A stretch of DNA of 58,786 bases from an uncultured Bacilli bacterium (lineage in GTDB: Bacteria; Bacillota_I; Bacilli_A; RFN20; CAG-449), in the NCBI GenBank assembly GCA_947629415.1, contig CANRDP010000003.1:1-58786 (forward strand), in the 5' to 3' direction. A program made the translations under genes and the position numbers. The notes below the pieces were generated by a model. The model was not told where the DNA came from. It made no database searches and saw only the letters and a list, made by a program, of their open reading frames with translations. Positions within the stretch are counted from its first letter, which is position 1. Each line of letters opens with the position of its first letter. Shown piece after piece: positions 1 to 58,786 of the stretch.

Positions 1-99
1 TTTTATTGTTTTTTAAAACAAATAGTTCCTGCATAAATTCGATTTTTCTTTGGTTTCATTTTAAGATAAGTATATAATAAAAGACATAGGAGAATTGCA

Positions 100-1470
100 A
101 TGATTGATTATAAACAATTGGTGAAAGCACATAAGAAAAATGTCGTGGAAGATTTGAAAAAATGGATACAAATACCTTCCGTTTATGATGAAAATACAAA
201 AGATAAAAATCATCCTTTTGGAAATGAAGTGGCAAAAGCATTGGAATATATTGCTCAATTAGGAGAAAAAGAAGGATTTGAAGTTGATCGATGTGATGGA
301 TATTGCACGGAAATTTCTTATGGAAAAGGGGACATCATTGGTATATATGCACATTGTGATGTTGTTCCCGTTTCTGGAACATGGAAATTTCCTCCTTTTT
401 CCGGGGAAGTTTTTGAGGACAAAATGTATGGACGCGGTACTTCGGATGATAAAGGACCCGCGATGGCTGCTTTTCATGCTCTTTGTGCTTTAAAAGATGC
501 TGGAAGAATTGAAGGATATCAGGTCCGTTTAGTTATCGGCGGAAATGAAGAATCGGGATCTGCCTGTTTAGATTATTATTTTCATAAATTAAAAAAGCCT
601 TATCCAAAATATGGATTTACTCCGGATGGAGATTTCCCTTTAATTTATGGTGAAAAAGGAATTGCAAACTACAAAGTGGAACAGAAGTTGGATTTACCAT
701 TTCTTTCGTCATTACACGGAGGAACTGCTCCGAATAGTGTGTTAGATCATGTTTCGGCAGACATTGTGACAAACGATAATATTGCAAAAGCGGTGAAAGC
801 ATATTTCGGCGCAACAGAATGCGAATATAGTTTAGAAAATAATGGTGAGGGATCTTATCATTTGGAAGTATTCGGAAAAGCTGCACATGGATCGCAACCT
901 AATTTAGGAGTAAATGCAGCATTGGTTTTATTGCGCTTTTTGTCTTTCTATTTCTTGGATGTACGTCTTAGCAATATCGCACAAAGTTATTTTGATGGTG
1001 ATGGTACAACATTGGGAATTTATCATGAAACAAAATTGCTGAAAAATACTACGATTAATGTCGGCTTGATGGACTATAAAGACGGAATTCTTACATATGT
1101 GGTTAATTTCCGTTATCCTGAGAATGTTCAACCGAAAAAAATTATTGAAAAATTGAATAAAATGAATTTGGGAACGCACACATTGCTTTCTTCTTGCAAA
1201 CCTTTACTCGTTGATCCTTATGGACCGATGGTACGAACGCTTTTAAAAGTTTATCAGGTGGAAACAGGAGATGAAAAGACTCCGATAATGACAATCGGGG
1301 GAGGAACCTATGCAAAAGAAAGTAAAAATACAATTGCTTTTGGTTCTCATTTTCCGGGAAGAGATGATCGAATTCACAATTCCGATGAAACGATTCATTT
1401 GGATGATTTAATTGATTCTATGGCTATATATGCGCATGCTATCGATGCTTTGGGAAGATTATGCGATTAA
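100..1470 (+). CDS. pepV: M20 family dipeptidase (PepV/Sapep type)
   Basis: Motifs HCDVVP, GRGTSDDKGP, NEESG, PDGDFP, HGS, GGGTYA and C-terminal H; AGGAG RBS upstream. Confidence 0.9.
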   Translation: MIDYKQLVKAHKKNVVEDLKKWIQIPSVYDENTKDKNHPFGNEVAKALEYIAQLGEKEGFEVDRCDGYCTEISYGKGDIIGIYAHCDVVPVSGTWKFPPFSGEVFEDKMYGRGTSDDKGPAMAAFHALCALKDAGRIEGYQVRLVIGGNEESGSACLDYYFHKLKKPYPKYGFTPDGDFPLIYGEKGIANYKVEQKLDLPFLSSLHGGTAPNSVLDHVSADIVTNDNIAKAVKAYFGATECEYSLENNGEGSYHLEVFGKAAHGSQPNLGVNAALVLLRFLSFYFLDVRLSNIAQSYFDGDGTTLGIYHETKLLKNTTINVGLMDYKDGILTYVVNFRYPENVQPKKIIEKLNKMNLGTHTLLSSCKPLLVDPYGPMVRTLLKVYQVETGDEKTPIMTIGGGTYAKESKNTIAFGSHFPGRDDRIHNSDETIHLDDLIDSMAIYAHAIDALGRLCD

Positions 1471-2081
1471 GAAAAAGAAAATGGATGGATTCTCTTCTGG
1501 AAGAAAGTGCCTATCTTCTCAAAGAAGATGATGTTGAAGAATTTTTGAAGAGAACACAAAATCTTGTTTTGGAAATCGGTTCCGGAAAAGGAAAATTTCT
1601 CTTGGAAATGGCAAGAAAAAATCCGGAATGTGAATTTTTAGGTGTAGAAATACAACGTTCCGCATTGGCAATAAGTATAAAGACCATCGGTGAAGAAAAA
1701 AGAAATAATTTGCATTTCATTTGCTCGGATATACAAAAATTATTTTTTAAATTTTCCGATGAAAGTTTGAATGCCATTTATTTGAATTTTTCTGACCCAT
1801 GGCCAAAAAAAAGGCAACAAAAACGTCGTTTGACTTATCCTTCTTTTTTAAAGGAATATTATAGATTATTAAAAAGAGGAGGAAAATTGTATTTTAAAAC
1901 CGATAATGAGGATCTATTTTCGGATAGTCTACATTATTTAAAAGATTCTTCTTTTATTCTCGAATCGATGACAATGGATTATAATGGAGAAGATTCAATG
2001 GATGCATTGACGGATTATGAAATAAAATTTCGCTCACAAGAGAAAAAAATTACTCGTTTTGTGGCAAGAAAAGGAGAATGA
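1461..2081 (+). CDS. trmB: tRNA (guanine-N7)-methyltransferase
   Basis: MRLR start, LEIGSGKG, NFSDPWPKKR, FKTDN, TDYE motifs. Confidence 0.95.
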   Translation: MRLRKRKWMDSLLEESAYLLKEDDVEEFLKRTQNLVLEIGSGKGKFLLEMARKNPECEFLGVEIQRSALAISIKTIGEEKRNNLHFICSDIQKLFFKFSDESLNAIYLNFSDPWPKKRQQKRRLTYPSFLKEYYRLLKRGGKLYFKTDNEDLFSDSLHYLKDSSFILESMTMDYNGEDSMDALTDYEIKFRSQEKKITRFVARKGE

Positions 2082-2082
2082 T

Positions 2083-3129
2083 ATGGATAAACAATTACTT
2101 GAAGATTTAACTCAGCTTTTCGGCCCTTCCGGGCACGAAGAAGATGTTGCCAAATATCTTAGAAAAAGATATGAAGAAATGTCACTTGAAGTACAACGGG
2201 ATCCTTTTGGAAATATATATGGAATAAAACATTCCAAGAAGAAAAATACAAGAAGAGTACTTCTTCTATCCCATATGGATGAAGTAGGATTCGTGGTTAC
2301 CGGATTTTTGGAAAATGGCTGTGTGAAAGTTTCTCCATTAGGAGGATTCAATGTGGAAACGATCCTAGCTTCCCGAGCAATATTAAAAAAACAGAACGGA
2401 GATTTTTTATATGGTACGGCTTCAGCCTTGTCTCCACATTTATTTCAAGGAAAAGAAAATGAAAAAACATCGATTGAAAATATGAGTTTTGATTTTGGAT
2501 TTCTTTCCAAAGAAGAGGCAAAAAAGGAGATTACTATCGGAGATCCGATTCTTTTGGAAGGGAAATTTTCTTTTTTGAATCACGGAAAAAGAATATTATC
2601 AAAAGCTTTGGATGACCGAATGGGACTTGCTATGGGAATAGAAGCCGTAAGAAATGTGCAAAAAGAATTACCTTACGAGTTATATTTAGGCGGAAGTATG
2701 CAGGAAGAAGTCGGACTTCGCGGAGCACATTCCGCCGGGGAATTCGTTCATCCGGATTTAGCAATTGTCGTGGATTGTTCTCCGGCAACCGATCAGGAAG
2801 AAGGCTCTTTAGGAAAAGGGGTTTTACTGCGGGTATTTGATCGATCTATGATTGCAAGAAAAGAATTAATTGCTTTTCAAAAGAAGTGTTTGGAAGAAGT
2901 GCAGGTCCCTTATCAATATTATATCGGTAAAGGTGGTACCGATGCCGGGGATTTACACCGTGTTCGGGAAGGAATCCCAACACTGACGTATTGTTTATGT
3001 GCTCGGGCAATTCACACTCCCTCCAGTGTTTTGGATGTGAGTGATTTTGAAAATGCTGTTCGAGGATTAACGCATATTTTGGAATCTTTAGAGGAAAAAG
3101 ATTTGGCAAATTTTCGCTACGAAAATTAG
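2083..3129 (+). CDS. M42 family aminopeptidase
   Basis: SHMDEVG, KALDDR, QEEVGLRGA, GGTDAG, IHTP; start moved to ATG 2083 behind AGGAG (ORF track starts at 2059). Confidence 0.9.
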   Translation: MDKQLLEDLTQLFGPSGHEEDVAKYLRKRYEEMSLEVQRDPFGNIYGIKHSKKKNTRRVLLLSHMDEVGFVVTGFLENGCVKVSPLGGFNVETILASRAILKKQNGDFLYGTASALSPHLFQGKENEKTSIENMSFDFGFLSKEEAKKEITIGDPILLEGKFSFLNHGKRILSKALDDRMGLAMGIEAVRNVQKELPYELYLGGSMQEEVGLRGAHSAGEFVHPDLAIVVDCSPATDQEEGSLGKGVLLRVFDRSMIARKELIAFQKKCLEEVQVPYQYYIGKGGTDAGDLHRVREGIPTLTYCLCARAIHTPSSVLDVSDFENAVRGLTHILESLEEKDLANFRYEN

Positions 3130-3142
3130 AAAGAGGTAAATT

Positions 3143-4243
3143 ATGTTGGAAGTAGAAAAGAAAGCAAAAGGATTGATTCATCGCTTAACAAATGAAACTT
3201 TTCAATTTGATCCGCGATTAAAGGAAGGTTTTTTTACCGCGAACTATTTTTTGAAAACAAGAAAAATCGTCATGGAAAATATTCCGAATCAGAAAGTGAC
3301 CATGCAATTTTTCCAAAGAGAAGATGATGTCATGCTTTGTGGGATAGATGAAGCAATTGCTTTAATTCAGTGCTTTGCAGAAAATCCTGAAAATTTGGAA
3401 ATCGAAGCATTAAATGATGGTGATATGATTTCCAACGGAGAACCGGTATTGAAAATAACAGGACGATATGAAGATTTCGGTTTTTTGGAAAGTATGATTG
3501 ATGGAATTTTGGCACGTCGCAGTTCTGTGGCAACCAATACTTATCGAGTTTTGAAAGCCGCGAATGGGAAGGCCGTTATCAATATGGCCGATCGTCAGGA
3601 TGAATATCATACCCAAATCGGAGATGGTTATAGTGCTTATGTTGCGGGATTAAAGCTTGATTCTACCGATGCCATGGGCTATTGGTGGGGTGGAAAAGGT
3701 ATGGGAACAATGCCTCATGCTTTGATTCAAATCTGCGGAGGCGATATTTTAAAGGCTGCGGATTTTTATCTGAAAACATATCCCCAGGAAAAGGTCACGG
3801 CATTAATCGATTATCATAATAATGTTGTTGCGGATTCACTTATGATTGCTCGTCATTTGAAAGAAAGATTAAATGCGGTGCGAATCGATACTTCCAAATC
3901 CTTGATTGACCATTATTTTGATGATAAAGATACATCATCTTTTGATCCACACGGAGTATGCAAAGAATTGGTTTTTGCGCTACGAGAAGCATTAGATAAA
4001 GAAAACTTTACTTATGTGAAAATTATTGTTTCCAGCGGTTTTGATGCCAAAAAAATTCAAGAATTTGAAAATGCACATGTTCCCGTGGATACTTATGGCG
4101 TAGGCACAAATTTAGTGAAAATTTCCGTTGGTTTTACCGGTGATCTTGTGGAATTAAACGGAAAAAGCGAGGCAAAAGAAGGAAGAAAAAATGTTTTTTC
4201 CTCTCGATTGGAAAAAGTAAAATTAAACAAAAGAGAAAAATAA
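3143..4243 (+). CDS. pncB: nicotinate phosphoribosyltransferase
   Basis: GTMPHALI, VRIDTS, IIVSSGF, YGVGT motifs. Confidence 0.88.
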   Translation: MLEVEKKAKGLIHRLTNETFQFDPRLKEGFFTANYFLKTRKIVMENIPNQKVTMQFFQREDDVMLCGIDEAIALIQCFAENPENLEIEALNDGDMISNGEPVLKITGRYEDFGFLESMIDGILARRSSVATNTYRVLKAANGKAVINMADRQDEYHTQIGDGYSAYVAGLKLDSTDAMGYWWGGKGMGTMPHALIQICGGDILKAADFYLKTYPQEKVTALIDYHNNVVADSLMIARHLKERLNAVRIDTSKSLIDHYFDDKDTSSFDPHGVCKELVFALREALDKENFTYVKIIVSSGFDAKKIQEFENAHVPVDTYGVGTNLVKISVGFTGDLVELNGKSEAKEGRKNVFSSRLEKVKLNKREK

Positions 4244-4382
4244 AAATAATTTCCAGAGAAAAATTTTTTGAGGATAACATAATCGTTATAATAAAAAATT
4301 AAACCTAAGCACAAGAAAATGAAAATGACCTTACAAACGAAAAAAAATATTTTATAATGAAAAAAGAAGGAGATCAAACAAT

Positions 4383-5606
4383 ATGAAAAATATAATTGTC
4401 GGTCAGTCTGGTGGCCCAACATCTGTCATTAATTCTTCTTTGTTAGGTGTATTTAAAACTGCGAAAGATTTGAAATGTGACAAAATTTACGGAATGGTTC
4501 ATGGAATTAAAGGTTTATTGGATCGAGATGTCGTGGATTTAAGACAACAAATCAAATCGGATTTAGATATGGATTTATTGAAAAGAACTCCATCTTCTTT
4601 TTTGGGATCTTGCCGTTATAAATTGCCGGATATTGAAGGTAATGAAGAAACTTATGAAAAGATTTTCAAAATTCTGAATGAATTGGAAATTTATGCTTTC
4701 TTTTATATCGGTGGAAATGATTCCATGGATACAATCAAAAAATTATCGGATTACGGTGAAAAAATCAAAAGCCCGATTCGTTTCATGGGTGTTCCGAAGA
4801 CAATCGATAATGATTTGGCCATGACGGATCATACTCCGGGTTATGGAAGCGCCGCAAAATATATTGCTGCAACCATGAAAGAAATCATTTGCGATGGTTT
4901 GGTTTATGATTATCCAGTTGTTACCATTGTGGAAGTTATGGGAAGAAATGCCGGATGGTTAACGGCGGCAGCGGCTTTGGCAAAAGGTGAGGATTGCAGT
5001 GGTGTCGATATGATTTTCTTACCTGAAATACCATTTAACATTGATTTATTTTTGAAAAAGACCGGAGAATTGTTAAAAGAGAATCGCTCAATTGTTATTG
5101 CTGTTTCCGAAGGTGTGAAAGTAAAGGATGGCCGATATGTTTGTGAATTAGCGGATCATGTAGAATACGTGGATTCCTTCGGTCATAAACAACTATCCGG
5201 GACCGCTCGTTATTTAGCTTCTCGTGTAGCAACTGCCTTTAATGTAAAGACAAGAGCAATTGAATTATCATCCTTACAGCGATGTGCGGCACATATGACT
5301 TCTCGAATTGATATTACCGAGGCATTCAATACCGGTGGTGCGGCAGTGAAAGCAGCTTTGAATGGATTATCCGGACATGTGATTACTTTAAAAAGAGTCA
5401 GTGAAGATCCCTATATGTGTATTACCGAACCTGCGGATGTTCATTATATCGCCAATGTCGAAAAGAAAGTACCTTTGGAATGGATCAGCGATGACGGAAC
5501 CTTTGTCAAAGAGGAACTTGTTCATTACATTCGCCCTTTGATTCAAGCGGAAATCGCTCCATTATGGGTTGATGGATTACCAAGACATTTGAAATTAGTG
5601 AAATAA
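4383..5606 (+). CDS. pfp: 6-phosphofructokinase, probably PPi-dependent
   Basis: QSGGP, GGNDS (Asp at the phosphoryl-donor specificity position), PKTIDND, EVMGRNAGW. Confidence 0.85.
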   Translation: MKNIIVGQSGGPTSVINSSLLGVFKTAKDLKCDKIYGMVHGIKGLLDRDVVDLRQQIKSDLDMDLLKRTPSSFLGSCRYKLPDIEGNEETYEKIFKILNELEIYAFFYIGGNDSMDTIKKLSDYGEKIKSPIRFMGVPKTIDNDLAMTDHTPGYGSAAKYIAATMKEIICDGLVYDYPVVTIVEVMGRNAGWLTAAAALAKGEDCSGVDMIFLPEIPFNIDLFLKKTGELLKENRSIVIAVSEGVKVKDGRYVCELADHVEYVDSFGHKQLSGTARYLASRVATAFNVKTRAIELSSLQRCAAHMTSRIDITEAFNTGGAAVKAALNGLSGHVITLKRVSEDPYMCITEPADVHYIANVEKKVPLEWISDDGTFVKEELVHYIRPLIQAEIAPLWVDGLPRHLKLVK

Positions 5607-5617
5607 AAAAAGCTCAT

Positions 5618-5648
5618 AAAAAACCACGAAAAAAATCGTGGTTTTTTT
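5618..5648 (+). terminator. rho-independent terminator
   Basis: AAAAAACCACGA-loop-TCGTGGTTTTTTT hairpin directly after the PFK stop. Confidence 0.8.
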
Positions 5649-5783
5649 AAAATGTATCATAAACTTAAAAAAAATAGCGAAAAATATTTTTAGAAAAAAA
5701 GACATCAAAAAAAAGAAGGAACAAAATTTTTTGTATTGGAAACAAGTTTCCGAAGATTTTACATATTTTATATTGGTGATTCA

Positions 5784-7040
5784 ATGAAAATCTATTTTAT
5801 CGGTATCAAAGGAAGCGGTATGGCAAGTTTGGCCTTACTTTTAAAGCAAGACGGGTATTTTGTTTTTGGAGAGGATGTCTCGGATTTCATATCAACTCAG
5901 GAAGAATTGGAAAAAGAAAATATTTCCATTCTTCCCTTGAATAGTTTTCCAAATATCGATGCGGATTTTTTTATTGTGGGACATGCTTTTGAAGACACAA
6001 AAAAAATATTGGAAGAGCAAAAAAAGAAATATACTTTTTATAATCGTTTTTTGCAAAGCTATTTAAAAAAAGAGCCGGTCATTTCCATTGCAGGAAGCCA
6101 TGGTAAAACAACATGTGTCGGGTTGATTGCACATCTTTTGGATGCATCTTTTTTAAGAGGAGACGGACATGCGAAACGAAGAAAGAGTAAATACTTTTTT
6201 TTGGAATCCTGTGAATACAAAAATCATTATTTTGCTTATTCTCCAAAAGAAATTATTTTATTAAATGTGGATTATGATCATGTTGATTTTTTTAAGAGCA
6301 GAGAAGAATATGAAGAAAGTTTTCGCATTTTTTTAAAGAAAGCAACATCCGTTTATTTACCATATAAAGAAAAACACTTGTTATCTCCTTTTCACCATGC
6401 GATTACCTTTGGTGAAGAAGATGAGGCTACTTATTCTTATAAAAATATTACCATGAATGAAAAAAATTTGAATTTTTCCATTTTTTATCGAGGAAAAGAA
6501 GTAGAAAGAATTCATACCATACTGAAAGGAAAACAATTTATCCCTTTATTAACGGTTTGCTATGCGTTTTGTAAAGAACATCTGGAAATTTTTCCAACGG
6601 ATAAAATGGATACTTTTTCTTTGGCTTCCAGACGATTTAATATTGAAAAAGTAGAAAATCAAATTCTTATTGATGATTATGCCCATCATCCCAATCAGAT
6701 CCGTCTGCATTATGAAAATCTTTGTTATTTATATAAGAAAAGAAAGAAAATCGCTATTTTTGAAGGAGATCGTTATTCAAGAGTTTTTGCATTGAAAAAA
6801 GATTTTGAAAAAGTATTGTCGCTTTTTGATGAAGTATATCTATTTCCTTTGGCAAAAATGCAAGAAAATGAAGGAAAAGACGATCGTATTCTTCATATAA
6901 AAAACGCAAAATATATTTTATCGATAAAAGAAATTCTTTCCCGATGGGATTTTCAAAAAGAATATGTCTTTTCTTTTATGTCTTCAAAGGAAATGAAAAA
7001 AGAAAAAGATATCTTGAAAAATGCAATACAAAAAAAATAA
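5784..7040 (+). CDS. murC: UDP-N-acetylmuramate--L-alanine ligase (divergent)
   Basis: FIGIKGSGMASLA, AGSHGKTT, DYDHVD, DDYAHHP; likely start ATG 5784. Confidence 0.85.
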   Translation: MKIYFIGIKGSGMASLALLLKQDGYFVFGEDVSDFISTQEELEKENISILPLNSFPNIDADFFIVGHAFEDTKKILEEQKKKYTFYNRFLQSYLKKEPVISIAGSHGKTTCVGLIAHLLDASFLRGDGHAKRRKSKYFFLESCEYKNHYFAYSPKEIILLNVDYDHVDFFKSREEYEESFRIFLKKATSVYLPYKEKHLLSPFHHAITFGEEDEATYSYKNITMNEKNLNFSIFYRGKEVERIHTILKGKQFIPLLTVCYAFCKEHLEIFPTDKMDTFSLASRRFNIEKVENQILIDDYAHHPNQIRLHYENLCYLYKKRKKIAIFEGDRYSRVFALKKDFEKVLSLFDEVYLFPLAKMQENEGKDDRILHIKNAKYILSIKEILSRWDFQKEYVFSFMSSKEMKKEKDILKNAIQKK

Positions 7041-7044
7041 TAAA

Positions 7045-7068
7045 AAAGCGGTTTTTCATAACCGCTTT
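7045..7068. terminator. bidirectional terminator between convergent murC and ackA
   Basis: AAAGCGGTT-tttcat-AACCGCTTT. Confidence 0.75.
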
Positions 7069-7087
7069 CTTTAAAAAAAGATATGTT

Positions 7088-8290
7088 TTAGATATTTAAT
7101 AATCGAACGACATCCCGGGCAATCATTACTTCTTCATCGGTAGGAATTACTACGACTTTGATTTTACTATCGACGGCAGAAATGATACTTTCTTTTCCAC
7201 AGGCACTGTTATTTAATTCCGGAGCCAATTGGACGCCCAAAGCATCTTTAATTTGATCGCAGATCATTGCACGATATTCGGGAGCGTTTTCACCAACACC
7301 GGCAGAGAAAATAATCAAATCACATCCACCGAGTCGGACATAATATTGACCGATGTAATCGGCAATACGACGAATATACATTTTTATGGCCAATTGGGCT
7401 CTTTCATTTCCTTCTTGTGCCGCGGCAGTAACATCCCGACTATCATTGGAAACACCGGAAATTCCTAGTAATCCGGATTTTTTATTGAATTCTTGATAGA
7501 TATCTTCCGCGGATTTTCCGGTTTGGCGAACAAGATAAGGCATGACGGAAGCATCAATATCACCGGTTCTTGTTCCCATCATAACACCGGCAAGAGGAGT
7601 TAATCCCATTGAGGTGGTAACGCATTTTCCGTCTTTGATGGCACATAAGGAAGCACCGGAACCAATGTGGCAAGAAATAATTCGTGGATTTTTGATTCCT
7701 TTAAGATATTTCAGTCCTTCTTGAGAAAGATATTTATGTGAAGTACCATGGGCACCGTATTTCCGCACCATATATTTTTCATAATATTCATAAGGACAAG
7801 CATACATGTAATCTTCCGGTTCCATGGTTTGATGGAAAGCCGTATCAAAAACAGCAACTTGTTTTACTTCGGGTAAAGCCTCTTTAAAAGCACGGAAGCC
7901 AACCAAATGCGCGGCATTATGTAATGGTGCCAAAGGAATTAAAGATTCAATGATTTTTTCGGTTTTATCATCAAAAACCGCGGAATCACTAAAATAATGT
8001 CCTCCTTGAACAATTCGATGACCGACGCCTTTTATTTCCGATAAACTGCGAACAATACCTTGTTCAACTAAAGAATCCAGAAGCATATTGACGGCTATAC
8101 CATGATCTTTGATGGGACAGACTACCTCGGATTTTTCTTTTCCTGTCGGTTTTAAAATAAAACGACCACTGGGTTCTCCGATTCTTTCCAAAAGGCCGGA
8201 ACAAATAACTTTTTCTTCCGGCATCTCATATAGTTTAAATTTTAAAGATGAGCTACCGGCATTTACTGCAAAAACTTTTGACATATACAT
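7088..8290 (-). CDS. ackA: acetate kinase
   Basis: NAGSSSLK, GHRIVQGG, APLHN, VFDTAFH, HIGSGAS, GTRTGD, PTDEE. Confidence 0.97.
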   Translation of the reverse strand: MYMSKVFAVNAGSSSLKFKLYEMPEEKVICSGLLERIGEPSGRFILKPTGKEKSEVVCPIKDHGIAVNMLLDSLVEQGIVRSLSEIKGVGHRIVQGGHYFSDSAVFDDKTEKIIESLIPLAPLHNAAHLVGFRAFKEALPEVKQVAVFDTAFHQTMEPEDYMYACPYEYYEKYMVRKYGAHGTSHKYLSQEGLKYLKGIKNPRIISCHIGSGASLCAIKDGKCVTTSMGLTPLAGVMMGTRTGDIDASVMPYLVRQTGKSAEDIYQEFNKKSGLLGISGVSNDSRDVTAAAQEGNERAQLAIKMYIRRIADYIGQYYVRLGGCDLIIFSAGVGENAPEYRAMICDQIKDALGVQLAPELNNSACGKESIISAVDSKIKVVVIPTDEEVMIARDVVRLLNI

Positions 8291-8404
8291 TCTCCTTGTA
8301 ATAATTTCATTTTAATATAAGTTTTTTTCGATGTAAAGAAACGATAAAACTTCATAAAAAATTTATGCCTTAATTTACTTTTAAAAAAAATTTTTTATGA
8401 AAAA

Positions 8405-8890
8405 TTAAAATTTCCATCGCTTTTTCAAAATAAGAAAAAAGAAAAGAAAAAGCAAAGTAGCAAGAAAAAATCCTGAACTATCCAGTGCCACATCGGAAAA
8501 AGATGGAAAGCGATGAACTGCGATATTTTGAAAAAGGAATTCGGTCAAAAATATAAAAATCATTCCGCTTCCGACATGAAAAAAAAGAAAAATAGGAAAA
8601 GTTTTTTTCTTGAAAACGGAAAGATAAAAATAAAAGGATATACTCCCCAGAAGAAAGAAATATCCGAAATGACCGATTCCTTTTCGCACGAAAATTTTAA
8701 AAGATAAATCGCAAGGTAATTTTTTCTTAAAAATCAAGTAAAAGAGGACAGAAAGAAGTAACCGAAATGTATTGGATGAATTTGCGGATACTTTTCCGTC
8801 TTTTAAGGATTCGTAACTGAAAAAAAAGAGAAGGAAAATGTAAATGCTTCCGAAAATTATTCGAGAAAAGAAATAAATTTTTTTTGACAT
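8405..8890 (-). CDS. VanZ family membrane protein
   Basis: TM helices, RKGIGHF, EFLFQ...R.PSFSDVALD pattern. Confidence 0.7.
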   Translation of the reverse strand: MSKKIYFFSRIIFGSIYIFLLFFFSYESLKDGKVSANSSNTFRLLLSVLFYLIFKKKLPCDLSFKIFVRKGIGHFGYFFLLGSISFYFYLSVFKKKTFPIFLFFHVGSGMIFIFLTEFLFQNIAVHRFPSFSDVALDSSGFFLATLLFLFFFLILKKRWKF

Positions 8891-9059
8891 ATCACTTTAT
8901 TCTATTTCTTTTCTTTTTTTTGGTGATTTTTTTCTTTGTATTTGATGTTCTTTGATAAAGAATTCATGAAAATAGAGTTAAACTTTGAAAAGAATTTATT
9001 TTTTCCATTTGCTTTGGTAAAATAATTATGGCATGAGCCTTTACTTAAGGAGCAATGAA

Positions 9060-10925
9060 ATGGCATTTGGAATTTTATATGATTTCTTAATGGGACAAAC
9101 AATTGAAGCTTACAAATATTTTGGCGCACATTTTGAAGAAAGAAACGGAACAAAAGGTGTCGTATTTCGTACCTATGCTCCGATGGCAAAAGATATTTCG
9201 GTAATCGGGGATTTTAATGGTTGGAATCCGATGGTACATCGCATGACTCGTGTGGATGAATCGGGTGCTTATGAGGTATTTGTTCCTAATGTAGAAAATT
9301 ATGCTTCTTACAAATTTCATATTTGCGGAGCAGATGGAATCTATCGTGATAAGCAGGATCCATTTGGCTTTTTCAGCGATTTAAGACCGATGACATGTTC
9401 TCGGGTTTTCAATATCAATGATTTTGCTTGGCATGATGATGAATTTATGAAAAAAAGAACACGGAATTTTGATAAACCGGTGTCCATATATGAGATGCAT
9501 CTGGGTTCTTGGCTTGGAGCTTTGCAAGATCGAAATCTTTCTTATGAAGAAATTTGCGATAAATTGATTCCTTATCTTTTGGAACATGGCTACACCCATG
9601 TGGAACTGATGCCGGTTACCCAATATCCTTTTGATGGTAGTTGGGGATATCAGGCTACCGGATTTTATGCCGTTGATTCTCGATATGGAAATCCTTTCCA
9701 ACTTATGAGTTTTGTGGATCGTCTTCATCAGGTGGGAATCGGTGTCATTTTGGATTATGTGGTCGTACATTTTGCTACGGATTCCTATTCTTTGGAAAAA
9801 TATGATGGCACGAATCTTTTTGAATATTCGGGTGAAAATGAATATTCGCAATGGGGAAGTAAATTATTTGATTTGGGAAAAGATCCGGTTCGTAGTTTTC
9901 TGATGTCCGGGGCAAATTATTTTCTCGATTATTTTCATTTTGACGGAATTCGTTTTGATGCGGTTTCCAATCTTATTTATTGGGGAGGAAATTCCAATCG
10001 GGGAACGAATGACGGTGCAATTGAATTTATGAAAAGATTAACCGGGAAATTACATATTGCCCATAATTCCTGTATGCTTATTGCCGAAGATTCTTCCGAT
10101 TTTCAAGGCGTAACAAAAGATTTGGAATTCGGAGGATTGGGATTTGACTATAAATGGGATCTCGGTTGGATGAACGATACACTGAAATATTATGCCAAAG
10201 ACCCGATTTATCGTGGCTATCATCACCATCAAATTACTTTTTCTATGGCATATTTTTATTCGGAAAATTTTTTGTTACCTTTGTCGCATGATGAAGTGGT
10301 ACACGGAAAAGGGACAATCATCAATAAAATATTCGGTGATTACGATGCAAAATTTGCACAAGTAAGAAATTTATATACTTATCAATTCTCTCATCCGGGC
10401 AAAAAATTGAATTTCATGGGAAATGAATTGGCTTCTTTTGATGAATGGTCGGAAAAAAAGTCCTTACCTTGGGTTTTGAAAACATTCCCCAAGCATGATT
10501 CCATAAGACGCTTGGTAAGGGATTTGAATTTAATTTATCGTTCGGAGAAAGCCATGTATGTGGAAGAATATAATCCGATTCATTTTCAATGGTTGATGGC
10601 GGATAATACGACACAATCCATCTATGCATTTCAACGCTCTTATCAAGATGAAAATATTCGGGAAACTTTGGTTTTTATCTTTAATATGACACCGAATTTT
10701 TATGAAAATTACGATGTTGGAATCTGTGAAGAAGGTACATATGTGGAAATTTTTAATTCGGATAAAGATGTCTATGGCGGATATAATCAATATAACGGAT
10801 TACCTTTGGTAGCCTCCAGAGGAAATTGCTTTAATCAACCATATAAAATTACGATTAAATTGGCTTCTTACGGAGCTATGATTTTCAAAATGACAAAAAT
10901 TTTAAAAGATAAGTATAAAAATTAG
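9060..10925 (+). CDS. glgB: 1,4-alpha-glucan branching enzyme
   Basis: YEMHLGSW, SWGYQ, DGIRFDAV, IAEDS, LSHDEVVHGK; start ATG 9060 behind AAGGAG. Confidence 0.96.
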   Translation: MAFGILYDFLMGQTIEAYKYFGAHFEERNGTKGVVFRTYAPMAKDISVIGDFNGWNPMVHRMTRVDESGAYEVFVPNVENYASYKFHICGADGIYRDKQDPFGFFSDLRPMTCSRVFNINDFAWHDDEFMKKRTRNFDKPVSIYEMHLGSWLGALQDRNLSYEEICDKLIPYLLEHGYTHVELMPVTQYPFDGSWGYQATGFYAVDSRYGNPFQLMSFVDRLHQVGIGVILDYVVVHFATDSYSLEKYDGTNLFEYSGENEYSQWGSKLFDLGKDPVRSFLMSGANYFLDYFHFDGIRFDAVSNLIYWGGNSNRGTNDGAIEFMKRLTGKLHIAHNSCMLIAEDSSDFQGVTKDLEFGGLGFDYKWDLGWMNDTLKYYAKDPIYRGYHHHQITFSMAYFYSENFLLPLSHDEVVHGKGTIINKIFGDYDAKFAQVRNLYTYQFSHPGKKLNFMGNELASFDEWSEKKSLPWVLKTFPKHDSIRRLVRDLNLIYRSEKAMYVEEYNPIHFQWLMADNTTQSIYAFQRSYQDENIRETLVFIFNMTPNFYENYDVGICEEGTYVEIFNSDKDVYGGYNQYNGLPLVASRGNCFNQPYKITIKLASYGAMIFKMTKILKDKYKN

Positions 10926-10944
10926 GAAAGGAAACAAGCTTACC

Positions 10945-13356
10945 ATGTTTAAAAATGTAGAAAATTTTAAAAAAGAATTTAAAAATCGTGCCATTACAAA
11001 GTACGGAAACGATTATAAAAAGTGTCATATTACCGAATTGTACGATATTCTCGGCAGTATGGTCCGGGATTATACTTCTTTTGATTGGAAAGAGTGTAAA
11101 GAAATTACCAATGAAAACAGAAATAAACAATTAGTCTATTTTTCCATGGAATTTTTAATCGGACGATTGCTTGTTAATAATATGCAGAATCTTGGTATTT
11201 ACGAAGTGGCAAAACAGGGACTTAAAGATTTGGGAATCGATATAAATGCTTTGGAAGAACAAGAATCCGATGCCGGATTGGGAAATGGCGGATTGGGTCG
11301 TCTTGCCGCTTGCTTTTTGGATTCGATTGCATCTTTGGGTTATCCGGGGCATGGAAATTGTATTCGTTATCAATATGGTTTTTTTCGTCAAAAAATTGTC
11401 GATGGAAAACAGGTGGAAGTTCCGGATCAATGGTTGAGTAACGGAAATGTATGGGAAATATATAAGCCGAAGCATGCCGTGGATGTTCAATTTTACGGTC
11501 AAGCGGAAACATATCAAGATAACAACGGACAAATTCGCTCTCGCACGGTAAATGCCATGCATGTGAAGGCAGTTCCTTATGATATGCCGGTTATCGGATA
11601 TCGCAATCAAGTGGTAAATACATTACGACTCTGGAGTGCGGAACCGAGTGATGATAATCTTCCCAGTGATATTTCTTTCAGCGAATATCTTGCTGCCATT
11701 CGTGAGTTATGTCATGGTTTATATCCGGATGATTCTACCGAACATGGTCGTATATTACGTTTAAGACAGCAATATTTTTTAGTCTCTGCCGGATTACAAT
11801 CTACCTTAAGAACGCATAAAAGAGTTTATGGTACTTTTGCAAATTTGAAAGAAAAATATGTGTTTCAATTAAATGATACGCATCCGATTTTGGCAATTCC
11901 GGAATTAATGCGATTGCTTATGGATGAACATGGCTTTGGTTGGGATGAAGCTTGGGATCAAGTGAAAAATTCTATGGCCTATACAAACCATACCATTATG
12001 TCGGAAGCATTGGAAAAATGGCCGGTGAATTATGTAGCTACTTTAGTTCCCCGTGTTTTTATGATTATCGAGGAAATCAATCGTCGTATGATTTTGGATT
12101 TACGGAGTAAAGGATATGATGATGATTTTATTCAACGCGTAAAAATTATTAAAGATGGTATGATTTATATGACAAATTTAGGCATTCACACTTGTTTTTC
12201 CGTGAATGGCGTTGCAAAACTTCATACCAAGATTTGTTGTGAAGATACTTTCCATGATTTTTATGTCTTATACCCGGAAAAATTCAATAATAAAACAAAT
12301 GGAATTACCCATCGTCGTTGGTTCTTATATGCCAATCCGGAATTGGCAAGTTATGTGACGAGTCTAATCGGGGATTCTTGGATTCTTCAACCGGAAAATT
12401 TGATAAAACTTTTGGATTATCAAGATAATGAAGAGGTTTTAAAGAAATTAAATACCATTAAACATCACAATAAAATTGCTTTGGCGGATTATATTTATCG
12501 CAATTCGGGTATTTCGGTAGATAGTAATTCGATTTTCGATACCCAAATTAAACGTCTTCATGCTTATAAGCGTCAATTGATGAATGTTTTCCGAATTATT
12601 TATTTTTATTTGAATATAAAAGAAAATCCGAATTTCAAAATTGAACCGAGAACCTTTATCTTCGGTGCCAAAGCTGCACCAAGTTATGTTTTGGCAAAGA
12701 AAATTATCGAATTAATCAATGCTGTCGCCGAAAAAATCAATTCGGATCCGGCAGTAAATCGATTTATGCGTGTGGTATTTATCGAAAATTATGGTGTTTC
12801 TTCTGCAGAAATGATTATTCCGGGTAGTGATGTATCGGAACAAATATCTACTGCAGGTAAAGAAGCCTCCGGGACAAGTAATATGAAATTCATGATTAAT
12901 GGTGCTTTGACTCTTGGAACTCTGGATGGCGCCAATGTGGAAATTGTCGATTTGGTCGGAAAAGAAAATGCCTTTATTTTCGGATTGAAAGATTATGAAA
13001 TCACCGAATTGAAGCGATCGGGATTATATTCTCCTTGGGATTTGTATCATTCGGATTATTGGATACGTCGGATTATGGATTCGTTAGTTGATGGAACTTT
13101 CGAAGAAAATCGTGATTGTTTCCGAATGATTTTTGATGAAATCATGTATCGGAATGATGAATATTTTTCCTTGAAAGATTTCTATTCTTATATCGACGCT
13201 ACATTCCAGACGGAAGAACATTATAAAAATCCATTGAAATGGGCAAAAAGTGCCTTAATCAATATTGCACATGCCGGATATTTTTCTAGTGATCGTACGA
13301 TTGAACAGTATGTGCAAGATATTTGGAAATTGAAAAAGATATATATGGAGAAATAA
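10945..13356 (+). CDS. glgP: glycogen phosphorylase
   Basis: LGNGGLGRLAAC, QLNDTHP, KRLHAYKRQ, PLP-site EASGTSNMK. Confidence 0.97.
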   Translation: MFKNVENFKKEFKNRAITKYGNDYKKCHITELYDILGSMVRDYTSFDWKECKEITNENRNKQLVYFSMEFLIGRLLVNNMQNLGIYEVAKQGLKDLGIDINALEEQESDAGLGNGGLGRLAACFLDSIASLGYPGHGNCIRYQYGFFRQKIVDGKQVEVPDQWLSNGNVWEIYKPKHAVDVQFYGQAETYQDNNGQIRSRTVNAMHVKAVPYDMPVIGYRNQVVNTLRLWSAEPSDDNLPSDISFSEYLAAIRELCHGLYPDDSTEHGRILRLRQQYFLVSAGLQSTLRTHKRVYGTFANLKEKYVFQLNDTHPILAIPELMRLLMDEHGFGWDEAWDQVKNSMAYTNHTIMSEALEKWPVNYVATLVPRVFMIIEEINRRMILDLRSKGYDDDFIQRVKIIKDGMIYMTNLGIHTCFSVNGVAKLHTKICCEDTFHDFYVLYPEKFNNKTNGITHRRWFLYANPELASYVTSLIGDSWILQPENLIKLLDYQDNEEVLKKLNTIKHHNKIALADYIYRNSGISVDSNSIFDTQIKRLHAYKRQLMNVFRIIYFYLNIKENPNFKIEPRTFIFGAKAAPSYVLAKKIIELINAVAEKINSDPAVNRFMRVVFIENYGVSSAEMIIPGSDVSEQISTAGKEASGTSNMKFMINGALTLGTLDGANVEIVDLVGKENAFIFGLKDYEITELKRSGLYSPWDLYHSDYWIRRIMDSLVDGTFEENRDCFRMIFDEIMYRNDEYFSLKDFYSYIDATFQTEEHYKNPLKWAKSALINIAHAGYFSSDRTIEQYVQDIWKLKKIYMEK

Positions 13357-13381
13357 AAAAAATTCATAAGAATTTTTCGTT

Positions 13382-13813
13382 CTAGTTTTTTTTCAAAAAA
13401 TCTTGTTCACTATATAGAAGATAATGATGTTTTTTTAGATATTCGGTAGTTATTCCTTGCCCTGAAATTTTCTTTCCCTGAAAATTTCCATCATGGATAA
13501 AATGGACTCCGCAGGAAGGAGAATTCTCTTTTAAAATACAAAAAAGAGGATTTTCTTTCTTTGCAATTTCCAGTGTTTTTTCGGCACCATGAAGAAAAAA
13601 AGCAGTTACATCACTTCCGGATTCGGAAATGACTTTTGTTCCTTTTCGCTCACTTTTATTTCTCGGTGTAGGAAGACCACCGAATTGCTCGGGACAAATG
13701 GGAATCAAAATATATTTTTTCTTCAATTCGAATATTTTGGGTTCAAGATTGGATTTTCCGTCATATCGGCAAGGATATCCCAATAAACATGCACTTACTA
13801 AGATTTTTCGCAT
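13382..13813 (-). CDS. DUF523 / 2-thiouracil desulfurase (TudS) family protein
   Basis: SACLLG..CRYDG, CPE..GGL.TPR, LKENSPSCG. Confidence 0.88.
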   Translation of the reverse strand: MRKILVSACLLGYPCRYDGKSNLEPKIFELKKKYILIPICPEQFGGLPTPRNKSERKGTKVISESGSDVTAFFLHGAEKTLEIAKKENPLFCILKENSPSCGVHFIHDGNFQGKKISGQGITTEYLKKHHYLLYSEQDFLKKN

Positions 13814-13862
13814 GAAGCTTTCTCCTCTTTCTTATTTTTATTATAACATATATAATAAAATC

Positions 13863-14504
13863 ATGGAAAAAAAGGTTATTGCAAATGTACATGGCAAAGT
13901 AGTGAATGTCGTTATAAGAGAAACGGCCTCTTTTTTAAAAACAAGTCATTATTCTTATGGACAAATTTATATTTCTTGTCCGTTTTCTACTTCTATTGTT
14001 ACCATTGAAAAATATTTAAATCGAGTTTATACCGAAAAAATTATTCAAAAATTTCCGAATGAATTTTTGTATGGAAAAGATTTTTGCTATGTTCTGGGAG
14101 AAAAAAGGCGATTGATTCGACCTTTTTCTTACCAAATTCCCGAAAAAAAGGACTTGATTGTTCGGAATGATGAAGAACTACAAAAAAAATTGGAGAAATT
14201 TGCTTTGGATATTTTCACTTCACGTGTACATTTCTATGAAAAAGAAATGAAAACCTATTCTCATCAAGTGAAAATTACGACAATGTCTGCGGCACGAGGA
14301 AAAAATTACATTCGCAAGAAATTATTGACCTTTCATTGGGAATTGATTCATTTTTCGGTATACTTATTGGATGCGATTGTCATCCATGAATTGAGTCATG
14401 ATTTTGTTCCCAATCATTCAAAAAAATTTTATGAAATTCTTTATCGTTTTTGTCCCGATTATGATGAACGTTTAAAAAAGATAACTTTTGGAGTGAAACA
14501 ATGA
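13863..14504 (+). CDS. YgjP/DUF45-like zinc metallopeptidase
   Basis: IHELSH..VPNHSKKFY (HEXXH); likely start ATG 13863, because the longer ORF overlaps DUF523. Confidence 0.75.
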   Translation: MEKKVIANVHGKVVNVVIRETASFLKTSHYSYGQIYISCPFSTSIVTIEKYLNRVYTEKIIQKFPNEFLYGKDFCYVLGEKRRLIRPFSYQIPEKKDLIVRNDEELQKKLEKFALDIFTSRVHFYEKEMKTYSHQVKITTMSAARGKNYIRKKLLTFHWELIHFSVYLLDAIVIHELSHDFVPNHSKKFYEILYRFCPDYDERLKKITFGVKQ

Positions 14505-15211
14505 AAATTACCTCGACAGCAAATTCACATATTAAAGAAATAAGTCTTTTGCATAAGACCGGAGAAAGAAAAAAGCAAAAATTTTTTCTTGTTCAGGGTG
14601 AGGATTTTCTTGCCCCGGCACTTCAAAGCGGACTTGCATTGGAAGTTTTTTCTTTAAAAGAATTGGATACACAGGGAATACCTTTAACGCTTATCGATAC
14701 AAAAGTCATGAATAAGCTTTCCCTTTATGAACAGAGTGTTGCACCGATAATATTGTGCAAATATCCTGAAAAAGAAAAAACAAAGGGAAAGAAGATGATT
14801 TATCTTGATGGTATACAAGATCCCGGGAATGTGGGAACAATTCTTCGTACCGCATGTGCATTCTCCTATGATAAAGTTTATTTATCTCCTACTTGTGCTT
14901 CCTTATATTCTGCAAAAACTTTGTCTGCCACAAAGGGAAGTATTTTTCAAATCGATTGCTATGAAGATGTGACACTAGATTCTATAATCGATAAAAATAT
15001 GGAAATCATTGTCACTTCTTTACGGGATGCCGAAGATTATAAAAAAATAGAAATAAAAAAACCATTTCTTTTGATCTTCGGTAATGAAGGAAGGGGAGTC
15101 AGTGAAAACGCATTGAAAGTTGCTACAAAAATCGTTAAAATAAAGATGGATTTTATGGAATCTCTGAATGTTGCTGTTGCGGCAGGAATTTTGATGGAAA
15201 GGTATCGCTGA
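14501..15211 (+). CDS. TrmH/SpoU family RNA methyltransferase
   Basis: QDPGNVGTILR, FGNEGRG, ESLNVAVA. Confidence 0.92.
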   Translation: MKITSTANSHIKEISLLHKTGERKKQKFFLVQGEDFLAPALQSGLALEVFSLKELDTQGIPLTLIDTKVMNKLSLYEQSVAPIILCKYPEKEKTKGKKMIYLDGIQDPGNVGTILRTACAFSYDKVYLSPTCASLYSAKTLSATKGSIFQIDCYEDVTLDSIIDKNMEIIVTSLRDAEDYKKIEIKKPFLLIFGNEGRGVSENALKVATKIVKIKMDFMESLNVAVAAGILMERYR

Positions 15212-15927
15212 TGAAGAAACGCATAGTTCTGCTTGTTCATGGCTTTATGGTTCATGATTGGCATGATTTCGGACTTTTTAAAAAATATATGGATGAACAT
15301 CCGGTGGAAAATACAGAGTTTGAACTGGTTTATTTATATGATCGGGAAAAAAGCAAAACTTCCAAACCCAAGGCTATGGTGGAAACTTTAAAAAAGATTG
15401 TGCAAGAAAAGCAAAAAGAGGATTATGATATTCTTCTATGCGGATATTCTTTTTCCTGCGGAATTGTTGCCAAAGTCGCACAAGAGACTCATTGTTCGGG
15501 AGTGATTTATTTATCTCCGACAGTGAGTTTATTTAAAACAAAATTATTTTGGATTCATTTGAAAAATGCTTTTAAGGTTTTAAAATTACGTTTGAAAAAG
15601 GGAAAAGAAAAAGCAGAAAAGATTATGAAAAGAACAAAAACAAAGGGAGTCGTTTCTCTATCGTATCATATTTCGTTATCGATGATAAAAACAAAAAAAT
15701 ACTATAAATCTTCCGTTCCTTATTTGCTTTTCAAAGGAAGTGCGGATGAATATTCTTTAGACAAAGATCTTTATTATATTGCCAAGAAATCGACTGCAAA
15801 GCAAGCAAAAACGGTAACGGTTCATGGCCCGGATTGGAATCATTTTTATATCCTTTTTGAAGAGTATTTAACAAAAGAACCCATGAACGAAATTTTAGCT
15901 TTTTTAAGGAGAATTCCTCATGAATAA
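15211..15927 (+). CDS. alpha/beta hydrolase fold protein
   Basis: HGF oxyanion motif, GYSFS nucleophile elbow, GSADE, late His. Confidence 0.65.
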   Translation: MKKRIVLLVHGFMVHDWHDFGLFKKYMDEHPVENTEFELVYLYDREKSKTSKPKAMVETLKKIVQEKQKEDYDILLCGYSFSCGIVAKVAQETHCSGVIYLSPTVSLFKTKLFWIHLKNAFKVLKLRLKKGKEKAEKIMKRTKTKGVVSLSYHISLSMIKTKKYYKSSVPYLLFKGSADEYSLDKDLYYIAKKSTAKQAKTVTVHGPDWNHFYILFEEYLTKEPMNEILAFLRRIPHE

Positions 15928-17149
15928 ATTGAAAAGTGCTTGGATTCTATCTCTTCTTTTTCTTCCTTTGGCAGGATGTTCTTCTTCGGAGAAAAATACC
16001 ATCGGATTTCACTATTATTATGATGATTCCACGAAAACATGTCTTATCGGTGCTCGCCCGGGATTTAATTTGGAACACGCCAAAATCGAAGAATATTTTC
16101 TTAGAGAAGATGAAAACGGAAATGAAATAAAATATGCCATCACGGGAATTTATATTTCCGATAACGATCAGGATTATTTTTTGAAAGATAATTCTTTTAT
16201 TCAGACATTGGAAATCGAAAATTCTTTTATTACCACACTTCCTTATGATATTTTCCGAAATTCATCGTTGCAAGAAATCGATCTTTCAAAAGCAACGAAT
16301 TTACAATATATCGGGGATCATGTTTTTGAAAGCAGCGCTTTGAAAAAAATTACCTTACCTCCGAATTTACTTCAAACATATAAAGGAGTATTTGCCTCTT
16401 CGCAAGTGGAAGAGGTTACTTTCCCGAATACATATGAAAAAATGGATATTGATACATTTTTTAATTGTGCTCATTTAAAAGAGGTGAATTTCGGAGAAAG
16501 TATAAAAGAGATTTCCGGTTCATGTTTTGAAAAAGCATCTTCACTTAGCAAGGTGCTTGCTCCGAATGTCGACACCATCGATTCTTATGCTTTCAAAGAT
16601 ACGGAAAATTTAAAGGAATTTTCTTTTGAATTTGTAAAAAATATCGGCGATTATGCTTTTTATCGATCGGGTATTTCCACAGTAAATTTAAAGGATTGTG
16701 TTCTTGGCAGTCATGTTTTTCGCGAATCGAAAGTTACCACGGCTTCGTTAGAGAATGTAGAAAAATTACCTTACAAAACTTTCGGAGATTGTGAAAATTT
16801 AACATCGGTCGTATTAAAAGGAAAAGTCGATCAGATTGGACCTTCGGCATTTAAAAATACGGCAATAGAAAAAATTGATCTTCCGAATTCGGTAACTTTT
16901 ATCGGAAGTGAAGCTTTTTCCTCCAACCGAAAATTGTGTCAGGTGAATTTATCTTCTTCGCTAGAAAGTATTTCCACGGATGCATTTTATTCGTGTGAAG
17001 CTTTAAATGAAGTGCAATTTCCTAATTCATTAAAAAGAATCCGTGATGGAGCGTTTTTGAAAACAGGTTTAAAAAACGTACAATTGCCGAAATCCGTGGA
17101 ATTATACGGTAAATGTTTTGAAGACAATTGTATCATCGAAAGAATCTAA
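15920..17149 (+). CDS. BspA-like leucine-rich-repeat (LRR_5) lipoprotein
   Basis: Lipobox LAGC; many IxxxAF..C..L..V.LP repeats. Confidence 0.85.
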   Translation: MNKLKSAWILSLLFLPLAGCSSSEKNTIGFHYYYDDSTKTCLIGARPGFNLEHAKIEEYFLREDENGNEIKYAITGIYISDNDQDYFLKDNSFIQTLEIENSFITTLPYDIFRNSSLQEIDLSKATNLQYIGDHVFESSALKKITLPPNLLQTYKGVFASSQVEEVTFPNTYEKMDIDTFFNCAHLKEVNFGESIKEISGSCFEKASSLSKVLAPNVDTIDSYAFKDTENLKEFSFEFVKNIGDYAFYRSGISTVNLKDCVLGSHVFRESKVTTASLENVEKLPYKTFGDCENLTSVVLKGKVDQIGPSAFKNTAIEKIDLPNSVTFIGSEAFSSNRKLCQVNLSSSLESISTDAFYSCEALNEVQFPNSLKRIRDGAFLKTGLKNVQLPKSVELYGKCFEDNCIIERI

Positions 17150-17988
17150 TCTTCTTTCTTTTTATCGTAATCATCAAGGAAAGTGATTTTTTCCTTTCCT
17201 TTTTTATAGCCGAGAATTTTTTCCAACACAACATTTGTGGTACTTTTGAAGATATTTTTTTCTACCTGAGGATTGTAATTTAAAAGATCGTGAATTAATT
17301 TTTTTGTCTCGGCACGCTTGGAATTTCCGATATGATCTTCCGAGCCGAGATTTTCTTCCGTGAATTTACAAGCACATTGAATGAATTCCAAGTGATGATA
17401 ATTTTTCCATCCGATAATATCTTTTTCGCGGATACAATACATCGGACGAATTAATTCAAGTCCGGGGAAATTCGTACTATGCAGTTTGGGAAGCATCGTT
17501 TGAAACGAACCGACATTTAATAAATTCATCAATGTAGTTTCGATGACATCATCATAATGGTGTCCCAAAGCAATTTTATTGCAACCTAAATTTTGTGCAA
17601 TATGATAAAGAGCACCCCGTCGCATTTTCGCACATAAAAAACAGGGACTTTTTTCTTGTGCATTGGCAATTTTAAAGATATCGGTTTCCACAATTTCCGC
17701 GGGAATAGAAAGTAGATCTAAATTTTTTCGAATTAAATTTAAATTTCTTTCATTATAGCCGGGATTCATAACGATATACTTTGCTTCAAATTGAAAATCC
17801 GAATGTTTCAAGAGTTGTTGAAAAAGTTTTGCCATCAACATTGAATCTTTTCCGCCGGATATACAAACCATAATTTTATCTTCTGGTTGAATCAATTGGT
17901 ATTCTTTGCAGGCTTTTACAAAACGAGACCAAAGTCGCATCCGAAATTTTTTGGTAATGGATTGCTCCAGATCATTTAATTCCCGCAT
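17146..17988 (-). CDS. ttcA: tRNA 2-thiocytidine biosynthesis protein
   Basis: PP-loop SGGKDS, PCFLC, GHHYDD, LIRP, CAC. Confidence 0.88.
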   Translation of the reverse strand: MRELNDLEQSITKKFRMRLWSRFVKACKEYQLIQPEDKIMVCISGGKDSMLMAKLFQQLLKHSDFQFEAKYIVMNPGYNERNLNLIRKNLDLLSIPAEIVETDIFKIANAQEKSPCFLCAKMRRGALYHIAQNLGCNKIALGHHYDDVIETTLMNLLNVGSFQTMLPKLHSTNFPGLELIRPMYCIREKDIIGWKNYHHLEFIQCACKFTEENLGSEDHIGNSKRAETKKLIHDLLNYNPQVEKNIFKSTTNVVLEKILGYKKGKEKITFLDDYDKKKED

Positions 17989-18737
17989 AAAGAAGCTCCT
18001 TTTTCCTTGATGAGATCTTTTATCACTTCACTGGCCAAAATTAAACCCATGACGGAAGGAACAAAGGCAATACTGGAAGGGTAAATATGATGATTTTCAT
18101 CGTAATCAAATTCTTTTCGTGCATTACTTTCTTTGGAATAGACAACTTTTAACGAATCAATATTTTGCTTTTTTAATTCTTGTCGCACTCGCTTTGCTAA
18201 AGGACATACCGATGTCTTAGAAATATCGGTGACTTCAAAAGCTAGCGGATCCAGTTTATTTCCGGCACCCATAGCCGAAATAATGGGAATATGATTCTTT
18301 TTGCAAAATGTAATTAAGGAAATTTTGGATTTTAAGGAATCGATGGCATCAATCACATAAGAAACCATCGAGAAATCTATCGGAGAATCTTCCTCATAAA
18401 AAAGATCATAAGTTTCTACGATTAATTTCGGATTTATTTTCAAAAGATGCTCTTTCATAACTTCCACTTTTTTTCTTCCCAGCGTTTCATGATTGGCAAT
18501 CAGTTGACGATTTATATTACTCAAAGTGATGACATCAAAATCAACCAAAAGAACTTTACCGATTCCGCTGCGCACTAAAGCATCGATGGCATGACCACCG
18601 ACACCTCCCAAGCCAAAAATGGCGACGGATTTTTGTGATAAATATTTTACATTTTCAGTTCCAATTAATTGCTCGGTACGGGAAAATTGTGTCTCTTTCA
18701 TAGTCATTATTCTATCATTTCTTTCTTTTTTACACAA
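17976..18737 (-). CDS. tcdA: tRNA threonylcarbamoyladenosine dehydratase (ThiF family)
   Basis: GLGGVGG, SNINRQ, DAID, SAMGAG, CPLAK; true start probably near 18701-18707. Confidence 0.88.
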   Translation of the reverse strand: MCKKERNDRIMTMKETQFSRTEQLIGTENVKYLSQKSVAIFGLGGVGGHAIDALVRSGIGKVLLVDFDVITLSNINRQLIANHETLGRKKVEVMKEHLLKINPKLIVETYDLFYEEDSPIDFSMVSYVIDAIDSLKSKISLITFCKKNHIPIISAMGAGNKLDPLAFEVTDISKTSVCPLAKRVRQELKKQNIDSLKVVYSKESNARKEFDYDENHHIYPSSIAFVPSVMGLILASEVIKDLIKEKGASLCGN

Positions 18738-18772
18738 GAAAAGATGTAAAGGAAAAAATAAGAAAAAATCGA

Positions 18773-20068
18773 TTAAAATTCTTTTTTTTCATAATTTTTT
18801 CTCAATCCTTTCGGATAGTGATTTTTTGCAATACCCTGGTGAATTTTGGTGATGGCAAAAGGAAGTTTTTTATAAGATAAAATTGCATAACCATCCGGTG
18901 CCTCTAATTTTAATGGATTTCCGGCTAAATACGATTGCATATCTTCCACAGGAATCGGAAGAGAATAGGGTAATATTTTAGAATATCGAGAAATGGCATG
19001 ATCATAGATAAATCCGAGTTTTTTATCATAAGATCCTAAAATTAATCCTTTCCGTATTACTTTTAAATAGGAAATTTCTTCTTGAAAAGAACAAAGGGTA
19101 TATCTTTTTTGATTTTCGTAAACATAGCCGTCAAAAGGAAAGATAAATGATGGCATTGGAATGCTCTTTTGTTTTTTTAAATAATTTCTTTCCTCTTTTA
19201 ATGGTTTTTGTATTAATCCGAAGAAATGCCCTTCACCTTCAAATAAAAAAGGAAAAAGATGAATGGTTCCTTTTAATGTTCCTTCATAAAAAGACGGAGA
19301 ATTGACTAAAGGAATAAGTTCTGCATCTTTTTTTGTAAGAAGATAACGAATCACATCTTCATCTTCTTCTTCCGAAAAAGAACATGTGGAATATAAAAGT
19401 TTTCCTCCCGGAGCAAGAAAATCATAAGCTTTTAGAATCATTTCTTTCTGAATAGAGGCCAATTTTAAGACCTTTTCATAGGACCAATCTTCCTCCATTT
19501 TTTTATCTTTTCGAAACATGGCACTGCCGGAACATGGTGCGTCCAAAAGAATTTTGGTGAAAGTATTTTTATAATTATCGGGGAAAGACAAGAAATCATT
19601 GTTGGTCACGATGATGTTTTTTCGACCATATTTTTCAACTTGTGAAGAAAGCGTAAGTGCTCTTGAATAAGAGCGTTCATTGGATACAATCATTCCTTCG
19701 TTTTGCATTAAAAAGGAGGCATGAAGACTTTTTCCTCCCGGAGCGGCACATGCATCAAGATAAAGATCTTCTTTTGTCGGATGTAAAAAATAATTTGCCA
19801 TCATGGCACAGGGTTCAAAAAGAATATAGGCACCGAGATCAAAAAGATAATGTGCTCCCGGAGTGTTTTGATTTTTTTTATATATAAAAGCATTTTCTAC
19901 AAAAGGATGAGGCTTCAAATATGGAAAAATACTTTTTATTTCCTGCGAGGATATTTTTTCTTGATCGAGATATAAACCTTGTGTCGGTTCTTGAAAACTT
20001 GCTTGGTTCAACAATTCGATTTCTTTTTTGGATAAATAATGGAGATGATTTAAAAAATTTTCTTTCAT
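18773..20068 (-). CDS. rsmF: RsmF-type 16S rRNA m5C methyltransferase
   Basis: DACAAPGGK, DAPCSG, YSTCS, C-terminal KNHYPKGLR. Confidence 0.85.
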   Translation of the reverse strand: MKENFLNHLHYLSKKEIELLNQASFQEPTQGLYLDQEKISSQEIKSIFPYLKPHPFVENAFIYKKNQNTPGAHYLFDLGAYILFEPCAMMANYFLHPTKEDLYLDACAAPGGKSLHASFLMQNEGMIVSNERSYSRALTLSSQVEKYGRKNIIVTNNDFLSFPDNYKNTFTKILLDAPCSGSAMFRKDKKMEEDWSYEKVLKLASIQKEMILKAYDFLAPGGKLLYSTCSFSEEEDEDVIRYLLTKKDAELIPLVNSPSFYEGTLKGTIHLFPFLFEGEGHFFGLIQKPLKEERNYLKKQKSIPMPSFIFPFDGYVYENQKRYTLCSFQEEISYLKVIRKGLILGSYDKKLGFIYDHAISRYSKILPYSLPIPVEDMQSYLAGNPLKLEAPDGYAILSYKKLPFAITKIHQGIAKNHYPKGLRKNYEKKEF

Positions 20069-20142
20069 GAAAATATACTATCCTGCGGTATTTAAAAAGT
20101 AAACGAAAACAAGTATAATATAAAAAACAGGAGAATACTTTT

Positions 20143-21447
20143 ATGCAAATGCAAGAAATTATATCAAAAAAAAGACATGGCGAAAAATTGCTTGATGAGG
20201 AAATCGCTTTTTTTATAAAAGAATATGTGAAAGGAACCATACCGGATTATCAAGCATCCAGTTTTTGTATGGCTGTTTGTTGTAATGGTATGGATGCGCA
20301 TGAAACGGCCGTTTTAACCGATTGCATGATGCATTCCGGAGATGTGGTTGATTTATCAAAAATTCCCGGTGTTAAGGTCGATAAACATTCCACGGGCGGA
20401 GTGGGAGATAAAACTTCCTTGGTTCTTGGCCCTTTAGTGGCTTCCGCGGGAGTCAAATTGGCGAAAATGTCCGGGCGAGGACTGGGATTTACCGGTGGAA
20501 CTCTTGATAAGATGGAGTCTATTCCGGGAATGCGCATTGATTTGACACAAGAAGAATTTTTTAAACAAGTAAGTACGATTGGTATGGCAATTATCGGACA
20601 AACGGGAAATCTTGTTCCTGCAGATAAAAAATTATATGCTTTGCGGGATGTCACAGGAACGGTGGATTCGATACCTCTTATTGCAAGTTCCATTATGTCG
20701 AAAAAGTTGGCCTCCGGATCCGATAGCATTTTATTGGATGTAAAATTCGGTTCGGGAGCTTTTATGAAGACAATGGAAGATGCTCGTTTATTAGCAAAAG
20801 CAATGGTCAAAATCGGAAATTCCTTAAAGAGAAATACCAAGGCTATATTGACGGATATGAGTCAACCCTTGGGACTTGCTGTCGGCAATATTTTGGAAGT
20901 AAAGGAAGCGATTGCTACTTTAAAAGGGAATGGACCAAAAGATTTTGTCGAACTTTGTTTATCCGCGGGATCGATTATGTTAGTGCAGGCAAATGTGTGT
21001 CGAACAAAAGAAGAAGCAAGAAAAATTTTGGAAAAGAATTTGAATTCCGGTCTTGCTTATAAAAAGTTTTTGGAATTCGTCGAAGCCCAAGGTGGCGATA
21101 TTTCTTATATTGAACATCCGGAGAAATTTGATGTGAGCAAAAACATTGTGGAAGTAAAGGCGGAAAAAGAAGGCTATTGCCATGAAATTACGGCAATTCA
21201 AATCGGTCTTGCGGCTATGCATTTAGGTGCCGGAAGAGCAACAAAAGAAGATTCCATCGATTATACCGCAGGAATTGTTTTGAATAAAAAAGTAGGTGAT
21301 AAAGTTTTAAAAGGAGAAACTTTAGCAACAATATATACTAATAAAAATATTTTTGATGAAGAAATTCGTATGGTAAAGGAAGCTTTTATATTACAAAAAG
21401 AACAACCGGAATTTCTTCCGATTGTTCGTGATATTATCGAAGAATAA
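20143..21447 (+). CDS. pdp: pyrimidine-nucleoside phosphorylase
   Basis: DKHSTGGVGDK, KMSGRGLG.TGGT, SIMSKK, LGAGR. Confidence 0.96.
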   Translation: MQMQEIISKKRHGEKLLDEEIAFFIKEYVKGTIPDYQASSFCMAVCCNGMDAHETAVLTDCMMHSGDVVDLSKIPGVKVDKHSTGGVGDKTSLVLGPLVASAGVKLAKMSGRGLGFTGGTLDKMESIPGMRIDLTQEEFFKQVSTIGMAIIGQTGNLVPADKKLYALRDVTGTVDSIPLIASSIMSKKLASGSDSILLDVKFGSGAFMKTMEDARLLAKAMVKIGNSLKRNTKAILTDMSQPLGLAVGNILEVKEAIATLKGNGPKDFVELCLSAGSIMLVQANVCRTKEEARKILEKNLNSGLAYKKFLEFVEAQGGDISYIEHPEKFDVSKNIVEVKAEKEGYCHEITAIQIGLAAMHLGAGRATKEDSIDYTAGIVLNKKVGDKVLKGETLATIYTNKNIFDEEIRMVKEAFILQKEQPEFLPIVRDIIEE

Positions 21448-21453
21448 TTTATT

Positions 21454-22134
21454 TTATCGGGATTCGACTTTTTCCTTTTTCCATTTGGCTTTTATTTCTT
21501 CCAGATGATCGAAAAGTAAAAATAAATAACCGATAATGACGAAAGCTGCAATCAAACCGAAGAGCCATAAGAAAAATCCACCATAACCCAAAGTATCAAT
21601 ATCTAAGAAAAAATAAGGATAAACGATTTCGGTCGTGGCATGATTGACAATTAAGCCGCGGATTACGATAAATGCAACATAAATTAAAGGCATAATTAAT
21701 GATATTAAAGGGTAATACCATTTTGTTTTCTTATGCTCATAAAAGAAAATCCAATCGGCGAAAAACATTAAGGGCAAAAAGACATGTAAAGTTAAATTAT
21801 TTAAAGATGTAAAATAATCTTCTATAGGATTTAATCTTGCCAAAAATAAATTATAAACCAAGAAAGTAACAAGAATCATGATAAGACACATGAACTTGAA
21901 TTTTGGTGCGAAATTAATCGGACCATCTTCTTTTTTATTGGCTTTTTTCATCACATGTACAAGTGAAGCAAACATAAATCCAAGACAAATATAATTGCTT
22001 AAATTCGTGTAGTAAACATAAAAATTGGCCTGAAATGATTTTGCAAAAAGACCAAGACCTGCCAAAACTCCCACGACTCCGAGTGTACAATAAATGGTAA
22101 GAAATAAAATTTGAATGTTGCGGTTTTTTATCAT
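21454..22134 (-). CDS. Pr6Pr family membrane protein
   Basis: YYTNLSN, TFLVY, LHV..P, YPYFFLD; about 6 TM helices. Confidence 0.75.
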   Translation of the reverse strand: MIKNRNIQILFLTIYCTLGVVGVLAGLGLFAKSFQANFYVYYTNLSNYICLGFMFASLVHVMKKANKKEDGPINFAPKFKFMCLIMILVTFLVYNLFLARLNPIEDYFTSLNNLTLHVFLPLMFFADWIFFYEHKKTKWYYPLISLIMPLIYVAFIVIRGLIVNHATTEIVYPYFFLDIDTLGYGGFFLWLFGLIAAFVIIGYLFLLFDHLEEIKAKWKKEKVESR

Positions 22135-22144
22135 ATTTTCCTCC

Positions 22145-22591
22145 TTAATTAACCTCTTTCTCTATGTTTTTCAGATTTTGTTCGATAAGATGAAGCGATT
22201 TATAGAGATTATTCCTCCAAATAGGATTTAAAGAATCTCCGGCTTTTTCAAATATCAATTGAATTTTTTCGGAAATATATTTTCCTTTTTCTTTTCCTTT
22301 TTCGGTCAAACGATAAAGATTTTTATAAATTTTTTCTTCTTTACGAACAAGATAAACATAATCTTTCCGTTCTAAATCTTTTAGAGTTCTTGAAATTGCT
22401 GCTTTATCCTCATTACATAAATTGGAAAGATTTTTCGCATTTATTCCTTCCTCTTCATAAAAAAGATAATAAAGGCACTGTACTTGGTTTCCTTTTAAAC
22501 CGATTTCTTTCATTTCCGTGCTTTTTATTTTTTGAATCAGACGATAAAGGGAAGTGATAAGCGAAGTAAATTCAATATATCTTTCCTGCAT
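22145..22591 (-). CDS. MarR family transcriptional regulator
   Basis: wHTH pattern DKAAISRTLKDLE...LTEKG; start ATG 22591 behind GAGGTG. Confidence 0.88.
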   Translation of the reverse strand: MQERYIEFTSLITSLYRLIQKIKSTEMKEIGLKGNQVQCLYYLFYEEEGINAKNLSNLCNEDKAAISRTLKDLERKDYVYLVRKEEKIYKNLYRLTEKGKEKGKYISEKIQLIFEKAGDSLNPIWRNNLYKSLHLIEQNLKNIEKEVN

Positions 22592-22621
22592 GAACAACAC
22601 CTCTTTTCAAAAGTAGCATAT

Positions 22622-22645
22622 AAATTGTTGATATGTCAACAATTT
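22622..22645. promoter_or_regulatory. palindromic operator, probable MarR site, overlapping the -35 of the marR promoter
   Basis: AAATTGTTGA-tatg-TCAACAATTT (perfect 10-bp arms); contains TTGACA on the minus strand. Confidence 0.7.
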
Positions 22646-22718
22646 TTTTTAATAAATTTCTTTCTTATTCTTTGGTCTACTTTTTTTCCTCTTTTCATAT
22701 TTTTAAGCGGGTGAGATA

Positions 22719-23876
22719 ATGAAATTTTTAAAATTCTTTACGATTTTCTTTTTAATTTTTGGATTTCTCATAACGCCGAATACCTTCTATGTTCATGCCG
22801 ATGTGAATTTGGATTTACATGCAACTTCCGCGGTTTTAATGGAACCGATTTCAAAAACGATTCTTTATGAAAAGAATAAAGATCAAAAATTATATCCGGC
22901 TTCTATGACAAAAATGATGGGACTCACACTGGCGTTGGAGGCAATAAACGATGGTCGTATAACTTGGGAAGAAGAAGTGACGGTCAGTGAGTACGCTTCC
23001 AGTATGGGAGGTACGCAAATATATCTTGAGCCGAATGAGAAAATGTCGGTTCGTGATTTATTTAAAGCGGTTGCCATCAATTCCGCGAACGATGCGATTT
23101 GTGCACTTGGAGAGCATATTTTTCATTCTCCGAATGCTTTTATTGATGAAATGAATCAAAGAGCAAAAGATTTCGGAATGGTGAATACTTCTTTTAGAAA
23201 TGCGACGGGTTTTGATGATGAAAATCATTATACTACGGCATATGATATGGCTTTGCTGGCATCTCATTTGGTGTCGTATGGAAATCAGATTTTGCAATTT
23301 ACTTCCATGAAAGAAGGATATGTAAGAGAAAATAGTGAAAAGCCTTTTTGGCTCGTCAACACAAACAAACTTCTAAGATATTATGATGGAATGGATGGCT
23401 TGAAGACCGGATATACATCAAAAGCAGGTTATAATCTTTCGGCGACGGCAAAACGAAATGGTGTCCGTCTTGTCAGTGTCGTCATGAATTTAGATACTAT
23501 TGCCCATCGTTCTCAAGATACGACAAGATTATTGGATTATGGATTTTCTTTATTGCATAGAGAAACTCTCTTTCAGAAGGGAGATGTTATATCCGATGTA
23601 ACTTTAGATACGATAAAAAAAGACAAAATTCAGGCTGTCGTGGAAGAAGATGTCGATATTCTCTTATTTAAAGATGAAAGAAAAGAGGATGTTGTTATGA
23701 CGTTCGATCTTTATGTTCAAAGACCCCCGATAGAAAAAGATCAGGAAATCGGATTATTAAAATTGGTAACACCTTCCAAAAGGGAATACCAATATAAGAT
23801 TTATAGCAACAAAGAAGTGGAAGAATTATCGTTCTTCGATCTGGTCGTAAATTATATTATGGAATTCATCTTATAA
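22719..23876 (+). CDS. dacF: D-alanyl-D-alanine carboxypeptidase (S11)
   Basis: SMTK, SAN, KTG motifs; LVNTNKL typical of DacF; lies between pdp and spoIIA. Confidence 0.8.
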   Translation: MKFLKFFTIFFLIFGFLITPNTFYVHADVNLDLHATSAVLMEPISKTILYEKNKDQKLYPASMTKMMGLTLALEAINDGRITWEEEVTVSEYASSMGGTQIYLEPNEKMSVRDLFKAVAINSANDAICALGEHIFHSPNAFIDEMNQRAKDFGMVNTSFRNATGFDDENHYTTAYDMALLASHLVSYGNQILQFTSMKEGYVRENSEKPFWLVNTNKLLRYYDGMDGLKTGYTSKAGYNLSATAKRNGVRLVSVVMNLDTIAHRSQDTTRLLDYGFSLLHRETLFQKGDVISDVTLDTIKKDKIQAVVEEDVDILLFKDERKEDVVMTFDLYVQRPPIEKDQEIGLLKLVTPSKREYQYKIYSNKEVEELSFFDLVVNYIMEFIL

Positions 23877-23894
23877 AGAAATTTTATCTTTCCC

Positions 23895-23921
23895 AATATG
23901 CCTTTCAAAGGCATATTTTTC
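23895..23921 (+). terminator. rho-independent terminator
   Basis: AATATGCCTT-tca-AAGGCATATT followed by T run. Confidence 0.75.
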
Positions 23922-23997
23922 TAAAGGAAAATGAAAAAATGATTTAACTGCAGTTTTTTTCTTATAAATGGTATATTATTAAATCATATATGAGGTT

Positions 23998-25764
23998 TTG
24001 AAAATGAATGAGGATGCTTTATTGGAACCGAGAAAAGCATATGAAGAAATGTGCGATCTTCATCGTCAAAATAGTGAAAAATTTTTTGATGATCTGGTAA
24101 TGAAATCGGGAATTTCTGTAGAGGAAAATAAGAAAACAATTGCAGAATATAAAAATATTTGCAAGCAGTATACGTTGGAAACAAAAGAAAACAATAAAAT
24201 TAAAAATATTCGAAGATTAATTCTTTTTCTCATTATTCTTTTTCTCATTTTCTTTTTTCTTTTCCTTTTTTTCGGATTCATGAATCAATCGATAAATGTT
24301 CTCCATATCGTTCTCAGTGCTTCTTTTCTTGCTATCGGTATCGTCTTAATTTGTCTTGTGCGAAATAAAATTAATAAGATGATTTCAGGGAAGAATCTCA
24401 TTTTGAAAAAATTGGAAAGTCAAATGCAACAAAAAAAGAACGAAGGTTACAAACAATTGCAACCTTTAAATGAACTTTATGATTGGAATATGCATACAAA
24501 AATTATCAATGAAACCATTCCTTTACTTCATTTAGATGAAAATTTTCATGTGGAGAGATACCAATATATGGTGGAAAAATACGGATTAAAAGACAATAAT
24601 GATCCAAAAAAATCCACGGTATTCGTTCAATCCGGATCCATTTTGGGAAATCCGTTTTTGTTACAAAAGAATTTTATTCAAAGTATGGAAAAAGTGCCGT
24701 ATACCGGATCTTTAACGATCACCTGGAGTGAGATGGTCCATGAAAAAGATCGGACTCGAATGGTACATCGATCACAAACATTGATGGCTACAATTTGGAA
24801 AGATGCTCCCACCTATACTACGGAAACTTGGCTTATCTATGGAAATGAAGCTGCACCGCATTTGACTTTTTCCCGTGCTCCTTCACAAAGCAATACGATG
24901 AGTGAAAAGGAAATGGAAAAATATGTGAAATCTTTCGATAAAAAATTGGATAAAATGGTACAAAAAGATATGGATGATCCGATTGGTGAGCAATTTACAA
25001 GACTTGCAAATGAAAAATTCGAAGCTCTTTTTCAAGCATTTGATCGAAATGATGAAATGGAATTTCGTTTATTATTTACACCATTGGCACAGAAAAATAT
25101 GTTGGATTTAATTACCACGAAAGAACCTTATGGTGATGATTTTTATTTTATAAAAGATTTGAAATTGAATTATATAAAAACAAAGCATGCACAATATCAT
25201 GATTACATCGGATCTCCGAAAAGTTTTATGGATTATGATTATGAACATGCACGACATCATTTTATCGATTACAATGTTCATTATTTCCAATCTTTATTTT
25301 TTGATCTTGCACCTCTTATTTCCATTCCTTTATATCAGCAGACAAAAACAACGGAATACATTTATAAAGAAGAGTACAAGAGTAATGTATCAAGCTACGA
25401 GCATGAAGTTTTGGCTAATTCTTTTCCCATCAATCTTTTGAAACATCCTTCCAGCGGAACAAAAGTCATTTTGAAAACGGAATTTCTTAATAAAGAAGAA
25501 GATGAGGATCAAGTGCTGGTCCATGCCTATTCTTTCCGAGTAGAAGATCACGTGCAACATGTTTCCGTATTTGGACAGGACGGAAAATATCATCATGTTC
25601 CGGTGCATTATAAGGAATTTATACCGGTTTTAAAAGATAGTAAAATAATAGTGAAAAATTATAAAAAAGATGTAAACGACAATAAAAATGGAAACACTTC
25701 ACAAAAGAACAATAAAAATGTTACAATATACGAAAGAGGATTAGCCGCTTTTCTTCAAAAATAA
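23998..25764 (+). CDS. conserved membrane-anchored protein, MAG1210-like family
   Basis: Two N-terminal TM helices, SGSILGNPF, EFRLLFTPLAQ; directly upstream of LemA as in Mollicutes. Confidence 0.6.
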   Translation: MKMNEDALLEPRKAYEEMCDLHRQNSEKFFDDLVMKSGISVEENKKTIAEYKNICKQYTLETKENNKIKNIRRLILFLIILFLIFFFLFLFFGFMNQSINVLHIVLSASFLAIGIVLICLVRNKINKMISGKNLILKKLESQMQQKKNEGYKQLQPLNELYDWNMHTKIINETIPLLHLDENFHVERYQYMVEKYGLKDNNDPKKSTVFVQSGSILGNPFLLQKNFIQSMEKVPYTGSLTITWSEMVHEKDRTRMVHRSQTLMATIWKDAPTYTTETWLIYGNEAAPHLTFSRAPSQSNTMSEKEMEKYVKSFDKKLDKMVQKDMDDPIGEQFTRLANEKFEALFQAFDRNDEMEFRLLFTPLAQKNMLDLITTKEPYGDDFYFIKDLKLNYIKTKHAQYHDYIGSPKSFMDYDYEHARHHFIDYNVHYFQSLFFDLAPLISIPLYQQTKTTEYIYKEEYKSNVSSYEHEVLANSFPINLLKHPSSGTKVILKTEFLNKEEDEDQVLVHAYSFRVEDHVQHVSVFGQDGKYHHVPVHYKEFIPVLKDSKIIVKNYKKDVNDNKNGNTSQKNNKNVTIYERGLAAFLQK

Positions 25765-25784
25765 GGCGATATAAGGAGGATATT

Positions 25785-26444
25785 ATGGCAAATGAATTAG
25801 ATGAAAAAACCGGTGTTGTATATGAAAAAGGACGGGATATTCATGTTATTGATCAACAAATTCAAGTAAAAGTTGGTGCCGGTTCTATTGTTTTTCAGGT
25901 ACTTTTATGGGTTTTGGGTATTCTTCCCGGAATTATTTTTTTGTTCATGAAAATCAATGCTGGAAATTATTTGAGTAAATTGCAACAAAAAGTACAACAC
26001 GATGCTTCTCAAATCGATAATTATTTGGAGCAAAGAGTTGTGATTCTTCAAAATGTAGCGAAATTGCTTGATAAAGCAATCGATCTTGATAAATCCACTT
26101 TCAGCGATATCGCTGCTTTACGTTCCGGGAATCGGGCGAATTCTTTAAATAATGTCGCAACAAAAGTAGAGGATGTAAATACCAAAATCAATTTTGCCGT
26201 CGAAAGATATCCCGATCTTAAAGCACATCAAGAAATTGCTGATGCCATGCAACAAAATTCTTATTTGCAAAAAGAAATTACCGCGGCAAGAGAAACCTAT
26301 AATGACACCGTCAATCAATGGAATCGCGACATTTTTTCTTGGCCGACGAAAATGATCGTTGCATCCAAACGAGGTTATACCACCAGAATTCCTTTTACCG
26401 CTTCTTCGGAAATTAAGGAAAGATCAAGAGAAGTTTTCTTTTAA
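25785..26444 (+). CDS. LemA family protein
   Basis: TM helix, IDNYLEQR, ERYPDLKA, AARETYN..V..WN...WP. Confidence 0.88.
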   Translation: MANELDEKTGVVYEKGRDIHVIDQQIQVKVGAGSIVFQVLLWVLGILPGIIFLFMKINAGNYLSKLQQKVQHDASQIDNYLEQRVVILQNVAKLLDKAIDLDKSTFSDIAALRSGNRANSLNNVATKVEDVNTKINFAVERYPDLKAHQEIADAMQQNSYLQKEITAARETYNDTVNQWNRDIFSWPTKMIVASKRGYTTRIPFTASSEIKERSREVFF

Positions 26445-26584
26445 AAAAGAAAAAAGAAATTGAGAATTTATTTTCTTATTCTACGAATGGGAAAATGAAA
26501 TGAAAATAGTGATTTGAATTTCACTTAATGGATTACAAAACAGGATAATCATTTATTTATAGAAATATTTACTATAAAAATGGA

Positions 26585-29509
26585 TTATCTTTTTTTGTGC
26601 CTATATTTAACTATAAGAAAGCCGATTCCTATGATGATTACAGATGCAGTAGGAACAAGAATGGCTACCCATATTAAATTTTCTTGATTTGATGAATTTT
26701 CAAGGATGATTTCAAAAGTAAGTTCTGTAGTTTCATAATTACTTGCATCCTCTCCAATATATATTGCTTTTGCCACCATTTTGTTTCCGACAATTTCAAT
26801 ACTTTCATCTTCCCAGATGAATCCTGCTGGAAGCGTGATATCCGCTAAAGTAGAGGCATTTTCTTCATGATGAATGGTGGTCTCCACATCAGGTTTTTCG
26901 GCTTTTGTAATCGTAAAATGAAGCACTTTTGTACCTTTATAATTATGGATCCCTTGAATAATGATTGTAGCCGTTCCGGCATTGACGTTATTTTGATATT
27001 CTACCACGTAATCAAGATCTTTAATCAAGGTATATGTTCCGTCTTGAGCAGTAATTGAGGGTGTTTTTTCTTTTCCGTCATAAACATAAAATTCTACTTC
27101 AAGTGTTAATTCCGTTATTAAGGAAATTTCAAATTGCTTTTCTTTAATGATGGTGATTTCTATCTCCGTATTGGTATAATTATGACCATCTTCTCCGATA
27201 TAAACTGCATTTGCTTTAAAGATATCACCGGTAATTTCTTGATTTTGATCTTTCCATATCCAATTTTCACAATTCAAAGGAATTTGATTGAGGGTTTTAA
27301 TTTTATTGCTGACATTTATAATGGTATCTGGTATTTCTTCAGGATAAGTAGCTTTTTGAATGGTAAAGGTTTTACGGATTTCATTACAAAAGTGACCTTC
27401 CCCTTTGATGATTATGGTCGCTATACCTGCCTCGACATTATTTTGATAGGTTAAAAGATAATCGATTTCTTCATATAATGGATTATTTTCATAAGTAATT
27501 TGAATGCTCGGAATAATGGGGTCACCATTATAAATATAATTACCAAAAATTTCAATTGTCGCATTTGCGATAGGAATACTATCCGGGAAATCTTGATCGA
27601 GTTTATTGATATAAAAATCGCAAGTAAGGACTTCATAAAAATCCTGATCCGTTCCGATATATTTTAAAGAAACAGGATATTCCGTCTGTCCATAGTCTAA
27701 TTTTTTATTTTCATCTACCCAAGTCCAATCATCAGGAATAGAAATATCATATAAATATTCGATATCATTATAAACCGTCAAAGTACCACTTAGTGCTCCG
27801 GGAGGAAGATGAGCTTTTTTGACTTCAAAAGTTGTCGTGCGGATTCCTTTATAATCCTCTATACCTATAATTTCTAATGTCGCTATACCCGGAGAGGTAA
27901 TTTGTGGTACTTTTAAAGTATAGTCTTGCTCTTCCTTAAGTAGTATATCATCAAAATAAACCTGAACTTCGGGAATTAAAGGCTTATCTTTTTCATAATA
28001 GAGCACTCGATTTTTCATTTCGACCCGTGCATAACTTAAATCATGAGCTTCTTCCGGTTTCGCTTTCCGTTCGATGGTATTGGTGATGGCTCTTATTTTT
28101 GCACTTCTATTCGTGGTTTTGAAGTTTGTCCATTTTCCGTTTTCAAGATAATAAGTCATATCATTCGTGGAGGCATAATTATCTTGAGCACATCTTACCG
28201 AAATAGGGGTATTGGATTTTGTTTTACATCTTATCACAACAGAAAAATATTCTCCTTGTTCTAAATTTAGCGGTTGATTTAAATCAATGGTATGCATTCC
28301 CATTTCATCCACATGAGTATTACTATCATAAGCAGGGGTATTTTGTTCCGGTATATTCATGGCATCATAAATGTTACAGGGATTTGCATTTAAATTTTTA
28401 TAAATCTTAACATTAACATCTAAATTATTTTCTGGAGTATAGATCATTACCGCCTTTAATTGTTCTTGTTTCGTCGGAGAGGATCGTTTTGCTTCATAAA
28501 TCGCTCCTTGGGCTTCACCGCCGAATTTATTCATATCCATAGTGATATTGCCATCATAATAATAGATATTTTGATAGTCTTTTCGCATGGCAATATCAAC
28601 AGAATAAAGACCTCCGATAGGCTGTTCATAAGAAATATAATAAGCTGTGGTGTTATTCATCATATTAGGATTCGTTTCATTTCCCCAGCTGTTTTTGATA
28701 ATCCACGCTCCGTCATTCAGAGGATTTTTCGGCTTAAAATCGGAACTTTTTATCGTATCATCCCAACCAATAATGAGAGATGTATGATTGGATGAAGCAC
28801 TGGGATCAAAGTAGATATAATCTTTTGGAGCACTATAATTAAAAGTAACGGCACCATACTTTAAAATAGCTTTTTTAATAGCTTCTTTCTCATTATCGAT
28901 ACTTTGATAACTTTGCACATAGTATTTCGATTGTTTGAGTTTACTTTTAATGGTATCATCCGATACCGATGAATGGAAATTATTTTCATCTAAAAGAGTA
29001 TATCCTTGAGTCATGATGGAAAAAGCGTTTGGAGAACCGGTATCACCTTGATTCCAATGTCCATAACTATAAGTATCATTGGTAGTTAAAAAAAGAGGAT
29101 CCTGACTTCCATCCCGGGTATGTCGATTATAAGAAGCAATTGTTTCATCAAAATCCAATTTTTCTTTTGTCGCATCTTTATCGATACCCTTGCGGAGGAT
29201 GTTTGTTTCCGCGGCACCGACCGCGGCAAAAACCCAACAAGTATTTTTGGTGTATTGATTTCTTGTCGGGGTGATATAGTTAAATTCTCTTCCATCAAAT
29301 TCCGTTAAATTGGTTGCCCAATAATTTAATTGTTCATCATCTGCTTTTTGCAAATCATCGAGTTTTGCCGGTGGAGTTTCATCTATTCTTCTTACTTGTT
29401 TTTTTGCTTCTTCAAGCATATTTATCGAAGAAGATGAAAAAATACTTGTTCCGGATATAGAAAAACCAAGGGAACAAAAGATCATCATAGCGAATAAGTA
29501 TTTTTTCAT
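26585..29509 (-). CDS. surface-anchored papain-like (C1) cysteine protease with lectin-like domain and three tandem repeats
   Basis: Signal peptide, NQ...CWVFA, NH...IGWDD, KNSWG, NIYYYDG, C-terminal TM plus basic tail; start 29509 behind AAGGAG. Confidence 0.85.
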   Translation of the reverse strand: MKKYLFAMMIFCSLGFSISGTSIFSSSSINMLEEAKKQVRRIDETPPAKLDDLQKADDEQLNYWATNLTEFDGREFNYITPTRNQYTKNTCWVFAAVGAAETNILRKGIDKDATKEKLDFDETIASYNRHTRDGSQDPLFLTTNDTYSYGHWNQGDTGSPNAFSIMTQGYTLLDENNFHSSVSDDTIKSKLKQSKYYVQSYQSIDNEKEAIKKAILKYGAVTFNYSAPKDYIYFDPSASSNHTSLIIGWDDTIKSSDFKPKNPLNDGAWIIKNSWGNETNPNMMNNTTAYYISYEQPIGGLYSVDIAMRKDYQNIYYYDGNITMDMNKFGGEAQGAIYEAKRSSPTKQEQLKAVMIYTPENNLDVNVKIYKNLNANPCNIYDAMNIPEQNTPAYDSNTHVDEMGMHTIDLNQPLNLEQGEYFSVVIRCKTKSNTPISVRCAQDNYASTNDMTYYLENGKWTNFKTTNRSAKIRAITNTIERKAKPEEAHDLSYARVEMKNRVLYYEKDKPLIPEVQVYFDDILLKEEQDYTLKVPQITSPGIATLEIIGIEDYKGIRTTTFEVKKAHLPPGALSGTLTVYNDIEYLYDISIPDDWTWVDENKKLDYGQTEYPVSLKYIGTDQDFYEVLTCDFYINKLDQDFPDSIPIANATIEIFGNYIYNGDPIIPSIQITYENNPLYEEIDYLLTYQNNVEAGIATIIIKGEGHFCNEIRKTFTIQKATYPEEIPDTIINVSNKIKTLNQIPLNCENWIWKDQNQEITGDIFKANAVYIGEDGHNYTNTEIEITIIKEKQFEISLITELTLEVEFYVYDGKEKTPSITAQDGTYTLIKDLDYVVEYQNNVNAGTATIIIQGIHNYKGTKVLHFTITKAEKPDVETTIHHEENASTLADITLPAGFIWEDESIEIVGNKMVAKAIYIGEDASNYETTELTFEIILENSSNQENLIWVAILVPTASVIIIGIGFLIVKYRHKKR
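26700..28030 (-). repeat. three ~150-aa (450-nt) intragenic tandem repeats
   Basis: Recurring Y.G....P.I....L....DY...Y.NN..AG.A.I.I.G...Y.G.....F.I.KA...W.W.D...Y.G.D units starting near 28020, 27580 and 27130. Confidence 0.75.
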
Positions 29510-29709
29510 ATAGAGTCTTAACATCTCCTTACACATAGTGTAACATTGCTTCATTTTTTAAGCAACCAATAGAAATCATGGAAATTTATCTTCATGAGAA
29601 ATTTTCGATATGCTTAATATTTTCTTTACAAAATATTGGATAAATGAAGTCGTTTTAAAAAATCGATAAGAATTTTAAAAAACTCTTATCGACAGTAAAA
29701 AAATGACTT

Positions 29710-29797
29710 TGTCGAAGAACTTCATTTTCTTTAAGGAAAATAAAAAATAATTGGCTGAAAATGGCGAAAAATAGAGTTTTTTAGATGTTTTGTCGAA
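29710..29797 (+). promoter_or_regulatory. three Spo0A boxes upstream of spoIIA
   Basis: TGNCGAA exact matches: TGTCGAA 29710-29716, TGGCGAA 29762-29768, TGTCGAA 29791-29797. Confidence 0.7.
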
Positions 29798-29851
29798 CAT
29801 ATTTTTTTCCTTTTTTTTCTTGTTATAATGTTTTCCATGGAGGAAAATCAA

Positions 29852-30205
29852 ATGGAAAGCAAGATACGAATCACACCCTTTGAAGACGGACTTGTTATTA
29901 AATTTTCCGGCGAACTGGATTCTTCGAAAACCATGTTATATCGAGATAAAATTCATCGCGAAATGACATCCAGCGGGCCGAGATTTTTGTTGTTTGATTT
30001 AAAAGATTGTTCCTTTTTGGATTCAGCGGGAATCGGATTGATTTTAGGACGATTCAATGAAGTGGAAAAAGTTGCTGGAGGATGCGGCTTTATTCATCTT
30101 TCTCCTTATGCACGAAAAGTAATCAAAATCAGCGGGCTTTTTTCCGTGATGAAAGAATATAGTTCCCTTATGGAATTTCGAAAAGATATGGGGGTAAAAT
30201 TATGA
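29852..30205 (+). CDS. spoIIAA: anti-sigma F factor antagonist
   Basis: STAS domain, GELD, FLDSAGIGLILGR; start ATG 29852 behind GGAGG. Confidence 0.92.
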   Translation: MESKIRITPFEDGLVIKFSGELDSSKTMLYRDKIHREMTSSGPRFLLFDLKDCSFLDSAGIGLILGRFNEVEKVAGGCGFIHLSPYARKVIKISGLFSVMKEYSSLMEFRKDMGVKL

Positions 30206-30648
30206 ATAAAATGGAATTACGTTTTTCCGCGACCTTAGCAAACGAATCCCTTGCCCGTACCGCTGTTAGTGCTTTTATTGCACCATTAAATCCAAGCTTA
30301 GAAGAAATTGGAGAAATCAAAACAATGGTTTCGGAAGCTGTTTCCAATGCAATTATTCATGGTTACGGATTTGATTCTGCAAAAGAAGTGATTTTAAGAT
30401 GTGAATTAGACCAATCGGTATTGACATTGGTGGTCATCGATTACGGAAAAGGAATTGAAAATATCGAAAATGCAAAAAAACCGCATTATTCTTCTCGACC
30501 GGATTTAGAACGTGCCGGAATGGGATTGACCATTATGGAGACTTTGGCGGATTCTTTTACCATTCGATCGGTTTTAGGTATGGGTTCCAAAGTGATTATC
30601 CGAAAGGAAATCCTTTCTGAGGAAACCTATGAAAAAGAGGGAGTTTGA
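30202..30648 (+). CDS. spoIIAB: anti-sigma F factor / kinase
   Basis: NESLAR, VSEAVSNAIIHGY, DYGKGI, ERAGMG. Confidence 0.95.
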   Translation: MNKMELRFSATLANESLARTAVSAFIAPLNPSLEEIGEIKTMVSEAVSNAIIHGYGFDSAKEVILRCELDQSVLTLVVIDYGKGIENIENAKKPHYSSRPDLERAGMGLTIMETLADSFTIRSVLGMGSKVIIRKEILSEETYEKEGV

Positions 30649-31354
30649 TTCTAACGAATTACTGAAAAAAGCACAGAAAGGAGATGAAAAAAGTTTTACA
30701 TTACTTTTGAAAATGCATGCCCCGTTGGTGCAATCCTTATTGAATCGATATACGATACGTTTTGAGGAAGCAGAAGATCTGAAATCCGCGGCAACCATGG
30801 GATTAATCAAAGCAATTCAAGGATTTAATCTTTCTTTGGGCTTTGAATTTTCCACTTATGCGGTTCCTTTGATTCTTGGCGAAATAAGAAAATATTTTCG
30901 CGATAATAAATTATTGTCACCGACTCGATCGGCACGGGAAAATTATCATAAAATTTTATCTTTACACGAGGAAAATATTTTTTCTCTTTCTCTTGAAGAA
31001 ATCGCTCAAAAAACTTCCTTGAGCAAAGAGGAAGTATTGGAAGCATTTGAATCTAATGGAAAACTTACTTCATTGGATGAAGCCGTCGATGAAGAGGAAA
31101 ATTTAACTTTACTTGATATGATCGGAGAAAATGATGTCTCGGAAAAAGATTATTATGATTTAAAAGAAGCAATACAATGTCTTTCGAAAAAAGAACAGTT
31201 ATTTATTGAAATGCGTTTTTTTCAGGGACGATCGCAAAAAGAAGTCGCCGAACGATTCTTTATGAGTCAGGTTCAGGTTTCCCGATTTGAAAAAAAGATT
31301 TTACTTTCTTTAAAAGAGAATATTCTTCATTTACCTTCACACACTAATGTGTGA
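30629..31354 (+). CDS. sigF: forespore sigma factor F
   Basis: FSTYAVPLILGEIRKYFRD, SQVQVSRFEKKIL; third gene of spoIIA. Confidence 0.9.
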   Translation: MKKREFDSNELLKKAQKGDEKSFTLLLKMHAPLVQSLLNRYTIRFEEAEDLKSAATMGLIKAIQGFNLSLGFEFSTYAVPLILGEIRKYFRDNKLLSPTRSARENYHKILSLHEENIFSLSLEEIAQKTSLSKEEVLEAFESNGKLTSLDEAVDEEENLTLLDMIGENDVSEKDYYDLKEAIQCLSKKEQLFIEMRFFQGRSQKEVAERFFMSQVQVSRFEKKILLSLKENILHLPSHTNV

Positions 31355-31364
31355 GGTGTCAAAA

Positions 31365-31823
31365 GTGGAAGAAGAAAAATATCAAAAAATTGTTTCGATG
31401 CATCGACCGAAGGTTCCGACATTAAGAAATACTTTTCTTTCATTTCTTTCCGGAGGACTTATCGGTACTTTTTGTGAAGGCATGAACGAACTCGCTATTC
31501 ATGTTTTTCAGTTTGAAAAAGAGGATGCATCTTTTTTTGCTACCATGATGGTTGTTCTTGTGGCAAGTAGTCTTACTTTTTTCGGCGTTTATAATAATAT
31601 CAGTCAAAAATGCGGTGCCGGTTTATTTTTACCGACATCGGGATTTGCCAATTCCTTGACTTCTTCGGCAATGGAAGGAAGAAGTGAAGGATTAATTGGC
31701 GGAATCGGAAGCATGATGTATTCTTTGGCCGGAAGTGTTTTAACCTATGGATATTTTATTGCTTTTTATTTTGCAACGATTTATTTTTTATTGAATTTGT
31801 GGGGGATAAACCCATGGCATTAA
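31365..31823 (+). CDS. spoVAC: stage V sporulation protein AC
   Basis: GGLIG, GAG..LP.SGFANS, EGLIGGIG..M..LAG; likely GTG start 31365 behind GAGGTG. Confidence 0.88.
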   Translation: MEEEKYQKIVSMHRPKVPTLRNTFLSFLSGGLIGTFCEGMNELAIHVFQFEKEDASFFATMMVVLVASSLTFFGVYNNISQKCGAGLFLPTSGFANSLTSSAMEGRSEGLIGGIGSMMYSLAGSVLTYGYFIAFYFATIYFLLNLWGINPWH

Positions 31824-32806
31824 CAATTCTTTTGAAAAAATGTTATCTTTTGCAAAGTGCTGCGGTGGCAACAAAAGAAGAAACAAAAGGTACTATCGGT
31901 ACATATTTGGATTTCATTTATCCGGATCTTTTTGCCGGGGAAAAAACATATGAATCCGCGGAGCAGGCAATGTGTAAAAAAGCAATAGAAATTGCAAAAA
32001 GCAAAGCGAAATTGGATGAAAAGAAAATCGATATCGCTTTTGGCGGTGATTTACTTAATCAAATTTTCATATCTTCATCCGTTTCCATGGAATTTTCTTA
32101 TGCTTTCGGGGGAGTCTATGGAGCTTGTTCGACATCTATGCTTTCTTTGGCATTGGCAAGTGTTTTTGTTTCTTCCGATTACGCTTCGTATGCTTTGGCT
32201 TTTACTTCTTCGAATTACGGAAGTGCGGAACGTCAATTTCGTTATCCCACTTCTTACGGAATAAAAAAGAAAGAGACGACGACATTAACCGTTTCCGGTG
32301 CCGGAGCGGCGATTGTAACCAAAAAGAAAACCGATATTAAAATCGTAAGTGCCACTTTTGGAAAAGTTTATGATTCCTGTACTTATGATGTCTCCGATAT
32401 GGGAAGCATTATGGCACTAGCCGCTTATCATACGATTGAAGATCATTTGAAATATCGAAATCAGAATTTTGACGATTATGATTTGATTTTGACCGGAGAT
32501 TTATCTCTTATTGGTTCCGAAGTATTGAAAGATCTTTTGGAAAGGAAGAATCTTTCGATGTTGGAAGATGCAGGAAATTGGGTATATAATCCGAAAAAAA
32601 GAAAAAAATTTTCCGGTGGAAGCGGTTGTGCCTGTCTTGCACTTTCAGCATATACAAAAGTTGTTGCGGAATTGAAAAAGGGAAACTATCGGCATGTATT
32701 ATTGGTAGGGACGGGTGCTTTACATAGTAAAGTTTCCGCATCGCAACAAAAAAATATACCGGTAATTGCTCATGCGGTAGAACTAAGAAAGGAGACACAA
32801 AAATGA
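31814..32806 (+). CDS. spoVAD: stage V sporulation protein AD
   Basis: GGDLLNQ, YGACST, AERQFRYP, TGDL, GGSGCAC. Confidence 0.92.
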   Translation: MALTILLKKCYLLQSAAVATKEETKGTIGTYLDFIYPDLFAGEKTYESAEQAMCKKAIEIAKSKAKLDEKKIDIAFGGDLLNQIFISSSVSMEFSYAFGGVYGACSTSMLSLALASVFVSSDYASYALAFTSSNYGSAERQFRYPTSYGIKKKETTTLTVSGAGAAIVTKKKTDIKIVSATFGKVYDSCTYDVSDMGSIMALAAYHTIEDHLKYRNQNFDDYDLILTGDLSLIGSEVLKDLLERKNLSMLEDAGNWVYNPKKRKKFSGGSGCACLALSAYTKVVAELKKGNYRHVLLVGTGALHSKVSASQQKNIPVIAHAVELRKETQK

Positions 32807-33153
32807 ACTATTTTTTGGCCTTTCTTTTTTCCGGAAGTGTTTGTGCACTTGCGGAAATTCTTTATGATCATAGCAAATGGACTCCCGGACATATTGTTAC
32901 TTTATTTGTTCTTGTCGGTGCCGGATTATCTTTCTTTAACTTATATCAACCTCTTTTGGATATTTTCGGTGGTGGAGCTTCGACCTTGATTATGAATTTC
33001 GGTCATCTTTTATATCAAGCGGCAAAAGAAGGCGCGGATTCGGGGAATTATCTTCATATTTTTTCTTCCATGTTGATTTCATCATCGGGAATTATTACTT
33101 TTGCCACGATTTTATCTTTGATTTTTGCAATAATCCGGAGACCACGACCATGA
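32803..33153 (+). CDS. spoVAE: stage V sporulation protein AE (AEb type)
   Basis: YFLAFL..G..C, TPGHI, GGGA....FG. Confidence 0.85.
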   Translation: MNYFLAFLFSGSVCALAEILYDHSKWTPGHIVTLFVLVGAGLSFFNLYQPLLDIFGGGASTLIMNFGHLLYQAAKEGADSGNYLHIFSSMLISSSGIITFATILSLIFAIIRRPRP

Positions 33154-34520
33154 AAGGAAAGACTTTATTACATCAGTTTGAAACACAAATCGATTTAAAA
33201 AAGAATTTTGATATTTTAAAAAGAGAATATCAATCTCCTTTTTTGCATATTACGATGTATTATCTGACAAGTTTGCTGGATCTTTTTCAGTTTAATTTTC
33301 TTTTGGAGGAATTAAAAAATGCTTCCTCGTATGTCGATATTATGAATAAAGCCGGATTTCCTTCGGTTTCCGAAATAAAAAAAGAAGAAGATGCCGTCTT
33401 TTTTCTTTATAGCGGTGCCGTGATTCTTTTTTTTGAAGAAGAAGATATTGTTTTAAATTGTGATATCCGTTCCTATCCGTCAAGAGGAATAAGTGAACCG
33501 GATGCGGAAAAAGCGGTTCGCGGTTCCAGAGACGGTTTTACGGAAAATATTATCGTAAATGTCGCTTTGATGCGAAGAAGAATCAAAGATAAAGATTTAT
33601 GTATGGAGCATTTTATCTTGTCGGAAAAATCTCGCATGTCCGTTGTTCTTTGTTACATGAAAAAGAAGATCGATCTTCAGGTAATTTTCGAAATTAAAAA
33701 GAAATTTCAATCGATGGAATTGCATTCTTTAATTATGTCGGATCGGGCTTTGGAAGAAAAAATGTTTTCACAGGGAAAAATGATTTTTCCTTTGGTAAGA
33801 TATACCGAACGACCAGATGTTGCCGCGATTCATGTTCTGAATGGAAAAGTGGCTATTTTTGTCGATACTTCTTCATCCTGTATTTTGACTCCGGTGACAC
33901 TTTTCGATCATGTAAAACATGTGGAGGAATATCGAGAAACACCGGTTATCGGAAGTTTTACTCGTTTTTTGCGATCGATAGCTATTTTTCTTTCGATTTT
34001 TCTTGTACCTGTTTTTTTATGCCTTCTTACCGATAAAGATATACAAAACGGATTTCTTTATTTTGATTTTACCAGTGAAAATTCTTATCCCATTTTTCTT
34101 CAGGCCCTCATTGCTTCTGTTTTAATGGAAATTTTTCGAATTGCTTCCATTCATACTCCGAATGCCTTATCCTCGGGTATTTCTTTAGTGGCAGCGATAA
34201 TTCTAGGACAAATCAGTATGGATTTGGGCTTATTTTTACCGGAAATTCTTCTTTTTGTTGCGATTTCTTCCATTTGTTCTTTTGCTACACCTTCTTATGA
34301 ACTTTCTTTGGGAAATAAATTTCTTTCTTTTCTTTTTCTTCTTCTTTCGGGAATTTTCGGTTTTGAAGGTTTACTTTTCGGTGTAATCGTTTTCTTCTGT
34401 TACTTGGTTTCCATCAAAGTTTTTTCGGTTCCATATTTATATCCGATTTGTCCTTTCGATGCAAAAAACTTTTTGAATGTTTTTACAAGAAAAAATGCGC
34501 GGAAGAAGAAAAATTTATAA
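33150..34520 (+). CDS. spoVAF: SpoVAF / GerA-family spore protein
   Basis: R.ISEP..E..VRGSRDGF.E, TERPD, FATPSYEL, PYLYP; follows spoVAE. Confidence 0.85.
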   Translation: MKGKTLLHQFETQIDLKKNFDILKREYQSPFLHITMYYLTSLLDLFQFNFLLEELKNASSYVDIMNKAGFPSVSEIKKEEDAVFFLYSGAVILFFEEEDIVLNCDIRSYPSRGISEPDAEKAVRGSRDGFTENIIVNVALMRRRIKDKDLCMEHFILSEKSRMSVVLCYMKKKIDLQVIFEIKKKFQSMELHSLIMSDRALEEKMFSQGKMIFPLVRYTERPDVAAIHVLNGKVAIFVDTSSSCILTPVTLFDHVKHVEEYRETPVIGSFTRFLRSIAIFLSIFLVPVFLCLLTDKDIQNGFLYFDFTSENSYPIFLQALIASVLMEIFRIASIHTPNALSSGISLVAAIILGQISMDLGLFLPEILLFVAISSICSFATPSYELSLGNKFLSFLFLLLSGIFGFEGLLFGVIVFFCYLVSIKVFSVPYLYPICPFDAKNFLNVFTRKNARKKKNL

Positions 34521-34574
34521 TTATCATTTCTACGAAAAAAATCTTTTCTTTTTCTTTCCGCTTTGCTATATTTT

Positions 34575-34665
34575 TTTTAGGGTGCTTGCCGGAAAGCAGG
34601 CTGAGATAGTTCCTTCTTCGGAACGAACCGAAACTTGATCTGGGTAATGCCAGCGGAAGGAAAAA
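34575..34665 (+). ncRNA. TPP riboswitch
   Basis: GGGTGC...GCTGAGA...TGATCTGGGTAATGCCAGCG..GG consensus upstream of thiT. Confidence 0.9.
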
Positions 34666-34678
34666 TTTTATTTTTTCA

Positions 34679-34709
34679 CTTTTCCGTTTTTGGCGGAAAA
34701 GTTTTTTTT
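34679..34709 (+). terminator. riboswitch expression-platform terminator
   Basis: ACTTTTCCG-loop-CGGAAAAGT plus T run between the aptamer and the thiT RBS. Confidence 0.75.
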
Positions 34710-34723
34710 GAAAGGAGTCTTTT

Positions 34724-35566
34724 ATGACAAAACGTTCAAAAACCATCTCACTTATGACCGATATGGCGCTTTTTGCCGCGCTGGGTTTTGTCCTTGATTT
34801 TTTGCAAGGATTTATTTGTGATTTCTTACCTTTTTGGCCGAACGGAGGGAGTGTTGGTGTCGCCATGTGCGCTACATTTTTATTTTCTTATCGCTATGGA
34901 ATCTGGGGCTTATTGTGCGGTCTATTGACTGGACTTTTAACAATGCTCGGCGGTGTTTATGTTTCCGGATTGGCTGTTAATCCTTTTCAAGTGTTTTTGC
35001 AACTGGGATTAGATTATTTCTTGGCATGGACTTTTGTCGGATTGGCCGGATTTTTTATGCCTCTCATCGTGAAAAATACGAAACATAAATATTTATGGAT
35101 TGTTCTTGGCGTTGTGGCTGGTGGCTTTGGCAAGTATTTATGCCATTTTTTGGCCGGAATGATTTATTGGCCTACCGAAGATAAAATGGGTAATTTCTTA
35201 TATTCTCTTCTTTATAATGGTTCTTATATGTTACCAAGTATTTTACTTTGTGCGGTTGTTATGGTTCTTGTATCCATGAAAGCACCGAGTTTATTGAAGA
35301 CCAAATATCAAGAAACGGTTTTGGAAAAAAAGACCTATTTTTATATGGACTTTTCTTTTTGGACCATTCTTGCTTCTTTGGCCGGATTCTTTTATTGCCT
35401 ATATCTTTATTGCACATCGATTGAAATTACTTTCGGAGAAGAATTTCATGCGGATGACAATATGCTCTTTTTCATGATATTATTCTTCCTTATTGCTTTG
35501 TTGGGATTTATACAATTCCTTCGAAAAATAAACGGAAAAAAGAATTCGGCGAATCTTCCGGAATGA
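34724..35566 (+). CDS. thiT: energy-coupled thiamine transporter S component with C-terminal extension
   Basis: PNGGSV, LDYFLA, HFLAG..YW, YSLLYNGSY; TPP riboswitch upstream. Confidence 0.88.
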   Translation: MTKRSKTISLMTDMALFAALGFVLDFLQGFICDFLPFWPNGGSVGVAMCATFLFSYRYGIWGLLCGLLTGLLTMLGGVYVSGLAVNPFQVFLQLGLDYFLAWTFVGLAGFFMPLIVKNTKHKYLWIVLGVVAGGFGKYLCHFLAGMIYWPTEDKMGNFLYSLLYNGSYMLPSILLCAVVMVLVSMKAPSLLKTKYQETVLEKKTYFYMDFSFWTILASLAGFFYCLYLYCTSIEITFGEEFHADDNMLFFMILFFLIALLGFIQFLRKINGKKNSANLPE

Positions 35567-35604
35567 AATAAATTTTATCGTGAACAATAGATAAAGGAGG
35601 ATTT

Positions 35605-36111
35605 ATGAAAAATAATATTCTTTTTTATCTACACCGAATGAGTGCCATTCTTCTTACGATTCTTATTTTTTGTTTCAGTCTGATGTCGGGAAGAATGTCA
35701 TCAAATTATTCTTCGCATGTTGCAGATTTTATTCAAAAATTTTTTCTGAAAACTCCCATGCCTGCTTTTTCATCGGTTTCTTTAATAAAGACGGCAGAAG
35801 AAATTGCTTTTGAGCGATTTATAAGGAAAGCCATCGGGCATTATTTTCTCTTCTTTCTTCTTTCGTATTTTATGACGATGAGTTATCTTTTGAAAAAGTA
35901 TTCCTGGCAATTTGCATCATTAAAAACTTTATTCTATGGTTTATGCATCTCCTTTTTGAGTGAGTTCGTGCAATGCTTTCCCATGGCACGAGGTCCATCC
36001 TTCGGGGATGCTTTTCTTAATTTTTCAGGATATGCTTCCATGACATTTCTTTTAATATTTTTTTATCGGAAAATAATTTTTCGGAAAACAAAGTATATTT
36101 TTCATCACTAA
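35605..36111 (+). CDS. VanZ family membrane protein
   Basis: IF.FS...G..SS..S, RKAIGHY, SEFVQ...RGPSFGD...N..G. Confidence 0.75.
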   Translation: MKNNILFYLHRMSAILLTILIFCFSLMSGRMSSNYSSHVADFIQKFFLKTPMPAFSSVSLIKTAEEIAFERFIRKAIGHYFLFFLLSYFMTMSYLLKKYSWQFASLKTLFYGLCISFLSEFVQCFPMARGPSFGDAFLNFSGYASMTFLLIFFYRKIIFRKTKYIFHH

Positions 36112-36140
36112 GTGTCCATTGTATTTATGGAGGAAAAAAT

Positions 36141-36326
36141 ATGAACTATCGAAGCCTAAGTGATGAAGAAATGCAAAATATTAAAGGAGGAGAAGCCATA
36201 ACCATCGGTGTCGTCATGGCCGTTTTGGCAACGGCGATTGTCGCTGTTGTGGTTTATCGACTTTTTATGTCAAATTCGGGAACCACGACCCTCCCGGGAG
36301 GTTTTAAATTTACTTGGGATGACTAA
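36141..36326 (+). CDS. small peptide with double-glycine (bacteriocin-type) leader
   Basis: Leader LSDEEMQNIKGG, hydrophobic core, GGAGG RBS; overlaps the radC start. Confidence 0.75.
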   Translation: MNYRSLSDEEMQNIKGGEAITIGVVMAVLATAIVAVVVYRLFMSNSGTTTLPGGFKFTWDD

Positions 36327-37020
36327 AATTGCACAGATACCGATAGAAAAAAGGCCAAGAGAAAAGGCATTTCAATTCGGTATTTCTTCTTTGTCCGATG
36401 TGGAATTATTGGCACTTTTACTGTCGAGCGGAACTAAGAATTGCTCGGCTCTGGATCTTGCTTACGAACTCTTTTATCGCTATGGATCTTTTCGTGGTTT
36501 ACAGATGGTGGATGTATGGGAATTATCCAAAATCAAAGGAATCCAAAAAGCCAAGGCTTCCCGAATTGCTGCGGCTTTTGAACTTTTACGGCGATTTGAA
36601 TCCGAACGGGATAAAGAAAAAATTCGAATAACTTGCCTTGAAGATGCAATTCGTTTATTGCTTCCGAAATGTATTGGAAAACAACAAGAGCAAGTTTTTT
36701 TGATATTATTGAATCCCTCCTTTGAATTTTTAAGATTGGAAAGACTTTTCGTCGGAACAAAGGAAAGTGTTTCCTGTTCTCCAAAAGAAATCTTGATGGC
36801 CATTATCCGTTCCGGGGCATCCAAAGTCTATATCGGACACAATCATCCTCTCGGTCTTCCTTTACCTTCAAAAGCAGATCAAGAGGTTTCTAAGACATTA
36901 TTTTATTATCTTTCTACCTGTGATATTGAACTTTTGGATTCTTTAATTATCGGGGAAAAAGAAAGTTATTCGATTCTGAAAAGAAAAACATTTTTAAATG
37001 AAAAAATTTTAAATTCATAA
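36319..37020 (+). CDS. radC: RadC / JAB domain protein
   Basis: RPREK, LSDVELLALLL.SG, IKGI..AKA, HNHP.G...PS..D; start ATG 36319. Confidence 0.92.
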   Translation: MTKIAQIPIEKRPREKAFQFGISSLSDVELLALLLSSGTKNCSALDLAYELFYRYGSFRGLQMVDVWELSKIKGIQKAKASRIAAAFELLRRFESERDKEKIRITCLEDAIRLLLPKCIGKQQEQVFLILLNPSFEFLRLERLFVGTKESVSCSPKEILMAIIRSGASKVYIGHNHPLGLPLPSKADQEVSKTLFYYLSTCDIELLDSLIIGEKESYSILKRKTFLNEKILNS

Positions 37021-37035
37021 AAAAATGTTTTTTCG

Positions 37036-37608
37036 TCATAAAGAAAGAGAACACACGAAAATTCCAAGGATTGCCGAAATAAGAATAAAGGGCAGAGCTT
37101 TTAAATCTTTTTTTGTTTCTTTTTTATAAAGATGAAGAATAAAAATCAAAAGTAAAAACAAAAGAAGCGAGGTAAAATCAAATTGAAAATTCGGAGAAAA
37201 TCGGATATCTATGAGATCACGTATCATCAAAAGACCGGTCGTAAGAATCAAAGAAATAATGGTTGGTCTTATTCCTTCCAAAGCACTTTTCACATGTCGA
37301 TTTTCCAAAAAATGAGATAAGAATTTAGCAAGAATAAAAATAATAAGAAAAGAAGGAAGAACCACACCGAAAGTAGCAACAATACTACCGAAGAAACCTC
37401 CATTTGTCGCTCCGATAAAAGTAGCCATATTGATGGCAATAGGGCCAGGTGTCGATTCACAAACACCAATCAAATCGTAAAGTTCAGTTTCTTCTAACCA
37501 CTGATGTTGTAGGACGGTTTCTTTTACCAGAGGAATCATGGCATATCCTCCTCCGAAAGTGAAAAGTCCGATCTTGAAAAATTCCAGGAAAAGCAGCAGA
37601 TAAATCAT
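37036..37608 (-). CDS. short-chain chromate transporter (CHR) subunit
   Basis: FFKIGLFTFGGGYAM, ESTPGPIAIN.ATFIG. Confidence 0.9.
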   Translation of the reverse strand: MIYLLLFLEFFKIGLFTFGGGYAMIPLVKETVLQHQWLEETELYDLIGVCESTPGPIAINMATFIGATNGGFFGSIVATFGVVLPSFLIIFILAKFLSHFLENRHVKSALEGIRPTIISLILTTGLLMIRDLIDIRFSPNFQFDFTSLLLFLLLIFILHLYKKETKKDLKALPFILISAILGIFVCSLSL

Positions 37609-38204
37609 TGTTTTTTACCTCCTGCTTTCAATGAGAAAACGATGAAACCGAGCAATGCCGAGGCTAAAATATAAAATATGGAAGAAAAATCAATTGAAAA
37701 AATATCAAAAATAATCATGAGAAGAAATACAAGAGAAAAAAGAAGACAATGAAACCAGGTTTTTTTCATTTTTTTCAGCATGGAATAACCGGCACGGAAA
37801 ATCAAAATGGAAACAGCAACTTTAATACCGACAAAAGCGTATTGAATAATTTGAAATTGCATGAATTGATCAAAAAATAGTGAAATAAGGTAAAGAAGGA
37901 TTAAAGAGGGGAGAACAACACCGAGAGTACTTAAAAGAGCACCGAAAAATCCTCCTTTTTTGTAGCCGATGAATGTAGCCGCATTGATAGCGATAGGCCC
38001 CGGTGTCGATTCCGCGATGGCAATGATTTGAATTAATTCTTCATCTTCAATCCATTTCTTGTTTTCAACCAACTCTTCGCGCAGATTGGAAATCATCGCA
38101 TAACCACCGCCAAAGGTGATGATACCGATTTTAAAAAAAGTCAAAAAAAGACTTTTTACCGATAAATTCTTTTGAATTGGAGATGGTGTTTTTTCTTCTT
38201 CCAT
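37605..38204 (-). CDS. short-chain chromate transporter (CHR) subunit
   Basis: FFKIGIITFGGGYAM, ESTPGPIAIN; likely start ATG 38204. Confidence 0.9.
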   Translation of the reverse strand: MEEEKTPSPIQKNLSVKSLFLTFFKIGIITFGGGYAMISNLREELVENKKWIEDEELIQIIAIAESTPGPIAINAATFIGYKKGGFFGALLSTLGVVLPSLILLYLISLFFDQFMQFQIIQYAFVGIKVAVSILIFRAGYSMLKKMKKTWFHCLLFSLVFLLMIIFDIFSIDFSSIFYILASALLGFIVFSLKAGGKKQ

Positions 38205-38311
38205 AAAAGTTACCTTTTGAGCTTTAAATTTATCATATCTATTTTTGGAAAAACAAGCAAGTTTATTCTTTGCTATGCTAGAAAACAAAATCAAATTAGT
38301 ACGAACAAATA

Positions 38312-38383
38312 TAGTAATTACACATGAAAATTAAAAGAATATACAAAAATATGTTTTTCATGCAAAAATCATCAAAAACAAAC
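38312..38383 (+). repeat. left 72-bp inverted repeat
   Basis: TAGTAATTACACATGAAAATT...CATCAAAAACAAAC; reverse complement of 48559-48630 with 1 mismatch. Confidence 0.95.
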
Positions 38384-38578
38384 GTCTTAAAAATGCATTT
38401 TCAATTGAATCACCGAATGTTACATTTCAAAGTAATACGAATCGGCTTACATTTTACGTTTTTTTCGATGATAACATTTATTTTGGCGTAGAATTTACTT
38501 TTAAAATAATAGAAAATTAATTTCTATTGAAAACTTTTACTAATTTTGAAATAGTTTTCATTATAGTGAAAACTTTTT

Positions 38579-39086
38579 CTTAATAAAGAAATTAAACCTT
38601 TTTATGAATCTAATTTAATTAAGATTATTGTCGGTATAAGATGATGTGGTAAATCGGTTATATTAGAACAAGTCATGTCCGAAATAAAAAAGAGAAGTGA
38701 TAATATTATTTATTTAAATTTTGAAAATGAGATAATACTTGAGCAATTTAAGAAAGCTCGTGATGTTATCAAGTATGTTTTAGAAAATAAAAAAGAAGGA
38801 AAATGTTATCTTTTTTTCGATTAGATTCAAGAAATGAAGCAGTAATCTAAGGTATGTAAATGATAAAAAAATTGATTTTTTAGTTTCGAAAGAGGGATAT
38901 CAATATTACATTCTAGTTTCCTTCAGTGTTATTGATCCAAAGACGAAAGAAAGAGAATTATCTTTATTTTATTCATTAGATAATTCTATTCAAAAGATTT
39001 TAATTACGAATGATGATGTAGATTTTTCTACCTCGACAATAAGACATATAAAATTAAAAGATTTTCTTTTAATGGGAAGTCTATAA
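38579..39086 (+). pseudogene. AAA_14/DUF4143 ATPase pseudogene
   Basis: Manual translation IKIIVGIR*CGKS...IYLNFE...YLFFD*IQE joined to C-terminal IDF...YI.V...T.ERE...DN...HI...DFLL; stops at 38642 and 38822, central part deleted. Confidence 0.85.
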
Positions 39087-39127
39087 TAAGAGTCATTTAA
39101 ATGAACAAGTATTTTTTATAGTGAAAA

Positions 39128-40405
39128 TTATTTGTCGGATTTTTGCATTAAATCCTCCAAAAAATAAAGTTGATAGAAAAATCCTTCTAACATTTTTACA
39201 GGGATACTATTTCCAGCCATACGGATTATTTTATCTTTAGAGAATAATTTTCCTCTTTTTCCATTCATTATGTTATGCTCTATAAGAGTTTCATAATCTT
39301 TGTCGTTAAAGCCCATAAACAAGAGACATTCACGTGGGGTTAAGTATCTAAAATGACTTTTACCTCTTTTGTTGCAATTATAATAAATATTTCCAGAATT
39401 AGGATGTCGATCTTGCTTGGTGGTAATTGTACGAATAAATTCCTCACTAGTTAAATGACCACTTTCATCGATGATTTTAGGATTTTCGTTCCAAATTCTT
39501 CTTCTAGATGGAGTATCATTTGGCGTGGATTCAAACATCTCATTTTCGTATTTTGTTTCGTTAGTTCGTAATAAATTCTCAATTGTTATTTTTTTATAAT
39601 AGCTTGATTCTTCGTATTTTTTAACAATATATTCTTCATTTTCCCCCCAAGAATTAAAGAATTCTTCAACTTTAGCAGCCAATTTCTTATCATCTCCAAC
39701 ATAAACACTTAACATCAGTAATCTTGGTCTATTTTGTGGAATTCCATAATTTCTAGCATTTACAGGCAAATATTTGCTAATATATCCTAATTCCTTTAAA
39801 TTATTAATCCACTTATTGAAATTATTGATATGTCTTTTTGAAAGTAAAGTTGGGACATTCTCCATGATTAAATAACGTGGAAGAGATTTTCCACATGATT
39901 TCATTTCCGCAAGAATTCTGCCAACTTGCCATAGTAAACTAGATCTGCTTCCCGAGCCTTCTTCTATTCCTTTATTATAGCCGTGAAAAGCACCAACATT
40001 TGATAAATCTTGGCAAGGGAATGAATAAGTAAGTAAATCGGTATCTTTAGGCATATTTCTTCCTTCGATTTTACATATGTCAGTTAAATTTTTTGTTCTT
40101 TTAATGGATGTATATATGCGTTTTAACATCTCATCACTATATCCCTGTAATGTCTTTAACTTCATTGGACTTTTTCCATCACCACTTAAAGTATAATGAC
40201 TTAATTTTTCAAGAATAATTTCTTTAGACATTTTTGAAATCGAAGGCAATATATTTGTCCCTTTATGCATTGCATCATAAGCAACAGATGCATGAATATC
40301 CCATTCACAAGTTGCTTGTACTTTAATTTTAATACCGATATTTTGAAGTGCTCTTGCTTGACTTCCAATACCACTAAAAAATTCGACTATTTTTAATTCT
40401 TTCAT
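39128..40405 (-). CDS. dcm: DNA (cytosine-5)-methyltransferase
   Basis: Motifs I FSGIG, IV FPCQDLS, VI MENV, VIII QNRPR, IX RECLLFMGF, X GNSI. Confidence 0.93.
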   Translation of the reverse strand: MKELKIVEFFSGIGSQARALQNIGIKIKVQATCEWDIHASVAYDAMHKGTNILPSISKMSKEIILEKLSHYTLSGDGKSPMKLKTLQGYSDEMLKRIYTSIKRTKNLTDICKIEGRNMPKDTDLLTYSFPCQDLSNVGAFHGYNKGIEEGSGSRSSLLWQVGRILAEMKSCGKSLPRYLIMENVPTLLSKRHINNFNKWINNLKELGYISKYLPVNARNYGIPQNRPRLLMLSVYVGDDKKLAAKVEEFFNSWGENEEYIVKKYEESSYYKKITIENLLRTNETKYENEMFESTPNDTPSRRRIWNENPKIIDESGHLTSEEFIRTITTKQDRHPNSGNIYYNCNKRGKSHFRYLTPRECLLFMGFNDKDYETLIEHNIMNGKRGKLFSKDKIIRMAGNSIPVKMLEGFFYQLYFLEDLMQKSDK

Positions 40406-40460
40406 AGTTTTGTTTCGATTCTAAAATTACATTATTGAAATTTAATGTGCTTAATAGCGA

Positions 40461-42569
40461 TTAATCAATTAATACGCCAACATCACCTAATTTTTCACGA
40501 ATTTTCCAAATCAATTTGGCCTGTTTAGATGAGGGGAATTTGGGCATTTTTGTATCAAAGGTAGTGGGGATTTGTAATAAACTAATTTCTGTAGGAGATA
40601 ATATTTTTCTTTTTAATCCTTCGTCTAATAAACGTCTCCAATAAGGGGCACCTAAGTTAAATATTTCAGTTTCGATATTTACATCTTTTAAAAGTTTATT
40701 ATCTTTTGTTTCAGAACGGGATTGTTCTTCAATTAGGCTCTTGTTTAATAAGGATTTGCAAAATTCATCAGTAAATTGATATTTTATTTGTTTGTAATTA
40801 ATCCATGTAGCTTCTTTTTTACATTGTTCCATACCATTGCCACCTAGATTTTGAATATATTCGAATGTTATTTGAGCTAACCGTTCGATTTCTGCAACTA
40901 GAGATGGATATAATTTTTGTTTTTTCCAAATTAAGTTATAGTCTAGGCATAATTCATTTGGAATTAAAGAAATTAATTTTGAAATTGTATAAGATACCAC
41001 GCCTGCTTTAACATATGTTTCAGTAATATACCATGAATTTGAAGCATTTTTAACAATTTTATCAGTTTCTTTGAATAAAATGGCATAACATATGCAGTTT
41101 TTAAAGAATTGGTCGTTGATACTTTCTGGTGATTTTTGATATTTTTCATCAATATATTCAGCAAAGAAAGACATACATTTTTCAGAACCTTTACATACTT
41201 GATCAGGTCTTAGTAATTCTGCAGAAACGAAGTATTTAGATAATTCTTCCTTTTTGATTACTTGATTCTTTGGATATTTTTTAGCAAAGTTGTCTTTTTC
41301 GCTCTTTTTTAATAATTTAAATTGTTCTTGTCCATATTGACCTCGTGATCGTTCATAAAACCATAATGTATTATTAATAGAATCTTCTTTCGCAGGTGCT
41401 TGATTCTTTTTTGCTAAAGCTTCAAATGCACGATGGAATGGATGATTAGAGAATAAATCAGAATCTTTTATTTTATTTTGACTATTTGCATATTTTGAAA
41501 TATTTTGAATCATCGTGTCATAATCATCATTTTTAACAACGGTTAATTTCATAGGAACAAAAATGTTATCAAGTGACATTTTATCTTTTAAAGCTGCAGA
41601 AGTTAATGAAGCGGTGGTTTGACCACCATTGATGATTTGTAAATCCGTAATTCTAGTAATTTTATGATTATCGTCGGATAAGGTAATTTCGGATGCGGTA
41701 CAAGCAATCCCATTATTATACGTAAAGAACTTTGTCGGTTCATTTTTAATTGTTAAACGAATTCCTTTATTGATTTTGCCTCGATTGCTTAAAAATGTAC
41801 GAACATTGCCCTCTAATAATCTTGATCCATGTTCAAAATAAATCTTATGAAGCAAATTTCCTGGAACAATTGCTAAATAGGCATCATAATCTAGATTTCC
41901 ACTCATTTCAGCCTTAATACAGGGGATTCCATCAACTCCATATTTATTAGTTTCGATTACAATAGGTTCTCTTTCCCGGCCCGATTGATATAAGTCATAA
42001 AATCTATATAGTGACCAAATATCCATTTCTACTTTTTTATCATGAAAAATTTCAAAAGGAAGAGTTTTAACCCTTTCGCTTAATCTTTTGTTTGTAATTA
42101 TGATGAGTTTTATTCGATCAATTGATTCATTTGATTCTAAATCAACATAATCTATTTTTAATCTTCTTCCAATATCTTTACCTACTAATAAAAGATTATC
42201 AGTTATATCAAAATATTTATCTAATTGGTTATCATAGGCTTCATCCAAAAAATTTATCATTCTTTGCATAATTTGTTTAATTAGAGTCATCGTAATTGTT
42301 TCATTTGTATTGTCTATAAATTCGCTAGAAATTAAAACTAGGGATTTATCGGATTCATCAAAAGCATATGCATCAAAAGACATGATTTTTTGATTTCTAC
42401 ATTTTTTTTGCATTGGAGCAATTTCGGGGTTTACAACTAAACTCATATCAACAAGTCTTTGAATGGTATCGTTTAAAAAATACTCATCAGGAGTGGTTCC
42501 TTCAATTTGAGCATTAATATCAATATCTTCCAAAAATTCTTTTTCAAATTCTTCATATGTTTGATTCAT
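40461..42569 (-). CDS. AIPR family protein (MzaE-like)
   Basis: LLEGNVRTFL, FFTYNNGI, QIINGGQTT, NSQN. Confidence 0.9.
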   Translation of the reverse strand: MNQTYEEFEKEFLEDIDINAQIEGTTPDEYFLNDTIQRLVDMSLVVNPEIAPMQKKCRNQKIMSFDAYAFDESDKSLVLISSEFIDNTNETITMTLIKQIMQRMINFLDEAYDNQLDKYFDITDNLLLVGKDIGRRLKIDYVDLESNESIDRIKLIIITNKRLSERVKTLPFEIFHDKKVEMDIWSLYRFYDLYQSGREREPIVIETNKYGVDGIPCIKAEMSGNLDYDAYLAIVPGNLLHKIYFEHGSRLLEGNVRTFLSNRGKINKGIRLTIKNEPTKFFTYNNGIACTASEITLSDDNHKITRITDLQIINGGQTTASLTSAALKDKMSLDNIFVPMKLTVVKNDDYDTMIQNISKYANSQNKIKDSDLFSNHPFHRAFEALAKKNQAPAKEDSINNTLWFYERSRGQYGQEQFKLLKKSEKDNFAKKYPKNQVIKKEELSKYFVSAELLRPDQVCKGSEKCMSFFAEYIDEKYQKSPESINDQFFKNCICYAILFKETDKIVKNASNSWYITETYVKAGVVSYTISKLISLIPNELCLDYNLIWKKQKLYPSLVAEIERLAQITFEYIQNLGGNGMEQCKKEATWINYKQIKYQFTDEFCKSLLNKSLIEEQSRSETKDNKLLKDVNIETEIFNLGAPYWRRLLDEGLKRKILSPTEISLLQIPTTFDTKMPKFPSSKQAKLIWKIREKLGDVGVLID

Positions 42570-42572
42570 TTG

Positions 42573-43493
42573 CTAATTCTCCTTATTTTTTTCTATCATA
42601 GATAGGGATAATTCATATTGAACTTTGATTATTTCTTTGGGTAGATCTATCATTTTTATACGTGGGAAATTTTTATCTACTAAATATGAATCTCTTTCAA
42701 CAAAATTATAAACGTAATTGTCATAAATTTCATTATACGAATAACCAACTTGTTTAAGTTTTTCAAAGAATATGTCTTTTTCTATTTCATACTGTAACTC
42801 ATTTGTAATTTCTAAAATAAGATTATTTAGAGTAACTCCATTAAAGCTAGAACTCATTTTTTCAAATTGATACACCACAAGGTGACCATCAAGTTCACTA
42901 TCTAGTTGCTCTAAAGAAGAAATGGTAATAGTATTTTTAAATGTGCTAATTGCTTTTATTTCATACCATTCGTTTTTAATTGAAAAATCCTTATGTGTGG
43001 GTTCTGGTCCACTCCAACCATTTAGACCGTCAGTGATATTATAGTTTTTAAAGATAAATTCTTTTAGAAACATCAACTCACCGATTAGACCAATGACTTC
43101 GTTTTCAGATAAAATTTTTTTATTTCCTGTAAACATCTTTTTCCATTGATTATAGCGATTAATAATTTCCATATAACCATTATCGTTTTCTCCAGTAAAT
43201 TTTTCTGTTTCAGTGATAATATCTTCACAAAAATGATAAAACAGGGAATTATTTTCTTCCGAATTAAAGGAAAATAAAATGGAGTTACCTTGACTTGTTT
43301 TAATTTGTTTGATTTCGATAAAATTAGTGCTTAAAACTTTTGTTGGAACAAAATTCCCATTATATCTTAAAGTTAAATATCCTTTTTCATTTTTGCCTAA
43401 ATATAACTCTAATGGATGGCTTTCACTAACTCTAATATAAGTTGAATTTTGGTTAATAGATTCTAATTTAGCTTTAATATTTTCTAATTCCAT
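42573..43493 (-). CDS. PD-(D/E)XK motif protein, DUF4420 (MzaD-like)
   Basis: GLIGEL.FL, WSGP....KDF.....EIK, ISSLEQL, FPRI; likely start 43493. Confidence 0.85.
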   Translation of the reverse strand: MELENIKAKLESINQNSTYIRVSESHPLELYLGKNEKGYLTLRYNGNFVPTKVLSTNFIEIKQIKTSQGNSILFSFNSEENNSLFYHFCEDIITETEKFTGENDNGYMEIINRYNQWKKMFTGNKKILSENEVIGLIGELMFLKEFIFKNYNITDGLNGWSGPEPTHKDFSIKNEWYEIKAISTFKNTITISSLEQLDSELDGHLVVYQFEKMSSSFNGVTLNNLILEITNELQYEIEKDIFFEKLKQVGYSYNEIYDNYVYNFVERDSYLVDKNFPRIKMIDLPKEIIKVQYELSLSMIEKNKEN

Positions 43494-43494
43494 A

Positions 43495-46263
43495 TTATTC
43501 TTCCTCGGACTGATTTTCATGATCTTTATCATAATAATCTACAGTTCTATTCACGGTATATATAATTGATTTTTTTGTTGCATCATTATCTCTTTGTGGA
43601 AATCCAATAGCATATCCAACTAGATATGAATATTTGCGTGTTTTTAATTCATTTAATAAATTAATTATATCTTTTCCTTCATCCAACCAATTTTTATCGG
43701 ACACAAATAATTCTTCATCTATCCCTTTAGGACGTTTAGGATGAATGAAATAAATAATTAATAAGGGATTTCTTCCTTTGATTAAATAGTCTTGTGCTTT
43801 TGTATGAGTTAAAGGAATCTCTTCTTCTTTTATTCCATATTTAGTATCCGACCTACCACCTAGTCTAAGTCTATGTCTACTCATTCTAATGCAGTTTTCA
43901 CGAACATCAAAAATTCTACCAACAAGAGGGATATCGATTTTTAAATTTTCAAATTTAAATTTTTCAGAAGCATCACCTCCGATGACTAAAACATCAAAAA
44001 AAGGTAGGTTTTGCTCCTCTTTTGATAAAAGCCCTTTGATTTGCTCTTGATCAAAATAAGTATTTCCTTCTTTAGGAATGATTACTGAATCGATTAATTC
44101 TTTCACAAATCTAAAAGAGATATTTCTAAAATAGGGATGATTTTTAATGTTATCATCTTTTTGTGAAATATCGATATTATTTAAAAATTCAAACGTTTTT
44201 TCTATATTAAATTCATTTTCATCTAGATTTCTTGTGAGATAGGGCGTTTCAAACAAACTTCCATAAAATGATTTAATGACTGATTTTACTTTTGTGCTTC
44301 TCATTTTATTAGCTGCAGTGATGCCTAAATCAACAGATTCATTTAATACACGAATACCAAATTCTATAGGTTTTTTCTTTTCCTCACTCATAGTTTTAAT
44401 GTCTTGTTTTAATGCCTCGATAGATTCATTAATATATTGATAATAATTATAGGAATCTTCACTAACCCAAATTCTACATAAATCCCCATATCCATCTCGA
44501 TAACCAAACCATCGACCCATTTGCATTAGCACGTCAAAAGTAGAGGTGTTTCGATAAAAATAACTTGTCATTAACCCTTCTAAAGTTAAGCCTCTAGAAA
44601 GTGCTAATCCTCCAACTGCAATTACTCTTAGTCCTTTTTTTGCTTCATTATAATTTAATTTAGATGAATTTCTAGATGAATTTACAACAATGACTTCGAT
44701 TTTAGCTATAGATTCATATAATTGTCCAAAAACTTTCTCCCAAGTAATATCAATATTATCTATATCTAATTGTTTTAAGAAATGCACATTAAAAGTATCT
44801 TGTAAATCCTTAATATTTTGATTAGTTAAAGCTATTTTCATTGGAAGTTTATATGTTTGTTTAACTGATCGTTTGATTTGAACATAATAATCTTTAGCTA
44901 TATCACAAATAACTTCTTGTACTTTAATAAATCTTGACATATTGATTAACATAGAACGATGTGTGTTTTTATTGATATCTCTTAAATCTCTTATAGCATT
45001 AGCAATAAGAAATGTTCGAATTGATTCATAAAAAGAATCAAATAGTTTAGCACCATCCCATTCTTTTCTATGCTTTAAGGGAAAAATTTCATCGTTATAA
45101 TCTTTTATAAAGCGAATGTTATTATTGGATTCAACAAAATATTTTCTAGGTCCACAATAATTGCTTGGTGCATTTAGTGCGAAAATAAAGTCTTTTGGAA
45201 ATAAATCATCCTTTTTCATTTCATCTTCTTCACTATAACTAATGAACACATTAGCAAATGGGGTAGCGGTGAATCCTACATAGCTGCTTTTTGTGAATAA
45301 AGATAATATTTTTCTAATATGTTTATTGATTTTTGTAGGATCCTCATCCTCTTTGTTTGTATTAATCGATGCGTTATCTGCTTCATCATCAATGATTAAT
45401 GCAGGGTAATTAATTGTTTCTTGACCTGGATAAGTGTTAATTCTTTTCAATGATGAATATATTTTTCTTAAAACACTGACATTTTTCTTAAGAATAAAAA
45501 TTAATGGTTCAGAAGAGTAATTACTTAATTTATATGTAGTATTTTGATCATCAGTACTCACAAAATCTTTTCCTCTGCTAGTAAAGGCTTTTGGTGTTTT
45601 TTCACCTCTTCCAACACCAACTTCAACTCCATTTAAACTATCCCAACCAATAAATCCTTCTTCAACTCTTTGTTGAGTCTGTCTTCTTAGGCTTTCAATT
45701 GTTCCAGTTAAAATAAAAATCACTCGATATCCAGCATCTGCGGCTTTTGTTATTAATCCGATGTAGTTGGATGTTTTTCCTGATTGAACATCACCGACAA
45801 CTAAACCTCTTACTGAAAATGTAGCATCTTCATTGGGATTACCTAAATGTGACATCAAAGTGAATAATGTTTTATCTAAAGTGTTAATGACATTATCTGT
45901 AAAATTTGGTTTATTCGTTAAATAATTCTTATATCTCTCCCAATAATAAGGATTAAAATCTTTAGAATTTTTTAAATTTTCATACCATTTGTCATCATGC
46001 TCATAGTCACCTAGAATAATACTTCCTTCTTCTTGATAAACAGAATATAGGGATTTGATTTTATTTAAAAGATAATTCTTTTCCTTTTCATTTAAGACAA
46101 AATTTGGAAGCTCTTGAAAAAATCGATTATGCGATTGCTCTATACAATTTTTAATAAAATCTTCCGTAATTCTAAAATTCGGATTACACATTTGTTGTAC
46201 ATCACATTGTGTTTTAAAATCTTTTATATAAATATCAAAAATTTCATCTTTAGTTTGATTCAT
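43495..46263 (-). CDS. SF2 helicase-like Z1 domain protein (MzaC-like)
   Basis: GDVQSGKT, IIDDEAD, GFTATP, HRSMLIN, LSRGLTLEGL, QMGRWFGYR. Confidence 0.92.
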   Translation of the reverse strand: MNQTKDEIFDIYIKDFKTQCDVQQMCNPNFRITEDFIKNCIEQSHNRFFQELPNFVLNEKEKNYLLNKIKSLYSVYQEEGSIILGDYEHDDKWYENLKNSKDFNPYYWERYKNYLTNKPNFTDNVINTLDKTLFTLMSHLGNPNEDATFSVRGLVVGDVQSGKTSNYIGLITKAADAGYRVIFILTGTIESLRRQTQQRVEEGFIGWDSLNGVEVGVGRGEKTPKAFTSRGKDFVSTDDQNTTYKLSNYSSEPLIFILKKNVSVLRKIYSSLKRINTYPGQETINYPALIIDDEADNASINTNKEDEDPTKINKHIRKILSLFTKSSYVGFTATPFANVFISYSEEDEMKKDDLFPKDFIFALNAPSNYCGPRKYFVESNNNIRFIKDYNDEIFPLKHRKEWDGAKLFDSFYESIRTFLIANAIRDLRDINKNTHRSMLINMSRFIKVQEVICDIAKDYYVQIKRSVKQTYKLPMKIALTNQNIKDLQDTFNVHFLKQLDIDNIDITWEKVFGQLYESIAKIEVIVVNSSRNSSKLNYNEAKKGLRVIAVGGLALSRGLTLEGLMTSYFYRNTSTFDVLMQMGRWFGYRDGYGDLCRIWVSEDSYNYYQYINESIEALKQDIKTMSEEKKKPIEFGIRVLNESVDLGITAANKMRSTKVKSVIKSFYGSLFETPYLTRNLDENEFNIEKTFEFLNNIDISQKDDNIKNHPYFRNISFRFVKELIDSVIIPKEGNTYFDQEQIKGLLSKEEQNLPFFDVLVIGGDASEKFKFENLKIDIPLVGRIFDVRENCIRMSRHRLRLGGRSDTKYGIKEEEIPLTHTKAQDYLIKGRNPLLIIYFIHPKRPKGIDEELFVSDKNWLDEGKDIINLLNELKTRKYSYLVGYAIGFPQRDNDATKKSIIYTVNRTVDYYDKDHENQSEEE

Positions 46264-47728
46264 AGAGTTTCTCCTTAATTAACGCTAGAATGTTTTCGTT
46301 ATTAAATGGCTCATAAGTTTTTAATAATTCGAATATTTTTTCATCATCAAATTGAAATTTGCGTCTAAAATAGTTAATTTGATTTATTCCTACTATGATG
46401 ATAGAGTCTAAAGCATTTTGTGATTGCTCTAAGTCTATTTTTCTATTACACATTGAATTATAAATATCATTATAGGGAATAGAAGATGAAATAATATCCA
46501 ATAAACGAATTATTTTTGCTTTATCTTTATCTTCAAAATCATTGATAAAATTCTTTACAAAATTAGAATCTGTATTAATAAAAAACATTTCTTTTTGCTC
46601 CCTATTTAGTCTTTTATTCCAAATTTTATTGTCATCCTTTTCTAAATTTAGGCGAGCTCTTTTAGAATTTTTGCTTTCAGATTTAGTTCGTACATCACTT
46701 ACAGCCTTTTTTAAATGTTGTAAAAATGATATTGGAATATTAGCATTTTGTTTTTTAATATCGATACCCCATTCTTCATCTAAGGAATTTGGGATATCTA
46801 CCATTATTCTTCCATATTTATATAGTTCAGAATTTAAGTTTGTAGATGCTAATTTAAACCATGTTCCATAGGTAATTAATCGATTATTTCGGTAGATATA
46901 AAATCCTTGTCCTTTTCTAAAAGAATCTATTCCTCCTAATTTTTCAATGTCTTCGTCGGATAAATCCGTAGTATGGGGAAGAATAACTTGTTGAACTCTA
47001 ATATTTTTACCATTATACTTTATATATTTTTCTTTGAATATATCGCTTTTTGGGTGATTTTCTAAAAAAGGATCCAATCCTTTAACTTTATCTTCATTAA
47101 TATAAATTTTTAGCGGAGAAAAGGGCTTGTTTAAGAATCTATGGAAGACTAATGCGATATGATGTTCCATATTTTCTACTTCTTCTTGAAGTGCTGGAAT
47201 AATAAGTCCGTCCTTCTTTTTGCTGATAATATCAAATTCTTGCCAAATAACTAAAGTTCCACTTTTTAAATCATTTAGCATATCAATTTTAGGTAATTTT
47301 TTGATTTCATCTTCGTCTAATTCTAGACAACACCAACTTTTTTCTTTTGTAGCGTAATCTAAGTCCCACATTAAAACAGAAATTATTTCATTCTTTTTTG
47401 ATGCTACAATTAATTTTCTGCATTGAGATAGGGAAGCGGATTTTAAACCAAGTCCAAATCTTCCTAAATCTTCGCTATTATATTCTTTTTTTGATCCATA
47501 TTTCATTGCATTTATTAATTCATCACGATTCATACCATCCCCATTATCAAAAAAAACAACGCTTATATCGTTAGGATTAATGGGTGTAAATATTTTTATT
47601 TCTGTTGCATGCGCAGAAATGGAATTATCAATAATATCTGCGGCCGCGGTTTCAAAACTATACCCAATAGAACGCATTGAATTCATCAAAATGCTAGGTT
47701 CTGGATTGTTTAAAATTCTTCTTACCAT
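46250..47728 (-). CDS. GHKL (MORC/MutL-like, HATPase_c_3) ATPase (MzaB-like)
   Basis: DIIDNSI, DNGDGM, GRFGLGLKSAS, GT, GFYIYRNNRLI; likely start 47728 behind GGAG. Confidence 0.9.
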   Translation of the reverse strand: MVRRILNNPEPSILMNSMRSIGYSFETAAADIIDNSISAHATEIKIFTPINPNDISVVFFDNGDGMNRDELINAMKYGSKKEYNSEDLGRFGLGLKSASLSQCRKLIVASKKNEIISVLMWDLDYATKEKSWCCLELDEDEIKKLPKIDMLNDLKSGTLVIWQEFDIISKKKDGLIIPALQEEVENMEHHIALVFHRFLNKPFSPLKIYINEDKVKGLDPFLENHPKSDIFKEKYIKYNGKNIRVQQVILPHTTDLSDEDIEKLGGIDSFRKGQGFYIYRNNRLITYGTWFKLASTNLNSELYKYGRIMVDIPNSLDEEWGIDIKKQNANIPISFLQHLKKAVSDVRTKSESKNSKRARLNLEKDDNKIWNKRLNREQKEMFFINTDSNFVKNFINDFEDKDKAKIIRLLDIISSSIPYNDIYNSMCNRKIDLEQSQNALDSIIIVGINQINYFRRKFQFDDEKIFELLKTYEPFNNENILALIKEKLYESN

Positions 47729-48035
47729 ATCCTTCTCCATATGAGTACCTTGCATATTTTCAAAAGAAAAACTTGTACTTCACTAATAGAAATGTAACAC
47801 ACTTTTGATACAAAAGCGAGAAAATTATATTGAGGTGTGGAATTAAACAATATTCTTGAATTCTATTGTTTTTGCAAGCTTTTTTAAGAAAATTAAGATA
47901 GATTTGAACAATTGTTTATATTTTTATTTCTTCATATAACCACTTTATTTGTGCTTTATCAAACTTACATTGAAAGACTTTTGGATTTTGTTGCTTAGCA
48001 ATTTTAATATTTTGTCTTTATTTTTGTTATCTATT

Positions 48036-48280
48036 AAACCACGCGGAAATATTGCTACACTAAACATCTACGATGTCTTTAGCTCCATTTGCTTATATTC
48101 TAATCCTATTTCTTTAAAAGAAAGCAAAATTCCCGCGGCTACTCATATTCTTACTTATCTTGATTTGAATAATAAAATTATTCCCGCGGATGATGATTTA
48201 CATACTCAAGTCAAAACCTCGGAACTGATTATTAGAAGAAAGGAAATTATGTATTTCATGTTGAAGATAAAATCCCCTAA
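48036..48280 (+). pseudogene. ISAs1-family transposase fragment
   Basis: NIATLNIYD...CLYS..I..K..KIPAA..IL..LDL....I.AD..LHTQ..T...I, then frameshift to KGNYVF; matches the ISAs1 EIP...DALH.Q...GDYV core as recalled. Confidence 0.7.
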
Positions 48281-48558
48281 AATTCTACTATTATTAATAA
48301 TATTCTTGTAACTTTTTATAAATTTACTAATGTAATCTTTCAAGATACGAAATAGATATTGATTCAAAAAAGATTCAAACAAAAACCAGTTGAAAGTTTC
48401 TCATTACTGTTATCAGCGATGTCATCAAAAGAATTGATGAACGATTTACAAGAACCTAAAGTTTAATAATTACTTCAAAGTGTTGATGTTTTTTTAAATG
48501 CCTTTGATTTTCAAAACCAAAAATATAGTGCCCTAATCCTTGGTTTAGTTTAAAAAAA

Positions 48559-48630
48559 GTTTGTTTTTGATGATTTTTGCATGAAAAACATATTTTTGTA
48601 TATTCTTTTAATTTTCATGAGTAATTACTA
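48559..48630 (-). repeat. right 72-bp inverted repeat
   Basis: GTTTGTTTTTGATG...TTTTCATGAGTAATTACTA; partner of 38312-38383. Confidence 0.95.
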
Positions 48631-48697
48631 AAAAAACACCTTTATTTTTTTGCAAAACATGGTAAAATAAATATTAGATAAAAAGGAGATATTTTTT

Positions 48698-49498
48698 ATG
48701 AAAATGGATGATTTCCGATTGGATGGGCGAGTGGCCCTTGTGACAGGTGGTTCCTATGGTATTGGATTTGCCATTGCAACTGCTCTTGCCGAAGCGGGTG
48801 CGAAAATTGTTTTTAATGATCGCAAACCGGAATTAATCGAAAAAAGTGTTGCCGAATATAAAAAATTAGGCATTGAAGCACACGGATACATTTGTGATGT
48901 AACCGATGAAGATGCAGTAAAAGAATTTATTGCCAAAGTAGAAAAAGAAGTTGGAACAGTTGATATTTTGGTCAATAATGCCGGAATTATCAAAAGAATT
49001 CCTATGATTGAAATGTCTGCGGCGGATTTCCGTCAAGTTGTCGATATCGATTTGAATGGACCATTTATTATGGCCAAGGCAGTAATTCCCGGAATGATCA
49101 AGAAAGGTCATGGTAAAATTATCAATATTTGTTCCATGATGTCGGAATTAGGCCGTGAAACCGTTTCCGCTTATGCCGCGGCAAAAGGCGGATTGAAAAT
49201 GCTGACGAAAAATATTGCTTCGGAATACGGACAATATAATATTCAATGCAATGGTATCGGTCCCGGTTATATTGCAACACCTCAGACGGCACCATTAAGA
49301 GAACGTCAGGCGGATGGTTCTCGTCATCCGTTTGATTCCTTTATCGTTGCGAAGACTCCGGCAGAACGTTGGGGTACACCGGAAGATTTGCAAGGACCTG
49401 CGGTTTTTCTTGCTTCCGATGCTTCAAATTTCGTGAATGGTCACATTCTTTATGTGGATGGTGGAATTCTCGCATATATAGGTAAACAACCACAATAA
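48698..49498 (+). CDS. gluconate 5-dehydrogenase (SDR)
   Basis: TGGSYGIG, NNAG, YAAAK, C-terminal DGGILAYIGKQP. Confidence 0.9.
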   Translation: MKMDDFRLDGRVALVTGGSYGIGFAIATALAEAGAKIVFNDRKPELIEKSVAEYKKLGIEAHGYICDVTDEDAVKEFIAKVEKEVGTVDILVNNAGIIKRIPMIEMSAADFRQVVDIDLNGPFIMAKAVIPGMIKKGHGKIINICSMMSELGRETVSAYAAAKGGLKMLTKNIASEYGQYNIQCNGIGPGYIATPQTAPLRERQADGSRHPFDSFIVAKTPAERWGTPEDLQGPAVFLASDASNFVNGHILYVDGGILAYIGKQPQ

Positions 49499-49509
49499 AA
49501 AAAGAAAAT

Positions 49510-49540
49510 AAGGCCGTCGGAAGAAGACGGTCTTTTCCTT
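49510..49540 (+). terminator. rho-independent terminator
   Basis: AAGGCCGTC-loop-GACGGTCTT followed by T-rich sequence. Confidence 0.7.
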
Positions 49541-49618
49541 AAAAGTTTTCTTTTTTATTTGCATTAAAATGAAAAATCGTATATAGTACTCTATTATTAG
49601 GATGATTAGGAGAAAAAT

Positions 49619-50137
49619 ATGATCAACATAACATTAATCGGCCAAGACATTTATTTAGCTTCCCGAATTGAAAAAGGGATGCTTTCTTCATTGGCGAAAC
49701 TTTATGAAGTTCATGAAGACGAAATTATTGTTAGTGCTCAAGAATCTTTCCTATATCATGACGGAGTAGAACAGACATCTTACCAAATTCTTGTTCGCGT
49801 GGAAGCAGAAAAAAAATATGAACCATTAGAAAAAAATGTGGCGAAATATCTTTTGAAATACATGCAAGAATATGCCATTCATACTCGGTTATATTTTCTT
49901 TATTTTGAATCTTCGCATTATTACGAAAGAATTCATCCGGATTATCCTCTTTATCTTTCGGAAACAAATTTGGTGAATCTTGAAGATGACGAAGATTATG
50001 AGGATAATGAAGAAATTTATGAAGGAGATATTTTCAAAGATTTTGCGAATCGTGAAAAAGAACCGGAAAATGAATTTGACGAAGAAGAAGAGCATGATTG
50101 CAGTTGTGAACATTGTAATCATTCTAAACATTCTTAA
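49619..50137 (+). CDS. hypothetical protein, DUF1904-like N-domain with acidic and Cys/His tail
   Basis: AGGAG RBS, host-like codon use; tail EEEEHDCSCEHCNHSKHS; the DUF1904 resemblance is weak. Confidence 0.55.
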   Translation: MINITLIGQDIYLASRIEKGMLSSLAKLYEVHEDEIIVSAQESFLYHDGVEQTSYQILVRVEAEKKYEPLEKNVAKYLLKYMQEYAIHTRLYFLYFESSHYYERIHPDYPLYLSETNLVNLEDDEDYEDNEEIYEGDIFKDFANREKEPENEFDEEEEHDCSCEHCNHSKHS

Positions 50138-50244
50138 ACTTACTTACTTCCATTCTTCCAATTTAAAGCCATTTGGAAAGGGAAATCATTCTATGATACG
50201 ACAATGAACGTGTATTATTATGGAAACTGCGAGGTGATGCGATT

Positions 50245-51528
50245 ATGGCTATACTTGAACAAGCTTATGGTTATTTAAGCCGAATCATGAGTAAAGAGGA
50301 AACTTTCGTAACGATTATGAATCGTTCCATTCCCAATGCGGGTTTATCCTCAGAAGATACGACACTTCTTCGAGATGTATTGAAATCCGCGGTAAACAAG
50401 TATTATTTTTTACGATTTGAAGTTCGGAAAGGTGCCCAGGAAATCGAATTGGAATCCGAAGAAACCAATGTTTTGATTTTGGGTCTTGCCTTTATTCATT
50501 ATGTGAAAAATGTCGATTTTGATTTGGTGATGAAATTCTTTGAAGAAGAATATGGTTCTTTACCTTTACGAATTTCTTTAGATCAGATCAAACAAATTTA
50601 TTCAACTATTGGAGATCATCCTATGGATTTGCCAAGTCGTGTGGAGGAGGTAATTTCCAAAAAAGTATCGCTCAAATATTCTTATCCGGAGTGGATTGTC
50701 AAAATGATGTTTAAACATTTCGGCGTAAAGAATACTTTTCGCAGCGCGGCATCTTCTCGTCATGGTATGCCGATTGTAATTAATACAAATGATATGAAAT
50801 TAAAAAATGAAGAGTTGGATGAAACTTTATATAGCAAAACAAAATTTTCTTCAAGAGCATATAATTATCTCGGAAAAGAAAAAATTATTCAGCAATCTTT
50901 ATTTAAATCCAATAAAATTTTTGTGGAAGATGAAGCAGAACAAATGCTCATCAATCTATTAGATCCCCAGCAAGGAGAAAATCTCTTGTGCATTGATGAC
51001 AGCCGTGGAATTATGGCTCTAGATGCTTGTTTGCGGATGAATGATATGGGAAAAGTAAATGCGGCATGTAGTGATTTGATTGCTTTAGAAGCGGCGAAGA
51101 ATTTAACAAGACGTTTCGGAGTCAAATCGGTTGCACCTTTTGAATCCAATGCCAAATTACTGATTACTCATGTTGAGCCGAATACTATGGATAAGGTTCT
51201 AGTCGTTCCGAAATCTTCCGAGATCGGTTTAGTAAGAAAACATCCGGATGTATTATTGACTTTAAAACGCGGGGATTTAGATGGAATTATTGAAGAAGAA
51301 GTACAATATCTTGAGGAAGCAAAACAATTTGTTAAACCGGAGGGAATACTTTTATATTCTGTTTTCACTTTGAATAAAAAAGAATCCGAAAATATTATTC
51401 ATGAATTTTTGGAAAAGAATCAAAACTTTGAACTGATCGAAGAAAAACAAATTTTTCCCTTTGAAGGACCTACCGATGGTTTCTATTATGCAAAAATGAA
51501 AAAAACTGAAGAAAAAAATGAAAACTAA
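50245..51528 (+). CDS. rsmB: RsmB/Sun-like protein, catalytic motifs degenerate
   Basis: Position before rlmN-prpC-prkC; YSYPEWIV, RKHPD, LLYS.....E, DGFYYAK; both catalytic Cys absent. Confidence 0.75.
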   Translation: MAILEQAYGYLSRIMSKEETFVTIMNRSIPNAGLSSEDTTLLRDVLKSAVNKYYFLRFEVRKGAQEIELESEETNVLILGLAFIHYVKNVDFDLVMKFFEEEYGSLPLRISLDQIKQIYSTIGDHPMDLPSRVEEVISKKVSLKYSYPEWIVKMMFKHFGVKNTFRSAASSRHGMPIVINTNDMKLKNEELDETLYSKTKFSSRAYNYLGKEKIIQQSLFKSNKIFVEDEAEQMLINLLDPQQGENLLCIDDSRGIMALDACLRMNDMGKVNAACSDLIALEAAKNLTRRFGVKSVAPFESNAKLLITHVEPNTMDKVLVVPKSSEIGLVRKHPDVLLTLKRGDLDGIIEEEVQYLEEAKQFVKPEGILLYSVFTLNKKESENIIHEFLEKNQNFELIEEKQIFPFEGPTDGFYYAKMKKTEEKNEN

Positions 51529-52567
51529 CCTTTATGGCAAAACATTGATTCAACTGGAACAAGAGATGATACAAGAAGGACAAAAGTCCTATCGTGCCAA
51601 GCAACTTTTTACTTGGATTTATGAAAAAGAAGCAAAATCGTTTGATGAAATGACGGATGTTTCTCTTTCTTTTCGTCTTGTTTTGAAAGAAAAATATTGC
51701 CTTGAGAAACCGAAAATTTTTTTGGAACAAAATTCCAATGATGGTACGAAAAAACTTTTACTTGAAATGAGTGACGGGGCAAAAGTGGAAACGGTTTTAA
51801 TGCGATATAATTACGGAAATGTTGCTTGTGTTTCCAGTCAAGTCGGTTGTAACATGTCTTGTACGTTTTGTGCTTCCGGGCTTTTGAAAAAAGTACGTAA
51901 TTTAAAAATCGAAGAAATGGTCGGACAAATTCTTGTTTTAAATGATCTTTTAAAAGAAGAAGGAAAAGCGGAAAAAATCACACATGTGGTTGTGATGGGG
52001 ACCGGTGAACCATTTGATAATTATGAAAATGTGATTTCTTTTATCCGTATTATCAATGATCAGAAAGCATTGGCCATCGGAGCACGACATATCACGGTTT
52101 CTACCTGTGGTATTCCCGAAAAAATCCGACAATACGGAAAAGAAGGTTTGCAAGTTAATTTAGCTATTTCTTTACATGCCCCAAATGATGAACTCCGTTC
52201 CAAACTGATGCCCATCAATCGTGCTTATCCTTTAAAAGAGTTGATTGCCGCGGTAAAAGATTATATTCAAAATTCCGGTCGTCGGGTGACATATGAATAC
52301 ATTTTATTGAAAAATGTAAATGATTCGATGCAAGATGCGGATGAATTGACAAAACTTATTGCTCCTACCTTTGCCTATGTCAATTTGATTCCTTATAATG
52401 AAGTAAAAGAAAATTCTTTTAAAAGAGCAGAGGATAAAAGTGTAAAGGCATTTATGGATCGATTGGTGAAAAACGGAGTAAATGTAACGATTCGCAAAGA
52501 ATTCGGCAGTGATATTGATGCCGCGTGCGGTCAATTGAGAGCAAAAAGTGAAGGAATATGCAAATGA
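51518..52567 (+). CDS. rlmN: 23S rRNA/tRNA m2A radical SAM methyltransferase
   Basis: SSQVGCNMSCTFC, MGTGEP, SLHA, IDAACGQL. Confidence 0.97.
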   Translation: MKTNLYGKTLIQLEQEMIQEGQKSYRAKQLFTWIYEKEAKSFDEMTDVSLSFRLVLKEKYCLEKPKIFLEQNSNDGTKKLLLEMSDGAKVETVLMRYNYGNVACVSSQVGCNMSCTFCASGLLKKVRNLKIEEMVGQILVLNDLLKEEGKAEKITHVVVMGTGEPFDNYENVISFIRIINDQKALAIGARHITVSTCGIPEKIRQYGKEGLQVNLAISLHAPNDELRSKLMPINRAYPLKELIAAVKDYIQNSGRRVTYEYILLKNVNDSMQDADELTKLIAPTFAYVNLIPYNEVKENSFKRAEDKSVKAFMDRLVKNGVNVTIRKEFGSDIDAACGQLRAKSEGICK

Positions 52568-53307
52568 AAGCATGGCAATTTTATTATAAGACCGATATTG
52601 GAAGAATAAGAAAAATCAATGAAGATAATGCTTATGCTTGCCAAAATAATGCCGGAGATATTTTGCTTCTTTTATTGGATGGGATGGGTGGCCATCAAAA
52701 AGGTGATGTTGCCAGTAAATTGGCTTTGGATTTTATTAAACAAGAGTTTTTGAAACGGAATAATCCGTTTACCAACAATTTTTTAATGAAACATTGGTTC
52801 ATCACTACCATACGAAATGCCAATAATCATGTGAATAAAATTGCTTCCAAACAGGAAAATATGCATGGAATGGGAACAACATGCGTCGGTGTATTGATCA
52901 GTAACGATAAAACACTTTTTGTAAATGTCGGCGATTCCAGAGGTTATGTTTATGTAAATAAAAAATTGACACAAGTAACCGAAGATGAAACCTACGCAAA
53001 TTTTTTATATCGATCTGGAAAAATAAAAAAAGAAGATGTGGAAACACATGCTAAACGAAATATTTTGACAAATGCTTTGGGAGTTTATCCGACACTTTCG
53101 GTAACACCGACATTTTGGAAAGATCCTTATGAGCGTATCTTACTTTGTTCGGACGGATTATATACTATGGTAAAAAAAGAAGAGATGGAAGAAATCTTAA
53201 AAAAATCCGCGCCTTTGGCAATTCTTGCACAAGAATTGATTGATATGGCAAATAAAAACGGTGGGAAAGATAATATCGGTGTATTGATATGTGAGGTGGA
53301 AAAATGA
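52558..53307 (+). CDS. prpC: PP2C Ser/Thr phosphatase (Stp1/PrpC)
   Basis: NED, DGMGGH, MGTT, NVGDSR, CSDGL, GG.DN. Confidence 0.93.
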   Translation: MQMKAWQFYYKTDIGRIRKINEDNAYACQNNAGDILLLLLDGMGGHQKGDVASKLALDFIKQEFLKRNNPFTNNFLMKHWFITTIRNANNHVNKIASKQENMHGMGTTCVGVLISNDKTLFVNVGDSRGYVYVNKKLTQVTEDETYANFLYRSGKIKKEDVETHAKRNILTNALGVYPTLSVTPTFWKDPYERILLCSDGLYTMVKKEEMEEILKKSAPLAILAQELIDMANKNGGKDNIGVLICEVEK

Positions 53308-54194
53308 GTAATGAAATTCAAACTGGCGATATTCTGGATGAACGTTATCGTATCAATAAGTTAATCGGTGAAGGAGGTATGGCTCTTGTCTACGAAGCTT
53401 ACGATATGATTACCAAAAAGAATGTGGCAATTAAAATTATTCGGGAAGAAACGATGAAAAATCCTTTGAATTTGACTCGTTTTGAACGTGAGGCCCGTGC
53501 TGCGGCAAGTTTATCAAGTCCGAATATTGTTCGAGTTATTAATCTTGGAACGCATAAAGGAAGACCTTATATGGTAAACGAATTGGTTTCCGGTGAAACT
53601 TTAAGAGAACGAATTACCAAAATGGGAAAAATCGGCTTTTTGGAAGCGGTGGAATATATGTATTGGCTTACTTCTGCGGTGATGGATGCACATCGACATA
53701 GCGTGATTCATCGGGATATTAAACCTCAGAATGTTTTCATTACACCCGATGGTACGGTGAAATTGGGAGATTTTGGAATTGCTACTTTCCAAAACCCGAG
53801 TGCACGTCTTACTCGTTCCGAAGTGGTTGTGGGTTCGGTACATTATTTGGCTCCGGAAATTTATAAAGGAGGACAAGCCACACCGCAATCGGATATTTAT
53901 GCTTTGGGAGTCACTTTTTTTGAAATGATTACCGGTCGCGTTCCTTTTGACGATGAGAATGCTTATTCGGTTGCGTGGAAACATGCAAATGATAAATTTC
54001 CGTCTGCTAAAAAATTCAATTCCAAGACTCCGACAATAATCGATAAAATCATTCAAAAGGCTTGTGCCAGAGATTTATCCAAGCGCTATGCGACTGCTTT
54101 TGATATGCGAAAAGATTTGGATCGAATTCGTCAGGAACCCATCTTAATTAAGAAAAGATCTTTTTTTGAGCGACTTTTCTCCAGGAATCGATAA
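53304..54194 (+). CDS. prkC: Hanks-type Ser/Thr kinase (PrkC orthologue, kinase domain only)
   Basis: GEGGMA.V, VAIK, HRDIKPQN, DFG, GSVHYLAPE; between prpC and rsgA. Confidence 0.88.
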   Translation: MSNEIQTGDILDERYRINKLIGEGGMALVYEAYDMITKKNVAIKIIREETMKNPLNLTRFEREARAAASLSSPNIVRVINLGTHKGRPYMVNELVSGETLRERITKMGKIGFLEAVEYMYWLTSAVMDAHRHSVIHRDIKPQNVFITPDGTVKLGDFGIATFQNPSARLTRSEVVVGSVHYLAPEIYKGGQATPQSDIYALGVTFFEMITGRVPFDDENAYSVAWKHANDKFPSAKKFNSKTPTIIDKIIQKACARDLSKRYATAFDMRKDLDRIRQEPILIKKRSFFERLFSRNR

Positions 54195-55058
54195 ATGATT
54201 GTTGAAGGCAAAGTTCTTTCTTTTACCGGCGGATTGCTCGGTGTATATTATCAGAAACAAATTTATTTTTGTGTTCCCAAAGGTATTTTTCGATCAAAAA
54301 AATTAAAACCTTGTGTCGGGGATTTTGTAAAATTCGATCCCGAGAAAAAAATTATTATGGAAATCTTACCAAGAAAAAACGAATTTCAGCGTCCTCTTAT
54401 CAGTAATTTGGATCATGCTTTCGTGGTTCAATCGTTGAAAAATCCTTCTTTTTCCCGAGAATTATTGAATATTTTTCTATCCTTTTTAAACGGATATTCG
54501 GTAAAAACTTCCATTATTTTTACCAAAACGGATTTGGTGGAAGGAGAATACACTTCGTTAAAAGAAGGGTATGAAAATATGGGATATGATGTCTATTTCT
54601 TTTCCGATAGAAATGGTAAAGGAAAAGAAGAAATTTTTAAAACCTTGCACGGCACCATTGCTTTTCTTGGCCAAACCGGTGCGGGTAAATCGTCCTTGAT
54701 AAATGCTTTGCTTCCCAATGCTTCGCAACGAATCGGTGAAGTTTCCAAAGCTTTGGGACGAGGAAAGCATACCACGACTTCCAGTGTACTTATTCCTTTC
54801 CAAGATATGTTTCTATGTGATACTCCGGGATTTTCCAGTGTGGAATTGAATTGTTTTAAAGAAGATTTGGCACACACCTATCCGGGTTATGCACCTTATG
54901 CATCACAATGTTATTTTCACGATTGTTTGCATTTATCCGAGAAAGGATGCAAAATTCATGAAGCACTTCAAAGTGGCATACTTTTAAAAGAAGATTATGA
55001 AATTTATCAAAAATTATTGGTAAGTCTTCCTTATAGAAAGGATCGGTATACGAAATGA
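54195..55058 (+). CDS. rsgA: ribosome small subunit-dependent GTPase A
   Basis: TK.DL, GQTGAGKSS, RGKHTT, DTPG, C.F.DC.H..E.GC. Confidence 0.95.
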   Translation: MIVEGKVLSFTGGLLGVYYQKQIYFCVPKGIFRSKKLKPCVGDFVKFDPEKKIIMEILPRKNEFQRPLISNLDHAFVVQSLKNPSFSRELLNIFLSFLNGYSVKTSIIFTKTDLVEGEYTSLKEGYENMGYDVYFFSDRNGKGKEEIFKTLHGTIAFLGQTGAGKSSLINALLPNASQRIGEVSKALGRGKHTTTSSVLIPFQDMFLCDTPGFSSVELNCFKEDLAHTYPGYAPYASQCYFHDCLHLSEKGCKIHEALQSGILLKEDYEIYQKLLVSLPYRKDRYTK

Positions 55059-55708
55059 TTAAAATAGCACCTTCATTACTTTCCTGTGATTTACTTCATA
55101 TTGGTGAGGAATTAAAAAAAATGGAACAAAGTGGCGCAGATTATGTTCATATTGACTGTTTTGACGGTCATTTTGCACCGAATATTGCTTTTGGACCTGA
55201 TTTTGTCAAAGCGATAAAAAAGGGAACTTCACTTCCTTTGGATGTTCATTTAATGTTAGAGAATCCCTTGCGTTTTGTATCTTCTTTTCTTGATGCCGGG
55301 AGTGATTTTTTAACTTTTCATCAAGAAGTCATTTCTCAACAGGAATTTGCAAGTCTTTCCGCGAAACTTCATTCGCGGAAGGTGAAAACCGGATTGTCTT
55401 TAATGCCTATTACTCCGATAGAAAAAATAAAACCTTATTTAAAAAATTGCGATCTTGTTTTGGTTATGTCGGTAATGCCCGGATTTTCGGGACAAAAATT
55501 TCAGGAAAATGCTTTGCAAAGGATAGCGGATCTGAAAAAAGAAAGAGAAGAAATGCATGCTTCTTTTCTTATTGAAGTCGATGGTGGGGTAAACGATACA
55601 AATGCTTTTTCTCTGATAGAGAGCGGTGCGGATATTTTGGTATCCGGGAGCTATCTTTTTGAAGGAAATATGAAAGATAAAATAGAAAGAGTGAAACGAT
55701 ATGAGTAA
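55055..55708 (+). CDS. rpe: ribulose-phosphate 3-epimerase
   Basis: IAPSLLS, HID..DGHF, DVHLM, MSV.PGF.GQ, VDGG. Confidence 0.96.
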   Translation: MIKIAPSLLSCDLLHIGEELKKMEQSGADYVHIDCFDGHFAPNIAFGPDFVKAIKKGTSLPLDVHLMLENPLRFVSSFLDAGSDFLTFHQEVISQQEFASLSAKLHSRKVKTGLSLMPITPIEKIKPYLKNCDLVLVMSVMPGFSGQKFQENALQRIADLKKEREEMHASFLIEVDGGVNDTNAFSLIESGADILVSGSYLFEGNMKDKIERVKRYE

Positions 55709-56327
55709 AGTAATTCTTGTGACGGGTTCTGCGGATGAAAACCTTGTTTCTTCCTATGCTTCTTTTCCTATGATTGGTGTGGAAAAGGGGAATGAAATTC
55801 TTTTGAAACAAAATTTAAAACCTTTCTATGCTTTGGGAGATTTTGATTCGTATAATCGTGAAAATATTGCCAAAATATTACCATCGGAAAAAATCATTAC
55901 TTTAAAGCAGGAAAAAGATGAATCGGATACCGAGGCTGCATTGAAGTTTGCCATCAATCATTTGGGTGCAAGCGAAATCGTGATCTTGGCATCTTTATAC
56001 GGACGTTACGATCATAGTCATGCTTTATTGTTGCTCTTAAGAAAATATCGAAAAATACATCTTCAAATTGAAGATGCTCATAATCGGATATTATATTTTG
56101 AAAAAGGAAATCATATTATATCTCAAGAAGAATATCCATATATCGGATTATTCGGATTTCCGAATGCTGTCGTGACGATGGAAAATACCAAATATCCAGT
56201 GAAAAAAATGAAATTGTCTTTCTGTGAAGTCAAAGCGATTTCCAATGTCATTCAGTCCAGAGTATCGCTATTTACGGTCCATAAGGGAAGTGTTTTGGTC
56301 GTTTTATCTCGGGATAAAGGAGTATAG
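55701..56327 (+). CDS. thiN: thiamine pyrophosphokinase
   Basis: GDFDS, EKDESD, GRYDH, ISN; follows rpe. Confidence 0.9.
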   Translation: MSKVILVTGSADENLVSSYASFPMIGVEKGNEILLKQNLKPFYALGDFDSYNRENIAKILPSEKIITLKQEKDESDTEAALKFAINHLGASEIVILASLYGRYDHSHALLLLLRKYRKIHLQIEDAHNRILYFEKGNHIISQEEYPYIGLFGFPNAVVTMENTKYPVKKMKLSFCEVKAISNVIQSRVSLFTVHKGSVLVVLSRDKGV

Positions 56328-56328
56328 A

Positions 56329-56994
56329 ATGCGTTTTTTCATCGCGTATCTCGTCTTTTTTGTATTATTTCTTTTGATTCTTGTCATAGGATTTAAAACA
56401 TATCATTTTTATAAAAAAGAAAAGTATTCCTTTTTGAAATTTTTTCCCAGTGAATTGGAAATCGAAGAAACGTTTCCTTATTGGCGAATTACTTTAGCGC
56501 TTTTTTCCTGTGCCGGTTTGTTTTTTCATGCGGATTTTTTCTTATTGGAGCCATCCATTCATGTACCGGTGACTTTTTCATATATTCTCGGAATTTTATT
56601 TATGATAAGTGATCTTCTTCTTTTTCCTTTGATGATTTTAAAACCGGCAAGTTCTTTGAAAAAACATATTGTGATTGCATCTTTTTTTCTTGCGGTGCAA
56701 TGCTTGAGTAATTTATCCGGTGTTTTTTATATTTTAAGAAGCGATACTTCCTTCGTTTTGGGTATTGTCCTTTTTTCTTTCGTATTTTTTGCGGAACTCA
56801 TCAGTCTTTTTCTAAAAGATTTGCTTTCTTGGTCTGCAATGAAAAAAGTAGAAACCGAAGACGGAAAAATAAATTATGTGCGTGGAAAATGGAATGCACT
56901 GGCTTTAAGAGAATGGCTCTTTTTCTTTGCGCTTTTTCTTACCAATTTCCTTTTCTTGCTTTTTCGTTTCGTCAGTGAATGGAGTGGAAATTAA
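56329..56994 (+). CDS. hypothetical multi-pass membrane protein
   Basis: About 6 hydrophobic helices; ATG 56329 behind AAGGAG. Confidence 0.65.
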   Translation: MRFFIAYLVFFVLFLLILVIGFKTYHFYKKEKYSFLKFFPSELEIEETFPYWRITLALFSCAGLFFHADFFLLEPSIHVPVTFSYILGILFMISDLLLFPLMILKPASSLKKHIVIASFFLAVQCLSNLSGVFYILRSDTSFVLGIVLFSFVFFAELISLFLKDLLSWSAMKKVETEDGKINYVRGKWNALALREWLFFFALFLTNFLFLLFRFVSEWSGN

Positions 56995-57002
56995 AATAAA
57001 AA

Positions 57003-57018
57003 AAGGACTTCCGTCCTT
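57003..57018. terminator. bidirectional terminator
   Basis: AAGGAC-ttcc-GTCCTT flanked by A and T runs between convergent genes. Confidence 0.6.
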
Positions 57019-57028
57019 ATTTTTCTTT

Positions 57029-57226
57029 TTAATTTGCGGCTTTTTCCGCTTTTCGTAATGTTTTGATCGCCCGCGCCGATAATTTAAGTCTTACATCGCG
57101 ACCGTCAATATTTACTTTGACCGATTGGAGATTAACATTCCACTTACGACGTGTGGCAATAAGAGAATGGGATCTTTTATTTCCACTTAATGGATGTTTT
57201 CCTGTTAATGGACAAACTCTGGACAT
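57029..57226 (-). CDS. rpmB: 50S ribosomal protein L28
   Basis: MSRVCPLTGK...GNKRSHS...TRRKW.VNLQ; start 57226 behind AAGGAGG. Confidence 0.96.
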   Translation of the reverse strand: MSRVCPLTGKHPLSGNKRSHSLIATRRKWNVNLQSVKVNIDGRDVRLKLSARAIKTLRKAEKAAN

Positions 57227-57261
57227 CTTCCTACCTCCTTCATGGCATTTCGTACCTAAAT

Positions 57262-57290
57262 AATATAGCATGGAAAAAAAGGGATTGCAA
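57262..57290 (-). promoter_or_regulatory. sigma-A promoter of rpmB
   Basis: TTGCAA-17 bp-TATATT with extended TG on the minus strand. Confidence 0.55.
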
Positions 57291-57417
57291 ATCTTTTTTT
57301 ATCACATTTCTACCGAAAGGGTAAAGCAGAAAGAAAAGCGGATTTTCTTTTCTTTTTAAATAGGAAAGAAACAAAAAAGATTTTATTCGGTGAAAAAGGA
57401 AGATATAAGGTGATTTC

Positions 57418-57447
57418 TTGACACTTTCAAAAGCAAAAGATTATAAT
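57418..57447 (+). promoter_or_regulatory. consensus sigma-A promoter
   Basis: TTGACA-18 bp-TATAAT upstream of ORF 57506. Confidence 0.7.
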
Positions 57448-57505
57448 TGATACATAATTTCCGAAGGAAAAAAATAAATAAAATAAAGAATGGAGGTCAA
57501 CACTT

Positions 57506-58675
57506 ATGGCACAACACGTTCAAAAAAAGAAGCAAAGTGTCAATTTATCCGTTGCGATTACTTCAACGATTTTTTCATTGATACCTGTCATTATTCTTCT
57601 TATCATCGGGACATCTACTTTCGAAACTCCTTATGGCATTTATGCTCTCAGTACTTTCGGTATGGTAGTTTATTTTTCTTTTCTTTTTGCTATGCTCGCT
57701 TGGAGAAATAAAATCCTGTATCTTATTTGGGATGGCATCAATATTGCGGCAGCTCTTGGATTTATCCTTTATTCTTATATAAATTCTTCGTATCAGGAAG
57801 GATTATTATTGCATCTTTCTGCTGCTTTCTTTTTGATTTTATCTTTCTATCAAATGGCGGATGCGGATCAAAAGGATAGTTATTATGCTCTTTATCTTGT
57901 TCCTTTGCTTTTTGATATTGCCGGTCTTATTTTTGTCTTATGGTTTATTAATGTTCATATGAATGTCGTTGTCCATATTGTTTTGGTAACGATTTTCAAT
58001 ATATTTAATCTTGCTGTTTTCTTCCTTCCGGCGCTAGTAAAACTCTTTTCAAATCGAAAAGAGTATTTTTCCGGATTAAGTAATAAATGTGTAGAATATG
58101 ATGAAGAAAGCGAAGAAGAGAAAAAAGAACGGAAAGAAGTTCAAAAATATTTGAAAAACGAAAAGAACAAACAAAAAAATACGGTGACAAATAATTCTTC
58201 TGTTTTTGTGGATAGTGGCACAAGATGGAGAGTGGCTCCGATTATGATTCGCGTATGGCGACATGAAATTCTGGAAAAATTCAATAAGGTAATTGATCAT
58301 GTCAACCTTGAAATCAAATCAAATAATTTCGAAATTGATCATCCATCGAATAAGGAATATTATGATAATGCTGTTAAATCCAATAAACAATTGGAAAAAG
58401 GATGTAAATATTTAAGAAAACATTATGCCATTATGAAGAAAAATATTGATGCATTGGAAAAGAAAGTTTTTACTGCAGAGGATTGTTATAAGAAGTATAC
58501 ATATAGTATTCTTGACGGAAAATGGAAAGTAAAATCATCGGACGAAAAATTACCGCATTTGGATTTGCTATATGCCGAAGTATATTTTACCACGATTACG
58601 CAATATGGCGGGAAAAATAAATATGTATTTCATTTTGATGGTGAAAATAATGTTTCTTTACCGGAAATAAAATAA
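57506..58675 (+). CDS. hypothetical protein, N-terminal multi-TM domain plus charged soluble C-domain
   Basis: GGAGG RBS, about 6 TM helices, then E/K-rich linker. Confidence 0.65.
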   Translation: MAQHVQKKKQSVNLSVAITSTIFSLIPVIILLIIGTSTFETPYGIYALSTFGMVVYFSFLFAMLAWRNKILYLIWDGINIAAALGFILYSYINSSYQEGLLLHLSAAFFLILSFYQMADADQKDSYYALYLVPLLFDIAGLIFVLWFINVHMNVVVHIVLVTIFNIFNLAVFFLPALVKLFSNRKEYFSGLSNKCVEYDEESEEEKKERKEVQKYLKNEKNKQKNTVTNNSSVFVDSGTRWRVAPIMIRVWRHEILEKFNKVIDHVNLEIKSNNFEIDHPSNKEYYDNAVKSNKQLEKGCKYLRKHYAIMKKNIDALEKKVFTAEDCYKKYTYSILDGKWKVKSSDEKLPHLDLLYAEVYFTTITQYGGKNKYVFHFDGENNVSLPEIK

Positions 58676-58684
58676 AGAAATCTT

Positions 58685-58710
58685 CTGAGTTGTTATACTC
58701 AGATTTTTTC
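58685..58710 (+). terminator. rho-independent terminator
   Basis: TCTGAGT-tgttat-ACTCAGA plus T run. Confidence 0.65.
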
Positions 58711-58786
58711 TTTAACTAGGAAATTGTATTTTAATGAAAAAGACAAAAAAAGAACTCAAAGATGAGTTGAAAAAATAAAAAAAATT

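Follow-up and report, generated by a model that had tools for sequence, protein, structure and literature searches.

A methylase-linked Mza operon between inverted ISAs1-family ends in a small gut Bacilli genome: probable remains of a compound transposon

The compound transposons Tn5 and Tn10 are built on inverted IS arms (IS50 and IS10, respectively), which present the same end outward on both sides. Members of the ISAs1 family are single-gene elements of 1.2-1.5 kb with target duplications of 8-10 bp. MIC231 of Bacillus cereus, a mobile insertion cassette (MIC), reportedly moved when given its cognate transposase. MICs are defined as passenger genes framed by inverted repeats related to an IS, and they encode no transposase themselves (PMC4337579). 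The mza system has been named as a set of five defence genes that mobile elements can exchange (PMC11551731).

We describe here a block located at positions 38312-48630 of the window (the whole stretch of 58,786 nucleotides that was analysed). The reading that we favour, with a probability of roughly 60%, is that of a compound transposon whose inverted arms have decayed, leaving a cassette that lacks a transposase and resembles a mobile insertion cassette. Tn5 and Tn10 offer the same arrangement, with one IS end pointing outward at either side of a cargo that has no relation to the IS; unlike in these transposons, the arms of the block have decayed to 72 nt and ~600 bp of about 2.1 kb, and the block has neither a working transposase nor a target duplication. 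With MIC231 and the TnXax1-derived MICs of Xanthomonas, the block shares passengers between IS-derived inverted repeats and the lack of a transposase of its own, other than a relic. It differs from them in its parent IS, which belongs to the ISAs1 family and not to IS4/IS231 or Tn3, in that its two arms repeat one IS end for 72 nt, in having been found as one copy only, with one arm retaining the relic, and in having no target-site duplications, by which described MICs are bounded. This general kind of cassette, a fossil of gene delivery, is already known and does not represent a new mechanism.

The block is a foreign insertion in the spacer of the divergent chrA and gluconate 5-dehydrogenase genes. 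To its left lie two chromate-transporter (ChrA-type) half genes on the minus strand (37036-37608 and 37605-38294, together 37036..38294; PF02417, E 3.6e-48 and 2.9e-49), and to its right, on the plus strand, a gluconate 5-dehydrogenase of the SDR type (48698..49498; NF005488, 506 bits against a cut-off of 369), 92% identical in amino acids to that of genome G002, a congener. A first-pass annotation of this DNA had identified these host genes in the same way and had placed the switch from host to foreign sequence at two repeats, which do coincide with the insertion edges; it had also proposed looking for an empty site in relatives. Such a site exists in G002, where a chrA homologue (locus L010) adjoins the dehydrogenase gene across a spacer of roughly 200 bp that contains neither the block nor either repeat. 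Both flanks of the window align to this spacer and meet within ~6 nt. The G+C content is 26-30% in the block and 33-38% in the flanks. No 9-10-bp direct repeat is found in the flanks, which read GAACAAATA to the left of the block and AAAAAACAC to its right and have at most a common A-run, and the edges of the block carry no integrase, no att-like direct repeat and no tRNA.

The near-perfect 72-bp inverted repeats claimed at the outset are real: 38312-38383 on the plus strand and 48559-48630 on the minus strand pair as reverse complements with 71 of 72 positions in agreement, the sole mismatch falling on the 11th base inward from the outer edge. Two matches were never obtained in 100 dinucleotide-preserving shuffles. 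The repeat search called an arm of 82 nt, made up of 72 nt of true identity and 10 nt of noise (4 mismatches in those 10); beyond 72 nt there is no arm-to-arm likeness, the sequences further in being unrelated. Nor is the 72-mer a dispersed high-copy repeat, a point on which the first-pass annotation had asked for a check against the host genome: it occurs only twice in the 1.19 Mb and 49 contigs searched. A 15-nt core matched with one mismatch on contig C2, in unrelated surroundings and with no IS protein match, and was set aside as a chance occurrence. The internal palindrome noticed in each repeat (CATGAAAA...TTTTCATG) is indeed present in both; a special role for it did not hold up, since its fold is unremarkable (z = -1.1, with 26 of 200 shuffles folding equally well or better) and it is not kept in the related ends of genomes G001 and G009.

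Two explanations of the repeats themselves can be weighed at this point. Repeats of 72 nt in inverted orientation could allow rare RecA-dependent flipping, and each arm contains an outward-facing promoter-like sequence (TTTGCA-17-TATATT); both points would favour the repeats being the crossover sites of an invertible 10-kb DNA switch. We consider this highly improbable: a Pfam scan of the ORFs of 37036-50137 revealed no invertase or recombinase, the promoter-like sites point outward on both sides, so that flipping would leave the flanks unchanged, their counts are no higher than in shuffles (11 against 7.4 +/- 3.1, and 4 against 7.9 +/- 2.7), and the repeats are already accounted for as IS ends. 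The invertible segment offered as an option by the first-pass annotation is not supported: no recombinase was found in that scan, and no joint in the other orientation appeared among the contigs available, which break inside both repeats. Those breaks, at 38352 and 48588 in Logan contigs of the likely source run, together with the fragmentation of the assembly into 49 contigs, are what might make one think of an artefact, a chimeric join of two organisms' DNA at a common 72-nt repeat. A chimera would, however, require the foreign piece to carry one repeat in inverted copies at its two ends; the depth in X1 is alike over flanks and block (about 9-14), and the single arm mismatch stays with its own flank. 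Moreover, run X5, from another study, has pieces of both flanks and of the block, mostly at 99% identity or more, and in run X7 the left flank runs into the repeat. An artefact is accordingly hard to credit.

In the 72-mer we recognise the end (IRR) distal to the transposase of a two-gene IS of the ISAs1 family. Elements of this type are common in related gut Bacilli, measure about 2.1-2.2 kb and encode ORF1 (203-216 aa) and a transposase of roughly 420 aa; the extra upstream ORF1 and the greater length set them apart from the family as commonly described. Assignment to ISAs1 was based on the presence of DDE_Tnp_1_assoc and DDE_Tnp_1 plus a match to the ISAs1 equivalog model. The intact transposases G006 and P0121 score 165 and 154 bits against NF033564 (cut-off 70), both with PF13808 and PF01609, and the relic in the window matches NF033564 as well. 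No Pfam or NCBIfam match was obtained for ORF1, which has a confident predicted fold with no clear solved relative. Complete copies were found in L155 (2160 bp), L201, L220 and L203 (2119 bp), L218 (2148 bp) and L237, each of them with ORF1 and transposase. The terminus ...TTTCATGCGTAATTACTA occurs four times in G001 and three times in G009, in each case with a contig end 75-77 nt away, a hallmark of multi-copy elements, and in 28 of the 80 loci read the same CATGCG terminus recurs, the contig breaking off 50-734 nt within the element. Three flank pairs in G001 and G009 give target duplications of 9, 9 and 10 bp, and L155 is flanked by a 10-bp duplication, in keeping with the length usual in the family; three of the four distinct complete insertions (L201, identical to L220, L203 and L218) have none.

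Several features tie the window arms to this IS. Over ~70 nt their likeness to the "type T" IS ends of G001 is 83-85%, and both resemble the end type lying downstream of the transposase. Their terminal 10 nt, TAGTAATTAC, are common to the 72-mer and the complete copies, whose full shared terminus is TAGTAATTACGCATGA; CGCATGA there stands against CACATGA and CTCATGA in the window arms. Membership of the IS in the ISAs1 family, to which the first-pass annotation had likened the ends, is supported. The left boundary (38312..38383, minus strand) is an inverted 72-nt IRR stump with its terminus TAGTAATTAC toward chrA; the right boundary (48559..48630, plus strand) is the IRR end of the IS, with its terminus GTAATTACTA toward the dehydrogenase gene. 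The two ends of a complete copy have only 16-18 nt in common (the two end types of G001 share ~18 nt), while the arms agree at 71 of 72 positions. This indicates that the same end is present twice, as had been suggested, and the outward position of IRR on both sides is, by analogy with Tn5 and Tn10, how compound transposons with inverted IS arms are arranged.

Further IS sequence is found on the right only. The ISAs1-family transposase relic (48024..48454, plus strand) was delimited by tblastn with P0121 (58% and 35% identity) and is 39-42% identical to the G006 transposase; a 120-aa ORF in it matches NF033564 at E 1e-5, its score of 24.7 bits falling under the cut-off because it is a fragment. 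Compared with a 418-aa relative, aa 165-257 (48024-48308) and aa 348-415 (48254-48454) survive, that is, 161 of 418 aa, in two frames and with 2 in-frame stops. The right arm totals ~600 bp and is contiguous with its IRR, on the same strand ~167 nt beyond the C-terminus of the relic; it has lost transposase aa 1-164 and about aa 258-347, together with ORF1 and the left IS end. The block thus contains, as first reported, no intact transposase or integrase, and its only mobility gene is a decayed ISAs1 fragment pointing to the right repeat. On the left, no transposase or ORF1 remnant was detected. Identity to the right copy ends at 38383, where the stump is fused to non-IS DNA (38384..38581, plus strand), of which 38493-38577 is 89% like positions 1158-1240 of G002 contig C76, just upstream of an intact ATPase gene with PF13173 and PF13635. 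An AAA_14/DUF4143 ATPase pseudogene follows in the window (38582..39002, plus strand): it matches aa 8-103 and 261-364 of the G002 protein, with 5 stops in each part and 88-92% DNA identity, and has lost ~640 bp internally.

As had been pointed out, preservation is better in the ends than in the transposase: the arms differ at 1 position in 72, whereas two large gaps, a frame change and 2 in-frame stops mark the relic. Such a contrast is not predicted by simple equal-age neutral decay. It would suit an arrival of the block by another route, such as replacement by homologous DNA of a donor strain or transfer on an integrative element that has gone unseen, with the right IS relic alone being a real former IS and the left 72 nt being a secondary inverted copy of the right end made by local rearrangement or gene conversion. 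That the left arm contains no more IS sequence points the same way, as does run X7, in which a contig ~97% like 38384-38585 is preceded by different sequence, patchily like the inner part of the 72-mer (judged by eye over 30 loose letters). We nevertheless regard this route as very unlikely; the left 72 nt stop precisely where both the IS terminus and the insertion edge lie, which would not be expected from a chance duplication, and the edges lack the integrase, att-like direct repeat or tRNA that might accompany such an arrival.

In the favoured reading, that of a decayed compound transposon, two inverted copies of the IS would have come to flank the ATPase gene and the Dcm and MzaB-E operon. 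The unit would then have been excised at both outer IRR ends and pasted into the chrA/dehydrogenase spacer by a transposase supplied by a then-intact arm or by another copy, after which the arms would have decayed, the left one to its 72 nt and the right one to ~600 bp with a broken transposase. From the surviving ends we infer the former full arms, including a complete left arm, and movement as a single unit. Against this scheme count the lack of IS remnants beyond the left stump, the contrast in preservation between arms and relic, and the finding of one copy only, with no cognate transposase or further IS end in the assembly. The absence at the block edges of a target duplication of the length made by the parent IS (9-10 bp) is another point against it; it weighs less because most of the distinct complete insertions of this IS also have none. 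Both this absence and the joint at 38383/38384, which is a recombination or deletion joint, could be produced if the block had been built in place and had never been mobile as a unit, by separate ISAs1-family insertions in the spacer, capture of the ATPase-Mza DNA through recombination with incoming DNA and subsequent deletions. Repeated insertions are plausible because the IS is multi-copy in relatives. This history is nonetheless unlikely: the flanks meet within ~6 nt on the G002 spacer, which would imply two independent insertions at nearly one point and in opposite orientation, and a missing duplication is commonplace in this IS group.

No second copy of the unit was encountered; 401 genomes from the order contained no other arm match at E <= 1e-10, and an end-specific pattern found no match in the metagenome collection. 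Neither a cognate transposase nor a further IS end was found in the window's assembly, which is 90.6% complete. Set against the initial proposal that the unit may move, or may have moved, in trans are the single copy found, the missing target-site duplication and the want of such a partner in the assembly; the cassette is probably immobile in this genome. A bolder view would have it that the cassette is a still-mobilisable ISAs1-derived one, its 72-nt IRR arms (the full transposase-binding end) being kept by selection or gene conversion, that the two-gene ISAs1 elements of gut Bacilli move defence operons in trans, and that ORF1 is a new accessory factor of ISAs1 transposition; we think this quite unlikely.

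The cargo, by contrast with its decayed vehicle, consists of five contiguous full-length genes, all on the minus strand. From the first to the last gene of the operon, these are MzaB, a GHKL-type ATPase with HATPase_c_3 (46250..47755; PF13589, E 1.7e-35; PADLOC MzaB, E 1.7e-68); MzaC, with a ResIII helicase and a Z1 domain (43495..46263; PF10593, E 6e-73; PADLOC MzaC, E 9e-106); MzaD, a DUF4420 protein and putative PD-(D/E)XK nuclease (42573..43532; PF14390, E 5e-56; PADLOC MzaD, E 9e-19); MzaE, with AIPR_N and AIPR (40461..42569; PF10592, E 8.5e-90; PADLOC MzaE, E 4.7e-59); and a Dcm-type cytosine-C5 DNA methyltransferase (39128..40405; PF00145, E 4e-50; TIGR00675, 130 bits). With the four PADLOC profiles matched at E 1e-19 to 1e-106 beside a C5 methylase, the description of the cargo as a defence system is confirmed at the level of profile matches, and the working part of the cassette is an intact methylase-linked five-gene Mza (mza) system of predicted anti-phage function. 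The operon is colinear with Mza operons of five other genomes (43-72% aa identity), methylase included. The genes are in this respect ordinary; what differs is the vehicle bounded by IS ends, no IS ends of this type having been seen beside those five operons within the loci fetched.

These data leave current ideas on transposition or defence islands unchanged. As a by-product, they define a two-gene ISAs1 subgroup by its ends, its size and the genes that it carries; this subgroup breaks many gut Bacilli metagenome assemblies, and its first gene belongs to no known family. The locus offers a concrete example of how a multi-gene anti-phage system can enter the genome of a gut bacterium, here a very small one of about 1.2-1.3 Mb, between IS ends, rather than by way of a phage, plasmid or integrase island, and it shows how the vehicle may fossilise while the cargo remains intact.

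The block at positions 38312-48630 differs in composition from its surroundings, with a G+C content of 26-30% inside and 33-38% outside, and separates two chromate-transporter (chrA-type) half genes on the minus strand, to its left, from a gluconate 5-dehydrogenase gene on the plus strand, to its right (NF005488, 506 bits). Relatives provided eight loci with an orthologue of the dehydrogenase gene, and in one of them, that of genome G002, chromate-transporter genes lie directly upstream; the other seven have different upstream genes and are thus uninformative on the chrA/dehydrogenase site. In G002, which belongs to the same genus and whose dehydrogenase is 92% identical in amino acid sequence, the spacer between chrA and the dehydrogenase gene measures about 200 bp and is free of the 72-nucleotide repeat that bounds the block. 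This empty site, with neither repeat present, is what the first-pass annotation had proposed to look for. When the two window flanks were aligned separately to the spacer, the left one reached position 204 and the right one began at position 199, which means that they meet inside a run of six A residues. Judged from this alignment, the block is an insertion into the chrA/dehydrogenase spacer. No 9-10-bp direct repeat was found at its edges. A contig from another gut sample (public run X6) matches the dehydrogenase gene from window position 48683 on; before that point it carries a different, G+C-richer sequence, that is, another upstream arrangement, as in the relatives G001 and G003.

The left arm (38312-38383, plus strand) and the right arm (48559-48630, minus strand) differ in a single base, the 11th counted from the outer end, so that the near-perfect 72-bp inverted repeats noticed at first reading are real. 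Two matches were obtained in none of 100 shuffles. The 82-nt arm reported by repeat detection consists of 72 nt of true identity followed by noise, and no further likeness between the arm interiors appeared when the 900 bp inward of each arm were compared by sensitive BLAST. The window genome (1.19 Mb, 49 contigs, 90.6% complete) contains exactly two copies of the 72-mer, both of them these arms; this copy number, which the annotation had asked for, rules out a dispersed repeat. A 15-nt core match with one mismatch on contig C2 was attributed to chance, because the surrounding sequence is unrelated. The palindrome that had been described within each repeat did not hold up as a functional hairpin (fold z = -1.1), nor is it conserved in relatives. 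About 26 nt in from its terminus, each arm also contains a TTTGCA-17-TATATT site that faces outward (38338-38366, minus strand; 48576-48604, plus strand), pointing at chrA on one side and at the dehydrogenase gene on the other; the match is weak (9/12) and such sites are not more frequent than in shuffled sequences. That the arms are crossover sites of a DNA switch, the invertible segment once considered, is very improbable: no recombinase was found, and these sites, the sole promoter-like ones in the arms, face outward on both sides.

Just inside the left arm, about 200 bp resemble the region upstream of the ATPase gene in G002 and are followed by an AAA_14/DUF4143 ATPase pseudogene (38582-39002) with an internal deletion of about 640 bp and ten stops. 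Five adjoining genes on the minus strand encode a C5 cytosine methylase, MzaE (AIPR), MzaD (DUF4420), MzaC (ResIII + Z1) and MzaB (GHKL ATPase). About 270 bp without a match separate MzaB from a transposase relic, which, followed by the right arm, occupies the right end of the block. PADLOC types the gene set as Mza and, together with the methylase, this bears out the earlier view of the block as defence cargo. The Mza operon has all five genes at full length. Five other genomes of the order carry homologous operons that are colinear with it, at an amino acid identity of 43-72%; a donor search among 401 genomes of the order gave a closest Mza operon with only 71% DNA identity. The literature presents mza as a five-gene defence system exchangeable among mobile elements (PMC11551731). 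Three intact, distant paralogues of the ATPase are found on contigs C11, C19 and C20 of the window genome (30-40% identity to the G002 protein). In the sequencing run from which the assembly probably originates, a second contig about 91% similar to 38620-38780 occurs at equal depth, and a closer paralogue may exist in the community.

G001 has four occurrences of the outer 18 nt of the arms, TTTCATG-N-GTAATTACTA, and the relative G009 has three. In all of them a contig ends 75-77 nt away, as happens where a repeated element interrupts an assembly. Two kinds of end are present in these genomes: the first is 83-85% (G001) or 75-78% (G009) identical to the window 72-mer, and the second shares only its last ~18 nt. 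Paired flanks display target duplications of 9, 9 and 10 bp. With one genome scanned per species, the 18-mer was located at 112 places, 80 of which were examined. The CATGCG form, with the contig breaking off 50-734 nt into the element, was seen at 28 of the 80, the record titles naming gut Bacilli, Erysipelotrichaceae, Bulleidia and Solobacterium assemblies, among others. The 52 other loci, mostly within genes of unrelated phyla, were dismissed as the chance matches that a pattern of 17 fixed bases should give. In several of the longer stubs there begins an open reading frame, ORF1 (MKK..YPDW/EWAEKY/FRGKGKTIRKVR..), whose full-length relatives have about 203 residues and no Pfam domain and typically lie on contigs of 2.0-2.8 kb. 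We infer that, in G001 and G009, the second kind of end is the ORF1-proximal one, because it resembles such ends in other loci; the contigs of these two genomes stop before any ORF.

Complete copies of the insertion sequence were found in G006, a genome of the same family as that of the window (L155, 86-2245; 2160 bp, flanked by the 10-bp duplication TCGTTAAAAC), on metagenome contigs (L201, 991-3109, and L220, both 2119 bp and grouped as one distinct copy; L203, 3900-6018, 2119 bp; L218, 33-2180, 2148 bp) and on a contig of the viral collection (L237, about 2534-4600). In each, ORF1 is followed by a transposase of about 420 residues. The transposases score 165 and 154 bits against the ISAs1 equivalog model (cut-off 70) and have the architecture PF13808 + PF01609; the ISAs1 assignment, formerly based on a likeness of the ends, was thus right and now has direct evidence. 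These copies define an ISAs1 subgroup of two-gene elements, 2.1-2.2 kb long and with the termini TAGTAATTACGCATGA, from which the arms derive. ORF1 (203-216 residues; 176 relatives at E <= 0.001) has no family in Pfam or NCBIfam. Its AlphaFold model is confident (pLDDT 88.4) and predicts an N-terminal beta domain and a helical domain; Foldseek gave no match in the PDB at E <= 0.001, and VIA-align gave a best match of Z 4.3, with weak MarR-like rows (Z 3.1-3.9) and no clear solved relative. Over its first 80-100 residues, ORF1 is 28-34% identical to the N-terminus of DDE transposases (PF01609; 507-515 residues) from other genomes of the order (L164:229-1755, minus strand; also matches in L165, L166, L167 and L172), and ORF1 may share a DNA-binding module with this other transposase group.

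The two ends of the complete copies have 16-18 nt in common and are unrelated further inward, the ORF1-proximal end having an AT-rich, promoter-like stretch and the start of ORF1 in roughly its outermost 80 nt. About 167 nt separate the C-terminus of the relic from the right arm of the block, which lies beyond it on the same strand and is therefore the transposase-distal end, IRR. The left arm repeats this sequence in inverted orientation, so that the block is bounded on both sides by IRR ends facing outward, as was suspected when the arms were first read as two inverted copies of one IS end. Compared with its closest intact relative (P0121, 418 residues), the relic retains residues 165-257 at 58% identity and residues 348-415 at 35%, the second piece being in another frame with two in-frame stops; residues 1-164 and about 258-347, ORF1 and the other IS end are missing. 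No IS remnants were found beside the left arm, and a 16-residue match inside the ATPase pseudogene was judged fortuitous. The inner edge of the left arm (38383/38384) is a joint to unrelated DNA, because a contig of public run X7, about 97% similar to 38384-38585, is preceded by a different sequence. Neither an intact cognate transposase nor a further IS end was detected in the 49 contigs; since copies of the IS leave contig-end stubs in G001 and G009 and none is seen here, this assembly suggests that the window genome has no live copy.

The arms are thus much better preserved than the far-gone transposase, as had been remarked. Possible explanations are that the unit had already lost its transposase at its last move, that the arms underwent gene conversion, or that the left stump came late. 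If the left arm were a secondary copy of the right end, made in inverted orientation, the freshness of the arms would be accounted for, but this is improbable, as it leaves unexplained why the left arm ends exactly at the IS terminus and exactly at the insertion edge. We also consider it unlikely that the block is an assembly chimera. Logan contigs break inside both arms, which are therefore not independently bridged; against a chimera stand the even depth in the source run and the matching pieces in two runs from another study, one with pieces of flank and block and the other with the left flank running into the arm. These contigs speak neither for nor against excision, an empty site or inversion: the direct joint 38311->48631 is not among the joints listed, and the few that are have sides of 20-21 nt and look spurious.

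Tn5 and Tn10 are compound transposons with inverted IS arms. The simplest history for the block, to which we give a probability of about 60%, is that of such a transposon, later decayed. The ATPase and Mza genes would have been bracketed by inverted IS arms, whose outer ends are the identical IS end by construction; the compound transposon would have delivered them into the spacer, and both arms would then have decayed. The outward-facing, same IS end on both sides is the feature that the block would share, by analogy, with Tn5 and Tn10. The near-identity of the arms beside a badly decayed transposase counts against this history, as does the missing 9-10-bp direct repeat. The latter would fit a block assembled in place from separate IS insertions, a distinctly less probable course of events, which calls for two insertions within a few bases and in opposite orientation. 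Moreover, duplications of 9-10 bp accompany L155 and the three inferred pairs in G001 and G009 and are absent at three distinct complete copies (L201/L220, L203 and L218); with three of four distinct complete insertions in this state, the lack of a duplication at the block weighs less. Either recombination between copies is frequent, or some insertions leave the target unduplicated.

Also counted against a decayed compound transposon is that no second copy of the arm-cargo-arm unit was found, the search having covered 401 genomes of the order. An end-specific degenerate pattern had no match in the metagenome contig collection. Other cargo between the same ends, which the annotation had proposed to look for, did not turn up: 38 metagenome loci with the 18-nt terminus contained no cargo-bearing pair of ends within 6 kb, the only partner ends being those of four complete IS copies. 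One of 13 loci in the viral contig collection holds a complete IS, the other 12 having no IS protein match, and the plasmid collection gave no match to ORF1. In two gut Bacillota assemblies (L079:1-342 and L086:1-734), an exact IS terminus directly follows a terminator hairpin and adjoins non-IS genes (a small membrane protein; a KilA-N-like protein); both loci run off their contigs and may represent either additional derivatives with cargo or matches by chance.

By definition, a mobile insertion cassette (MIC) consists of passenger genes between IS-derived inverted repeats, without a transposase of its own, and is activated by the cognate transposase (PMC4337579). The block matches this definition in its passengers, its IS-derived inverted repeats and the absence of its own transposase. 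No ISAs1-derived MIC was noticed among the titles listed for ISAs1-family composite transposons and for MICs. The element would be a MIC or a decayed compound transposon, both known kinds, derived from an ISAs1 subgroup and carrying a known defence system.
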